From assembly GCA_030704615.1 (NCBI GenBank), contig CM060734.1, positions 39,556,001 to 39,620,000 of the forward strand: a stretch of 64,000 nt of DNA, written 5' to 3'. Below, piece after piece: positions 1-64,000 of this stretch. The first letter of the stretch is position 1; every line of letters starts with the position of its first letter. A program made the translations under genes and the position numbers. Under the pieces are notes generated by a model. It saw nothing but the letters and a program-made list of their open reading frames with translations. It did no database searches and was not told the DNA's origin. The DNA comes from Takakia lepidozioides (Eukaryota > Plantae > Bryophyta).

Positions 1-562
1 GGTTTGATCTCAACCGGATCAATGCTTCTGAGGGTGAATGATTATTCAAACCAGACCTTCACAGAGCATGTTCAGTGGACGATTTGTTGCAGCCTGAATC
101 ATCATCCCACCCAACTGTAACTATTAGTTTCCACACATGAAATGTCTAAGGAAGGCTAAATATGTCAGTTTTTTCAAGAATGATGGAAATTTTGAGTTCA
201 TCATTTGAGGAGTGGTTGCCAAGAAGCAAGAGATGTATCAGAAGTCCAAAAGTAAGAGTGTCGTAGCGGAGGAATCGAAACATTCGGAACAAGTTGTGAA
301 TCGCTTGTTGAAAAACTTCTATTGTAATTTTTATTAACATACAGTTATTTCTTTTCTATATAACATGGAACATTGGAATATATAAACATTGAGAGGGTAC
401 ACAAACAATTTCGTTGAAATGACACGTGTATGACTCGCTCATATGCAATTTAGTATTCACAATGATAAAATTTTATTCAGTACATGCATGATCAAAATTC
501 ACTTTTGTCTTGGAAACTGTACTATACTACGGCCACAAAACTAGTATGTATGAAACTATGGT

Positions 563-2040
563 CTATTCCATCCTGTAGACGTCTTGGGGCTCTACCCAAC
601 TGAATGGTTTGTTCATGAAGTGGAACACTACTTGGGCTAATGTGAGCCTCTCAGACGGGACCGTGCTATTATATAACCTTCGTATGGCAGAATTCCAACA
701 TAGTCATGTGTAGTAATCCTTGAAAAGACTGGCATCATACGAATCGCCGCCATTTATTCTACCGCTATCTTTCCGACTGTAAAGGCCTCCAAGGTCATGT
801 CTCGGGTGTGCATTTGTGGTGTGTCATCCACCTAACTGTTTTCCTTGTTAAAAGCCATGGCAATTGCAGGTTCCACCCACCATCTACGTTTGAGAGTCCG
901 CGTCATTTTGTCTTTGTTTTCAAACTGGTACGACTAGGTTTTGCGTATCTCCGTTGAGGTGGCCAACCCCCAATCACACACCCCAATCTTAATCTCCTCG
1001 GTGTCATGTGGAAAATGCAACAAGATGTTGTTGGGGGACAAGTTGTTGTGTTTGACATGGTTCTTATGGACAACATCCATAATACTCACGAGTGCCCATA
1101 CAAGTTTACTGCGCTCTCTCCGAAAACGAACCAAGCGATCGGTTGCCTTTCGTTCCCGATTGTCTTTCAGTCTCTTTGTTGTCCCAATCACTTCCCCATT
1201 TTTTTGTCAAGGTTCAACATATCAGTTATTGTTCCCTCATTCTACCAGCGAGTATATCCCTCTACTTCACTTGCATTCACAGCAAAGTATGTAATGACTC
1301 CTGCATGCTGGAATCTCACTGCCAAAGACTCGTCGTTATATTGCCTCACCGCAACTTCTGGGTTTTTGGCTTTGGGTGTTTTCCCTATTAGTTCCCAACT
1401 ACACGGTATTCGTGAATCGCCAACAATCCTACACTTACGAACCTTGGCATATCCTCTTTCTTTGTAGGGGCCAAGTTGTTGGACCTGAGCACTTGTGTTT
1501 ACGTAAATAAGACTTATTGTACTTCCCCCGCTTGATGATGCCGCTTTCCAAGGGACTAACCTAGTCTGGTGATGTGTATTTGCGCTTATTGAATGCGCCC
1601 ACCACTCGACAAGTTGGTATAACTCGGTTTTCCAGCTAGGCAACCGACCTTCAGTTGTTCTATCCTTCCATGTCCTCATTACCTGCCTCAAATTCCACGT
1701 GACATCTTTTGCCCTACTCTCGAGCCAATGCAAGAATTTCGGCTTGTTCCTATCCTCCATCCGCTGATCTCCAGCCAAACCCTCTCTCATTCTCTTCTCC
1801 ATATATTTGCTGAAAAATACGAAACCCCTCGTGTCCATGCCGGACATAAGCACTTTGCAGCCTCATAATGTTTTTTTCTTTGAAATAATCAAATATAGTT
1901 CTTTTAACCCTGTCTAAAGCATTTGGTCCCAGATAATGTTGTTTGTTGACCTGGCTATCTCGCTCGTGGGCATGTTTTCTTTTCCTCCGACCCCCAGACG
2001 ACGACCCCGGCCCAGTATTTGTGTTTGCAGTCCCTGACAT
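563..2040 (-). pseudogene. Intronless protein kinase pseudogene (frameshifts and stops)
   Basis: Stitching minus-strand frames gives kinase subdomains in order: ERGYAKVRKC (Gly-loop), LIGKTPK (VAIK-like), HNNLSPNNILL (catalytic loop), CDWGLA (DFG-like), RWWVEPAIA (APE-like), EAFTVGKIA (IX), PSERLTLAQVVFHF (XI). ATG at 2040, stop at 563-565, internal stop at 934-936. Confidence 0.75.
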
Positions 2041-2904
2041 TATATAAACATTTGCCCACTGCAAGGGATGGGGGAAAAAAATATATAATGGATGTGTGTG
2101 GATGGTATCTTCATATTTTCTGCAAAAACGGGTCACATGAGATCTTAAAACGACAAATGGAACGGTGAATAGGGGCTGAACAGGTGTGGGATTGACCCAA
2201 TTAAGAATCGACAAAACTTCTCGCTCCCAAAACAAACACCTTTGCACACGTTGGCAGTGCCACGCAACGAAGTCCGAAGACTACAGGAAGCCAAGGAACC
2301 GCACTCACGGAGGAGCAAAAGTGATCATAAAGGGGAGGGAGATGTTTGTCCATGTTTATGGATGCGATTCTCTTAACTCTATTGGGACACATCGGACCCC
2401 CGAGCCACGGTCACCTATAGATTAAAAAATACAAATTTTTGTCCTATTTCTATCTTTCTATATTTACCAATCACTTCCAACAACTGGGACAAAAACTCAA
2501 GGATCATCAAGTATGTTACTGAAATGAGATAATTGTGATGTGAGTTAAGCGTACCTAAAAAATGGGGAAAAACTTGGATTTTTTTTAAAAATCTTTCGAG
2601 GTTTTTTTTAAAAAAAAATGGGAGGCTTATCTTTAACTATCATTCACTTACGTCCCTTCCTACCTCGTCATGTTTTGCAATTCTAATTTGGATTAATACT
2701 TCACGTGTAGTTAAATCATAATTATTGAACAATTATAATCATAAGTGAATTTTGGTAATTCAAAATATTCAATCCTCATTTCGAGTTACAGGCTAGCCTA
2801 TTACCAATCGATTTATCCATTGATGATGTGAAACCAATAATGAAATAAAAACATAATGTATGACGAGAAACCTGTAAATACTGATTCGAGGAATTTTCTG
2901 CACA

Positions 2905-2975
2905 TCGGCTGGTAGCTCAACTGCTAAGTGCACAATGTGTCGCCCTGGTGGTTCGGGGTTCAAACCTGCTGATTG
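2905..2975 (+). mobile_element. tRNA-derived SINE head / degenerate tRNA-like sequence
   Basis: Pol III A-box-like TAGCTCAACTG (2913-2923) and B-box GGTTCAAACC (2957-2966) at tRNA-like spacing; no complete cloverleaf. Confidence 0.5.
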
Positions 2976-3149
2976 TTCGATGAGCATGTTCGCACGTGAG
3001 ATTGTGCTCAATAACTGTAGAACAGTAGCTTATGATAAAACGAGAGTGAACCTCCTTGGATTAAAGTCAACTCTTGAGTATACTTTGGATATTCGACATG
3101 AAATTGGAGGAAATAGGATAGTAGTCTTGTCCTGTAACATAGACTAAGT

Positions 3150-3345
3150 ATGAGTCGGCTGAGGACTTCATCAGATATTGTAGTGTGGAAGGCCAGCTTG
3201 CTTGGTGCCTGCAGAATTCATGTCAATGTGGAGGTGACAGAACGTGCTGTAGTTGGCAACAGTGTGAGAAATGATGAAGGCCAGAGATGTCAAGAAGGAG
3301 CCAGGTCACACGCACATCGAAGTGCATACATTCATTGTGGTATTA
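3150..3345 (+). pseudogene. PLS-class PPR protein E/E+ domain fragment
   Basis: DIVVWKASLLGACRIHVNVEVTERA, then (frameshifted) MKARDVKKEPGHTHIEVHTF, match the E-domain consensus W.ALLGACRIH.N.E.AE.A and M..RGVKKEPG.SWIE...VH.F, with internal deletions. Confidence 0.75.
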
Positions 3346-3952
3346 CCAGGATTTTCCTTGGAGTAAGGGAAATGACAAAGCTCGCAATCGTATAAGGAAA
3401 GTCAAGCATTGTGGAGCTGGGAAGTTTCTCTCCCGTCCACACTTATAAATCTCTAGTTGAGTGACAGCAAGTGGGTTCAAACTGACAGTGGCTATTTCTC
3501 TAGACATAGCCACCATGGGTAATTTCCCCCTTTCCTCTTTCTCTTTCGTCTGTGGTTTTGTCTCTTTGTTTCTTGTCTCTTTGAGCTTTCAAACCCTTGT
3601 TGGAGGAAAAAAGTACCAATGTTCTCCAATTTAAGCTGAAGACTACATTAGTTGTGTGACCTCCTTATATGTGGCAAAGAGTACTCTGTCCTCATCAAGA
3701 GATGTCTCTTTAAACTTTGTAGGAGCTTTCAAATATGTTGTATTGATTCCAGTGGGAAGATTTCTATTTTTGCACATGCAGGTTTGTTTGTAGGCTGGAG
3801 TAGTAAGATTCTCATGGCACAGAAGAGTCCGAGCTAGGGCGTGGGATTCGTGAAGCAATGTCACAGGAGGGGTCAGACAGCTGGGTGGATGATACAATCA
3901 CACGTCATGTTATGAGCCTCCACGTAACGACAAAGGAGGAAGCTGCACGGTT

Positions 3953-5095
3953 GTGGCCAGTAGTGGAACAAAGGCGGGGAAAGGCCATCATCTGGTGCTG
4001 CCACTAGTGGAGCCACACCACCTGTCTTCTTATCCTGAATTGTGCTGGCGCTCTGATTGTGGGGATGTTGCCTCTGATCACAGTTTGTCTGCACTTATGC
4101 TCGATCTATTGGATAGGCTCCCCAACACTCCCCAGGGTGATTCCTGGGAATTGGTTACTTGTGCCAAATCTAGGGCTTCATGTGTAGTTTTTGGGGTGAA
4201 TCCCAGGATGGACGATGTGTCCTTTAAAACTACATGCTCTAGCTTAGGCTTGGATTTCATGGCCAATGGCTCCATCTCGAGACTTGATAACATGGGTACT
4301 TTGAAGGTTGCAATGCCCAAAAATGCTTCTAATAGAGTCTCACATCAACTCAATCTCAAAGAAGTTCGTGTATCTGAAGGATTTGGTACTTTGAACGGTT
4401 TACCAATCCTCAAAGTTTACACAAGACGTGCAAAATCTATACATGGGGTAATTGTCACTAAGCAGTCAGACGGACAACTTGTCCCTAAGTGTGCGGAGTC
4501 TGAACGTCATGTAACTGAAGGATTTGGTACTCTGAATGGTTTACCAATTCTCAAAGTTTACACAAGACGAGCAAAATCTACACACTGGGTAACTGTCCCC
4601 CCTTTGCAGAACGGTTGGCCATCCAAGAGCAATCTTAAGCTACCTAGACGACAAACAATTCACATGCAAAGGGCTGGCTTGCGGCTGGCCACTTTCAACT
4701 TCTCAGGGCTGACTAACCAAAAGAAACAACTCAAAGTGGGACAAGTTCTTCGGACTAATGATATTCATATCTGTGATGGGCAAGAAACTTGGGAAACGTC
4801 GGATAAACTGGTTGGAGATGTCATTGGTTCTAAATGGGCATGTAAGATGTGTACTCTCAAGGGAGCCTCTGCCAAACGCGGTAAAAAAGGGGTTAAATGC
4901 TTTGTCCGTGATTTCTTGTTTGACAATTCTGTTAATTGGTGGACCAATGAGATTAAACTCAAGATAGCTGAGAGACGAGTCATTTATAAAGAGTGCTGCA
5001 ATTTGAAAATCAACAAAAAATTGTGGGCGAGGTACTATCAGATCCGTAAAGATATTAATCTGCTTGTAAGGGCTCAGAAGAAATTATACTGGAGC
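3953..5095 (+). mobile_element. LINE 5' remnant: ORF1-like region, APE endonuclease N-terminus and EN-RT linker
   Basis: LRLATFNFSGL...DIHICDGQETW...GKKGVKCFVR matches EEP/APE endonuclease motifs; NWWTNEIKLKIAERR...WARYYQIRK...KKLYW resembles the LINE ORF2 linker. Confidence 0.65.
4364..4595 (+). repeat. Direct repeat (~141 bp period) encoding EGFGTLNGLPILKVYTRRAKS twice
   Basis: CTGAAGGATTTGGTACT...CAAAGTTTACACAAGACG...CAAAATCTA at ~4374 and ~4515; a weaker third copy at ~4295. Confidence 0.85.
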
Positions 5096-6060
5096 TTCGC
5101 TAACATAGCCAAAGCTAAGAAACGGTATGAACGGCAGGCGAATCGGAAGCGGAGGGAAGTTAAGTTTGAGGTAGGCACGGAGGTCTGGTTCACTACAACA
5201 TATCGCGGTATGACTGTATATATGACTATTCTGCAGTCATAAACGGTACATATGACTTCTATGACTGTAAGTCGTGCAAACCAAGTGAATACAATGAGTA
5301 CAAGATGGTACGGTCCGGATGACCACAGTCAGATAAACCAAGTGATATCTCTCACTGCAGTCATATATATCATACTGCAGTCGCCGCTCCGCGCCACGTG
5401 GCGATGCGCAATTGATTTTTTTTCTTCAAAAAATAATAAATAAATTAAAAAAAATATTAGACGCCATGTTGGACCGCGTTGTGCCACGTGGCAGCCCATC
5501 TAAGGTGTCGCGTGCTATCCCTAGCTCGTCTACTAACCCTAGGGTCATCTTATCCATTTGATTGTATTTAAAGGAGTTTGAACCTCCAACCTCTTTACTA
5601 TAAGAGTTATAGTTCACTACCTGCTAACCAATACACCCATTAGTTATTCATGTGATCATGTGGTGTTTTAATTGTATTATACACACCAAATTATAAAATC
5701 CCCAGTAGTCATCATGACTATGTAACCTCATCCATGTACACTGTAGTCATGGAAATGACTATAGTGGTGAGCTAAATCTGGTCAATTGTCGTTGACCAGC
5801 CTTCCGCCCATTTCGGAGCCATGTAGTCATACAGACGACTACGTAGATAGTCGTTTCTATGACTATAGTCGTATGAACGACTGCGGGAGGTCAATTTCAT
5901 ATAAAAACATGTTGCAGTCATGGTCAAAGTCAAGAAAACCATGACTACCACGGTTTGGCAGTCATAATTATCGCGATCTGTTGTAGTGGTTGAACATCAA
6001 GAATTTCCGACTACCTCCGGAAGTGAGTCCAAAGTGAGTTCGAAGTTCGTACCTCTATAA
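5096..6060 (+). mobile_element. Ty3/Gypsy integrase C-terminal fragment interrupted by a CACTA insertion
   Basis: AKKRYERQANRKRREVKFEVGTEVW; removing 5191-5991 restores ...VWLNIKNFRLPPEVSPK, typical of the post-integrase region. Confidence 0.7.
5191..5988. mobile_element. Non-autonomous CACTA (En/Spm) DNA transposon, 798 bp
   Basis: TIRs CACTACAACATATCGCG (5191) and CGCGATCTGTTGTAGTG (ends 5988), 16/17 match; 3-bp TSD GTT at 5188-5190 and 5989-5991; many subterminal ATGACT/AGTCAT motifs; GCCACGTGGC palindromes inside. Confidence 0.95.
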
Positions 6061-6399
6061 AGAGTACGATATGCGAGGAAGTTGAAAGAGAGTGTCCTGA
6101 CATCTTGGTCATGGGAAGCCATAGCACATTGGTCATGGCTTTGGCACATTGCAACGGAATTGCATACTCTATGCACTGGCAGCCATAGTGTTTAAACGGT
6201 AATCAATACAGCTTGGTGTCTATATATTTCTGGCCGGATATTCACAAACTGAAAAGTTCCCTAAGCATTGCTGTCAGAAATTCTACCAATGGTGGCATGA
6301 AGGCATTTGCATTCTTATTAACCGTGAGAAAGAAATATATTTTTTGGATTTACTATGAATTTTTTACGATCTGTCATAGGTATGCCTATAAGAGTTTCT

Positions 6400-8935
6400 A
6401 GAGTGGGTTCAAAATTCAAAAGTTATTGCGTCACTTGAAAGTATCAAATAAACATGTGATGGCATCTGGAAGCAGCCGCGCAACACAGAGAAACGAAATA
6501 TTCAGCATGATGCAACAGTTAGGAACACCAAGCTTATTCTTCATTTTAAATCCAGCATTTGTACATCATCCTCTGGTATCCCTGCTAAGTGGGAACGACA
6601 TCGATCTTGACATTTTTTTCGATGAAAACCTCTCGGACCACAATGAAAGACGTGCAATTGCCACTATGAATCCGAGATCTCAAGCTAAATTTGTACACAT
6701 CATTGTGAATGCAGTTTTCAAATACCTACTACGTGTCAGAGATACCGTCAAAACTTCCACAACAAATACGGGAGTACTTGGGAACATTAATGCATATTAC
6801 GGTTGTTACGAAACGGCGAAAAATGGTTCACTTCACATACACATTATTGTGGCTAGAAAATGCCCCAGATCCCAACGAACTCGTTCAAAAACTGAAAGAC
6901 GACGAAGAATTCAAATGGAAAATGTTGGCATATTTGGACAGCATCATAGTACGTGACTCGATCCAATTCAAATCCAAAATACCGGTTGACGACGACATTC
7001 CAACCACTACCATTGACCCTGACATCGAAGAAAACAATGTAAACACCGAAATCCATCCGTGCACTACCAGACCTCCCGATATTCACTCTAAAACATTTCA
7101 TGCCGACTTTGCGCGCGACGTCTCGAAACTACTAAATGTATACAATCGCCACGTGTGCAATCCCGCGTGTTACAAAACCAACAAAGATGTTTTAAAAAAA
7201 AATTGTAGATATGGATTTCCCGTTGTCTTGGTTGAAGAAACGCATTTCGACGACAAAACCGGGCTGCTACACATATAACGAACCGACATATGGTTGAACA
7301 ACGCAAATCCATGGATGTTAGTATTAGGAAGATGCAACCACGATTTGAAGTTCATCGGTACTTCAGGGAAAGACGCAAAGGCACTGATATATTACATCAC
7401 GGATTACATCACAAAATCTTCCGTCTACACATCACACATGTATTCGCTCTCGCAAATAGCCGTAAAAAAAATCCAAACGACTTATGACGATTTATATTCC
7501 GAACATTTAGTCGACAAGAGCCAGAAATTGTTGATTCGATGTTTGAACACGATTGGATCCAAACAAGAAATATCGGCAACAAGGGCAGTCAGTTACCTGA
7601 TGAAATATCCAGACCATTTGACAGACCACCACTTTGCATATCTGTCGGTGTATGGTATCCGTGAACAAGAACAATTTCGATCGAATAAAGATGGAAACAA
7701 CGATTTGAACAACACACTTGACGATAACGACCCCGAAAACACCTCTGAAACGTTCAAAGTCGAAAGATCCGAACAATCAACATCGACCCCTTATACAATG
7801 AGATGCCAGACGAAATGCACAATGACAATAACGACGATATATATGTGGACGACAATTCAGTGTCGCAACAACATACAGAAGACATAGTCACAAAAGGCCA
7901 GAAATTACAAATCGAATATCTCATGTGCAATACAAGCGAAAACCAATATGTGACCGAGGTTACCAACAAGCTCATTACGGATGCCAACGGGAAAATATCA
8001 CCACAAAACCATATCGCACCAAAAATAGAAATGATCCAAACTGCAAAAAAAAATTCAAATAGATATCAAATCAATAAATGGTTGAAAACATTACGCAAAT
8101 CCAAAAATCCGCCCACCGGCATTGACAACAACATGTACGAATTTGCAATTGCAACCCAGTCATCCAAAAATATTAACCTCCAACACAAAAATCCAGAATT
8201 GAGAGAAATTCCAAAAACCGAATCAATGGATATCACAGATGACGACAATTACGATGTAGATCCTGATATCGTGCAACATCAAATAGCTAAATATTTTGTG
8301 ATAAAAAAATACAAGTTCAACAAGGCACTCGAGGAGGCGGAGGTGCTCACTAGGTGGAGCCCCGCACACCGGGTTGCGGTTTCGTAAGAATCAACATTTG
8401 AACGTTTCATAGACCCACAAAATCACCATCTCGATGGAAGAAAATAAACGTTAATGTATGTGGGAGGTGCTGCTAGAACGGGAAAGACATAATTAATTAA
8501 AGCAATCCAAACGTACGTCATAAAAACCAAGAGACCCAAAATACTGAAAATCGGTGCCTACACAGCGAATGCCGCAATCCTCATAGGGGATCAACCATCC
8601 ACGCTCTATTGGGATTGAAAATCAGCCAGAGTGTCAACAAATTCGACACAAAAAGTTTCATAAACGAATGGTCCGGGACAGACTATTTGATTATAGACGA
8701 AGTATCTATGGTCGGATGCAACATGATCGCCGATATCCATTTGAAGTTACAAAAATTCAAATCGAACCTGTTACCATTCAGAGGACTCAACATAATGTCC
8801 ATGGGCGATTTCATGTAGGTTCCACCAGTCACTGACGCGCCTCTTTATTCAACGAACATACAACCTATATTCACATTCACAAAATACACAAAAAAAAAAA
8901 TTATAGGCAAGAGCCTATGGGAAAATTACATACGG
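6400..8935 (+). mobile_element. Helitron Rep/PIF1-helicase remnant (degenerate, truncated)
   Basis: RNEIFSMMQQLGTPSLFFILNP; HUH region YYGCYETAKNGSLHIH..LLWL; HVC...C...CRYGFP; CNHDLKFI; YITDYITK; helicase GGAARTGKT, YLIIDEVSMVG, GDFM*VPPV, GKSLWENYI. Multiple frameshifts and stops. Confidence 0.9.
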
Positions 8936-9430
8936 CCTTGAACCTCTTGACTCGTTGTAGGATCCGATCCCTCTCCTTGGCAGTCACACTAGCTTCCGTG
9001 TCTCCAGTGCGGAGGTAGTCCAACACAACCAAATCCTCATGTATATCTCTGGCACCACCTGGCTCATCACTAGCCTCAGGGTCCTCAGACACTTCGTCTA
9101 CAGTCATCCCTGTTGTAGGTCCAACCTGACCTCCCGATGCCAAGATACACAAAAAGGCAGATGCATGTCATCCCGGCACCATCTCCTCGTCTGTCTCACC
9201 ATGCCACCGAGCTCCAGTGTCATCTTGCTGGCTCGTGCATGGATTGCGACTCAATCCATCCGCATCCCTATTGACCAAACCCGTGCACAACCTGAACATG
9301 TCTCTCATGCTCCTCCACCGTAGCACGAGAGGCAAAGCAATTCCTGCAAGCCTCAGGAACCGCCGTATACGTCGTCTCTCTCCTCTAGTGACAATAGGTC
9401 CAATGTCAGGCTCCCAATTGCCCTTCGTAA
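8936..9430 (-). pseudogene. Collapsed RT/RNase H remnants and integrase N-terminal region
   Basis: WEPDIGP...EACRNCFA (pre-RT) joined to TVEEHERHV (post-YxDD of RT), joined to VVH/GLVNRDADGLSRNP (RNase H end), then DIHEDLVVLDYLRTG...KERDRILQRVKRF. Confidence 0.7.
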
Positions 9431-9769
9431 CTACAACCTTAAGTCCAGCAAACTTAGAGGTAGAGGACACGTCACGTGGTTGCTATGCCGCAACCTCTTG
9501 AGCAATACTCCATGCATGCTCAGTCAATGACAAGGCCTCATCTTGCCCCATCATCTCATCCTTGAGGACCTCCTCAACCCGAGAAGAATCCCCAACCTCA
9601 TCCATCATAGCCGCCTTGGCTGCCAACTCCCTCTGAACCTCGAGCACCTCCCATGTGTGCCATGGATGTCTAACCCCGTGGTCCTCACATGCTCGCCCCC
9701 ACTCACTGCCTGTACCGTCTTGGTAGGCAGAGAGACCATGGAGGGAAGTGTACTCCACACTCTGCGTTG

Positions 9770-10730
9770 CTCAGCCATAGCCAAGCTGATAATCCAGGTC
9801 AAGCGATTGAGATCCATTGCTTGCCCCAACACTTGACGACGTGATGCCTCAGAAAGAGACGACACCGCCGTGGTACCAGTGGTAAAACATATTGCCCGCT
9901 CACGTTTGTTAGCATTAGGCTCCACTAACTGCTGCAACTGAGCATCCTACAGGAGGCCAGGTCCACTATCCCGGAAAAGCATGCGATCCTGGGAAGCTGA
10001 GCAGTGTAGGTAATGCTGCTCGTGGTTGACCCACCTTGTTGACCACTGCCAAAGGCGAACGGTCATCGTGTCTCACACGCTGAGACTGCCTCCTTGTGTC
10101 CAGAATGCTATCCACTAGATGTACTGGCCGCTGCACCTCATCAAATGCACGCTTGAGCAGTGCGGGTGGCATCAAGTTAGTCCACCATAGCCGTGGACGA
10201 TGAGCCCGTGACCCCACTGTAGCTGCATCTAGCAACACTGCTGACCCAAGCCACAACCGGACTTGATGCACACTGGCCATCACCCTGGCCCGAGAATCGC
10301 CCATCAGTGGCACATTCTCCAAGATGTATGCTGGAGATACAGCTTGTTGAAGCTGCAAGTGGCGCAAAACCCGCACCATCTCCCAAAACAGACCCGACCT
10401 CGAGTCTCGCAATCCATTGTCATGCCCGGCTGATGAATGCCCTTGGCAGGGCCAACCTGCCACTACCAGATCAATGGATCTAACCCGCTCCAAATCTTGC
10501 GCCCCCAGCAACGAAATGTCTGCTGGCAAGACCTGCTGATATCCACGAATTGCAGACACCAACAACAACTCAGGGTACCGCTGCACCAACTGAGCAACAT
10601 GACGAAGTGAAATGCATCGTGCAGTCTCATCCCTCTCCACATACAGGTAACGCCGAACTCATACACCTGCCTGTAACACAACAGCCAATCCGGTGCTGAT
10701 CCCGCCAAACAAGTCCAGAAGACAAATGCC
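9770..10730 (-). pseudogene. DNMT3-like C5 cytosine DNA methyltransferase domain (retrotransposon-encoded)
   Basis: Motif I LDLFGGISTG, II YVERD, IV AGWPCQGHS (catalytic Cys codon 10446-10448), VI YILENV, VIII DAATVGSRAHRPRLWWTNL, IX KRERAICF, X RRQVLGQAMD. In frame with the protease apart from nonsense codons at 10848 and 10659; one frameshift near 9970 and a stop at 9947-9949. Confidence 0.92.
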
Positions 10731-11129
10731 TTCATCCGGACACTGCCACACAATAGGTGTGGTGTCCAATGGAGACAACTGAGGTGGTCCTGGTGCAATC
10801 CCCGCACTCTCCTCCTCTCCTGACGGTACAAAAGCCTCCACCCAGGCTTATTGCACCCGTCGATCAGCATCCCGCTGCAAATCCTTGCTCGTGTCCCACA
10901 ATGGAGTTTGAGCAATTATGGTAGGCAACTCTGCCATACCATACATGTCCTCCTGCTCTCCCAGAGGTGGCACATCCTCTGAATGAGCGTTGCCCTCAAG
11001 CAACTCTCCAGGCCAATTCACTGCCGTTGTGAATGCTACTAGTGTCGGCATCTTGTCTCGTTGGGCAACCGCAACTCCTCCTATGATCGTCACAGGGAGC
11101 TGCACACGCCGGCCCTCCCCTAATTGCCA

Positions 11130-11480
11130 TCCAGGCCTATAGGAAGCTGACTCCTCCCAAAAATCTAGAGTGAAGCCCATGGGGTACAACACTGCCCCAC
11201 CAACCAGGATATCGTACGAGACCGCGTCTGTCACAATGGCCTTGGTTCGCATTAGTGAGCCATCTGTAGGGTGATCCGGCCGTAGTCTGATAGCCAACTC
11301 ACGCCGTGTCATGCCCCGAGCCTGCTCCGATCCTCCCAGAGACGTCTGTATCTGGAAAGGACAAGGCTCCATATCTGCCTCCGTGAGGCCCAAGCCTGCA
11401 ATAGCAGCTCTACCCAGCATCAATGGCTGAGCTCCCGAGTCCAACAAGACCTGCAGTGGCCGGTACCTCTTGCCTGCCGG
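11130..11480 (-). pseudogene. Retropepsin aspartic protease
   Basis: QVLLDSGAQPLMLG catalytic motif and YDILVG motif in ORF 10848-11663. Confidence 0.85.
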
Positions 11481-12359
11481 TCCACTCAAACAAAAAATGC
11501 CATCCTGGTTGTCTAACATGACAACTCCAGGTGTAACCATGGCGCGCTCAATGGCTGGCCTAGATGGCAGCTCCATCAACCAGGCAGCTGCAGCTTGCCA
11601 TGGCGCCGCCGTGGCAGTCTTGACCCTCAAATCCGAGGATCCCTTTGGCACTACACCTCCCACTATCTCCGCAGAAGATGAAGTAATTCCCCACTCTCAC
11701 AGAGTGTAGCTGCCAGCCTGAACACCTCAGCTGGTCTTACCCCCGGCGTCGCAATCATGGTAGCCGAGAACAATGGAGCCTCGCACACAGATGTGGCCGC
11801 TCCTAGCAGCACACTAGCTACCGTAGCCTTGGCAATACTAGGTAGTGGTGCTACTCGTGTAGCTCTCCCCAATGGCATAGTAACCTCCGCCTCGGTAATA
11901 GTCGGGCGAGAACTAGGTGCCATGGATGACGTCGACACTGTCTCCGCCAATGTGAACGACTGAGGAAGCTTAGCCTGACGGCTTGCCTCCCCACGCTGTG
12001 GATCCAACTCCACCTCTGCACCTCGTGGCTCAGGAACTCGTGCTGCTCCTCGAGTCACGGCTGCAGCAGACTCCACCTGCACTAGTGGTAGTGTTGCTCC
12101 ACACATGAATCCCATGCCTCCCATATCTCCTCCCTCAGGAGCAGGAGATGGACCATCCGGCCTTAGAGCCGGTACCACCTGAGCTGTAGCCATGGCAGCG
12201 AGCCTGTACTCTAGCTGCTGAAGCCGGTTGGCCATGCCTTGGTCAACACCCTGACCTCCGCGTCCTTGGCCTGCACCTCGTGGCTGGCCACCTCGTCCTC
12301 TCTGGGCTGCTCCACCTCGCCCCCGGCCACCATTGTTCCCTTGGAACTGGCTTGGGCGC

Positions 12360-13430
12360 AACTCAGGATGCAAACCAAAACAGGGCCTCTCCATGCCCGT
12401 GTTTGCCACAATGCCCACACTGTAACTGTGCAGGCTGTGCATGTGCCGGGTACTTTGCCTCCCTCTGGGCAATCCTTCTTGACATGGGGTCCTCCACATG
12501 TCCAGCACACCACATCCGCCCGTTGTTGGCCAGCAAATGAAGGGAGAGACCCCTGCATCTGAGGTCCTCTCTGCCCTTCCCTGAGCTTCACCTGAGCCCC
12601 CTTGTTGCCTTGAGCATGTTGAGGTAGTGGTTGGCTAGGAGCACCACTACCCCGTGGTGTCTCCTTAGCAAATCCCACCATGATCACTCGTTCCTCCACC
12701 ATGTTGAGCTCTATCCGCTCTGCGAGCAAAAACACATTTGCAAGGTGGGTTGGGCCGCTTGTAGGAGAGTTGCATCCCGCACCCTTCTCCTCAGCTCCTT
12801 GTCCAATATCCCATACCAGAATTGGACTGCCTGAGCTTCCGTAACCCCTTGGGTTACATTTATCAAGCGCCTCATGCGAGTGAAAGCCTCCCTCAAGCTC
12901 TCGGTCGGCTTCCGTTGGAACTCTTGTAAGCTCCGCAACTTTTCTGTCCTCACCCCTTGGTAGTTCCATCTCAATTCTTCGAAGAACTCCACAATAGGGT
13001 TGAAGGCAGGCACGGGTACTAGTGCTGGTGCGGTAGTGGCTTGGGTGGACGTCGTAGCTACTGTACCACCAGTCCCACTAGTCCCTCTACTACTTGCTGA
13101 AGCTGCCGGTGCAGCGGCAGGTGTAGCCACTGCCCTCGTGGCTCTAGTGCCCCTAGTGATGGAGACATAGTCGGGTGACCAGTACATCCTCCACTCCTCG
13201 ATCTCAACCTCATGCCCCCGCCTGAACTCATGGTAATCATCCATAGGCGGCCCTCAGGTGCTGAAACAGCCCTTCTATGCCATGAAAGGTGTAAATAGTT
13301 GTGGATTGCGCATTTGCTGCAAATCACACCAACTATCAAACTCTTGGATAAAATCATCCAACTTGATGGTGCCCACCGCCCCAGAGTACCTTCGTGGCCC
13401 CTTGGTAGTTCCATACATCTCCTCCATTGT
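12360..13430 (-). pseudogene. Retrotransposon Gag with two zinc knuckles
   Basis: KLDDFIQEFDSWC; FFEELRWNY...LQEFQRKPTESLREAFTRM (retrotrans_gag-like); CWTCGGPHVKKDC and CGHCGKHGHGEA(fs)C knuckles. Confidence 0.8.
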
Positions 13431-14399
13431 GTCCCACAACAATGGCAAAGAAACAACTTTTACCGCCGGTATGAGTCCTCCTGATTCACAATCCGAATCA
13501 GAACCTTCCGTAGAAGACACAGGAGGTGAAGGTGGCCTAAACCGCACACCTCGTCTCGTGTACCCACTAGTATCGTTAGTGCTCGAACCGGCACTGTCCC
13601 CAGCAACTAGTGGCACCTCCGTGTTGACACTCAACCGGTCATGAACATGTCCCTAACCCCCTCTCCACAAGGTAACCGGATAGAGAACCTATTGCGGCTT
13701 ATGGTTTGGAATACTAAGTTCCTAACATAGCCTACACCTGTACTTGCATCCACCGCAAGCACTCCTATGGTTGGCTGGTCATCACCTCCAACCTCACCAC
13801 AGGAGAAACAATGATGGTCTGGCTGGTCATCACCCCAGCCTTGAGGGCGGATTCCCTTCTGGCTTGACCCTCCATATTCTCGACCGTCCTCATCAACTCC
13901 TTAGATAGTCACCATCGACAGCATGCTCTAGGACTGGCCGGTGATCAAATCCGGACCAATCACCTATAAAAACAAGCGCCCACACAAAACTAGCATGGCG
14001 CACAGTCAAGCATGCAGGTATGGAGGGGATCCAAACACAAGAAATCAGAACGACAACTCCCCCACACCAAAAACAACTCCACGGTGTTGCTCCTGCAATG
14101 ACACCCCAGCCCAAACCCGGACTGACTCTTGCCTCCACCTACAGAAAGGTCTTGGCCTAATGAGAAGGTGAAACTACGAGGAAGAGAAGCTAAAGCAATG
14201 CCTAACCCCAGCATGCCCTCATCCCAACACTCTTCCTCTCCTCTCTTCCCTCACTTGCATGACCATGGGAATATCATGAAGATACTCCTCAAACCGCCCT
14301 CCACGAGCTTCATAATTCGGCCTTCAAGACCACATACCAGTCCTTAGGCAGTCCACCAGTGCCTCCACGAGTCAGTACAGGCCGTCCACAGGTCAACAC

Positions 14400-15612
14400 G
14401 GGCCACCACAGACCAGCACAGGCCCACACAGCTCACAGGCCACAACCTGTCACAGCCCTACACAGGTCACAGGGTCACAGCCCCACAGGCCGCAGCCTAT
14501 CACAGCCCCAAAGGCCACCTGTCACAGCCCATCACAACCCCAAAGGCCACAGGCACAGCCTGTCACAGCCGTACAAAGGTCACAAGGTCACAACCCCAAG
14601 GCCACAGCCTATCACAGCCCCTCACAGCCCCTCACAGCTCGCCACAGCCTGTCACAGCCCATCACAGCCCCACAGGCCACAAGGCACAGCCTGTCACAAC
14701 CCCTTATAGCCCGTCACAGCCCACAGGCCACAGGGCACAGCCTGTCACAGCCCCTTATAGCCCGTCACAGCCCCACATGCCACAGGGCACAGCCCATCAC
14801 AGCTTGTCACAGCTCGCCACAGCCTGTCACAGCCTGTCACATCCCGTCACAGCCCCACAGGCCACAGGGCACACTGTCACAGCCCCTCATAGCCCGTCAC
14901 AACCCACAGGCCACAGGGCACAGCCTGTCAAGCCTCACAGCCCGTCACAGCCCATAGGTCACTGAACACAGCCTGTCACAGCCCTCATAGCCCGTCACAG
15001 CTCGCCACAGCCTGTCACAGCCCATCACAGCCCCACAGGGCACAGGGCACAGCCTGTCACAGCCCCTTATAGCCCGTCAAGCCCCACAGGCCACGGGGCA
15101 CAGCCTGTCAAGCCCGTCACAGCCCGTCACAGCCCCACAGGCCACTGGGCACAGCCTATCACAGCCCGCCACAACCTGTCACAGCCCCTCACAGCCCCAA
15201 AGGCCTCAGCACGGCCTGACACAGCCCTCACAGCCCCTCACAGACCCTCATAGCCCCAAGGCCACGGGCACAGCCTGTCACAGCCTCTCACAGCCCGTCA
15301 CAGCCCCACAGGCCAGGGGCGCAGCCTGTCACAGCCCGTCACAGCCCCGAAGGCCACTGGCGCAGCCCGTCACAGCCCTCACAGCCCGTCACAGCCCCAA
15401 AAGGCCACCGGCACAGCCCCTCACAGCCCATCACAGCCCCCATGGCCACCGGCGTAGCCCGTCACATGCCCTCACAACCCGTCACAGCCCGAAGGCACCG
15501 GCACAGGCCCTCACAGGCCCTCACAGCCCGTGACAGCCCCGAAGGCCACCGGCACAGCCCCTCACAACCCGTCACAGCCCCAAGGCCACAGGGACAGCCC
15601 GTCACAGCCCAT
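14400..15612. repeat. Minisatellite array (core CC(C/T)GTCACAG, ~11 bp units with GGCCACAGGGCACAG spacers) in the element's 5' non-coding region
   Basis: Dozens of CCCGTCACAG / CCTGTCACAG / CCCATCACAG / CCCCTCACAG variants with higher-order blocks. Confidence 0.95.
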
Positions 15613-16084
15613 CCATGGCCGCTCTGGCAGTTTAGCCATTTTTCCAAGGGGTTAGCCACGCCAAGCTAGGGTTGTGTCTCTTGGACTCTAGGCTTCTTTC
15701 CACCGAGCTATGGCGGCTGTGAGGAAATCAGCAAGGTATCTTGCTCTTTCGGCTCCCACACACACCATAGTAGCCCTAAGCCATGAGGTGGTTGCCACAA
15801 ACCAAGCCTTCTTTCTCATTTAGCCTCCCAAACACGCCCACTAAACTCAATGGCAAAAAACCAAGCCCTGCTGGTTCCCAGCCCTTGTGAGCACTCATTC
15901 AAGCACTCTCCTTGGCCATAGCATCTGTCTTAGACCCTATTCCAGCCCCCTACGCCTGCTGCTTCAAGAGTTGCCCTCCCTTCAAGCTTGAAGTTGAAAC
16001 CCCAACTCACATAGGCCCTACAAGTGCTTTCTTTCACTCCAAGTGGAAAAACCAGCCCTAGACCTTCCGTTCTAGCTCTCTAAA

Positions 16085-16440
16085 GCTTGAAAACAAGAGC
16101 CTCAATGGGCTGAAGGCATGCTCCACACATGCCCCCACTCTCACCATAAGATAATCAGCTCCTTGCTTCATTTCTTGCACCCCAACCTGATAAAATACAA
16201 GCTTCAGCAGGCTGAAAGCATGCTCCACATGCCCTACAGGGAAACCAGCCCTTCCTCTTTCTTGCCACTCCCACACCTGAAAGTGCAAGCCTTCACCAGG
16301 CTGATAGCATGCTCCACACATGCATTGCCCTCACATAAGGGAAGTCAGCCTTCCCTCTTCTGCTTGCCCTCCAAGCTTGAAGATGGAAGCTTCAATGAGC
16401 TGAATACATGCTCCACACATGCAACCTCTTCACACAAGAG
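16085..16440. repeat. Four ~95-100 bp spaced repeats with core GCATGCTCCACACATGC
   Basis: Cores at ~16116, 16218, 16307 and 16407 with shared flanks (AAGCTT, CAGCC). Confidence 0.75.
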
Positions 16441-18183
16441 ATATCAGCCCCCTATTTGGCTCCTTGGCTCCTTGATGCTCTCTAAGACAAGACTAAGCAC
16501 TCCACAGCCTTGCCAAGCTCCTGAAACCCTAAGGCTTACATTTCCAGCCACAAGACACTCCTCTTGGTGCAAGAATTTTCTTCCAAGCTCTGAAACCCTA
16601 GGTGCACATTCCATGGCCTTGCCGCACCTCTTAGCTCCTGTTCCAGCCCCGCTCTTGCCATGGCAGAGCCTCATACCGCTGGAGTTTCAGATTGAAACCC
16701 CCAACTCAACATAGCCACAAATGCATTGGCTTGCATACAAGAGAAATCAGCCATCTCTCTTCACTCATACCTCCTTATGAGCTTGAAGTTGGAGCTCCCG
16801 ATAACTATGACTTACATCTAACACCCTCGCAGCTCCACATTGCTGCAGCTCCTAACTTGGCCTGCAGCTGAAGAAGACGACCACCAGTTCACCCGCTCGA
16901 GACCAGCATCTCCCCCGCTTCACACTAGAAGCCCAAACTTGGTTGCCATAGCGTTGAGCTATGCAACGCCGCTCTTCAACATAGGCTACCCGCCTCTCTA
17001 TCCATTGCAAACTTTGCAACTGTTCGCCTTTGCACTCTATCCACTTTGGATAGGCTCATGCACGGATCCCTGCACTCTAGGCTGAACCGCTTCTCATGAA
17101 AACACAAGTGCTACAAAACAACTCGAACCTGGCACTCACAGACTCGAGCTGAGCTTTCTCGAGTGATAATACAAGCACAAGCTCATGCGAGCTCACAAAG
17201 CTGAAGCATAAACTCATGCATATATAACCTCATCACTCAAATACAAGTCAAGCCAAGTGCACCCCACGCCATGGGAATCCACCACTACGGCGCCATAGCT
17301 AGGCGCGGTGAGGCTCAACTCGAGAAAGATGAGCCTCCCGCGCTTGCCGTGAAGAGATAACCACTCCAGGGCCTAAATCTGCCTTGACCCCTGGATTGAC
17401 ACTTGGGCCAATCCCAAATGTCAATATGTAAAAACTAGCTATTTCCTAGCTAGTTTCACACTAGTGGTAATATAACTTGACAACCATGCTATAGGAATTA
17501 GACACTAGAATCAGGAGCTCTCCTCTCAACCACTAAGACACCATAATAACTATGGTTCTTCTCCCTCGATTTCAAGAGTCACTACTAGATGTACATCTTA
17601 ACATCTGATTGGTTGCTTAAGTGTTATGTTTTTTCAAGCTATAGCCGATTAACTTAGACAATAATTGCTAGATAGTTCTTTTCATTACAATGTGTGTTTG
17701 TTTGTGTGTTTGTTGAGTATCCTGAGGGTGACCCAATTCCACGCCAGAATGAAGGCTTAATACACTATTCTGGGTGAAAATGTTTATGGAAATAACTGTA
17801 AAGGAGGCAGCAAAAGTTGTGACCACTAATCTTGACACGATGTAAGGAGCAACAACGGAAGGCGGTCCAGGAGGTTTTACAAGGTGCCTGGACTAGGCGG
17901 ATCTTGGATTAACCATCGAATTTTCAAGACATTAAGATAGTTATCATTGGCTTGCAGAGGATCCGGTTCTGTAAGTTTCCTAGTCCACAAAACTCAAGAA
18001 CTGTAGCAAATGATAGATCAGGGTTATAGCCTAGAGTATCTTACTGGATAGTAGGTGAAAGATCACATTTGAAGGGACTTGACCCTACATAGGATTGCAC
18101 CTCTTCAGTGTAAAGGGATTTTAGTGCTTGGTAGCACTTCTTTAATTGAGATATTTACTTCTTTTCTCATCTCTCTCAAGCAC

Positions 18184-18818
18184 GCTGGATAAATCTGACT
18201 TAGAGGCTGTAGTGTCCTCAGCCATGTTTGTTGCCATGAGATTGTATGATGACAATGAAGTTAGGCAGAAAACTTCCCTGAACTTGTTTCCAGTCTGTGA
18301 CATGGGGGAGGACATCTTGGATGACCTCAAGGGTCTACCCACTCTTGGCACTAGACTGAAATTTAAACTCAGGGCAGGAAGCCTACCTCTGAACAGCAAA
18401 CAAAAGCAGAGAGGAAAGGGAGAGTGCAATTGCTTGTTGTGTGGGCAATCTGAAGACAATATTCATTTTTTGATACACTGTCCGGGGTTCTCTCACCAAA
18501 GAGACGCTCTCTTTAAATCTATTAAGGGAATTGTGCCTGTACCCCTGTTTACCAACTTTGAAAGTCTCGAGGCTGAGCCAAAAGCCCAGGCCCTCCCGAG
18601 GCCTAGTTTTTGGGCAAATCACACACAGCAGATTGATGCTTGTGTGAAGGGATTTCTAGAGGATATCTGGAAAACCCGGATTAATTCTTTATATGGAGGT
18701 AAGTCTTACTACCAACGTCAGCCCCTGACAGAGGTAGGTTCTGTCCCTTGTTCCCGCTCAAACTGGGCGCGGGGTCAATGGCCACAAGGCTACGGCAAAC
18801 AACGTCTTATGAGTACAA
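18184..18818 (+). mobile_element. 5'-truncated LINE (C-terminal CCHC region plus 3' tail) with 12-bp TSD
   Basis: KLRAGSLPL...CLLCGQSEDNIHFLIHC; TSD TCTCTCAAGCAC at 18172-18183 and 18819-18830; tail ...GGGGTCAATGGCCACAAGGCTACGGCAAAC...ATGAGTACA. Confidence 0.9.
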
Positions 18819-21800
18819 TCTCTCAAGCACACTCTTGTATAATCTCTATTATATCAGACATGCTACTAGAGCCAAGTTACTTAGATCTTTTAGAGTGTAA
18901 AAGAATGAGAGAGGAAAAACAGAAATGACTCAATTCAGAGCAACTGACCTTAGGAATGTAACCAAATTTGATGGTATATATTTTTCATGTATAGAAACAT
19001 CGAGTGAGGTTAATTATGAAAGCCGAAAACTTTTCATTGTGGTGGATGGAACGTTGGTAAGACCATTACTCCTCCACCAACTCTTGGAGGAACAGTTGCA
19101 CATACACCAGCCACAAGTGCTGGCAGTAAAGTGAGTGGGACGAGAAAGATGCTCTCACTCTCACACTAATAACAAATTGCCTTGAAAACAATCAAGTGTC
19201 TCATGTAAGCTATCTTGATACGTCAAAAGATATTTGGGATGAGTTGACCAAGTTGTTTGAATCACAGGATGCGTGATAAACTTGCCACACTAAAAATGAG
19301 GGAGAACGAGAGCATGACACAACATGTTTATGCTTTTCGATCATTACTGGAACAATTGTCGGCGGCTGGATCACCTGTCAATGATGAAGATAGTGTGATA
19401 TCTCTAATGAGGAGCATGCCTATAAGCTACATAAGCTTTTTGGTGGCTCTCAGAGGGCATCCCAACATTGCAGACCCTCATCACATAATTGCTGCAAGAA
19501 GAGACTCTTATGAAGAGTCTTGGTTCTTCGGCTGATTCAACATCAACACTGGTTAGGAAGTACACCTGCGAACCACAAGAACAGATATGGTTCATACACT
19601 TCGAAAGAAGGTAATGGACCAACTTCTCAAGCAGTGAAAGTGGGGAAAAAGAAGATGCGATGCTTCTTTTGCAAAAGCTTGGTCATATCCAAAAATATTG
19701 TCGTAAGCGACTTGCTACTGAAGCGGAAAAATAAGGGAATACAACCAGTTCTTCATAATTTTTGTATGTTGCTACTCTCATATCTAAAATAGAAACTGAC
19801 ACTTCATGGTTGGTTGATACTGGTGCAACTGAGCACATGGCATTTGATTCCAAATGCTTTGTCACATATACAAAATATTCCGCATAACAGTTTGTGTATC
19901 TCGGTGACAATTCAGCCCACGAAATAATGGGTAAAGGGAACGGCTCAATTGTTCTACTTAATGGACAAATTCGAGAAGTACCTGATGTCCTTCACGTCCC
20001 AGTCCTGAGAAAAAAGTAAAACAGTTTGTTGCATCTAGAGGAGAACTTACAATTAAAGGAGGGAGTTGCTTATTGTCCAAAAATGGGCATTTACTTGCAA
20101 CCTGCAAGATAGAAAGTGACTTGTACAAGCTAGGGATCTCGAAAATGCCAAGCGAGGTTCATGCTAATGTTGTAAGCTCAGACTCTGCCGCAAATATATG
20201 ACGCCTTTGAAACCCTAGCAGCTCACACATTCCTATTGTGGGTTCGGTCCTCTTAGCGGCTAGGTCTACCCCAGGCCTGGTTGTAGTAGAAGATATTGTT
20301 GTAGGGGGAGAACATGAAGACTCTTCTTTAAAACGTCCAATACGACTATTAGTCGACCCTGCTGGTCTCCAACAGAACCCAGTGTCTCTCCCATCTGGGA
20401 GATAAAACAAAGAAAACCCCTTCACGGCTCATTGAAAGCATCATGGAAGGGAAGACTGTTCCATCTAATTTATAGGGCCCACCCCCGAAAGGGGGCAGTA
20501 GCCACAAGGCGAAGTGGCTCTTAGTTATGCTGGCTTTGGCCGGAGTCTCCTCTCTCTCTGTTCCATCTAAAAAAAAGCCTAAAGCACTTCTAACCCGATC
20601 TTATTGATTAGATCCAGTCACATTGTTAGAAGCTCTAGCATGAGCTGGAGCCAATGATTGAATGAATGCAATAGACATAGTTGAAGTCATTGAAAAAGAA
20701 TCAAAATTGGAAATTGACAGCCTTGCCTCACAATCGAAAGGCAATTGGTTGCAAGTGGGTATTTAAAACCAAGCTCAAATCCGATGGTTCAGTCGCCAAG
20801 TACAACAAGATTAGTCGCAAAAGGCTATACTCAATAAGAGGGAGTTGACTATCAAGAAACTTTTTCTTTAGTCATGAAACTCACTTCTATAAGAGTACTA
20901 TTAGCCTTTGCAGTATATCATGACCTTGATATTCAACAAATAGACATCAAAACAGCCTTTCTGAATGGCCAACTTGATGAGGAAATTTATAGGGAGGTTC
21001 CCGAAGGACTTCCTCCAGTACAAAGAAGTCCAAGATTAGTGTGCAAGTTGAAAAAGACATTATGTGGTCTAAAGAGTCACCACGACAGTGGTATCAACGA
21101 CTAGACTCCTTTCTGGTCTCGATTGGCCTTCACAATAGTGAATCAGACTCGAATGTTTACACTAAGTCTGAAGGAAGGGGTTTAATAATCATTGTTGTCT
21201 ATGTTGATGACTCAATACTGCTAAGTAATAATGCTGATGTGATGGAAAACACAAAGAAACTTCTTTCAACAGAGTTTGAAATGTCAGACTTAGGGTCTCT
21301 TCATTTTTGTTTGGGAATGGAGATCCTTCATTACAAAGAACTTGGGGTCTTGACAATCAATCAACAAAAATATGTTGAGGAAGTATTGCACAAATACAAA
21401 ATGGACTTGTGTAATCCTGCTATTACACCAATGGAACCCGAGCTAAAATTGAGCAAAGGTGATTCACCGCAAACTGCAGAAGAAAAGGAAAAAAATGGTG
21501 AACATACCTTACCAAAGTGCTGTTGGCAACCTAATGCATGCAATGGTCAACACTCGATTTGCATTTGCTGTAAGTTCTATAGCTCAGTATTATCAAACCC
21601 TGGAGAAAAGCATTGGCTCCCTGTCATAAGAATTCTAAGATATTTGAAGGGAACAAGTGAGAAAGGACTTGTCTTTCGACGCTCAAGTTAGCCACTGGTC
21701 TTGCACGGTTATTCCGATGCAGATTGGGCAGGAGATGTGGATACATGAAGGTCTACATCGGGCATCTATCTTCTTGCTAATGGGGTCATCAGTTGGGCAA

Positions 21801-21869
21801 GTAGAAAACAGAAGGCAATGGCTTTGTCTAGTACAGAATCAGAATACATGGCATTGTCTCGAGCTTCTA

Positions 21870-24270
21870 GCAAGTTTGGGTCATAAACAAGACATGCTGA
21901 CGCGATTATCTATGGATCTAGAGAATCCTCCCATCCATAGAAGACACATAAGGCCTGTGCTTCACCCTCCGTGCTTACTTACACAAGTCCAAAGAGGCAC
22001 ACCTCATGTGAACGGGTTTGTTAACCACTTAACAACCTCTACTTGAGACTATTCAAGTTTAAGAATCTCTTCATATCTTAGAGTACTTCAAACTAAGTTA
22101 ACTTATCCTTAACTTACTATATTTAACACTCCCACTAAGTTGGGATGAGTTGACTTATTCTAACTTATACTCACACTCCCATTAAGTTGGGATAAGTGAA
22201 GCTGAGTCAAGTACTCTAGCCACAACACCGGAGTTGTGAGTACAAAATTCATGTGTATCTCGAGGTAGACTTTTGGTTAAACAATTAGCAACTATATCGA
22301 CTGTAGAGCAATATTGGAGCTTGATTTCACCGGTAGCAACTTTATAACGTACGAAGTGATACTCAAGTTCAATGTGTTTGGAGCGTGAGTGAAACTTAGG
22401 ATTTTTGGTGAGGGCGATCTAGCACTGCGATTGTCACAGTGAAAAACGCTACCAGTTGCTCTTCTCCCAAATCAGACAACAGACGACGTAACCAGACTGC
22501 TTCTTTAGCCGACGCCATGTACTCGGCTTCTGTGGAAGAGAGAGCAATAGCAGTCTGGTGCTTGCCGGTCCAACTTACAGCTAAGTTAGAAGAAAAACAT
22601 ACCCTGATGTAGATTTCTTGCTGTCAGGATCAGCCGAGTCTGCATCTGCATAACCATGACAAACCGACTTGGATGTGGAAGGAGAAGGGATGTTAGGGTG
22701 CCCTATGTTATAAATGAGTCCGTGATTGGAAGTTCCTTTGAGATAGCGGAGAATTCGCTTCTGGCCACGTGCACACCATTGCATACATTAAACTCCCAAC
22801 ACTCGATTGATAGGGAATCTCAGTCATCTTGCGCCTCTGTTCTTCAGTACTTGGTGATTGGTCTTTAGTTAGTTTGAAGCCAGTTTCAAGAGGAGTTCCT
22901 CCATGCCAAAAGTTTAAGTACATCGTTTATGTACTTAGACTGATTTAATTCAACAGTACGTAGCTGACGGTTCCTTTTAATTTGAATACCAAGACAATAT
23001 TCGATTTCTCCCATGTCTGTAGTAAATAGGTGTCAATTCGAGCATACCATGCGCTTGGACTCTGTTTTAAGCCTTACAAGCTTTTATGGAGTTTACATCC
23101 CAGGTTAGCCTTGCCTGTTTGAACAAAACCCTCGGGCTGGATCTCATGTAGATGTCTTCCTCAATTCCACCGTTAAGGAATGCTGTTTTTACGTCCATCT
23201 GATGGGCTAAAAGGACTCGAATTGAAGTGAGTTTCACTACTGGTGAGAAGGTTTCATTATAGTCTATACCTGGAACCTGGGAGTAGCCTTTGGCTAGTAA
23301 GCGTGCCTTGTATTTATCAACCTGTCCATTGGCTTTATGTTTGATTCGAAAAATCCATCTACAACCAATAGCAATTCTTCCAGGAGGCAACTTGGTTAAG
23401 GTCCAGGTTTTATTCTTCATTAGTGAATTATATTCTTCTTGGACTGCATCATGCCATTGATTGGCATCTTCACTTTCCATGGCCGCTTTAAGGGTTTTTG
23501 GAAATACCTGAGATGTCTAAGCCGCTGCAAGTACTTCAGTGTAACTTACAGAGTCCTGGAATCTTTGAGACGAATTCCATGTTCGGGAAGAACGTCGAAC
23601 TGGAGCAATAGTAGCATCGCCAACATTTAACTCGTCAGCCTCATCCATAGTGTCAAACTCACCATTGTCAAGATCTTGGGGAAGAATAATTGCTTCGCAG
23701 TCAGTATTTTGAACAGGAGTAACTGGTACAACTCGATAATTGATTGGTGGAGGAGGGACGGCATGAATTAAAGGTGGAATATTGATTGGAGGTAACACAG
23801 GAGGAGGTGCTGGTGGAACTGGTGCTATAATGGAAGAATCTGTAGAAGGCTGGATTAAGTGCCAAATAGACTCTGTCCTCAGTGTCCTCACTCTCTTCAC
23901 TATCCTCGAGTTTTTGGTAATATAAAATCTAAATTTGCTCCCGCAGATTTAGCTGATTTGGAATCCTCATTAAAGATGACGTCTCTGCTAATAACAATAC
24001 TCTTAGTAGAGAGATTATATAAGCGATAAGCTTTAACAGTTCACTGTAACCAACTAAAATACAATGGAAGCTTTTTAGATCGAGTTTTTGACGTTTCTCT
24101 TTTGGTATGTGGACATACGCATCGCAGCCAAATATTCGTAAATGGGAGATAGAGGGTTTTATCCTTGACCAGACTTCGTCTAGAGTGATAATACTGTCCA
24201 AAGCCCTAGTAGGTACTCGGTTTTGAATATAAGAGGCTGTATATATAGCTTCAGCCCAAAAGTGGTCACA
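21870..24270 (-). mobile_element. Ty1/Copia element 2 (integrase C-term, RT, RNase H, 3' LTR), degenerate
   Basis: FWAEAIYTASYIQNRVP, HLRIFGCDAYVHIP, WTLTKLPPGRIAIGCRWIF, QMDVKTAFLNG, YQSSVGSLMYAM, KSTSGYVF, KHIELEYHFVR; PPT AGTGGGAG then TGTTAAATA at 22128. Confidence 0.9.
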
Positions 24271-25209
24271 TGGACCGTAGCTCTTGGAGTTTGTTGTTTT
24301 ACCTCTAGTTTGTCTAACCCTAATCAGAGGGAGTGTAACTAATGACAGATCAGGGTTATAGCCTAGAGTATCTTATTGGATAATAGGTGAAAGATCACAC
24401 TTGAAAGGACATGACTCTACACCTCTTCAGTGTGAAGGGATTTAAGTGCTTGGTATCTGACTTCAACACACAAAACCCCAATGCATTTGTTAACGTGAGG
24501 AATTAACAATTTGCAGATAGTGATCTCCCGCCAAACATCTTTACCATTCAACTCACCCCCACGCAATTGAAGACGACTTCTTCACATAAACTTTGCCATA
24601 AAATCTTTAACTTTTGGGATGACAGCATAGATGCTTGAATTATAGGGGGGTTTCCGGATAGAGTATCCAGAACCTCATAAATATGCTACGTTCACAATGA
24701 TACTGAACTCCACATAACTTATAGTGAAGTAAACTCCCAAGTACCTCTTACAAAGTGCATAAAGAATTCTGTATAACTACTCTACACCAGCCAACATATC
24801 CACCAACCGTGACAGCATAATCACCAGATTTGCGTTCAATGCTTGTTAAGAACCTCCTCAGATGCCATGTTGACCATGATATTTAAACATCGCAGAGTGA
24901 AATACACCGTTGACCCAACTTCCGAAACTTCCGAATGCAAAGAAAGCTCACATATCCGTCGCAGTCGCAGTGTCACCCGTCACAACATCACCCGTTACCC
25001 AATTTATGTCACTGATGCAGAAATAATTCCGTCACAGCGGCAGCCTCATCAACCCCACGTCGAAAATATGAGTTCAGTGAGTGACCAATAATTCCTTATA
25101 AATGTTGTGAAGAGGCCCACATATCACTCGTCCACCAACCCCATAACAGAGTTCATTGACGAACAGCTTTAGTTCACTTGGAAGAAGTTCTTACAACTCT
25201 CTCCTAGTG

Positions 25210-25760
25210 CTCAAGGGCTGGTCTAAAGTCTAAAGTGGACACAAGTTCCAAAATCGAATGCCTGTGGGTGTCTCTCAAGCATACATGTTTTGGCCTCCAA
25301 AACTGTGAAACCCAGCTACTGAATCAGAAACGCAGCGATAACCGTGCATTACCGCATTACCGTTGCTTTCCTTCTGCACAATGCACCAATACTGGCCGAT
25401 CCAACTCCATGCACTGCTTAATCATCAAGACAGTACTAGGGAAAATTCCTAACATCTGCTCCTGCTCCTCCTCGTCACCTACATTGTAGATTGGGAAGCG
25501 CTGGAAAACGACGACATCCTCGAGGAGGGCGCTCTTGGGCACCTCTCCTCCGTGATGTTCAATACACTCCCAAAGTCATGCACTTCGGGCGCAATGGCGG
25601 CGATCCAACATAGAGCATGGGAAGAATTCGCGAGGAAGGCATCACAAGAACAAACACTGGGAGACGAAACTAACCGAGCAGCGGTAAGCCCTTCAACAAT
25701 ACTCGCAACCAAATCTAAAGCAACGATCCGTGTATAGTTCTTCTAACCCTAGAACCTTCG
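25210..25760 (-). pseudogene. Intronless dual-specificity protein phosphatase pseudogene
   Basis: GSVLNITEE(fs)VP...RFPIYNVGD...PVLVHCAEGKQR*C TVIAAFLI...ERHPQAF: HCxxGxxR active-site loop, disrupted by a stop and an 8-bp duplication. Confidence 0.75.
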
Positions 25761-26814
25761 CCAACACTTACGAGAGAGCAACCCATCGTATATATACTAT
25801 TAGTAAGTCGTTTCTTTTTCTTTTTCTCTTTCTTTTACTTCTTCTTTGTAGGTGGGGAAGGAGGACGACCCTGGAAAACTTGGGTTCTAAGCCATCCCAA
25901 TTGGTCATCTGGGTTGTCTCCGTCCTTGTTCTGTTTGATGTGTGAACGTTTAGGCTACATGTTGTCAAGATTCTTAACGCTTCTGACGGACCTAAAAAGG
26001 GTGCGTTCAAAAGAGATTTGGCACTGGAATGACAACATCTTCATTGTTGCTGGGGCTTGGGCAGCACTAGATGAGACCGTTTTTGCTGAGCCAGTGACTC
26101 GAGGCAATTATGGTGGGTCAGTGATTGCAAAGAATGAGCATTGGAATTTCCGAGGGACTCTGCGGGGTAAGCATCTTAAAGTTAGAGTTGCTGGTCAGTA
26201 GAACCAGACCGCTTTGAGACCGTGTCTGGGTGGCAACTGCGGTGGGTCAGTGATGGCCACCATCATTGCTTCAAGTCAGTGGGTTACACAGTAAATTCAT
26301 TCAGTGACTGGCCAATCTCACCAGAAGTAGCTTTTGCCTGTAACTCAGTTCCTGTATGCTCAGCTACAAAAAGGGGGATGGATCCTAGAGTCCTTCGTTT
26401 TGGCTGTGAGACAGTGCCCACCCTCCCAACTGAAGGCAGTGGCCCCTCTCTCGGGTGAAGTGGCGCAATTAATTTGACCCACAATTTGTGCTGGCTTTGG
26501 CAGAAGTCAAAATTTAATGCATGTTTTTAGAGTTCACATTGTATCAGGGAGTGAGCCAATGACTCTTTGCCAATCTCCTTGTCAAGTGCCCTTGAGGAGC
26601 CTTCGGGCTGGTTTTCAGGTTAAGTGGAAAGCCTTTGGATGAGCACGGTCCTTCATCTTCCTAGCACCAAATGTCAAGAAAAACCGGATTACTTGGCTCT
26701 ACTTGCCGGATTTGATGAATTGCACATCAGCTTATAGAAGATTCAAGTAGTCTGCCTAGGTGTGCTGGAAAGACCCCACAATGCATAATGCAGGCGAACA
26801 ATGTGCCTGTCACT

Positions 26815-29800
26815 TCATGGCCGAGCCAGATTGGGTAACTCAGTAGAATTGGGCAGAGGCGTAGACGAAGACTTTCTTGCTGCTCGATTCCATCTTATAG
26901 CAACCATGAGAGCATCCCCTTGTGGACCAAGGCCCCTTCGTCCCACCAGCTTCACCCTAAATTTCTGGCACAAATAGTAAAACCTACCCTGGTCTCCTCC
27001 TTTTACTTCCCTCAACTCGAATGCTTGTTGCCGGGTTATGGTGGTGTACAGATGCAAGCGCTGATCCACTGTGGCGCTTCCAACATTCTTCTTAGCTGTT
27101 GGTCCATACACCAGCCTCACCAGAGCTAATGAAAGTGGATCGTTAGTCTGATGGTCAAAAATAATGGAAAAGCTCCCAAACTCAAGGTCAGGCTCCTTGA
27201 AGAGATCTGCTAATGTGGCTGCGTATGATTGCACATCTTTGGGAATGGCTCGCTCTGCTTTAGGCGCCACTATTCTAGCTGCTGTAGCTGCTGCTATGTT
27301 GCTAGCCTCTCGTAGGCCACTTAGAAATGCACCATGCATGCTTGCTGGATACCGGCGACTGGTGGCCTCACCAGCAAAGAAGAGGTGGCCATCTCCAACA
27401 CTCTCCGCTAATATATCATAATCATCCCCAGATGCACCTACTGCCACATTCGAGTAAGAGCCATAACACAGGTAATCACTGCCCCACCGTGTACACACTG
27501 TCTGGACTGGATTTGGCACTTGAATCCCTCTAGGCTCATATATGCCTACAAACCCCAACAGATCCCCCCAGAATATGAAACTGACTTGAAAATTCAACAT
27601 GGCCTTCAAGTCTCACTTCAAATGCAAACATAAACTAAGAAACAGGATTAAAGGTAAAGGACACGCAAGTGTAAGTTCGCCAGCAAAGACTGAGGACATT
27701 CCATTAGTACCCAAGGAAGAGCCAAGCGTTCACGGTGCTGCTATGCAGAAAGATGATTAAGAGCACCAAAAATGATGTACATTTCTATACCCCTTGCATG
27801 AACAAGAAGGGTAATACAAGTTTCCTTACAACATGAAGCTCACAACATTCCGAGCAGATAATTCCAAAATAATAATCGCAATTCAACATTGTTGGTAGGT
27901 ACCTCTGAGAATGCTCATGACACGAGTCACAGCTTCCAGGGGAGGCTTGCTTTCAAACTCAATGGCTGCCTCTCCAGCCACCAGGGCTAGTAGCAGAGGC
28001 CCCCCGGAAACAGCAGCATAGCTGTAGAATAGAAAATACTCGCCTCGTTTGCTGGGATGCTCTGCAAGATGCCCAAAGGTGTCGAGTTCAGGGCCCCAGA
28101 AGACTTCCTGGAAGAGCATTACCACCTTGTTCAACAAACCAAACCCAAGCCTATCAATAGCATCCAGCTTGCGTTGTGGTAGCTCCGGTTCAAACTTAAC
28201 CGTCCGCTTCTTCAATACCCCGAGTGGCACCGTACAGAGTGCCACATCACCTTCAAACACCTGCTCTCCTGCTGTCACTTGCACACTTCCGCCTCCGTAC
28301 CTTATGGTCTGTACAGTCTTGCCATAGAAAATAGGTACATCCTCCGCCAAGGCACCAATAAGTTGCACATTGCCCCCGGGAAGAAAGCAGTGATCACCCC
28401 CCATTTCATAGGGGTCATCCTGGTCCCAAAACGCCAGTGATAAATTAGTCAGCAACCCTGCATTTGCATACTCTAAATTGGCCAAATGCCAATCATACAA
28501 CTGCCTCTCTTGAGGTGTCCCTCCTACCCCGTGACCTTGCCGTAACTCCTCCATTGCCGTGCCTAATGAAATGTCATTAGCAACCTGATCCATGCCTTCT
28601 CGCAACTTGCTAGCCTTGTCCAGCAATTTGTTAAATTGTGACTCCACCTTGGTATCCACATCATCTCTCACAGATTGCCCGTCAGGCTCATAAAGTGGGC
28701 ACTTTTCGCGGATCTTGTGGAGTGGTAAGCCCAACTGTCTTGCTAGCACCCCCAGAGGATTTCCATGAATCCCAGTTATCACACTCCCCCCTAGATCAGC
28801 AGCAGCTGTAAGGTTCTCCCCCTCCATCTTCTTGGTGTACACCCTACCCCCCGGCCGTTGCCTTCCTTCCACCACAACCACTTTGTGGCCAAATGCTAAC
28901 AGCTGCCGGGCAGCAGCCAAGCCTGCTAGCCCTGCACCTATAATGATCACCACTGCCTTGTCAGGTTCAGCCGGTATTGCAGACTTGATAGCAGGGGCAA
29001 CCCCAAAGTTAATGTACCCATGCGCAAGAAGGAATTTGTAGGCCGCTGCAACCAGGCTCTTGTACTGGCTTCGGATGGTCTCCATCACTGTCTCCTGATC
29101 CAACCATGCATTCACATTCTCTCTCCACCTGGCTAAAATATGATTGCGCACCACAATATAGTTTGCTTCCTCCACACCACCCACTGTGGAGACCACACCT
29201 GCCTCCATCTCTTCCTCCATCAGCGACTCCCTTGGAAATCCTATAGATGCGGCAATCATGGCCTCCACATTCACCTCTTTCTCCTCACTTGCCGGCTTCC
29301 TCTTGCGGCCCTTGGCTGGTGAAGGCCCTAATTGTTGCTCAATCATTGCATCCAAGGCTGTTTCATCATAGGTTGCACGTACCTTCTGCCGCACTGCTCG
29401 TATACCTCTGCCTCCTCCTCCTAGTTCTATCACCTCCTCTATGGGGTCCAAGCTCTCCCCACGTCTTCTTTTCCTCTTCTCCTCCATAGGTATGCCCTCT
29501 TGTCCACCGGAAGCACTAGGAAGGCCCCCCCCAGGTTGCTCAGCCACCGTCATGCTTCCATTGTGCTTGATAGCTCCTTGTGTTGTGAAGTTCGGGCTCA
29601 AAGGCGCCCTACCTACATCACCCTCTACACTGGTGCCATTGCTCTCAATCTGTAAGCTCCGTTCATCTCCTGTCCTCTCTTTCCAGCTTGCTGCTAGCCC
29701 TAACCCAGGGCCTTCTCCAGTCAAAAACCCTAAATCTGCAATAGGAGCAAATTGGGTCACATCCCTTGTCAACCCCTCCACCAGTCCATAATTTGACAGA

Positions 29801-29877
29801 TCGAGTTCTATATCCTGTCCCATTGTGTGTGGTAGGGAGGAACCCTCTTCGTTCACCCTTGCTCTTTCTTCCTCCAT
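26815..29877 (-). CDS. FLD: LSD1-family lysine-specific histone demethylase, FLOWERING LOCUS D-like (SWIRM + FAD amine oxidase); exons 29877-27903 and 27545-26815
   Basis: SWIRM (YIVVRNHILARWREN...HGYINFG), GAGLAG FAD motif, RPGGRV, FAGEATSRRYPASMHGAFLSGLREA, and an FLD-type C-terminus EPDLEFGSF...RQQAFELREVKGGD...KLVGRRGLG; GT-AG intron keeps frame. Start codon uncertain. Confidence 0.9.
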
Positions 29878-31184
29878 TGAACTCAATTGCTTTTCAGTCT
29901 CCTCATCCTCCCATGTAGAATCTCTCGTATCCTCCTCGCCAGAGCAAACACGCGGTGTGGTAATCACTTAGAGATCAACCACACCCTTGGGGTAATCACC
30001 TCCCTCCCCTCGAGATCAACCCATTTAGTGCGACTCTCGAGACCCGGGTAGTAAAGACGTGGTTGCTCTCAAGATCAGCAACGGCCATGTCGTTCCGCCT
30101 CCCTCGCCGCACCGCGAGTCATGCACCGTTTCCAACTCCGAATTCCTAGAGACCTTCTTGCAAAAAAGGTGACAACTATGTCTATCTTGGGATACTCCGA
30201 ATCAGGGTTTGGAGATGCTAACAGAAAATGATTCTCGTCCCCACTGTTGTAAATCTCTGTACCTTGCATTCAGCACTAGTACATTCATCCTGTGAATTCC
30301 ACAGCCCCAAAATCAATAAAGTGCGATGATCATCTGAAGTACATACCAATAGGGTTGCGCAGATATCAATTTTTTTTATATCAGCCCCTTAGGGATGTCT
30401 GTGTTGTCCCCTTTTGGGGTTTGGAGCTTTCTCATTTCTAATATCCATCCGGCTGGCGCCAAATATAATTTTTAAGCCTACCGTATGTAATTATTAGGAA
30501 ACAAATGGACTTTAAGTTATGTCTGGATGGTGGATGGTCACCGGGGTTCACTAGGTTATCCAAGTTTCTTTTATTGAAAAACAAAATATAAACTCAAAAA
30601 TATAGTATATTAAAAATACCTATGAGCTATTTACAATTATTATGGTAGCCTAACTGAGTCAGTGCGCCTACTAAGGTGTTTTTTCTCAATGGGACAGAGG
30701 TTCTATTGTAGATAATGCCGAGATAAAAGTGTCCCTTCAAATCTCAGGAGAAGGCATCATAAAAAGGGAAGTTAAATCTGGGTGCCCTTTCAAATCTTAA
30801 AAAAGGAAGGCTAAAATGGAGAGCTTGTTCTCAACATCAATCTCTTGCAAAACAACACATTGACTTATAATATATTCTTAGCAATCAGCGGGGACTTTCC
30901 CCGCCCTTTTCCAGGGTTTGCTTGGGTTTACCCTTGGGAATTGTCTTTGTGAGTGAGGTTGTAGGGGAGCCCTATAAGTATGTAGGTGAGTAGATGATCA
31001 AACTAAGGGGAGATGGATAGGTTTGTGTTGTGGTGGATGCAAAGTAATAATGTGATAGAGGTTCAAGACAATTTAAGTTATGGTGAGGTGTGTTTGTGTT
31101 TCAGTTCATGTGGCAACGTACAACCACTTATAAGGTAGCATTGTATCATAACCACTATGCCATCTGTTGGATGCTCTGAAAAAA

Positions 31185-31618
31185 TGCCAGGAACCCAGGT
31201 GACATGGTGGAGGATGCATGAGACCAAATTTCCGCTGCAAACTAAAAATCTAGACAAGATATTTTTTGTCTTAAGAAAAACTGGTAAGATGATCCTATAC
31301 TAGATTGCAGATCATCAAAATGCATTTAAGTATCTTAAGAAAATAAAAGAGAACATAAGAGGGTTTGGCAGATGAGCCTACGGATAATTTGAGGATGAGG
31401 TAAAGAGAAAAGAAATTCCCGAGGATGAGAATTACACATTGGATATTAAGTTTTTTTAAGATATCCGCCGGTTCCGGGTATTACCAACATGACAAATAGC
31501 AGATCCGGATATGCATCCGGTTAAATCATCCGGTTAGTGGGTATGCCGGTGAGGATCCTAAAAAATGTTGATTCCGGGTCCGGATACATTGATATCCTGA
31601 TGATTCAGCCTAACACTG
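31185..31618 (+). mobile_element. hAT-like transposon 3' remnant
   Basis: TWWRMHETKFPL resembles the hAT dimerisation domain; ATCCGG-rich subterminal region ending CTAACACTG (CAGTGTT-type TIR). No left TIR found. Confidence 0.45.
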
Positions 31619-31899
31619 ATGACAATAATGTAGGTGCCAACATATAGGTTGATTTATTGAGGGACATGGTCGTATGGCATTCCTACTTGTACCAAACGCC
31701 CAATAAATCAAAGGTAAAAGCATCTAAGGATAATTTTAAAGTATAAAAAAATCTATAATTAGGGAATATCTGGTGACCACGTGGGATGAAGATAGCCTTT
31801 GGTTCCATTACACACACTATTTGCACATTAAATCAACCATCAATAAATCATTGTAGATGCACACATACCAGAAATAATGTCTACATACGATCCACAGTG

Positions 31900-34800
31900 T
31901 CGAGGTCATGTTATCCTTCAGTAGTAGTAACAACATCTATGGCCCCGGCCCAGCTAGTGGTATCACCCTCATCCCAACCCCACCAGCAAGAAGCTCCAAT
32001 GGTGGTGACGGTGGTTTGCGACAACACCAGTCAGAACGAGTTTGTCTCCCTAAGCAGCCATACATCTAATCTGACCCCCTCCAACAAGACCATTTGCTTG
32101 CACTTGAAGATCAAACTGAGGTACACAGTCCCAACATCACCCTTCTTCCACTAGTCCACATTTCTGGATACGCTCGGAGTCCCACAAAAGTCACCTCACC
32201 ACTAGATTCTCTACCTCGCTCGACAATAGGTCCATGCTCAACCCTCCTTCTGCCCTTGGACCTTCCATTCGGTCGACTCCTTCAGCTGCATCACCCCCTC
32301 CTACAGCTCCATACCTTCCACAACCACCAATTGTTCATACTACATAACATATTTCTTGCTCCGCTTGCGGTCGCCTTTTCGCCCGAATTAGAGGTTTGGC
32401 TCGCCATCAATGCACTTGCACAACTTTTCGGCAAGCTAACCATGAAGGTTCCTTTGTGCCCACTCCCCGAATTAGTGTCTTACAAACTCCCCTCCATCCA
32501 CTGTATATTGGACATGGCTCTCCTCATTTGATGTACTTTTGGAGCTTTCATTTGGGATTGCCCCGCCCCGGCCTCTACACACACATCCCGGTGCCCCTTC
32601 GTCAAGAGGTCCAACATTGCTTTCGTATGCCTTTATACAAACTGGCCCGGAATCCTGGTGATGTGTTGACGAGGTATCTTCTTTTGTTGTTTGCCCAGTG
32701 ATGTTTGGTCCTGCCACCACATGATGAAAGCTGGTCATGGAGAGACTCGCACCCGGCTCCGATGCTTTTTCGTGGGAGGCTGGGAGAATCTTTAAGAAGA
32801 GCATTATCTCCGGGCACAAGCCCTGGGTGCGCGTGCTCTTGCTGACACTTCCTCACAATCAGACTCTTCTATTCATAGACGACTTCAGCACAGCCTCATG
32901 CTAGGACGGGTAGGCGAGTTCTCGTGCAGCTTGCGCTCTCACACCATTTGCTCCCGCCCCACCTTTTATGGACACTATTGCCGCTCTGCATGCTCTCCAT
33001 CCTGAGGCAGACAACACGAGATGATCTCCCATCGCGCAGCTCACTAACTGCGAACCTTATTCCCCCAAGGGTCTTCGAGTGCGCCCCGGCGGGTTTATCC
33101 AGCTTTTCTCAATGACTTCGAGCCAAATCAGGACCTTCAGCTTGATCTCTCTCTCTTCACCCAAGCGTTTATTCGCAGCTCGCATCTTTCCACACTAGGA
33201 CCATCTCGTATGTTATACGAACATTTGCGTGACTGTTTTTCTTCAAAAGACTCTGCTAGTGGCCGCTTCTCCCAACTATTTCAAGTTTGTTTCTACATTG
33301 CCGCGTGGCCGTATCCCTACTCCAATGGCACGTCTTGTCGGAGCCTCCCGACTAAGCAATAAACTTTAAAAACAACATCCGTCCCATTGCCATTGGGAAG
33401 TCTTGTATTGTCTTGTCAGCCGTTCCCTTGTTATGTAGTACCGTGATGCATTCTTTACCCATCTCTTCCCACACTAAGTTTGGCGTCGCCACTCCAGTGG
33501 TTGTGAGGTTGTGGTACATGGGAATCAGACTATTTCGACCTTCACCCGGACTCGGTTGTGTTTCAATCGATGTAGCAAACGCCTTCAACTCCGTCTGCCG
33601 TAGTGCCATCTTCCAAGAACTTCGTTCTGCTGGAGGGGGTAAATTCCACCAACTCATCCCTTTTATTAGACAATTTTATGCATTTGCCGCCGTTTTTTTT
33701 TATAGTCACCATTCCCATACATGCAACTATACCGTCATCCAGTCAGAGGCTGGCACCCGACAGGGGTATCTTTTGGGGGCACCTTTGTTTGCCATGGCAC
33801 ATCTGCGCACCCATTACGTCATCTGCAAATAGAATTTCCAACTTGCCAGTCTCAAGCAGTTGTTGACGACACTCTTGACATCATTGGCCTGGCTTCCAAG
33901 GTGCTCTTGGCGTACAACCACTTCGCCACTCAGCTTTAGGGTGTGGGCTATTGGTTCAACCTTGCTACTGTGTGGCATGGTCTCTAGCCGCCTTGCTCCC
34001 AGATTTTGTATCTCCTATTGTACACTTCATCACGTCGTCTGACGGCATTTGCGTCTTGGGCGACCCCTTCGGTACCACCTCTTTGACTTCTTGTTTCTTG
34101 GAGAATGCCCTTGATCAGGAGGTCATTCATTCTGACCTCCTTCCTCGGCTCGGGACCTACATGTAGCTTATGGCATACCAACGAAATGCTTTATCCAGCG
34201 GCCATCCTATCTTATTAGGACCTTCTCCCCTACTCCTGACATGCGGTTATTGTCAAGGTTTGATGCTACCATCATGAATATCTTTGGTCATCTTCTGAGG
34301 ACCGGGGTCTTTGGATGGATCCGAAGAAACTTTAGCTCACCAACAAGCTATCCTTCCCATCTCTTTCGGAGGTGTAGGCTTGCTCTCCACAATCAGCACT
34401 TCCCACTTTGCATTCTTGGACAATTGGGCATTGATCGCCTCTGCCCTCACACCCTGCTAAGATCTGTGTAGTCAGTGACCCCTGCTCATGGACCCCACTG
34501 CTCACGTCGAAACTGACACTTTCCCTTTCCAACAACATCTTTGCTCTACACAAGATCTTCTTCCGGCACCAGCACGAGCGCATCTTCCCCCATTCAAGCA
34601 ATTGCTTGACCAAGATATCGATCACCTATACAAGACTATCAAGGATCGTGTGCACCGACACTCCTTCCCCAACATGCTTTTCAATAGTTCTTTCTCTAAT
34701 GTACATCATGCTGGGCTTTTATCTTGTGTAGGCCTAAGTGCAGGCGTATGGCTGTCGGCGCGACCCACCATTACCCCCTTTCGTTTGTCATTACCCATCT

Positions 34801-35640
34801 TTGCCACGGCTCTTCGTTTGTGGCTTAGGCTAGCTACCGCATCCCTCTGTGTTTGGCCTGCGTCAACATTGTCTTTACCACCAGCCTATCGACGCAATTG
34901 CTGTCCATCGATGTCCATGTGATGGAGATCACACCACCACCCATGACGTTGTCCGACCTAACCTTGTTACATGCATCGATTATGCGAGAGGCTGGTTTCC
35001 ATGTCTTGTGAGAGCAATCTCATGTCCTCCCTTCTCACACTCTTCAGTCCACTCGACGAAGTGTCGACATTATCCTGTCTTGAGATGGTCTTCGCACCCT
35101 AGTCGACGTTGTCATTGCTGACCCTACCCGATCCGACCTACCTTCACATTCGGCATCTCCCGGGGTCCTGCGGCTTTGGTTGCTGCTTAAGTCAAGGAAT
35201 GCGACTATCGGGACAAACACTAACACTTTCATCCCCTTGGCTTTGGAGGTATTCGGCTGTCTCCATCGCCAATTTGACGACCTACTCCGTTCATGTGCCC
35301 ATCAATGCAAGCAGCTCCAAACAAGCCCAGGGGCATTCCATGCCTATGTGTTTGTGGCTTTTTACAAACAAAAAATTGTTGTTGCATTATAGAGAGCTCA
35401 GGCAATGGCCATTTTACATCGGGCAGATGTAGTTGGATCGGCTTCATCCCACCTCCCAACTCTCCCGGACGTTTCGCCCATGTTGCCCTGCGACCTACTT
35501 TAGGTAGTAGGTTGGGATGACTGATCAGTTTGAATTAGCTTAGTTTAGCTTGCTTCTCCTTGCTCCCTTCTTTGTTTTTTCCCAGGTTTTGGGGTTTTTC
35601 TATCATACGTTCAAATACCTCATGTTTCCTATAAATAAAG
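31900..35640 (+). mobile_element. CRE-like non-LTR retrotransposon with restriction-like endonuclease (degenerate)
   Basis: N-terminal CSACGRLFARIRGLARHQC zinc finger; RT motifs IRPIAIG, FGVATP, IDVANAFNSVCR, GTRQG, VDD, GICVLGDPFG; C-terminal THDVVR, RRVDII, LVDVVIADPT, FIPLALEVFG; AATAAA near 35632. Confidence 0.8.
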
Positions 35641-35769
35641 CTGTACATGAGTCATTTAATTTAAGGGTTTGTAGATGATTTGTGGAGGGTTGTACATGAT
35701 AGTTGATTACATGGGTATGTGGTATCCCATACCTCAGATACTTATAGCATGCCTAGAGCATGGTGAAAG

Positions 35770-37050
35770 AATGTACTGATGCTCTTCCTGCTAAAGTTGG
35801 CTTGCCATAACCTTACGGCCATTGACCTCACGCGTAACTAACCCTCCCGATGTTTTTTGTGGGGTTTGCACCCATCGAAGTTTAGCTTATCCATGAGCTG
35901 CAGATATAAACTTGATCTCCACCAACTGACATTGAGGTGCTCACAAATGCACTTGTTTGCATGCAAACTCGACAGCCCAGTTGAGGGTTGGTGATCTAGT
36001 TTTGTAGCAGGGTAAGAGCGAGAGCTAGAGAGCGCGACCTTGCAGCCTCTATACATCTGCTGTGAAAAATACAAAATGAGCAAAAACAGCCACGGCGGCT
36101 AAGTTCAAGGTCTTTAAGTAGGCAGAAACCCTAAGTCTCCTGGGAAGATTCGAGTGCAGCTTATTCTAGCCTAGGCACCTCAAAAGAGGTGAAAGGAAAT
36201 TGCAGGCGCATATTTTCCCAAGCACACCATGGTTAGGGGCTGCCCACTCCTCAGCATCAACCAACATCTAACTCCACGAAGTGAGTTGAAACTTGTTTCT
36301 GGCCAAGACACATACTTCATCATCATGCACATCTCGCTAGGTTCATAGATGAAATTTCCAGTGTTGTGACAAGAACAACCTTCATACCTTGCACTGTAAG
36401 CACATGCTAGACCTGGCCTTTTGTAACTCTCAAAAATTTGAAACATTCTTTGAAGACTCAATGCAGTTGACGCGTCTTTCAAAGAATATAATGCAAAAAA
36501 TTCAGGATTGTTTATCCCTGGAGTAGGAGACAATGAGGTCTGGAAGCCAGTGGACAAGTGCTGAAGTGGTGATACCTTATTACAGTCGAGGGAAGACATT
36601 CTCATCGAATGGGAAAGTCAATGGAAGGCTACCCACACGCTCTCACACTTTCATATCCACAAAACAAGCTTGTCAGCAATGGAAAAGACTAATATTGATT
36701 CAGATTCTAGATCTGTGGACTTCTGACATTACCCAAATGAAGCTCATATCCAAGTGTTGAAGGTGATTATCATCTCTGGGATGGAAAAAGGTGGGCTAAC
36801 TGCTCTCTTCGCTTCTTACTTGTACATGGCTTGAGAGACTCTCTTAGCACAAGTCTTGTAAACATGGAGACTGTAGGTGAGGTGACTACCAGGGAGGAGA
36901 ATCCCAGCTCAGAGCATATTGGAATTTTGGGCACAGCTACACCACCGCTTAACTAAGGGTACGGAGACTTCATTCTTCACTGTCTGCTTGAACTCACTGA
37001 GTCTTCATCAACCATGCAGATCTGGTCTTGCAGGAGAAGAGTAAGGTCCT
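35770..37050 (-). mobile_element. Highly degenerate LINE 3' remnant
   Basis: Carries the shared tail GCGTGAGGTCAATGGCCGTAAGGTTATGGCAAGCC...AGTACATT; residual WLMLRSGQPL and FQY/GILL RT-thumb-like peptides. Confidence 0.55.
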
Positions 37051-38485
37051 GCTGTACAGTGAGAGAAGAAAATTTGGTCTCTTTGTGTGGCGCTACATGC
37101 TGATAGATATGCATGCAGACCCTGCAGCAAAAGTTCATAAACTAGACGCAACTACCTTGAAGTGATGGAAAAGGAGGATGGTGGGCACTGGGCCTAGCTT
37201 TTTGAAACAGCATTTGCGTTATTAAGAGACACTATTGCTGACCAGATGCAATAAAGGCAGAGACACAGATTGTGTGCATGTCCACTGATAAAATCTGTTC
37301 TGAATAGAGCAAGTGGAAAAACAAACAACTGAAGCCACAATTTCCGAAATAGCCGCTCAGAACCCTGGCCATGGATCCCCTCTCCCTCCCCTCTTCTGGC
37401 TCACTATTGCAGGACTACATCGCATATTCAGAGTTGCTAGAAACACTGGTTTTCCCTATCCCCACAACAAAAAGGACTCCTAAATATGATCATGTTAGTC
37501 AACCATCCACAACTCTGAGTTATACTCCCTGCTTACCACAAAATTAGCTAGATAATTCAGTGTTCATTTATTTTGATTGTGATGACATTTTTTGGACCAC
37601 GCCACATACAACCTTCAAGTATGTTTAATGCAAGACCACAAAAGGTGGAGACTAACCTCAGAACTTTAAGCTCAGTATTGCGATGAGCTGAAGGAAGCTT
37701 GAGAGCCCAAGACAGGTCACAATGAAAGATCTACCCCAACATATTATGTGATAGGCTTCTAACCCTAATCAGTGCACAGTTCCACTGTAGACATTCTCAG
37801 AATGTTTGGCACTTACTAAGACTTCAGGGTTACTTACAGTTCAATAGTCTCTACAGTGTAGCTATCTATCTCAGGCTTTCAAAATCTGGCTCCTAGAAAA
37901 TTGGCAGTTTGTAGTTCCTTGAGTCATGAGAAAGGACCTGAACGACAGATGTGTATCCCCTGGACACAAGTCCTGTAATCAGAGAGAAAAGCAGGAGAAA
38001 ATGCACTTGGGGTAAACTTCCAACTTTGACACCATCATAAAATTCGAAGTCCTTCCAGAATACTCCAAAAAATGGCCTGCAAGTATTCTTATTGAAGAGG
38101 ATGAATAGAGATCTCAGACTTAACCCCAAGAGGTAGCTAGTGTAAAAATAATTAATCCCTGTGGAAGGATAAAATAGAGGGATAGATTTTTAAGGAGACT
38201 TACTATTCTTCCGCCTTCTACTCCGAGGAGGACCTCCAATCTTGATCAACGTACTAGCCAGCTCACTTGGGCGGCTCGTTCAACCACTAATTCGACCCTC
38301 TTTCTCAAAGGAGGTTGCCCCACACAAAACTTCCACATAACAGCAGTAGACAACGGAAGTTACTGTAGCTCCCAAGTGTTTGTGTCTCCTCTTGGAAATT
38401 CATGTGTGCGGCATGTGTCATTTTGGGCCCACTGCACTGAAGGGCTTGCGATGTTACTGACGGATTGTCTCAACATGGCCATGGT

Positions 38486-39229
38486 TCAGCCCTTCTTCAC
38501 AGGTCGCTGTACATAGGACTTGTTTGGATCCTCTGTTTTCAGTTTTGGAGGTCGAAGCTCTCCCTTCTTGGCCTTCTTTCCTGCCTTCATGAAATCTCGC
38601 CAGCTTGTAACCCTGTTTTCTCTGGTTTCCTCCCACTTCTCTTGATCCTCGCGCTTATGTTTCCACATCTCTCGCGTCTCTTCCTCCTCTTTCTTCATTC
38701 TGCCTTCTTCCTCTGAGATTCGCATTTGCAATTTTCTTCGACGCCACTCTTGCTCTGTCAATATCTCCCGCACGCGTTGCTTCCATCTCTGTTTGAACTC
38801 GTCAGACTGCTCATACTGTGACTCAAAATGCCCTTCATCAACCATGGATCTGATCTTTGATGCGTTGTCCCTCTTCAACCTCTTCTTTCTCTCTGTCCTC
38901 AATTCATCCCGGGCTAAATTGATCTGCGCTACCACATAGTCCCGCTCCTGCGGTTCCAGTAGCAATTGCTGCGCTTTCGCCAATGCCGAAAAAGCGTCTT
39001 TCGCTTGGGGATGCTTGCACTTATCTGGATGAATCAACAACGATAACCTTCGATATTGCCTCCGCACTTCTTCCACGCTGGCATCGAAAGGGAGATTGAG
39101 ATGTTCGAAGGGATTGAGCTTAAAGCATGATAATACCCTGACAACTTCATTGTCACGTTCAACATCACTAACTTCAGCAAAAAACTCTTTCAACAACGCT
39201 TCATCCGCCGCTGTGGTTATCTCCGCCAT
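38486..39229 (-). CDS. DnaJ-domain protein, DNAJC8/Spf31-like, intronless CDS
   Basis: LKEFFAEVSDVERDNEV, J-domain with HPD motif (LIHPDKCKHP), C-terminal KWEETRENRVTSWRDF...LRPPKLKTED. Confidence 0.9.
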   Translation of the reverse strand: MAEITTAADEALLKEFFAEVSDVERDNEVVRVLSCFKLNPFEHLNLPFDASVEEVRRQYRRLSLLIHPDKCKHPQAKDAFSALAKAQQLLLEPQERDYVVAQINLARDELRTERKKRLKRDNASKIRSMVDEGHFESQYEQSDEFKQRWKQRVREILTEQEWRRRKLQMRISEEEGRMKKEEEETREMWKHKREDQEKWEETRENRVTSWRDFMKAGKKAKKGELRPPKLKTEDPNKSYVQRPVKKG

Positions 39230-40191
39230 GGTCTCTCCCCGCTCCAAGCTCAGAAAGTTGGAAGAGGGAACGTTGCATACCTAGTATGCAAAGCATGCAA
39301 TACTGAAACAGGCAGCTGCATACACACAGGAGATTAGGACCTCCAAAGAAATACTTTATGTCGGGACGAAAAAAAGGTTATCCTGCTCAAAAAGTACCTA
39401 CGCAAATGCTTCATCCACCGCTCCTCTCTGCATCCGCCATGCTCTCTTCTCTTTCCACAATCAGCAAAACCAAGGGAGAAAGCGTGCATAGAAAACCCCA
39501 GCAGGAGAACGCGGCAGAGAGAAGGATTACTTGAAGCTTTTGGCCAAAGCGGATTTAAGCTTACCTAGTGCTCACAGCCGAGGAACATGAATGGCAAACG
39601 GATGGACTCCTTTTACTTCCCCCACCGCGGATCTTCATCCTACTGCAATACCCATCGACCATCGATCTTGCAAATTTCAACGGATACGATGAACAACATT
39701 TTGTTCGGGGATAGAAAGAATCAAAGGCTCTACTTTTCCGATCCTGCACACTTCGGCCGTTGGATCTTTGTGAAACAAAATGAATGAAATATTAAAGTGG
39801 TGGTTGGTACACCAGGACTGTGCATCCGCTCTAAAATCTTCAAAACCCAGTTACCTAGTCTTATCATAAATCAAGCAGAGTTCTTGGGGTTTGAATGTCA
39901 TCCCATCTGGCCACATTCAGCTGTTGGCTGAATACTCCAGAAACAGCATAATACAGCCAGCCATTGCTTAGACGATGTAGGGCATGATCATGCAGGGGCA
40001 AGTTAAGCCAAGGATAGTGAAGCTAGTAGTCACCAAGCTTATGAAAGGGGGCACACACGGAAATGTACAGTGGACAACAATTTGCATTATGGCCTACTAC
40101 TGTGTACAGAGGACTGGGAACTGGGTCATAGATCATTTCAGTCATAGATCATTTCATTCAGCTATAACTTGCGTATCCAACCCAACAAAAT

Positions 40192-43100
40192 TTAAGGGAA
40201 GAGAGCATTGACAAACGCTTGAGCATCAAATGGTTGCAAGTCATTCACCCCTTCTCCAACACCTACAAATTTAACAGGGATGGAGAGCTCATCCACCACG
40301 CTCACCTGTACATACCAATCACAATCAACTTTTGCGGGTTGCCAAGCATATTTTTCAACAAGTTCATGACAAACTGGTGGACAAGTTCATGCATGTGAGA
40401 AATAATAGGGTATTGATTTTGTGACCTGCTTTCCTCATGTGAAGTCCTGAGGAACTATTTTTGGGCCTTCAAAGCTTGCCTATGAAGGAGTATAGTAATT
40501 ACACCTGCTCGCCTCTGTATTGTAGAACTTTCAAAAGTATTAAGGGCACAGCCATTCGTTCCATAAAATCAGCAAAGACAGCTCCAGTTGAAAAAACCAC
40601 ACTTTCTGACGTATAGGCAAGGAAGAATACTTACCACACAACCACCTCGAGCAGTACCGTCAAGCTTGGTTAGAACAAACCCAGTGACACCAACAACCTG
40701 ATTCACATGAAACAAAATCAGGAGGGTTCAGAGCTCCTACGAAGGCGACAGCTGCAACTTGATCATTTAGGATAAAAGTCGGACCTGGTTGAATTCCCTT
40801 GCTTGTGGAAGCATGTTCAGCCCGGTGGTGCCATCCAGGACTAATAGAACCTCCTGTAAATCACAGAAAACAATGCCACTTCACTGACAATGTTGAAACA
40901 CGTGCCAAATTACATCTGAAAACATGGAAAGGGATTTCAGCAGAGCTTTCCTGCATCAAAAAATAAATAATGTTTGGAACACCCAAACAAAAAAGACCAA
41001 TGATTTCAAGGACAAGATGCGCCTCAAATTGAACTGCTCATATGTACAGTTTACATTTTGAATGGCGTCTGAAAGACTATTTAGAGATGCACTAGGTGCT
41101 ATTGGCTCATTCAGCCAAGTCCTGATTTTTATCTTAAAAATATTTGTCCTAAAGCCAACTGTCTAAGGGAAGGCTTTGACCTGATTGATGGCAATGTTTG
41201 AAAGTAAAACCTCTACAATCCAAAGCCTACAAACTCGACCCAACAGAAGGACGTGTGAGGATGACATTCATTATCCTAACACATACCCAGATATACATAC
41301 ATTGGGGGCGCTTGGGAGAGTCTTGGTGACAGCACGCTTGCAAGAACGCAACTCCTCCATCAGATTATAGTTCGTATGGAGTCCTGTAGAACCCTTTCCC
41401 CTACAGGTGACACTCATGTCCCCATGATTGACAATAATCACACCATGTTGACAGCCAGAAACAAGGTCTTCGACTACAAATAGACTAACAATTGATCAGC
41501 TACTTCGTCATCCATACTACTTTCTAAATAGCATCTTTGCTGCCACAATACAAAGTTCTTGAATCTCCACTGGGAACGATGAAATCTAAGTGGCTATGCC
41601 ACCCTAGCAAAGAGTTCAAGGTTGTTGAGCATGGCCTCCCTAAGTAAACTGCATGGAGAAGCTCTCATCACAGGGTGCTCTTACTAAGGGTATAAGAGGT
41701 GCTCACGTCCAGATGTGTCACACAGAACCAGGTCAAAATCCTGTTCCATACCCCGTCGAACAGCCTGTGACAAAACTGCAACATGCACATTGAAATTAAG
41801 TACATTTACTCCATACACAAGCCCATGATGTTAGCATACAGAAAATCTACTGTTGCGTCATATATACAATTCGTCTTTGAAGAATGTGCATTGACACCTG
41901 TGGCAGGCCTGGTCTTCTCTCCTTCAGCCACAGTAATCTCTGCGCCTGTTCTCTGAGCCCAAACCTCCAACTGCTCACTAGCTGCAGCTCTAAATGTGTC
42001 ACCTGCTGCCATGAGAACCTTTAACCACCAGCATCAGTAATGAAAAGCAACTTCAGCAAATGAGATTATCAAATCCAACACAGACCTTGACATATGTGAC
42101 AGACAGGTGGGAACAACTCTCTCACAACTCACGAGGATAGGAAGATAATATCAGCTCCTTGTAACAGTATGATCCATTCCCCACCATTCCACAACATTAC
42201 CGGTTCTGAAAATGCATTAACAGACGGTAGTGGACCAGGAAAGGAGAAACAGCAATTGCAAGTATGAGGATCTCACAAAAAAAATGTGGAGGGCAGAGGG
42301 GATTACATATGTATTTAGATACCATTGAACAAGAAGTTACTAGAACGTAGAGGGTGAATAGATAAACACAGTTGATGTGGAGAGAAAAGACATGAAGAAA
42401 CACCTTGACATCCTCCTGTCTAAATCTGTTCGCCAACTTTCCTGCAAAGGGAGGTAAGGGAAATGCCTCAGCAAAATTAATTACAGAAGAACATACCAAT
42501 CAATGAATGCATTACAGATGCTTTAAGATGCCATGGTCAGGCACCGGCTTTTCTGACCCTCATTGACATAGTAAGCTAGTGAATTACAGCTGAACAAACC
42601 CTGCAAATATGCACAAACAAGAATGCAACATTTTCATGCTTACCAATGGTTGTAGTCTTTCCCCCTCCATTGACACCAACAATCATAATGACAGCTGGAC
42701 GACTGCATACACCAAACCCCATTCAACCCTTCAATTTGTGCCAGTTATGAGTTGAGGTCCATGATTAAACGAAACCAGCCAGATTGAGCAGCAGAAGGGT
42801 CTATTTAACTGTGCCTAGTGATAAGGAAGTTGTCAATAATATGCAGCTCTACATATACCAACTTAAATGTATTTTTTTAATGGCAATGCTGCAAAATGGG
42901 AGATTCAAACCTGGTGCCAAGCTGGAGCTCAGTGGTGCTTACTTTCTCCGTCAGCAGCCTCACTATATTTTTCTTCAGGGCCACCTGTTGAAGGTCACAG
43001 TAAATTCATGCAAATCATCAACTGCAGACAGGAACATGTGTCACAAAATTGGTCTGTTTTCGGTCCAGACAAGATACCATTTGGAGAGCTACACCTTTAA

Positions 43101-44119
43101 GCTGTTCTAATGCATCACCGACGTTAGTGAAAAATTAAAATTCCAGAACCACAGGGGAAAAATTGCAAGCATTGTTTACCTTGATGTCAGGACCAGACTT
43201 TAATTTTCCAGCCAGAATGTCTTCGCGAAGGCTGTCGACTATCTTAAGAGCAGTTCTTGGCCCGAAGTCTGAGACAAGCAACGCCTGTAAGGGGTCATGG
43301 ACCACACCATAAGTCTGCCTCCTCTCCCTCTTTTCGTTCTACAGTCTGCTGTTAGTAGAGCTTGCAACGACAAACAGGATGAGCGAAAAGTTAGACGACA
43401 TACATCGAGGAAAATACAGACAATTAAAAGCAGGGTAAGGCGACACATAGGAACACAAATATACTGACAGGGATCGAACGTAATCTTGTGCGCAAGCAAC
43501 AGAATCACAGGGGGATACGGGAACGCATATTTGTGGGAAGGCAACAACTCGGTACCTCACCTAAAGGGAATAAGAGAATAAAACCGGAGATTGGTCTGCT
43601 CGTAGATGGACCTGATATGGGCAAATAGATGAAATTCAACACAGATATAAGAGATGACTAACGGGCGAGTTGCTTCACTACAGGTTCGTAGCTAGTGGAT
43701 AGTGAACAAAAAGGGAGTACCTCTTCCAGCTCATCGAGAATATTATCGGACTCAGAAAGGTTCCAATAAGTGAGCAGCTCATCGACAACTGCCAAGTTTT
43801 CACGGGTTTTGGAAAACCCCGAAAACAGCAGCTGTATGTCACTCTTCGCCTTCTCCTTGATCACACGCCCGAGCCTCCCAAGGAATCCTACCTTCTCAGT
43901 GGCACACCTCACACCTATAATGCTAGAAGACTCTTGCCTTTGCCCTCTACTTTGTGGACAGTCGACTACAGGGAACCAAAGAGGAGTTGCCACAAAAGAG
44001 CGTGAAGCCTTGTATAGATTTTCCCTGAAATACGATCGAGATGACACTGGCAATGTTGCTGTGCCGCAATGTTGCTGCGCGGGGTTAAGAATGCCAGGTT
44101 TCGCGAGTAAGATCGCCAT
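40192..44119 (-). CDS. cpFtsY: Chloroplast SRP receptor cpFtsY; 11 exons: 44119-43721, 43284-43180, 42984-42911, 42702-42644, 42441-42404, 42018-41898, 41775-41707, 41383-41301, 40853-40785, 40697-40635, 40305-40192
   Basis: Transit-peptide-like N-terminus; LFSGFSKTRENL, ALLVSDFG, GVNGGGKTT (G1), DTFRAAA, DTSGRL, TKLDGTARGG, GVGEGVNDLQPFD; all junctions GT-AG. Confidence 0.95.
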
Positions 44120-44430
44120 CGCTGACAAGCGAGGGAAGAGCCCTCTTGAAATCAACCGACTTTTCTACCCTTTGCTTTGCCAGGGGCCCCGCCACCCGTT
44201 TAGCCCATTATTGCCCTTTATAAAGCTATACATTTTTATCTCATCTGCAAACAATAGTTGATAAAATCCCAGAAAACGTCGCTGTAAGTGCATTATAATA
44301 TTTTAGAAAATGATTCAACCATGATATTATGACAATTTATGAGGATGTTTAATATGACAAATACAATTTATGGAAACTATTACAAAATGTAGTTCACAAT
44401 TGGATCACATTTTGGACAAACATCCGCGCC

Positions 44431-44448
44431 TATATATATATATATATA
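44431..44448. repeat. (TA)9 microsatellite
   Basis: Direct reading. Confidence 0.9.
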
Positions 44449-44574
44449 ACACTTCCGGAAGGAACCGTAAATTATGGTGTCTCTTGACCCCGAAGGGTAG
44501 TGTCTTCCAGCCAAGCCAACAACACATTATGCCCCGCATTGGATGGTAGAGCCATTGCGCAGCTTGTTTTTTAC

Positions 44575-45098
44575 TCGCCTGCAGCCATTCGTAGAGATGT
44601 TGCTTCAGTGCTCAACCTTAACGATTCGGACGTGTGACACGTGCGTGTGATTAGCACGCATAGTTGTTTAAGAAAGTCATGCCCATGGTTTTTTAGAACC
44701 TTGCCATTGCACAATACCGCGATACGTTGATGTATGCCACTATACGTGGTGGGGGCTATCGTCCCGGAGCAGACTGCTCATACGACCCTGGATGTGACAG
44801 CATGACGTATTATCTTGAGGGTTCGAGAGGTGTTGCCCTCAGGAGTCCTAATCTTGAAGGGTCAGGATGACATGACTTGGAAGGACCATGTGCGTAACTG
44901 CGTGCCATGTCACCACCCAAATGTTGATGGCAGGATTGACCCAAAGGTTTGAGGTGCATGTTGTGTGGGTCTGCCAGAGGGGTAGCCACCATGCTGGTAT
45001 GTGATCGATGTTCAAGAGGTTGGCATATGGGATACTTGACACCACCTCTTGAGATGGTTCCTGATGGAGATTGGTTATGTCCACCTTGCATTGGATAG
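44575..45098 (+). mobile_element. Gypsy integrase C-terminal fragment ending in a PHD finger
   Basis: VMPMVF*NLAIAQYRDTLMYATIRGGGYRP...ILRVREVLPSGVLILKG...DHVRNCVPCH, then CMLCGSARGVATMLVCDRCSRGWHMGYLTPPLEMVPDGDWLCPPC* (C4HC3 with one Cys>Tyr; 44955-45089). Confidence 0.8.
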
Positions 45099-45332
45099 TG
45101 GGAGTGGATACAACCATGGAAAGCTAACAAAAAACACATGGCCAAATTACTAGGAGACCATACACGAGATCTTGGCTCAAGTTCACTGATTGCAAGACGA
45201 CGACTAACGATGGGGCTACTCTTGTATCTGGCCTCTTGTAGAGTTTGAGTACAATTACAACCGTGCACCCTAAGATGATTGCAGACAATTCCTACAAGGG
45301 CAGGATGTTGCTCAATGGAGGAGGCCATGATA

Positions 45333-45500
45333 ATCAATTGTTCATACTACAGAACGTATTCATTGCTCGGCTTGCGGTCATCTTTTTGCTCGAATCAGAG
45401 GTTTGGCTCGCCACCAACACACTTGCACGGCCTTTTGGCAAACTAATCATGAAGGTTCTTCTGTACCCACTCCCCTCGGTGTTTTGCAAGCTCCCGGGTT
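45333..45500 (+). repeat. Second copy of the CRE-like element zinc-finger segment
   Basis: Clear nucleotide homology to ~32326-32492 (CAATTGTTCATACTAC...GAGGTTTGGCTCGCCA...CATGAAGGTTC); encodes IHCSACGHLFARIRGLARHQHTC. Confidence 0.85.
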
Positions 45501-47497
45501 TGTAGTATACACAGCGTTGCCACCTTCTATAAAACACCGCTCGATAAACCTCGCTGAGAAGGAACCCGCAGCCAACAAAACTCCTGCGAGAGGGAAGGGA
45601 AAGGGTACAAAAGACAAAGGGAAGGAGAAGGCCACCCAAGGGGAGGCTGCGGGGGGTGAGGCAGCGCAGACCCCAATTGCAAACAAGGAACGAAAACGCA
45701 AGGGGAAGTTTGAGCCATACTACGAAGTGGAGCACCCATCCAGAATCCAGCGAGAATGTAAATGCGAGCTTGTCAATGATTCATTCCTTGCCATGATGGA
45801 GAGTAGAAAATCTGGTTACACTGGAGAACCCTCTCAAACTTGGGGCAAGCTGTGTGCATTCCTTGAGTTGGTAAGCCAATTCCCAGTGTTTGTTGATGTT
45901 AATGTTTTCCATTTTGGATGGTGATTGAATTTTTGCCTTCTGTCTGTTTTCAGGTTTCGAAGGGGCAATGTTGGATCAATGGTACTCAAAAACCCTATGG
46001 TGCCGACATGGTGATTCCCCTTGGGCTCTGCTATTATGTATATTCGGCGATACGGCAGGCTCGATGTACTGCTCAAGAGAGGAAGAAGATGCAAGAAGGA
46101 AGGAAGAAGAAGAAGAAAGGATGTTTAATCTCTGTTGCACTAATGCTATTGGTTAATCTAGACAATGTGATCTCCATGAACTTGATGCTGTATCAATTTC
46201 TACAAATATTTTTTTCCACAGCCAGAAACAAGTGGGGCTACGATTAACTTCTTAAGTTTTAGTGATCAGAAAGACCATTGGAGCTCTGAAAAGCCTCTGT
46301 GGACTCTACTTCCAACTCTGAGAATCATAGAGTATGAAGTATGAAGTGGGCAGAAAAAGAGAATTTACATTGAAGTAGTTCTAAGAGGCCAATTGACCAT
46401 CAAATGGAAAACCGGATTTTAGGCAAGAATTGAGCCAAATCCATAGAGGACCATGGACCACTTAACAGAACACACACATCCAGGCAACATATCATAACAG
46501 GCAGGTACTCCAGCCAGAAAGAAAATTACGTCGGCAGACCATCATAATTGAAATGTGCAAGTATTTGAGACTGTAAATCTCACTGCATTCGTGTTAAAAT
46601 TGATCTTAGCCATAAGACTTTGTTATAGAAACAGGATGTTTGCATCCACGAAATATATGGAGAGGCATGTGTTTCAGGTTCAAATTGAATACAGTTAGCC
46701 ATCTGACTTGACATAGAAAGAGGCGTTTTGCATCCATGAACAGAGCACGTGATTCACACTCCACAATCCAACCTATGCTTTTGCTTATTACACAGTAGTA
46801 TCGCTTCTAATAGAGGAGAACAGCACACGGCCAGAAACAGAACAAATCACCATCTGATAGTCTCAAACTCCTCATGTACATATCCCTCCAGCCAAACTGA
46901 TGGAGGGTGACAGGTCCCTGCCGTATCTGCAACCAAAAATCTTTCTAAAGGCTGCCTGTTCAACAATGGCTGAACACCAATACAGAACCTAACATTACCA
47001 GTTATCTGGCTCCAGCTTTCAGAGTCCAGCATTAAGCAAAACGGGTTCAAAGCTGAATCATGCAGACCTCCCACACTTTGCGTTGGACACATTGATTGTC
47101 TGTGTTGGGCAATTGACCATTCATCACACTGCCAAGTCAAAACCGTTTATCTGTATCCTTGAAGCTCCTCGAGATCTGGTCCATTTCAACAAACAACATA
47201 CATTGGAACACAACACAGGGTTCCCCAGCCCTGATCGTCCCCTTGCACATCCTCTCTCGCTAGTGAGCGACCTACTTGCTCTCCTGACACTGGTTTTAAG
47301 CCCCAAACAGAACACACTTTTTACATGCATGGTCTAGAGAGTGCCTTTGGTTGTACTAATAGTGATGGACGTTATACATGACCAAAATTAAAAAGGCAGA
47401 ATATAGTAGATTAAAACCACTCCCCCAGACAGAGAACCCTTCAGTTTCCAACAAATTACGACTACAAGATTGATATGAGCTGGAGCAGAATCCTGAC

Positions 47498-48715
47498 CTC
47501 TGATTTGAAGGTATCTGAAAAGCTCTTCATTTGTTGAGCCAACTCATCCCTCGTTTGTGCCCCTGAAATCACGTCCTCAGTTGCATAATCAGACATCCAA
47601 CATGAGTTTAGGAATCTAAAATTCCCATGTTTGTCAGACTATGGCAACATCATATGTACGTGGATGCATACAGGCATTCCTTATTGCCACTACTTGTTGT
47701 ACCATGGAGCTTCTGACATCTCCAGGGCCACAGTCCGGGTGTCTCTGCAGTCAAAACCACATTGAACATGTTCGAGAGTATACAGCATGGTCTTGCAAAA
47801 ATGAGTACATGGGGATTTCAAAGTTTCATGGTAGGAACTCCAGCAATAAGGAGGTAAGTGAGCATCTCAACTCCTGACAACGGGAATTGACATTAATGAG
47901 TTAAGAGGACACTAAAATTTAGGTCATTCATCTTTTCCTTGAGTACATTTAAACTAGCTTGAGACAAACAAAGCGCGGAATTTATTGAGCCCCCAACCCA
48001 CCGTCTCTGATTTATCAAAGGAATAGATCAAGAGAGGACTTCTCACGGGGCTTTTATCAGAGAGATGTTATACCGGACATGTAGAAGATTGAGGAGAGGC
48101 TCAGGGTTTCAACAAGGTGTTGACTTATCTCCCCGCTAAAAACCCTAGAAGACCTCGCAAGAGCATACAAGTGGAGGCTACGGTTGTCAATGAACGTCTT
48201 AATGATGACAGCGCTCTCATACTGTAACATTAGTCGCAACAAACTGCCAAGCATGTCGGATAAATGGCACCGTTACCTTTCTGGGCCATATCCTCGATAG
48301 CTTTCGAGGACCGCACTGCAAACCTTTGAAATGATTGGCTGCAAGACCACAGACGAGAGATTTCGCAGTCACAACTCTGCGTAATTCAGCACTACACTCT
48401 CTTATCCACCAGTTGGGACCTTTTCGCCATCCCCACATCTCTATGGTGTTCTAACTCTATGCCATGCCGAGGATTAGGTCACCGGTCGTGAAATCCTTTA
48501 GAATGTTTCACCATCGGCCCAGAAACAGTATGCAATAATTTCAAACAATGCATGCAGAAACGGAGACCATGGAAACTGAGAGACAAAGAGTGGGGGAGGA
48601 GTTGGCAACTGAAGGAAGAGACAAGCAAGTACTTGTTAGCAAGGCGATCGACAATGATCTCGTTGACAACGTACTGCATCACCCGTGCTAAGAATCCGCC
48701 TCCCCTTCCAGCCAT
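47498..48715 (-). CDS. Small conserved plant protein of unknown function; exons 48715-48633, 48338-48277, 47562-47498 (last exon unresolved)
   Basis: Spliced product MAGRGGGFLARVMQYVVNEIIVDRLANNQSFQRFAVRSSKAIEDMAQKGAQTRDELAQQMKSFSDTFKSE; GT-AG junctions keep frame. Confidence 0.75.
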
Positions 48716-49921
48716 CGCTTCCCGGTTCCTGTTCCTCGCAACTCCAACTCTTCCAGACTGCTTCGAATTGGTGGCAGCAAAAGCCCCAAAAGCCCTGAGC
48801 GTTAGGGATTTCGGACACAGGGAAAGCGGTTGTGGGTTCCAATTCGTCTAAGCGCGTTGGACCCGCTGGCCCACCAGCAAACTTCGGTACTTCTATTTAG
48901 TAATTAATCCCCGCTCCTTTGCGCTGCTTCGCTAACTTCGTTCAGCGCAGTATGCAGCGCACAGAAAACTGACGGAATTAACATATCGTTCGACGATACC
49001 TTTTCCGTCCATGTTGCGGGAAACTTTGTCCGTCTCATTCGATTGCCTGAGGGATCGAATGTGTTTCGGAGTGCTGCTGACCCGATTGCGAAATTCTTAC
49101 CAGAATTTACAGAATCGCGCGATGCCGGGATGCAGGTGATGGATTCCCTTCTGCTGTGCTACCACCGATGCGGAGGCCCTGCTGCTCTGGTATAACTTAG
49201 AGTCCTTTTGCTTGGACGATTGTATTGTATTGGGAGCTTTAGCAACTTGATGTCTTTGGTAATAGTTTACAAAATCCTGTCTTATTTGAGTCCAGGATTT
49301 GCTGAGGTTTCAATCTGTCTGCGATACAATCCCTGCGTGCAAATATCGTCACGCGACACACCAGATTTCCAACGTGTGCCTTCTCATGCGTCTCATCCCT
49401 GCTGGGACGAGAGCGGTGTTGATATCTCCTGTACCGTCTGACTCCAACATTAGAGCTGCAGGAGGGGAAGCTCACCGCATAGAGGGAAAAGGGAATGTGG
49501 AAATCCACATCAAGCCTTGCAAGATGAAGATAATTCAGCCTTACATCAACACTCAATTTCCTGTATCCGGCTTCTCTGGGCTGAGTTTCATACGTTAGAA
49601 TGATAGTATGCATTGGGCTATGATGCAAGAATATAGTGTTCTCATGTAATTAAAATGTGCACAACCAGCTCCAGGAGGGTTAGTATCAAGGGGGCACAAT
49701 GCCTCAATCGTGCATCGTCGTCAGTGTTCACAGGTGATGGTCATAGTACACATGTCCGCTCGCTCTTCTCTCCCCTCCCCATAGACCTAACCAAGCTGTT
49801 ATTCCCTTGTGTTGGAATTTATTTACCTCGATGTACTAAATGTAGAAGCATGGACAATGAACTAGTAGCTCAGTACGATATTTTTGGTGCAGGCAGACAG
49901 GCGTAGGATAAGTGGGAGGGG

Positions 49922-52900
49922 ATGGGACGGATAAAGCGACTCTCTGGTGCTGCAATCAGCCAATTGCGATCCATTACCATTATCTCAGACTTGGCTCAGG
50001 TTGTGGAGGAGCTTGTTTGCAACAGCTTGGATGCGGGTGCGACACAGGTAACATCTGTCATTCCCTTACATTAGTCGGAAGGCACTTATACAAGTTGTAG
50101 TTGAGAGGGGGGGTATTCAGCTTCAGGCTTCACATCGGGGTTGTAAAAAAATTCTCTGTTTGGGCAGTTCAGCCGATAATGACAAAGTTCTGAGCTTCAA
50201 TATTCTGCGCTCTACAATTATGTAAACCATATTCTGGTGTTACTTGTCCTCTATGGTGGATATCTTTCCCAGATGTGTGGGTTTCCCCACCAAATTTATA
50301 GGGTATAAGCTGTTCTGCTTTTTAACTAAGTGGTAGTATTCTGGGTGACAGGTTCATACTCATCTGGAGGCAGGAACTTCATATTTGAAAGTGGAAGATG
50401 ATGGTGAGCACTATGTCATACATTTGTGGTTGCTGTGAGTATGTCAATGACTCAAAGGTAGGGAACCACCATGTTAAGGTAAGGAATGTACTCATAAGGT
50501 TTGCCATAGCCTTGTGGCCATTGACCCTGCGCCCAGTTTGAGCGGAAGACAATGGGACAGAAACTACCTTTGTCAGGGGCTGACGCCGGTATTATGACTT
50601 ACCTTGGGAACAGACAATTGATCCAGTGCAAGGTAAAGAAACTAACTGTTGGAAGACACTCCCATGACAAGCTAAGTTAGAACCTGTCCATGGTCTTGAA
50701 GAATACACGAGATACTCTCATGCACCCCCAGCCACGGACTTGGCCTAATCCTACTGGATGGCATCATCCTGGAAGCAAAGAGTCAGCAATGACCTCAACA
50801 TCTACAGTTGAAGTCAATTTTTCTTTCCCGCGTATGGTATGCTTGATTGGTATGACATGCAATTGCTTGGGTGTTGCAATGGGGTAATATAATGCGTGCT
50901 CTCCGATGACTGCAGGTGGTGGCATCAGCCGGGAAGATTTGAAATTGGTGGGCGAAAGGCATGGTAAGAAACCATTACCCTGAGCTTGGAGATTGCAAGA
51001 TACATGAATTTATTTGTTCGGTAGCCAGTAAGTTCAAAAGTTACTCATGAGTACAAGCAGTTCAAGGTCTCACTTGCAGTTACATGGAAATCTATGAAAA
51101 TGCTTGTATTTCGTTCCTTCTGGATCTCTTCAGTGCTCCATGTCCATTTGAGATTCCCTCCTCCCTCCCATCATAATGGTTGATGGTGATCCCTTGCATA
51201 ATTGCAGCCACTTCCAAGCTGCATCATTTGGCAGAGCTGGAAGCAGGAGTAAAGACCTTAGGTTTTCGGGGGGAGGCCTTAAGTTCACTGGCTGATATTT
51301 CTCTTTTGGAGATCACATCCAGGGTGCGAGGAAGCCCCCACACCTATTGCAAGATCATACAGGTGGGGTGTGCTTGGTTTAGAGAAAGTTTCTGATTTTA
51401 ATATTTCCTGACGATGGTAAATGTAAGTTAAGATATTGATGACGTGACACAAATACTGCATAATGCTGGTAAGCTATTTCCAAATTGACGCCCGGTTAAA
51501 CTGGGTGACAGAGAATGAAGTATCAGAAGGGTGAATTTTGATAGGGAGCATTTTTGAAGTGGTGCAGGGTCAGAGCACTGTGTCTCTGGGGCTCTCTGGT
51601 CAGCCTCACGTACCTGGCACGACAGGTTCATCACTGGTCCTTTCTACCCAACTTCCTTTATTCTGGCGTAGTGTTGAAGTGTCAGCCTTCCATCATTCCA
51701 GCTAGTGCGCGTGCTTGATTATCTAGAATTGCTGTCATTAGGCTGTATAGGTTTGTCTCACTGAGTTCCTTTTTCTTTGGGAGTTTTATGCCTGACAGTA
51801 AGTCTCTAAAGAGTGTTGCTTTTTGTCTAGTAAGTGCCGTGTTTCAGTTCCCTATAGCCCTGGACCCTAGCACAATGCAAAATCTGGGTGGTCACAGTTG
51901 ATTGAGCTGAACTGTAAGTCAAACTTTCAATGCTTTATCTTTGCAGTTGTGGTACGGGACATATTCTACAATCAACCTGTTCGAAGGAGGCTTCTTCAGT
52001 GCAGGTCAGTGCTGCTTGATCTTTACCAGCAAACTCAGTAAAACTTGGATTTCCATGCTGTCCAAGGCATCCCATGGATAAGATTACACATGCTAAATCC
52101 TATTGGGGCATGCAGATCCTACTAACTTGGTTCCACACTTGCAGCAGCGAAAACAAGGCCTTGCAGTCTGTGAAGGAGCGTGTTCTACGTCTTGCTTTGG
52201 CTCACCCAGAGGTCTCCTTCACAATAACAGATGTGACAAGGTATTTGAAGCAATGAAGTCGAGATAATATCAGACCTGTTGCTTTCAAGAGATCCTTTCT
52301 GTGGAACAGGGTGGGCCCAAGAGCTTTTGCACAGTTCAAGCACTGGCTGATTTGTTACAAGGCTTATTGTAGTATTTATGCTAGCGAAGTCAGGGTTGTT
52401 TATTGCAAGTTGTTGATGGCTATAATTGTGCTTGTCAACAAGGGTTGACTTAATTTGCTCTTTGAGGGAGGAGAATGTCTTAACTCTTTGTGCATGGGGC
52501 TGGAACCAGAATACCAGTATTCTAGAAACTAACAACATATTCTATGTGCATAGTAGTTGTTATGTGCGTATCATTACCACTGGGACACTGCTGGTGAGAA
52601 GAAACGATTTGTTTCACTTGGAAGACCCCTGTTGGATTATTTGGTTGAAATGGTCCAACTTTTGTCCTATGAAGTTCTTCGATGTGTCGTGCAGGCGAGA
52701 ACAAGTGTTCCAGATACAACGGCACCCATCGCTGTCAGGCACATTGCAGGATGTGTTTGGTGGGGAGCTGTGCTCTGGCCTCCATGAGGTCGACTATGCA
52801 AAGGGGCCGTTGAGGCTTTCTGGCTTTTTATCCAAATCCTTTCAATGCCATCCTTCCAAGGTCATAAGCAAGATCCTCTTCAGTGCTTTATATAATGCTA

Positions 52901-55900
52901 TGAGCAATGTATTCAGGAGCTGGAAATAAAGGACGCTCTTTGGTATCTTTTAGCTGTGAATAAGGTTTGTATGGTTGAAAATGATGCTTGGAGAGTGAAT
53001 GGATAATTCCTTACTTTGTCACAGCCTGTGCCGAGGCAATTTCATGGTGATGATTCAAGCATTGAATCTGCTCTAACTGATCTTGCCCACTATGTTTAAA
53101 TTGAACTGGCCTTGATGAGGTATCTTATATTGATACAATTTGCTTGGTTTGCAGGCTGTCCACTTCTTCTGTATCCTTACACTACATGGTCTCTTATGTA
53201 TGCTGAGGTGCCATTGAGGTTCTGGAGACATTGCCAGATTGTTGGTTAATTGATTCAGGCATGGTAGATTTGGCTATAATGGTTCCCCTTCACGACTTGT
53301 TTGAAGAGTCATCTCATGCATCACAGAGCTTTTTGTCCTTCAGTCTATTGTTTTTTTTTAATATGGCTAACCCATATAGAGCCCACCCCTGAAAGGAAGC
53401 AGTAGCCTGCAAGGGGAAGAGGCTGTTGATTTTGAGTGGCGTCATCTCTCTCTCTATACGCCCAACAAGGACTATGATGCCAAGCCGATGAGCTTGCCAC
53501 AAGACAGCCCAGTTACATTCGTACATTCTTTGACCATTTGACAGATATCAACCGGCGCTTTGTCCACAAAACCCCTGTGCACAAACTAATAAGTGCTTGG
53601 GGAAGCAGTGCTGTCCTCAGCAGGGTGGGTCCCGGTGGTCCCGAAGCAGGGAGGAAAGGCGGGTGGGATGCAGCCTCTGGGAGACAGGGATGCCCTGTGT
53701 TTGTTTTGAATCTGAGGTGCCCATTTTCTGATTATGACATCACTTTTGAAGCATCAAAGGCCATTGTGGAGTTTAAGGTACTAAGTCTGTGTCCTCCCTT
53801 CTCTAGTATGAAGCACACTGGCATCTTCTTCGTCATTTGCAAAGAATCATAAAATTATTGGATTCATGACAGAGGAGAAATACGACAATGTTGAGTCATA
53901 GAGATTCTGTCAGCTAGCTCAATCTTCATATTGTCATGCTTTCAAGGCTAATCCCTGCAGTCTCCTCCATTTCAACTGAACGACACTTGACCATTCATTC
54001 ATGAGAAGACTTTGACCTTTCAATATCATACCGGTGGGGATGTGGTGCTTACATTTTGGGCTTCAAGGTGCTTTGATGATACCTTCCAGCCATACACTTG
54101 CTTGACACCTGGTCACCAAGGAGTAGCAGTCTTAAGTCCAAGGTAGACTGAGTGGAGCTATAGGAAGTCCTCATCGGTCTCGTTGGATCAACTTGCAGAT
54201 GGAGGCCCGCTTCTAATAGTTGAGAGCTCATTGATTGCTTCTGATGTGTAGGACTGGACTCCAGTGCTCTCATTTGTGAAAGAGGTGCTTGAGAGAAGTT
54301 GGGGGCATGGCCTGATTGACATCAAAGAAGGTGACTCCGAGCCTTTCTCTTACTAAGTTGTCCTTTCAGGAAACGGCATGAGTACATTCTTACTAAGTTG
54401 TCCATCTCTTTGGCGCTTTCAGCATATTATGTCAATCTCTAGCATACGATCCCAAGTTGTCTCTTTGTAGTCATCATCGAAGATGGGTTGTCTCTTTCGC
54501 AAATTTTTCGAGGCTGCACTGTCTGGCAGTACTCATGATGGTACATTGCTACAGACATTGCACCAGAACTGTCAGCAAAGAGCATGGATTTTGAAGCGGC
54601 CCTGAAGCCAACAGTACACAATCACAAGATCTGGCAACACATTGACCCAACTTACAAGTCAAGCTGTAATTTAGATGTGTTCACTTCAAATGCTAGCTCC
54701 ACGAGATTGCCTCGTGCCACACCATTGTGCAGGGGGAAATTACCCGACGGGGACCTTAGCTCTGGGTCATTATTTGTTGAACCAGTAGTTCTAAGGCAGA
54801 CCAGGAGCTCCCAAAAGAGTAACCCCCTTGAATCTCCGTTGAAGAGGAAGAGGCTCTGCAGTTACGACCACCACGACAAACAATCCAAAGTTCTGGAAAT
54901 TTCTCCATTACACAAGCCATTGTTCAAACCTGCTACCTTGGACAATCAGAGGATTCAAGGGGTATCTGAATATGAGTGGATGACAGATAGGAGAGGGGAG
55001 GCTCTTGATTCAAACCTTTCCTCTCGATCATGTACTTTACTGGCACCCTCGCCTCCAAGATATGGCTCACAGGATGTGCTTCTCAGTGATAGGGATCTTT
55101 CTGTTGGGAGCCCAGAGCCGTTTTGGGTCGCATCATCACCAGTTGGGAGTGACGGAAGCTGGGCAGGTGGAGTTGTTGAAGATTATCAAAAGTTTGACAG
55201 TTGTGAGGATTTTGCCCCAACACAAAGCTTAAATCTCGGTTCTGGACAGGTTAGGCCTGTCAGGCAGTGCTTACTGTCAGAATCTGATGAAAGTGGTGAT
55301 TTGGGCAAGACTTACGCTTTACAATCAGATCAATTTGTGAGGAGGCAAACTGGGGCTGTTGTCTCAGTGGAGGACGGCTGTGACACAAGGAGCATCTTAC
55401 AGAATGGGAGTTTTGAAAGTGAATGGATGGGCATGAACCTTAAACAACACACGGGTTTGGGTGACATATTGGATGAGTTACCTCGTCCATACCGTAGGGC
55501 ATTGACTCAGATAGATACCAGAAAAGGCCTAGTGCCACGTAGCGCAAGTGAAGCACAGGAATCCTGTTCAATAGTCAACAGTGAAGTTCTTTATTGTGCA
55601 GACTTGCTGGGAAGCCCAGTTCGTGAGCACAACCAAATGGATAACAACCATGTTGATGGCGTAGTCTATTTTGAGAGGAAATTCCAGCCCCTGCAGATTG
55701 ATAGTAGCTTCTGGGAGAGTAGTTCTTGTTCGAATTGGAGATTACTTGATACTGAAGATCTGAGGGAAGCAGAGGCCTGTCTTCAATCTTCAACGATACA
55801 GCCAAAGAGAGCTGTCTCTGGCCCTCCTTTTGACAAATTTTGCCAAACATTTCAGCTAAATGAGGATTACTTGCACAATTTGCCCTTGAGAGCAGACGAT

Positions 55901-58900
55901 TGTGTGCAACACAAGGCAATCAACTACTCAGGTAGAGCCCTCTTCTCTCTACTTCTATTTGTATTGCTTCGATTACAGTTCAAGATTGGTGTTTCTGATT
56001 GAGTCGAGTTTGCCACAGGGTTCTCTATCTACCTTTTAACTAGGGAGCTAGCAGTGATCAGCCAACAGTGGTTTAGCTGGATGCGAGCCCACATCAATGC
56101 ATCATTCTCATCAAACAGCCACTTAGTCCTGTACTTATTTGTATTCGGCTGTTTCATAGCAATCTGTCTATCCATTCTTGTGCAGTACAACCACGTGAAA
56201 CCAGCAAAGGTCAGCGGGAGGACGTGGATGAGGGGAGACATGTGCATGAGCCAGGTGTCTCTATTGCTGGAGCACAGTCTCGTAAGTTTGTATCTTCAAC
56301 AAATTAATGTTTGCGTCATTTAATTGTCAAGCAAGCCTGTAATTGTCACCTTGGGACACCTGAATCAAACCCTGTGGTTGGGTACGTTCAGTTGCCTGCC
56401 CACCAAGGATCCATGATCAGCCAAGTCTTTTGGTCACTTGCCAAGCATGCAGCATCAAAGCCTATGCTGATTATGGAATTTGAAAGTGGTTTTGCCATTT
56501 GATTGTAGTCTGGCCTCAATAGTCCCTGATGCATTAGAGATGGGTTTTGCAGTATCAATTCCACAGGACCTGCTTCTGTCCAAACACCGCCTTGAAACAC
56601 GATCAAACAAGTCACCTGGCCATGCTGAGGAAGACGAGCTACGGAAGGAAAGTGTTGCAGCAATGTACCAGGTGAGGAGTGCCATGATTCTGTCAGCAAT
56701 TTTCACTAACTTCTATCTTTATGTGGCAATATGTGCTACGCAAGTGACATAGAATGTATCTACCAGGTTCCAGTCTTGAGGCGGAATTTGGCTGTATTTG
56801 TGAGAGCCTACTTCTCTCTCACAGTGATGATCATGTTAGAGTATGTCTGTTGGGATGGGTTTATCATAAACAGAACTGATATTTCACCTTTTCAAGAGGT
56901 AGACGATTAACCTGTCCTGATGCTGTATATACCTATTGACACCCAGAGGGATAGAAAGAGACCACTGTCCTCAGTAGATCTTTCTTGTTATAGACTAGGG
57001 CCATAGACCCCGCGCCTCAGTAGGAGCCCACAAGGCACAGGAGCAGCAGGGGTCAACTATACGGAAGGTTTGCTGTAGTATCCTACTTGTGCCCCTTTGG
57101 CAGTTTGGGCCTTCCGCGGATGCAATTTTTTTCTCTCCTGCGAAGTCGCTTTCATTTTTTCTTTCCTATCTCTGAGCATGACAGTGAGGGTAGCAAACAT
57201 TGTCTGATGTGTTGTAATGAGCACTTTGCTTGACAGGAGGCCCTCCTTGGAAGTATCAAACCGACTGACACTGCACCTCTTTCCAGTCAGTCTGACAACC
57301 TTGAGACAAAGCTTGTGGCAGTGCTGGTGTACATCTGAAGATCCTATGTACATTTAGGAGCTTTCTAAAGAAAAGCTGGAAGGTCTGAAGTGTTGCATGA
57401 AAGTGGAGAGGGAGAGAGAGAGAGAGTTGTCTAGCAGCAGCCTGACTACAATGTTCTGTAGGTGTGGCTGAATCCTTGCATGCGCCTCGATGGAAACAAT
57501 GTACTGGATCTCTCTTCAGGAGTTCTTGGATCCAGCAATGGCTTCCTTCTGCCAGAGTTGATGACCAAGGAGAGGCTGCAGCATGCTCGTGTGCTTCAGC
57601 AAGTGGATAAGAAGTTCATTGCGGTTGTTGCACGCGACATGTTACTGTTAGTTGATCAAGTCAGTGCTCCACCCAAACTGCCATGCAATATATGTAACCT
57701 TTTGGTCACACGGCTCATGAAGGCTGTCCTGATGAATTACTCCAAGCTCCTCATTCTTTGGACTCTTTCATGTGAGGGTCTTGGTGTGATTAATTCAGTG
57801 TGATTACAAAGGCCAAAATGTCAGAGATTGCTCGTCTGCCCATAGTGGGCCGTGGCGCTCTAGATGTTTGCCCAATGGCCTTAGAAAAGCAGGTGTCCTT
57901 TACATAACCACAAAGTTTATATTGCTTAGAGAAATGGTTAACCGAGCTTCAGTGAACACATAAATGAGTTTAATGGTTGAGTTAACAGTGGGGTGCCTGT
58001 GTCCATTGGTTCATTGGAGCACATGGGTTAGCACATGGGCTGTTTGATAGGGAAATTTAAAATGGTCAGTTCTACTTTATGTGATGTCACATAACTTGAA
58101 GTGAGTCTGCAGGTCAACGCTTAATGTACTTACTTGTTAATGGGTTGTTTTACACAAAAATTTAAATGTTCAGTTCTATCTTGTAGGAGTTCATTTTGAG
58201 TACTTGATTTGAGTCTGGAGGTCAATACAGAGAGATTTGTTGATAAGACGTCAAGTGGCACTTGTGGGGTTCACGAGCAGCATGCAGCAGACGAGCGCGT
58301 GCGATTGGAGGAGTTGCGCGCACATGTATGCCATCAGTCTTGCCCATGTAGGAATTTTGGTGTGAGGTGATTTTGCTACACATGATTTCATTCAGTCCAA
58401 GAAACATCTCTGCTTTGCTACTCTTGATTTGGTATATCCTTTTCTAGCCCTATATTAAATCTTTGGTTCTACTTGCAATGTGGTTGTGGTGTACTGACTT
58501 GTGGCAACTGAAGCTCTTGAACAGGTGTTGGTAGTGGAGAAGAAGCAGGCCATTTCCTTCTTGGATCCCAAACAAGAATTGGTATGTTGTAGATGCTGTC
58601 TAGTCTTTCCCATTATTGAAATGGAAATCAATTGCTTTGGTAGAACATTTCAATATGGATGAGGTGAAAGTGTAAAATCATTTCAAGGGCACATATCACT
58701 TTCTTCTTTAAATTAAAGACAATTGCAACCTGATTGCACACTGACCCTACATCTGATCCACCTAAAACCTTCGGTAGCAGGAAATGGAAATTGGTGTCCT
58801 TATCATCTCATGCAGAGCAACCTTGATAAAATGCTTGAGATACTGACTTTCCAATTGACCACATGGCCTGTATGATACAAATCAGCATGGCCTCCCCTGA

Positions 58901-61467
58901 TGGATCTTTGTTCAGATACATCTCATGCTGATGGAGGTAAAACATATTAAAAAGCTGGAGAATGACAGCAGGGGTTGCATAACTGGAAAATATTTCCTTG
59001 TCAATTGTTCATGCATAATGCTATGGGGCAGGGTAATGCCTGAAGGGTAGGCATGTTGGTGAAATTTTTTAATGGATATTTTGAATCTGAAAGATCAGGT
59101 ATCTATCAATGATAAAATGCAATGCTTGCAACTGTGGATCTCTCTTAAATGATCAAGACCAATAATGGTCTACTCCCACACTGTGAAAGGACTTGCATGT
59201 TTTAACATTCCCGTTTTCCTCGCACCCCAGCTGTGTCTGATGCAACCTTGGCTATATGTCACAGGCACTAGGCCTTGCAGAGCAGCAAACGCTTCACACA
59301 TACCATGAGCAGATTGAGAATTGGGGTTGGCGTTTCCAATCTACTTCTGAAGTTAAGGCACTAGGCAAGCACAGGTAGTCAAATACTTCTGCTCCATTCA
59401 AAAAGACGTTACTTAGCTTTTCTGCTCCTTCACTTCACAGTGACAAATGACTAACCACTACGGAGAAAAGGGAAGGAAATAGTGGGTGGGAGTACGAATA
59501 ACGGACCTACGGATCCAAAAGGAATAGGCCTGAGCCTCATGTGAGACAATTGCCCCTGTTACTGCAACATTAGAAGTGTACTGACCTACGAACGCTACTT
59601 TTCTGCTTCTCTCTTAGGTTTGCTGGTGTCCCTTTCAAACTCATGGAGCATGTTATCTTGCACGTGCAATGGTGACAAATAATTAAAGCTGTTCTCTAAA
59701 AACTTGAAGATATAGTTCAGTTCCAATTGAGGTAAGGGGTATTCTTTGTCTACTTGATTGGCATGATCTGAAGCTGGATTGTTGCAGGAACAGAGCAAAA
59801 CATGGAGGCACATGCAAGGTCCAACTGAGCGCTGTAAGCATGTTACAACCCTTCCTTTTCTTGGCCGTGCTACCGAGCACTGTGTTTCAAATGCATGTAG
59901 CACTCTTTAGGTGGTGATCTGATGGAAATGGGCCAACACAACTATGGGCCACAACTATGAATCCCAAAGGCCTTGGGGCCTCTGTGCCCAAGAATAACCA
60001 GCGTGATCCCACAGGTCCCCTGCATTCTGGGTGTGAGTTTGACAGCAGCAGATCTGGAGGAGTTCCTTTGTCAGGTGTGTTTTGAAGCTTTCCTGTATTC
60101 TGGTAGGGCACAATGAGTTTTGACATTCAGGTCGGGTAAAAGTGAATAGCGTCAACTCTTTTACAGATTTATATGGAAGTCACTGCACAGAATCATATGT
60201 ATCTAGCTGAAAATTTGGTTTTGTATTTTTGTTTCAATGAATTTGGGTGCAGCTATCTGAAACTCATGGTGCCTCCGCCCCTCCTCCTGCAGTTGTGAGG
60301 GTGCTAAATTACAAGTCATGCAGAGGTATTTTGTCCTTTGAAAGCCCCTTACTCTTGTCTTAAATCAAGGAGTAGAGAACAATCTTGAGGATCTAAGTAG
60401 TTTCACGCAAAGACACCAAAGCTGTCTTCAGTGTCTTGGCCTGTTCAGCATTGTACAAGCACCAACTGCGTGCAAATCGTATGCGTGACCAGTGTGCAAG
60501 ACAGCTGTTGGATGTGCCTAACCTTTGTACTGCATGGCCTGGAGGCAATGTATTAGTAACCAAGATGTTATCGTACATTCTCAGCGATTGTAGTAAAAAC
60601 TGTACTTTAAGGTCCCAGCTCCCTTTCTGCTGGTGATTGCTTGGGGTCAGCATGAGCAATCATTGCCACAAAGGCTACCCTTCCTGGCGAGCTTGCTCTA
60701 CTCTCAGTTGATAAGCAGCCATCACTGTTTGGTTCACTCATGAAGGAAAGACATTTGAGTCATCGTCTTCACTTTGTCTCTCACATCCACACCAACTTAT
60801 GCCTGGCTGTCAAAGCTGACGGGTGGCTGCATTCCAAGGGCTATAATAGTGGCGAGAAAATGATGTGTGGGGTACTGGGCAGGTGCTATTATGTTTGGAG
60901 ATGCATTGCTTCCTGCAGAATGTCGGCAGCTTGTTGATCAGCTCAAGCAGACATCGTTGTGCTTCCAGGTTGACTAGACCCTTGTTTTATGCTTGTATTC
61001 CTGTTTCCTTGCTCTTATCCCTGAAGTTCTGTCTTGGTGGATAGCTTTGTGTGTAGTGTAGTTTTGCACTTTCCCATGAAGAGTTTCACCAAGTTCTTAG
61101 CCACATGAGACCTACTCAAATTATTAAGTGCATACATGTGGAGAATGTACTTACCCTTACATGACATGGGCAACATGCATTGGCCCGCAAGAAGCTAAAC
61201 ATCTGGCCAGTTCATGGTCTATGGCAGTGTGCACATGGCCGCCCTACAATGGTGCCCCTTGTTAACCTCCATGCCTTGCACCGTCGATTTGGACCTTCAT
61301 CCGGCAGCATCCAAAGGGTCATCACCAGTGTCACAGGTGCAGCACCAGTAAACTGTGTGAGTGCATTGGAAGGAAGCAGGAGTAATGTTTGGCACAGTTT
61401 GCACACAGACCTTATGCCTACTCTTGCGCGAGCACAATCACGGCTACAACAAGCCCAACAAACTTAA
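49922..61467 (+). CDS. MLH3: MutL-family mismatch repair/meiotic endonuclease MLH3 (>20 exons; first coding exon 49922-50047, last 61228-61467)
   Basis: GHKL motifs VVEELVCNSLDAGAT, VEDDGGGI, ATSKL, LGFRGEALSSL, RDIFYNQPVRR; C-terminal QQVDKKFI, DQHAADERVRLEEL (endonuclease motif), VPCILG, KSCRGAIMFGD, FQCAHGRPT. Some middle exon boundaries (56.1-56.7 kb) uncertain. Confidence 0.93.
50487..50629 (-). mobile_element. Short LINE 3'-tail insertion in an MLH3 intron
   Basis: Reverse complement matches 18697-18817; candidate TSD AAGGTAA(G/A)GAA at 50476-50486 and 50630-50640. Confidence 0.8.
54364..54387 (+). mobile_element. 24-bp ultra-truncated retroposed insertion ending ATGAGTACAT, with 16-bp TSD
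   Basis: TCTTACTAAGTTGTCC at 54348-54363 and 54388-54403 flanks TTTCAGGAAACGGCATGAGTACAT. Confidence 0.65.
56990..57350 (-). mobile_element. Diverged LINE 3' remnant in an MLH3 intron
   Basis: Minus strand GGCGCGGGGTCTATGGCC matches the shared tail motif. Confidence 0.45.
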
Positions 61468-62429
61468 ATCTCTGATATAGAAGAAACATGTCCCAACTTG
61501 TACTCTCAACGTGCAACAGAGTCGAGGCATGAAAATATAACCAAACAAGAGGCGTGATGAGCAATGCGGCTGTGCTTCATCCACTGAACGCTGACATTGA
61601 AATGGGGATAGAAAAAGTATTGCAATTCAATATTGTCGGCATTTGGTGCTGCATCCTGGCATTGTAAGTTGTTTCTCAAGAACATTGGAGAATGTAAGTG
61701 AGAGAATGTTACATTATCCAACATTGGTTTGCTCAATTGATATTTGTGGTAGATTGTTGGCCCAACATCTTCTGTACCTAAATCTTTTCTCCTGTTTGAT
61801 AACAAAAGTCGGAAGTTTCATTACCCCAAATGTGACGTTACAATTGCTGTAAGTGCACCGGCTCTAAGTATGGGGAGTGAGATGACAGATGAAGACCAGC
61901 ATGATAGTTCCTGGATCAGTTGATTCTGATCTGTCTTGTAGGCGATGAACAGTGGGTTCTCTCAGGACCAGAGTCATCCTCTGTAATTATCACGCTGTTT
62001 CTGTATCTCAAAGATACACTTGCTTGAGTCCATGTTTTCCCGCAATGACTGATGCACTATCATGTACTAAGGGTGCTGTTAAGAAATAATGCAAGATTAT
62101 ATCAACAGTTGCAAGATTATGGAATGAAGTCCTTTAGCTTTTGGCACTGGCCCTCAGCCTATAAGTTGAAATTGAAATGGCTTTGGCACTGATGCGTTAT
62201 GCGTTGTCTCCTCCTTGCCTTGTCTCAATAAGCAAGTACCAAACGGAGCAACAATTCTGTTAGTAATAGAAGAAAACGCTTGTCGTCTTGTTCCATTTCT
62301 TCCTAAGATTCCTTCATGGGCGAAGATTCCTTCATGTGTGGCACAACTAGATGCTTACTGCGCCAATGCACCCGAGATTGTTCTCATTTTTGGACCAGCG
62401 ATCTAGACTGACGAGGGACTAAGCTGTTT

Positions 62430-63680
62430 TAGAGAAAACTCCTGTCTTTTATGGTGCATCTGGCCAGAGGTGAGGAACGATTTGAACAATCAGCACACTG
62501 ATACTTTATGTGCAGAGTTCTGGCCAGGGTTTCGGTGACTGCTCTTTCGACAGTCAATTGCTCTTTTGGGCGCATTCCAATTTTCCTGTGATTCTTACGC
62601 GGTCTGCCTTTTCCAAGCCTAAGCAGGCACAACACGAGCATCACACTCTCCACTTCATCTTCTGGAGTCCAACAATAATCTGTCTCTTCATCTCATAAGC
62701 AACATTTTCTAGCATTTGCCTCCCAAGGAAGAAATTCCTTTCTCAATCTATGTGGTGTTTCTGACCCATCCGTGCACAGATTGCTAGAATTTACCACACA
62801 ATTTCTGGGAGTTAGCTGTAAATTGTCGTCTTTCTTACCGATGCTTTTGACGAGTGTTTCGAAGACTTGAATCATTGCTTCAATTTTTCAGCATCTGGCT
62901 TCCTGATGCTTTTGACCCCTGATTTCAGTGATTGAGAATCTACGTCCATCACTCTTTTCATTCCATCTTACTTGCAACTGTTGTTTATCCTACTGCTCCT
63001 CGGACCGAACGTCACACTGGTTTTCGTCTTATTTGGGCGTTTCCCTGAGCTTCATGTACATGGCGTGCACTATGGGCAGTTTCGCAGCTACTACTTGCTT
63101 AACCAATGTGACAGCGTCATCGAATTTTTCGCGTTCAGCTTCTGCTTCTCCATCGGTTTCCGCCAGAAACAGTTGCTCTACTGGCCCGACTCTCAGTTCT
63201 GCCCTTAAAGCCGTGGCAGGTATGCTTGGCTCTCTGTTCAACCTTGGAGTGTCGTCGAACTATTCTAGGTAACGTTCAATTATCAGAGTTTACTTAATTC
63301 TATCTATTGCCAAATCTGGTCAAGGCTGATAGTCCCCAGTGTGTGCTTTTTCAAGAACCCTGGGCTGCTGGCCGTCTTATATTAATATTGTATTTTCTTC
63401 ACAATAGTGCTGCACTCCAGATCCTACTTTGTCGGGTTGTACCAGTTCTGTACTTTGAAGGTAGTGTGGTGCCAGTCAGAAGCATGAGCACGGTTCGACT
63501 AGGTGTGTCCTTGAAGCAAATATAATAGCACTGATGACTTCTCTACATTGTTGTCTTGAGCGGGAGTGATATAGAGCTTACGTACTGTAGATTGAGCTGA
63601 TTTTCCATGTGAGATTGATGATGTAGCACTTCCTTCCCGTAGGCAATGGTATTTAAGGCAGGCATTCATTTTCCCCTCCA
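62430..63680 (-). pseudogene. Degenerate coding-like region, product unidentified
   Basis: Colinear protein-like fragments (e.g. AEREKFDDAVTLVKQVVAAKLP; MLENVAYEMKRQIIVGLQKM) broken by stops and frameshifts. Confidence 0.3.
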
Positions 63681-64000
63681 AACTTTGAAGTTCTCAAGGA
63701 TTTTGTAGTTTGTAGATTCTAGCCTGTGACCTTACCACGGTTCAAGGGGTTCACTGTGGCCTTTTGGCACTCAGGTGTGGGCCGTGTTGACATCGTCCCC
63801 TTGAGACTCAATCAAGGTAAGTACCCTGTGCTCTGTCAGTGTGTTAGTGGATTCACATTACATCCTTTTATTGCCCAATAAGAGCACATATCCAAAACTA
63901 TACATATAAAGTTTACATACACGATGGACAAGAGTGGAAATGTCTATAGTGCTGGAACATCACTTTCGTAATAGTGAGATTGAAGCTGAGTAGAGGCAGG

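Follow-up and report, generated by a model that had tools for sequence, protein, structure and literature searches.

Retrotransposons that carry a cytosine methyltransferase have been described from several sources. KnitGypsy-Dnmt3 of Klebsormidium nitens was published by de Mendoza et al. in 2018 (PMC5890265); SymbioDIRS-Dnmt3 (PMC5890265) and the EpiLTRs (bioRxiv 10.64898/2026.05.21.726589) belong, as presented there, to other hosts and element classes. The role of retrotransposon-borne DNA methyltransferases (DNMTs) has been a question since 2018, and the Gypsy version has so far been described only from an alga. According to the peer-review file of PMC5890265, the Klebsormidium DNMT shares an open reading frame with the reverse transcriptase (RT), and the order in KFL_009030040 is protease (PR)-DNMT-RT-RNase H (RH)-integrase (INT).

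A related element was found in a moss, within a stretch of 64,000 nucleotides from Takakia lepidozioides, which as a whole is called the window here. Its kind has in common with KnitGypsy-Dnmt3, as far as the latter is characterized in PMC5890265, a Gypsy polyprotein, an intronless, non-rearranged Dnmt3-type domain and purifying selection. It differs in its host, with kin in liverworts and Sphagnum, in a DNMT which is only about 44% identical, and in a conserved UAG-CAR-YYA between DNMT and RT; because this stop splits the DNMT-RT frame, the element is no plain member of the KnitGypsy-Dnmt3 kind. There is also a PHD finger at the integrase end, a domain without mention for KnitGypsy-Dnmt3 in the text and three supplementary files of PMC5890265 that were searched. 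The Gypsy element kind is already published from Klebsormidium; what is new is the domain order with its conserved stop, and no paper on this stop or on copies from land plants was found.

The element at 8937-13427 of the minus strand (Table 1) is a dead, internally deleted Gypsy copy that retains Gag, protease and a methyltransferase of the DNMT3 type. The initial annotation had placed protease and DNMT in one frame, interrupted by point stops at 10848 and 10659 and preceded by a Gag with two zinc knuckles. The knuckles and both stops (10848-10850 and 10659-10661) were located, and the common frame holds for the protease motif and DNMT motifs I, IV, VI and VIII, but not for IX and X, which lie behind a frameshift near 9975; past this, an additional stop occurs at 9947-9949. 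An intron is not needed, as had been stated. Gag, which contains several frameshifts, matched residues 1-227 of Marchantia Mp4g09160 at 63% (tblastn). In Pfam profile searches Gag (Retrotrans_gag, E 0.002) and protease (Asp_protease_2, E 0.028) were under the curated cut-offs; Asp_protease_2 gave E 5e-5 to 2e-4 in the relatives P0133 and L020. The proposed RT, RNase H and integrase remnants proved to be linkers, some 15 RT codons and the last RNase H residues, whereas judged against the second frame of the relative L006, the copy has neither an RT active site nor an integrase core. One contig of run X12 has about 1.3 kb extra between 9283 and 9330. The element is broken off at 8937, where loose ends were present in four of four runs; a decayed Helitron adjoins this broken 3' end and is not an element part. 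On the other side, 13428-14400 had no match to the fetched family loci, and an outer boundary was not found up to 14400. The initial annotation needs amending in that the DNMT is fused to Gag-PR, a conserved stop precedes RT, and the copy is dead.

Table 1. Features of the window, with positions and supporting observations.
Feature	Position	Strand	Observation
Decayed Helitron, Rep and truncated Pif1 helicase	6402..8936	+	Helitron_like_N E 1.7e-18, PIF1 E 0.0025
RNase H end and pre-integrase linker	8937..9281	-	50% to L006 second frame residues 480-614, E 2e-39
RT remnant between two deletions	9286..9339	-	about 15 codons; 8/12 residues as in L006 RT 238-249
Pre-RT linker, in frame with stop	9351..9449	-	55% to L006 second frame residues 6-38
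In-frame TAG, then CAA CCA (CAR-YYA readthrough context)	9477..9485	-	ends Gag-PR-DNMT frame; TAG 9483-9485
DNMT3-type C5 cytosine methyltransferase domain	9809..10739	-	motifs I-X, canonical order; PF00145 E 8.6e-14
DNMT motifs IX, X	9884-9901, 9809-9841	-	other frame, past frameshift near 9975
DNMT motifs in protease frame	I 10701-10721; IV PCQ 10440-10460; VI ENV 10311-10325; VIII 10173-10229	-	
Aspartic protease	11082..11579	-	active-site motif LLDSGAQ at 11427-11447
Gag-protease spacer	11684..12235	-	43% to Mp4g09160 residues 398-558
Gag, capsid-like region and two Cys knuckles	12393..13427	-	broken by stops and frameshifts
Gag Cys knuckles	12469-12507 and 12393-12419	-	collinear with Marchantia Mp4g09160
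Element 5' untranslated part	13428..14400	-	depth at family level up to 14400, where coverage examined ends
Host DNAJC8 gene	38489..39226	-	88% to Sphagnum; context, used to place host
Separate decayed integrase C-terminus and PHD finger, same superfamily	44640..45095	+	about 70% DNA identity to INT-PHD end of L013, L014, L017, L028

The DNMT had been considered to resemble DNMT3 and not DRM. DNMT3A/B indeed ranked first by family profile and by predicted model, DRM2 scoring 45-53 bits versus 84 for DNMT3A, and the suggested PF00145 search was positive. The predicted model (pLDDT 95.9) had DNMT3B as its best structural match (Z 29.3, rmsd 2.7 over 280 residues), with DNMT2 lower (Z 20-22) and DRM2 aligning to 127 residues only. 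Catalytic residues are kept in nearly all rows (Cys 71/71, Glu VI 70/71, Arg VIII 69/71), and the domain is under purifying selection, dN/dS being 0.05-0.24 in between-family pairs with computable dS. Identity to the human DNMT3A/3B catalytic domain, the best match by sequence profile and structure, is about 22%; unlike the human enzymes the element DNMT has no PWWP or ADD, and since its target-recognition loop differs from theirs, the methylated context is not predictable.

Two other identities do not fit: DRM, in which motifs VI-X precede I-V, given the run of motifs from I to X, and host plant DNMT3, a multi-exon gene with a C-terminal DUF3444 (PMC6453930), given the lack of an intron in the window and of a DUF3444 match in the family proteins scanned. 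As far as they were examined, none of the three conditions that the initial annotation had named as refuting it turned out to hold. That a host DNMT3 or DRM retrocopy was captured once by the window copy, or that the DNA is algal or a contaminant, is extremely improbable. Apart from the fold, which is common to host DNMT3, nothing speaks for it; across many copies and species the DNMT keeps its place between protease and RT, as expected of the polyprotein domain initially proposed, DUF3444 had no match in 28 and 21 proteins scanned, and the motif order and DRM2 scores are adverse to it. DNAJC8 of the window is nested in the moss clade (99/97), where it belongs neither to Sphagnum nor to the Physcomitrium/Ceratodon group, and the host is an early-diverging moss, in keeping with the land plant that had been supposed; phage sequences gave best matches under 31% among the 10 matches listed (tblastn). 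The single-capture reading is already contradicted by the family-wide architecture.

Since the window copy is without RT, its class was examined on the relative L020, whose second frame was most like Ty3 (E 4e-98 to Ty3 Gag-Pol, the top hit among 21 PDB matches). The Ty3/Gypsy order Gag-PR-RT-RH-INT occurs in family loci, and the window remnants follow it. End repeats and target duplications are known from relatives, the 3' end of the window copy being deleted. L028 has the whole A-coding-B-A-B arrangement (A of 339 bp, B of 112 bp), comparable to the DIRS-like repeats given for KnitGypsy-Dnmt3 in PMC5890265; L008 shows A-coding-B-A as far as the contig end, and L017, L021 and L044 finish in A...B. 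L028, L017, L021 and L044 have TG..CA terminal repeats and a purine run ahead of repeat B, and these four insertions, all those with both ends readable, carry 4-bp target duplications (in L017, when 5 unaligned end bases are allowed).

It is nearly certain that the stretch belongs to a bryophyte Gypsy family with DNMT3. The family is highly repeated in the T. lepidozioides genome and was found also in Marchantia, Calypogeia, Riccia and Sphagnum, with about 65-73% DNMT identity among full-length matches (70-73% to the closest copies, from Marchantia and the Calypogeia cluster). The order Gag-PR-DNMT-(UAG)-RT-RH-INT-PHD occurs in one well-supported clade; L020 has a Gag-PR-DNMT frame of 1369 codons, one stop, then an RT-RH-INT-PHD frame of 1047 codons. 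In L027 the frame changes from Gag to protease, and in L006 a stop separates protease from DNMT. Among 80 metagenome loci, DNMT stands before RT in 41, of which 19 reach the integrase and 10 the PHD finger, and between RNase H and integrase in 32. RT and DNMT trees are concordant (cophenetic rho 0.60, p 0.001, 50 rows). In the DNMT tree the Klebsormidium element lies on the side of the family, and in the RT tree within the same clade (0.845); the IQ-TREE branch joining it to the family is weak (64/0 at midpoint root, without a true outgroup). Recent horizontal transfer from an alga into bryophytes, or recent spread between bryophytes, would be suggested by the high DNMT identity of about 70% between moss and liverworts and by one Sphagnum family that groups with Marchantia and not with the window (95/76-79, weak). 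It is nevertheless very unlikely, as identity to algal members is no more than about 40%, and the window and Sphagnum-type families are saturated at synonymous sites, with 47-48% third-position identity in same-residue codons, a comparison of these two groups that bears on recent, not old, transfer.

Of 33 loci that have both DNMT and RT, 30 show an in-frame stop at one homologous position (29 directly, and L034 in the unshifted frame), and so does the window, where it had been missed (9483-9485); being conserved across the clade, it is not decay. Members with the stop, or with an ORF ending there, all fall within one clade (100/98), and the distant family L041/L047/L050 is without it. The following CAR-YYA, the plant readthrough consensus (PMC2754532, PMC5397192), is exact in four of six families and has one mismatch in the other two, against a background of 0.0023 per position. 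The 25 distinct contexts, in a survey leaving out Marchantia, were CAACCC (18), CAGTTA (2) and, once each, CAACCT, CAACCA, CAACTA, CAATCA and TAGCCA; the 19 with CAACCC or CAACCT, one base off consensus, are from one Sphagnum family, the most abundant sampled. Context variants alter encoded residues (Q-P, Q-L, Q-S) yet retain CAR-YYA; from one family to another, synonymous divergence is saturated or exceeds 1.4. In 432 run X1 contigs over 9440-9545, no variant of 3% or more was seen at the nine bases 9477-9485; five nearby bases differ. In Marchantia, five gene models with lengths of 1278-1281 aa contain protease and all tested DNMT motifs, with the RT motif absent, and end 97 residues after motif X, compared with 99 in Sphagnum and Calypogeia proteins.

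With UAG-CAR-YYA in frame with the downstream coding region, the sequence has the form of a type I (TMV) readthrough signal, and by this analogy ribosomes probably read through the conserved UAG occasionally. The stop could instead be the end of ORF1, with RT-RH-INT-PHD arising from a message that is spliced, as in Ogre, or initiated separately, at an internal promoter or by re-initiation, which appears unlikely. Ogre transcripts are reportedly spliced. Plant Gypsy groups with GAG-PROT in the first ORF exist (PMC6317226), simple readthrough did not account for the in-frame gag stop of Candida Tca2 (PMC2194720), and an ATG three codons past the stop in most Sphagnum-type copies would permit re-initiation. 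However, the window copy, L006, L020, L022 and L027 lack this ATG; there is one stop and no spacer, DNMT and RT are in frame across it though the linker length varies between families, and CAR-YYA plays no part in splicing. The Marchantia models P0125, P0126 and P0130 join DNMT to RT at three different places and therefore look like a prediction artefact.

The preferred reading, with a probability of about 0.6, is a bryophyte Gypsy family with a leaky UAG, whose DNMT is packaged at the Gag level and likely methylates the element's own cDNA in the particle. Retroelements require about 20:1 Gag:Pol (PMC2194720). Ribosomes would mostly halt at the UAG; a fraction between a few and some tens of percent would read through, as with TMV-type signals, yielding the full polyprotein and setting the Gag:RT ratio. 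Since the stop is placed after the DNMT, the latter would be made at the Gag level and RT and integrase by readthrough, and each particle would likely carry many enzyme copies, which, freed by the protease inside it, could encounter freshly made cDNA. The PHD finger, going by likeness, may bind unmethylated H3 tails and steer insertion off active promoters; together with cDNA methylation, a new copy would thus land pre-methylated in quiet chromatin. Chances appear even that element cDNA is the main substrate. Gag-level dosage is not generally required, since relatives without the stop (Klebsormidium, Closterium, P0136, P0143-P0147) retain the DNMT.

Readthrough may also be real and the main job of the DNMT lie elsewhere, in host or element chromatin after nuclear entry, in RNA methylation or as a nucleic-acid-binding particle part. 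The isolated Klebsormidium domain gave no DNA methylation in yeast, a result its authors deem inconclusive (PMC5890265), CpG depletion is not special to the element (o/e 0.54, compared with 0.51 for the window and 0.39 for a Copia remnant), and the DNMT sits at different places in related clades. Such a job is considered distinctly unlikely: were its role purely structural, Cys, Glu and Arg would not be expected to be kept, DNA-acting DNMT3 and not DNMT2 is nearest in fold, and Symbiodinium retro-Dnmt3 domains methylate CG de novo (PMC5890265). An extension of the preferred reading is tentative and rather doubtful, namely that a green-plant-wide Gypsy lineage with DNMT3 predates the chlorophyte/streptophyte split, that the main bryophyte clade moved gag/pol control to a leaky UAG behind the DNMT, that hundreds of DNMTs per particle methylate cDNA before integration, and that the PHD finger aims integrase at H3K4-unmethylated chromatin.

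The conserved stop is a functional clue, as it would set the enzyme at capsid-protein and not polymerase dosage. Should the doubtful extension hold, a retroelement carrying its own DNMT3-plus-reader kit would add heritable 5mC to land-plant genomes without the help of RdDM or host DNMT3. Family ORFs also bring DNMT3-like genes unnoticed into bryophyte annotations, and they may confound studies of de novo methylation in bryophytes. Marchantia polymorpha is a transformable model with methylation mutants, and the role of the DNMT should be directly testable there, since at least five of its Gag-PR-DNMT gene models have intact catalytic motifs.

Among known systems, TMV-type readthrough, MuLV and Tca2, as described, likewise have a single in-frame stop which divides an abundant structural product from the polymerase. 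In MuLV and Tca2 it follows gag; in the bryophyte family it comes after the protease and a cargo enzyme, so that a DNA methyltransferase is on the Gag side. In SIRE1 an in-frame stop reportedly precedes env, and in Ogre a spacer is said to be removed by splicing; unlike Ogre, the present family has one stop and no spacer. Division of the polyprotein into a protease side and an RT side is shared with Ogre and other GAG-PROT / RT-RH-INT plant Gypsy groups, in whose survey the words "methyltransferase" and "PHD" are absent from the main text (PMC6317226). The EpiLTRs, as reported, also pair a DNMT with a chromatin reader; their DNMTs are DNMT4-related and located at the pol end, with DAM and a chromodomain (bioRxiv 10.64898/2026.05.21.726589), in contrast to the DNMT3-type domain behind the protease and the PHD finger of the bryophyte family.

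The DNAJC8 gene of the window, 88% identical to that of Sphagnum, was placed within the moss clade (support 99/97) by a 31-row tree of selected matches, with weak support (87/57) for a position outside both Sphagnum and the Physcomitrium/Ceratodon group. This one gene tree supports an early-diverging moss as the probable host; it agrees with the land-plant genome proposed in the initial annotation, and the contig is not of algal origin. Besides the LSD1-type gene, which we take to be FLD-like, the window contains Copia and Helitron remnants.

Features of the window (window positions)
Feature	Position	Strand	Remark
Decayed Helitron	6402-8936	+	
60-bp piece	8321-8380		within Helitron remnant
Gypsy copy with DNMT	8937-13427	-	
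Stop and context TAG CAA CCA	9485-9477	-	window copy
Protease motif LLDSGAQ	11427-11447	-	same frame as DNMT motifs I, IV, VI, VIII
Tandem array	14373-15610		
Copia RT remnant	20993-21688		window
LSD1-type histone demethylase gene (SWIRM + amine oxidase)	26818-29967	-	host gene
DNAJC8, intronless	38489-39226	-	host gene
INT-PHD remnant	44640-45095	+	same superfamily, separate

The common minus-strand frame of protease (PR) and DNMT, interrupted by stops at 10848 and 10659, had been drawn to include DNMT motifs IX and X; it holds for motifs I, IV, VI and VIII. A frameshift near 9975 puts motifs IX and X into a different frame, and a further stop follows at 9947. The predicted DNA_methylase match was obtained with Pfam (E 8.6e-14), and the Gag with two Cys knuckles described 5' of the protease was recovered, collinear with the Marchantia relative Mp4g09160 though frameshifted. 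The RT/RH/INT remnants reported downstream amount to the linker ahead of RT, some 15 codons of RT, the last part of RNase H and the linker leading into integrase, everything else being gone. The element is truncated at 8937, where it abuts the decayed Helitron, and this copy cannot encode a protein. Its CpG and CHG observed/expected ratios are not distinguishable from those of other sequence; its CpG depletion is unremarkable. The Helitron has a CpG ratio of 1.24, versus 0.51 for the window, and its helicase ends exactly at the truncation point of the retrotransposon. The 60-bp piece within it is covered at high, repeat-like depth and has loose ends at either edge; neither this piece nor the 5' end of the element was matched among 92 loci. 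Directly adjoining the 5' side of the element is the tandem array of units of about 10 bp (consensus CACAGCCCGT, 97 copies, higher-order periods of 41/51 bp).

Sequencing runs of the organism show that the family is highly repeated. From run X1, 56,599 contigs aligned to 8300-14400, with all identity bands from < 90% through > 99% occupied; summed depth, which does not equal copy number, was 0.4-1.3 million over the element versus 1,400-1,800 over the Helitron flank (8504-8911). The corresponding depths in run X5 were 270-1,360 and about 5. The DNMT part was covered like Gag and protease. Contigs diverge from the window at 9283, 9326-9330 and 8937, where the diverging letters, judged by eye, correspond to RNase H, the YxDD region of RT and the stretch leading on to integrase; about 1.3 kb of extra sequence is present between 9283 and 9330 in one contig. 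Other copies diverge from the window copy where it has its frameshifts and its 9947 stop.

A search with the DNMT region matched 51 longer proteins and 72 of similar length, with identities of 72% for Calypogeia fissa and up to 71%, across the entire region, for Marchantia polymorpha. Riccia sorocarpa (66%, covering 39% of the region) and Sphagnum were also matched and, more distantly, Closterium, Klebsormidium KFL_009030040 (44%), Haematococcus, Chromochloris and Hariotina. No match named for hornworts, ferns, lycophytes, seed plants, Physcomitrium or Ceratodon was among these 51 and 72 proteins, from gene sets which omit most transposons. The DNMT profile matched 541 clusters (clustering at 50% identity) at E 1e-30. 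Four of the 15 members listed for the Marchantia cluster (P0414, P0415, P0416, P0419) lie on the V (male) sex chromosome; a close relative (P0228, 50%) filed under a cyanobacterial metagenome-assembled genome is probably mis-binned plant or algal DNA.

Among the best 80 of 144 metagenome loci, the DNMT stands before RT in 41 (19 of which extend to integrase and 10 to a PHD finger) and between RNase H and integrase in 32, seven being too short. The second order, RT-RH-DNMT-INT-PHD, is mostly one long open frame (L042-L080, P0140, P0160, P0278 and others) and occurs also in the chlorophytes Haematococcus and Hariotina. The two positions correspond to the two halves of a midpoint-rooted FastTree of DNMT domains (135 rows after thinning of 315 domains, without host or bacterial outgroup), with one exception, a Haematococcus gene model without RT, automatically labelled as "beforeRT", which falls in the other half. 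RT and DNMT trees including Klebsormidium, as proposed initially, were built, and the distances were concordant (rho 0.60, p 0.001, 50 rows; 0.75 in 13 before-RT rows). The DNMT has thus long travelled with this lineage. Synonymous sites between the window and Sphagnum-type families were saturated; dN/dS was 0.05-0.24 for between-family pairs where computable, and 0.7 for two close Sphagnum-type copies, as expected from decay after insertion.

Translation in the RT frame revealed a stop at one homologous place, between DNMT and the pre-RT linker, in 29 of the 33 loci having both DNMT and RT. Locus L034 has the same stop in an unshifted frame. Three loci of a distant family, L041, L047 and L050, are without it; with L038 they represent a decayed PR-DNMT-RT family from the same metagenome contig set, and stop-bearing and stop-free lineages may therefore coexist in one host. 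The 29 loci provide 25 distinct contexts, 19 of them from one Sphagnum-type family (TAG or TAA, then CAA and CCC or CCT); the others are TAG CAG TTA (2), TAG CAA CCA, TAG CAA CTA, TAG CAA TCA and TAG TAG CCA. Counted by family, the motif CAR-YYA is exact in four of six and has one mismatch in two (background 0.0023 per position). In run X1, 432 contigs at the stop had no variant of at least 3% at its nine bases, and five neighbouring bases differ. All stop-bearing or ORF-ending rows formed one clade (100/98) in a 43-row IQ-TREE, with rows known to be without the stop outside.

The undecayed plan is represented by locus L020, with 1369 codons of Gag-PR-DNMT, the stop, and 1047 codons of RT-RH-INT-PHD in the same frame. 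Five Marchantia models (1278-1281 aa), two Calypogeia-cluster proteins (1319 aa) and several others (1280-1775 aa) contain the DNMT motifs tested and no RT motif, except that the ENV pattern was missed in 2/18 of these proteins; where motif X was readable, they end 97-188 residues past it. In TMV-type plant viruses the readthrough consensus is UAG followed by CAR-YYA, with an efficiency of 11-32% in a plant reporter assay (PMC2754532; PMC5397192), and retroelements require about 20 Gag per Pol (PMC2194720). We estimate a probability of roughly 70% that a single RNA would yield mostly Gag-PR-DNMT, with occasional leaky termination extending the product to RT-RH-INT-PHD. The second frame could instead be made via splicing or re-initiation, and several points count against readthrough: the context sampled most often deviates from the consensus by one base and mostly has ATG next, L027 has a Gag/protease frame change, L006 has a stop ahead of the DNMT, and the example of Tca2 shows that in-frame stops are not always simple readthrough sites (PMC2194720). 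A contig of run X12, which is RNA by guess only, spans the conserved stop without a gap and was given no weight against splicing. Stems were found within 110 nt 3' of the stop in 5/5 sequences, folded without shuffled controls, had no shared structure and were given no weight.

The DNMT had been described as DNMT3-like rather than DRM, and both profile and predicted model favour this. A 13-row family profile, run against 57 solved sequences, ranked DNMT3A/B/C first (up to 84 bits), followed by DRM (45-53), HhaI/HaeIII (32-39) and DNMT2 (25-32). The model of the Marchantia domain (pLDDT 95.9) matched DNMT3B (Z 29.3, rmsd 2.7 over 280 residues), DNMT3A (Z 28.1) and M.MpeI (Z 25.4), and every Foldseek match listed was DNMT3. 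The catalytic Cys is present in 71/71 rows, Glu VI in 70 and the two Arg of motif VIII in 65 and 69. DUF3444, a mark of host plant DNMT3 (PMC6453930), was not found in the family proteins scanned, and homology searches with the DNMT region retrieved no host DNMT3. A phage or viral source was set aside, matches being weak or short (624 phage records, all < 60%, ten listed at 23-31%; 12 viral loci over 46-140 query residues each). The chances appear about even that the DNMT enters the particle with every Gag, is freed by the protease and methylates cDNA during synthesis; such pre-methylation could shield the cDNA from detection by the host or allow new copies to become established quietly. Alternatively, the enzyme might act on another substrate; the domain from Klebsormidium showed no activity in yeast, a result that its authors regard as inconclusive (PMC5890265).

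This kind of Gypsy element has been published for Klebsormidium; "Marchantia" and "Sphagnum" are absent from main text passages and three supplementary files of that report (PMC5890265). "Streptophytes" are given for Gypsy-DNMT3 in PMC12344493 and a 2026 preprint, whose supplementary trees might include Marchantia copies. A literature search, with subscription titles mostly outside it, turned up no publication dealing with DNMT retrotransposons of land plants or with the conserved stop, and no description of the order RT-RH-DNMT-INT-PHD. The kind is already known, the window copy is dead and function is predicted from sequence and models; the conserved candidate readthrough signal and testable Marchantia copies raise the significance.

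Ty3 Gag-Pol was the closest match to the second L020 frame (E 4e-98), whose C-terminus is a PHD finger (L020:7999-8226) in place of a chromodomain. Its nearest solved domains are those of CHD4, PHF12, PHF21A, KDM5, ATXR5, KAT6A and UHRF1, which are readers of unmethylated H3 tails. Split direct repeats with TG..CA ends, arranged A-coding-B-A-B with a purine tract before B, were seen in L028, L008, L017, L021 and L044. The L028 element (L028:1679-10805), with A of 339 bp and B of 112 bp, is bordered by a 4-bp duplication; L017, L021 and L044 have ends A...B and 4-bp duplications. Several copies stop after one B, as if B-B recombination had removed the second A, and inspection by eye revealed no obvious tRNA primer site downstream of A. 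Integrase would insert the cDNA with a 4-bp duplication, a feature observed in relatives, and would likely be directed by the PHD finger. The A-coding-B-A-B arrangement of these relatives is the same DIRS-like layout as that of KnitGypsy-Dnmt3 of Klebsormidium nitens (PMC5890265).

Follow-up and report, generated by a model that had tools for sequence, protein, structure and literature searches.

A decayed 3' end of a Ty3/Gypsy pol gene with a PHD finger, likely from a liverwort Gypsy-DNMT3 family

Introduction

Host DNMT3 enzymes join an ADD domain, of a class that binds histone H3 unmethylated at K4, to a catalytic domain for DNA methylation. Transposable elements bearing DNA methyltransferases (DNMTs), transposable elements bearing PHD fingers and LTR elements that combine a chromatin reader with a DNA-methylation writer are already in print. 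A DNMT3-like domain in a streptophyte Gypsy element was described as KnitGypsy-Dnmt3 of Klebsormidium nitens (de Mendoza et al., 2018; PMC5890265), and the name Gypsy-DNMT3 is used for these streptophyte elements in a preprint (bioRxiv 10.64898/2026.05.21.726589). In the only published test, the Gypsy-DNMT3 catalytic domain produced no methylation in yeast, a result that was called inconclusive (PMC5890265). The wording of the main text and of the supplements searched of that article, apart from the drawing of its Fig. 4c, mentions neither a PHD finger nor Marchantia.

Chromatin readers at the end of Gypsy polyproteins are known from the chromoviruses, whose integrase bears a chromodomain at its C-terminal end (Gao et al., 2008, cited in PMC6673714 and in the two preprints mentioned here). 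Retrotransposons with PHD fingers were described in green algae (Perez-Alegre et al., 2005; Kapitonov and Jurka, 2003, both cited in PMC6673714), and PHD fingers in retrotransposons are called common in two sources (PMC6673714; bioRxiv 10.1101/2021.11.30.470311). Recently, LTR elements provided with a chromodomain as well as adenine and cytosine methyltransferases were named EpiLTRs (bioRxiv 10.64898/2026.05.21.726589). A Gypsy-DNMT3 lineage in liverworts was not reported in the texts searched and, apart from the 2018 article and that preprint, the literature searched contained no description of DNMT-bearing retrotransposons of liverworts or Marchantia or of a pairing of PHD and DNMT.

This article describes a short fragment located in a stretch of 64,000 nucleotides of eukaryotic DNA (the window), which is rich in transposon debris and has a GC content of 41-60% by 2-kb bins. 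The fragment (44578-45098, +) is a decayed, 5'-truncated 3' end of a Ty3/Gypsy pol gene. It likely stems from the liverwort Gypsy-DNMT3 family to which the DNMT-bearing element at 8.9-13.6 kb also belongs, and was left by a separate insertion. An initial annotation of the window had taken it for the 3' end which that element has lost, completing a single reader-plus-writer retrotransposon; this was right on the architecture of the family and wrong only in its literal form.

A Broken Integrase Tail Ending in a PHD Finger

The fragment represents the last ~170 residues of a Ty3/Gypsy Pol, pieced together from three overlapping frames of the plus strand. It begins with the post-core integrase region (44578-44765, +), corresponding to residues ~846-905 of the reference ORF2 protein P0342 and interrupted by one frameshift and three in-frame stops; the peptide quoted in the initial annotation lies inside this region, in a single plus-strand frame (44697-44765). 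It is followed by the SH3-like integrase C-terminal tail (44768-44945, +), which contains one in-frame stop, and by the PHD finger (44949-45098, +), whose frame differs from that of the quoted peptide and closes with the TAG stop of Pol. Compared with relatives, ~14 residues are deleted at 44765/44768, just 5' of the SH3-like tail, and ~7 at 44945/44949, just 5' of the PHD finger, so that the alignment path crosses a total of 3 frameshifts and at least 4 in-frame stops. One frame seemed to align, across 44728-44797, with the 14 residues that are lacking; this was put down to an overlap, and a deletion is preferred in view of the loose ends at 44764/44768.

The 52-aa frame at 44940-45098 matches the Pfam PHD family (PF00628) with an E value of 1.3e-9 and 38.4 bits, against a cut-off of 24, and no chromodomain was detected by Pfam in the frames of the window; weak matches under the cut-off (Phage_Bbp19, DZR_2, Herpes_UL49_1 and others) were treated as noise. 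By tblastn the fragment matches Gypsy integrase tails with E values of 3e-23 (P0038) and 6e-23 (P0037), and proteins of the type RT-RH-INT-PHD (reverse transcriptase, RNase H, integrase, PHD) with ~1e-23 to 1e-28 overall. A frameshift-aware alignment of 44578-45089 to the Marchantia protein P0189 gave 113 identical residues out of 169 aligned (66.9%), the corresponding values being 67.5% for P0193 and 64.9% for P0190. On P0342, which has its integrase (rve) core at residues 687-780 and its PHD at 991-1035, the fragment covers residues ~846-1036, so that its homology is continuous with what lies past the rve core of RT-RNaseH-INT polyproteins. The PHD match, the missing chromodomain and the integrase-tail homology together bear out the initial description of a Gypsy post-integrase segment that ends in a PHD finger.

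Seven of the eight zinc ligands of the PHD finger are kept; the sixth is replaced by Tyr, leaving the C4HC3 pattern incomplete in this copy, while the full pattern is conserved in 189 of the 193 relatives' tails with a full-length PHD match. Weak homology may extend back to ~44510 (the alignment to P0093 starts at 44501). Neither the window self-comparison nor the search of the window for this family revealed an integrase core, RT, LTR or repeat flank beside the fragment. A family-specific 3' untranslated stretch (45099-45255, +) follows the stop codon, and the cover by other copies of the family in run X1 ends at ~45238-45255, roughly 150 nt beyond that codon; since this high-copy cover stops there, the remnant is cut at its 3' side too. 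The fragment is therefore a remnant of ~0.6-0.7 kb, with its ends cut near 44510-44578 (5') and 45238-45255 (3'); it is dead and does nothing itself.

Run X1 contains the unique DNA of the window, as do X2-X4, and may be the window's own source. Counting contigs with at least 80% likeness to the respective window stretch, 1174 X1 contigs fall on 44200-45500 and 4641 on 8900-10800. Summed word depths, which are not copy numbers, reach 2e4-1.9e5 by bin over 44640-45255 and 5e4-3.8e5 throughout 8900-10800, against ~40 in the unique flanks; the fragment and the DNMT stretch both form part of very abundant repeats, of comparable order. Where the window copy has its in-frame stops and its Tyr codon, another letter stands in nearly all the remaining X1 contigs, and the loose ends of other X1 copies supply both missing stretches, which identifies these defects as private to the window copy. 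X1 cover is low over 44508-44639, and this was not counted as evidence. One long X1 contig (10074 nt) carries the tail with the PHD; it is not among the 8 pieces listed of the 4641 on the DNMT stretch, from which nothing follows.

Surroundings of the Fragment

A gene for an SRP54-type GTPase on the minus strand has exon-like frames at 42576-43338 (-), with a further open frame at 43658-44164 (-); the fragment sits upstream of the gene, ~400 bp from its first exon-like frame. Another host gene (26815-29967, -) shows SWIRM and flavin amine oxidase domains in two exon-like frames and resembles an LSD1-type histone demethylase. On its 5' side the fragment is bounded by a second high-copy repeat (44420-44507), which includes a (TA)n tract and reaches a summed depth of up to 2.6e4 in run X1; 48 loose ends fall at 44497. 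On the 3' side it is bounded by a repeat at 45335-45495 that matches 32328-32491 at 81.7%. This repeat is unrelated to the fragment, represents the sole match of 44000-46500 to the rest of the window, and opens a frame with a Cys/His-rich motif. The open frame at 33.4-33.8 kb, preceded by the copy at 32.3 kb, had no Pfam match; that the 32.3-kb repeat forms the 5' part of a non-LTR element is a guess.

The DNMT-Bearing Element at 8.9-13.6 kb

The only other piece of the fragment's family within the window is a minus-strand element at 8937-13565. Its ORF1 part (9689-13565, -) comprises Gag (13565-12430) followed by the protease and a DNMT3-like domain (11690-9689); it is 36-61% identical, by segment, to residues 19-1270 of protein P0359, and the C5 methyltransferase domain is recognized by Pfam (PF00145, E 8.6e-14). 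ORF1 ends at an in-frame TAG (9483-9485, -) followed by CAA CCA (junction 9477-9485). The remains of ORF2 (8937-9482, -) include its start, from 9482 to ~9330, as well as the end of RNase H and the integrase N-terminus ahead of the zinc finger (9281-8937). About 50 residues of ORF2 are thus found after the TAG, and then an internal deletion removes RT and most of RNase H; at 9283, 9326 and 9330 other copies have loose ends that run on into RNase H, RT and the ORF2 start, which confirms this deletion in the window element.

The deletion is clean, from about ORF2 residue 30 to the end of RNase H (9283-9330, -), and the Marchantia protein P0014 likewise passes from the DNMT to the end of RNase H and on to the integrase core. 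Such RT-less forms could be recurrent or propagated deletion derivatives. The cut end of the element at 8937 faces a Helitron-like insert (6402-8835, +), which may have caused the truncation. This insert shows a Helitron_like_N match (E 1.7e-18), and a weak, sub-threshold match to AAA_19 in its frame was taken, unconfirmed, as helicase-like. Just past the Gag end, on the 5' side of the element, the stretch 14263-15669 is GC-rich (64% GC, CpG observed/expected 0.36) and contains long proline/serine/histidine-rich open frames (+) which look like a tandem repeat.

Architecture of the Intact Relatives

The best matches of the window DNMT are proteins of Marchantia polymorpha (up to 71-74% identical) and Calypogeia fissa (69-71%), in which the DNMT domain located by Pfam precedes RT and RNase H (e.g., P0002 and P0007). 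Remoter matches such as P0030 have the order RT-RNaseH-DNMT-INT-PHD, with tails that match the fragment. When the RNase H-integrase junction of Marchantia P0002 served as query, P0037 and P0038 (RT-RH-INT-PHD) were returned, which match both window pieces, and a search with the tail of P0037 returned Marchantia Mp_7g09570 (P0189, 612 aa), where a protease end, parts of a DNMT, an integrase C-terminus and a PHD occur in one gene model. The latter search also returned chlorophyte proteins with an INT-PHD tail from Haematococcus, Pleodorina, Volvox, Tetrabaena and Chromochloris.

Complete elements were found as well. P0365 is a single protein of 2811 aa that reads Gag-PR-DNMT-RT-RH-INT-PHD in one frame; DNMT, RVT, RNase H, H2C2, rve and PHD are above the Pfam cut-offs, and Gag and protease were located by BLAST probes only. 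A Calypogeia-like pair consists of P0359 (1319 aa, Gag-PR-DNMT) and P0342 (1040 aa, RT-RH-INT-PHD), each recorded on a contig of 8781 nt and assigned to the same contig solely on that equal length; C. fissa P0351 and P0352 are also RT-RH-INT-PHD. With P0342 as query, 80 metagenome loci (L001-L080; 61-88% identical) were fetched, 41 of which are informative in that their sequence extends 1500 nt or more upstream of where RT/RH is first matched. The DNMT lies upstream of RT on the same strand in 37 of these 41; among the other four, three are cut inside RT and one (L006) begins at ORF2 residue 1. The complete order Gag-PR-DNMT-RT-RH-INT-tail-PHD is found in 17 loci. Locus L044 is intact, with an ORF1 of 1369 aa (DNMT, and a protease just below the Pfam cut-off) and an ORF2 of 1047 aa (RVT, RNase H, H2C2, rve, PHD). 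No chromodomain was detected by Pfam in P0342, P0365 or L044 ORF2.

The layout Gag-PR-DNMT-RT-RH-INT-PHD proposed in the initial annotation is thus real in relatives, as seen in the 17 complete loci, L044 and P0365. Contiguity of the DNMT part and the INT-PHD tail, which had been suggested as a check on the genome, was looked for in these relatives: DNMT-bearing copies end in this same tail, and PHD-tailed copies carry the DNMT at nearly every locus long enough to tell.

The position of the DNMT varies in the wider group. Of the 150 top-ranking relatives of P0037, 50 have it between RNase H and integrase (42 of the 150 together with a PHD tail), 8 have it before RT, and 15 have a PHD tail with no DNMT in the protein. 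The two positions are exemplified by P0030-P0032 and P0044-P0164 on one side and P0365, P0197, P0071, P0130 and L044 on the other, and in a quick DNMT tree most of the before-RT domains cluster, near those of the other type. One capture followed by a move may account for both positions. In five proteins (P0153, P0155, P0159, P0168 and P0185) the PHD is found between RNase H and integrase, not at the tail.

The Junction Between ORF1 and ORF2

Intact relatives are built as Gag-PR-DNMT3-like, an in-frame TAG, and RT-RNaseH-INT-PHD, and some lineages have no stop and a single frame. At 31 of 47 junction places, examined in 45 loci of L001-L080, the ORF1/ORF2 junction reads TAG followed by CAA or CAG, and at 5 more of the 47 TAA is followed by CAA; the remainder are decayed or different. 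L044 reads TAG CAG TTA (5083-5091) and L046 TAG CAA TCA (4661-4669), in the same frame as both ORFs, and the first Met of L044 ORF2 is residue 117. The classic leaky stop codons of plant viruses have CAR-YYA after them, and the junction looks like a programmed stop-codon readthrough site that would leave the methyltransferase on the Gag side. The lineages of P0365, P0197 and P0368 lack a stop at this place. The proposal that one polyprotein carries both histone reader and DNA-methylation writer accordingly applies to P0365, with its single frame, and must be amended for the sub-lineage of the window, in which an in-frame TAG separates DNMT and RT.

Family Membership of the Two Window Pieces

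No DNMT, RT or LTR accompanies the fragment, and its membership in a DNMT-bearing family is read from its relatives (37 of 41 loci) and from its placement in trees. One and the same pair, P0359/P0342, is the best reference for the window DNMT (identity 73.8% over 221 residues) and for the window tail (73.3% over 150). Over the 23 references that hold both DNMT and tail, the two identity rankings agree with a Spearman correlation of 0.81, which overstates independence as these references are mutually related.

The trees come from quick searches, with SH-aLRT as their only measure of support. The window DNMT groups with Calypogeia-like and Marchantia sequences in the DNMT tree (SH-aLRT 99). In the tail tree, for which the window reading was carried across each break by an X, the window tail falls inside a clade with SH-aLRT 95, its nearest neighbors being P0339, P0342, P0292 and C. 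fissa P0351. This clade has 13 other members: 7 show the DNMT before RT directly (counting P0342 through its presumed tie to P0359), and 6 are ORF2-only proteins typed by their clustering with DNMT-before-RT elements in a Pol tree. In the Pol tree, P0037, P0038, P0039, P0190, P0292, P0194 and P0339 form one clade (local SH-like support 99) with L044, P0365, P0197 and P0342, which have the DNMT before RT, P0342 again by its presumed tie to the DNMT-bearing P0359. P0038 pairs there with L044, being nearly identical to L044 ORF2, and P0039 pairs with P0365/P0197. On the basis of this clade, the seemingly DNMT-free proteins of the P0037 type are regarded as ORF2 products of two-ORF elements.

PHD-tailed elements with no detectable DNMT do occur in the wider clade, for example P0075, which has 810 residues ahead of RT. 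At the nucleotide level, the window pieces showed no match to the related loci outside coding DNA, and the fragment none past 45092. Judged from these sequence comparisons, it is highly probable that both window pieces come from the same family, the origin of the fragment resting on its relatives.

Alternative Origins of the Fragment

The fragment might instead derive from a different, DNMT-free family of PHD-tailed Gypsy elements sharing only the type of integrase tail. Proteins of this kind exist in the wider clade, where P0075, P0047 and P0067 form a group of their own, and the 15 PHD-tailed proteins devoid of DNMT among the top 150 relatives of P0037 would fit as well; the upstream side of the fragment offers nothing to decide between a DNMT-free and a DNMT-bearing origin. 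However, most of the near relatives that appear DNMT-free are ORF2-only products of two-ORF DNMT elements, as with P0038 and P0039, the window tail sits with DNMT-before-RT and assigned ORF2-only sequences, apart from the P0075-like ones, and the DNMT is present in the great majority of the informative close relatives. We consider this origin improbable. Still less credible is a host origin of the PHD-coding stretch, as an exon or as a PHD gene that was domesticated: its closeness to the first exon-like frame of the SRP54-type gene would invite that reading, but the stretch has in-frame stops, frameshifts and a lost zinc ligand, is continuous with integrase-tail homology and is a high-copy repeat in run X1, so that the chance of a host origin is practically negligible.

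Derivation from the Gypsy-DNMT3 family still leaves the question of whether the fragment is, literally, the 3' end that the element at 8.9-13.6 kb has lost, as the initial annotation would have it, a rearrangement having relocated and inverted this end. Both pieces belong to the same lineage, show similar decay and do not overlap, the element stopping at about ORF2 residue 593 and the fragment starting at ~846. Against this, the fragment is on the plus strand and the element on the minus strand, 35 kb away; host genes (an amine-oxidase/SWIRM gene, a DnaJ gene and the SRP54-type exons) and other repeats lie in between; ORF2 residues ~594-845 are nowhere in the window; the cut end of the element abuts the Helitron-like insert; and the window self-comparison revealed no flank or repeat shared by the two. 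Moreover, independent remnants are to be expected of a family with thousands of X1 contigs. Given the opposite strands, the distance, the intervening host genes, the missing residues and the very high copy number, two independent remnants are far more likely, and that the fragment is literally the end of this element is very improbable indeed. The claim of a lost 3' end is consequently supported for the family, through the shared references and clades, and not supported for the two individual pieces.

Proposed Role of the Reader and the Writer in the Living Family

The nearest solved chains to the PHD finger are those of CHD4, PHF12, ATXR5, KDM5A/B, PHF21A, DPF3, UHRF1 and AIRE, which we take to be readers of the H3 tail unmodified at K4 or R2; none of the 60 solved chains listed for this PHD is known to be an H3K4me3 reader. 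The nearest solved chains to the DNMT are DNMT3A/B/C (E ~2e-9), then plant DRM, and in alignments intact DNMT copies keep the residues of motifs I, IV, VI and VIII.

In the living family, a PHD finger at the tip of the integrase would tether the integration complex to nucleosomes, in the manner of the chromodomains of chromoviruses; by this analogy in the placement of a reader at the integrase C-terminus, PHD-based targeting appears an even prospect. The finger would then bias integration toward chromatin devoid of H3K4 methylation. A preference for the H3 tail unmethylated at K4 is proposed because the nearest solved PHD fingers belong to that reader class, and is put forward more tentatively than targeting itself. 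ORF1 would yield the DNMT3-like domain along with Gag and protease, and this domain would methylate the cDNA of the element or its landing site; RT, integrase and PHD would be produced only upon readthrough of the TAG.

Protease processing of polyproteins is established for LTR elements, and in this family it probably separates the DNMT from the PHD. An intramolecular coupling of the two in one mature protein, as in DNMT3 with its ADD domain, to which the initial annotation had alluded, is not indicated for the liverwort type, in which over 1000 residues, with RT, RNase H and integrase, lie between the two domains, in the sub-lineage of the window together with a stop, and processing likely parts them. 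Such a coupling is more conceivable in the algal type, with the DNMT directly before the integrase.

A broader scenario, which we regard as speculative and on the whole unlikely, is that the Gypsy elements of a whole green-lineage clade possess a miniature system of de novo methylation of their own. The PHD on the integrase, of the class that reads H3 unmethylated at K4, would pick the landing chromatin; the DNMT3-like enzyme of ORF1, made in Gag-like excess, would mark the new copy or its cDNA; and the leaky TAG-CAA would set the ratio of methylase to integrase. By mimicking host DNMT3, with its ADD reader and methyltransferase, the element would settle quietly and could thereby attain very high copy numbers in the genomes of liverworts.

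Significance and Comparison With Known Systems

The window stretch itself matters little, being inert debris upstream of an SRP54-type gene. Of wider relevance is the abundant Gypsy-DNMT3 lineage in liverwort genomes to which it leads, represented by name in Marchantia and Calypogeia and by cover in the organism of the window. The PHD tail accompanies the DNMT across two domain orders, whereby the question of why histone reader and DNA-methylation writer should be united in one transposon becomes testable, and Marchantia is a model plant with good chromatin maps in which to address it. The conserved in-frame TAG-CAA junction adds that the methyltransferase is placed on the Gag side of a putative expression switch.

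The family of the window resembles KnitGypsy-Dnmt3 in being an LTR/Gypsy element of green plant lineage hosts with an unrearranged DNMT3-like domain within its coding region. It differs in its liverwort-like hosts, the best named being Marchantia polymorpha and Calypogeia fissa, and in the location of the DNMT between protease and RT, before an in-frame TAG; no sequence named for K. nitens, whose published elements have a DIRS-like repeat layout, was among the database matches returned. With chromoviruses it shares a histone reader appended to the integrase C-terminus past the SH3-like region, but the reader is a PHD finger and not a chromodomain, and the mark predicted from its nearest solved relatives is the unmodified H3 tail rather than H3K9 methylation. 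The PHD-bearing retrotransposons of green algae (Haematococcus, Pleodorina, Volvox, Tetrabaena, Chromochloris) have the same INT-PHD tail, whereas in most algal relatives the DNMT lies between RNase H and integrase and in the liverwort type ahead of RT.

EpiLTRs, as described in the preprint, likewise combine a chromatin reader and a DNA-methylation writer in one LTR retrotransposon; their reader is a chromodomain, their DNMT clade is sister to DNMT4, their hosts are others and they possess an additional adenine methyltransferase. Finally, the family parallels host DNMT3 enzymes by uniting a DNMT3-type catalytic domain and a PHD-type reader in one genetic unit; in the host the two are parts of one enzyme, while in the family described here they are far from each other, with RT, RNase H and integrase between them, to which the sub-lineage of the window adds a stop codon.
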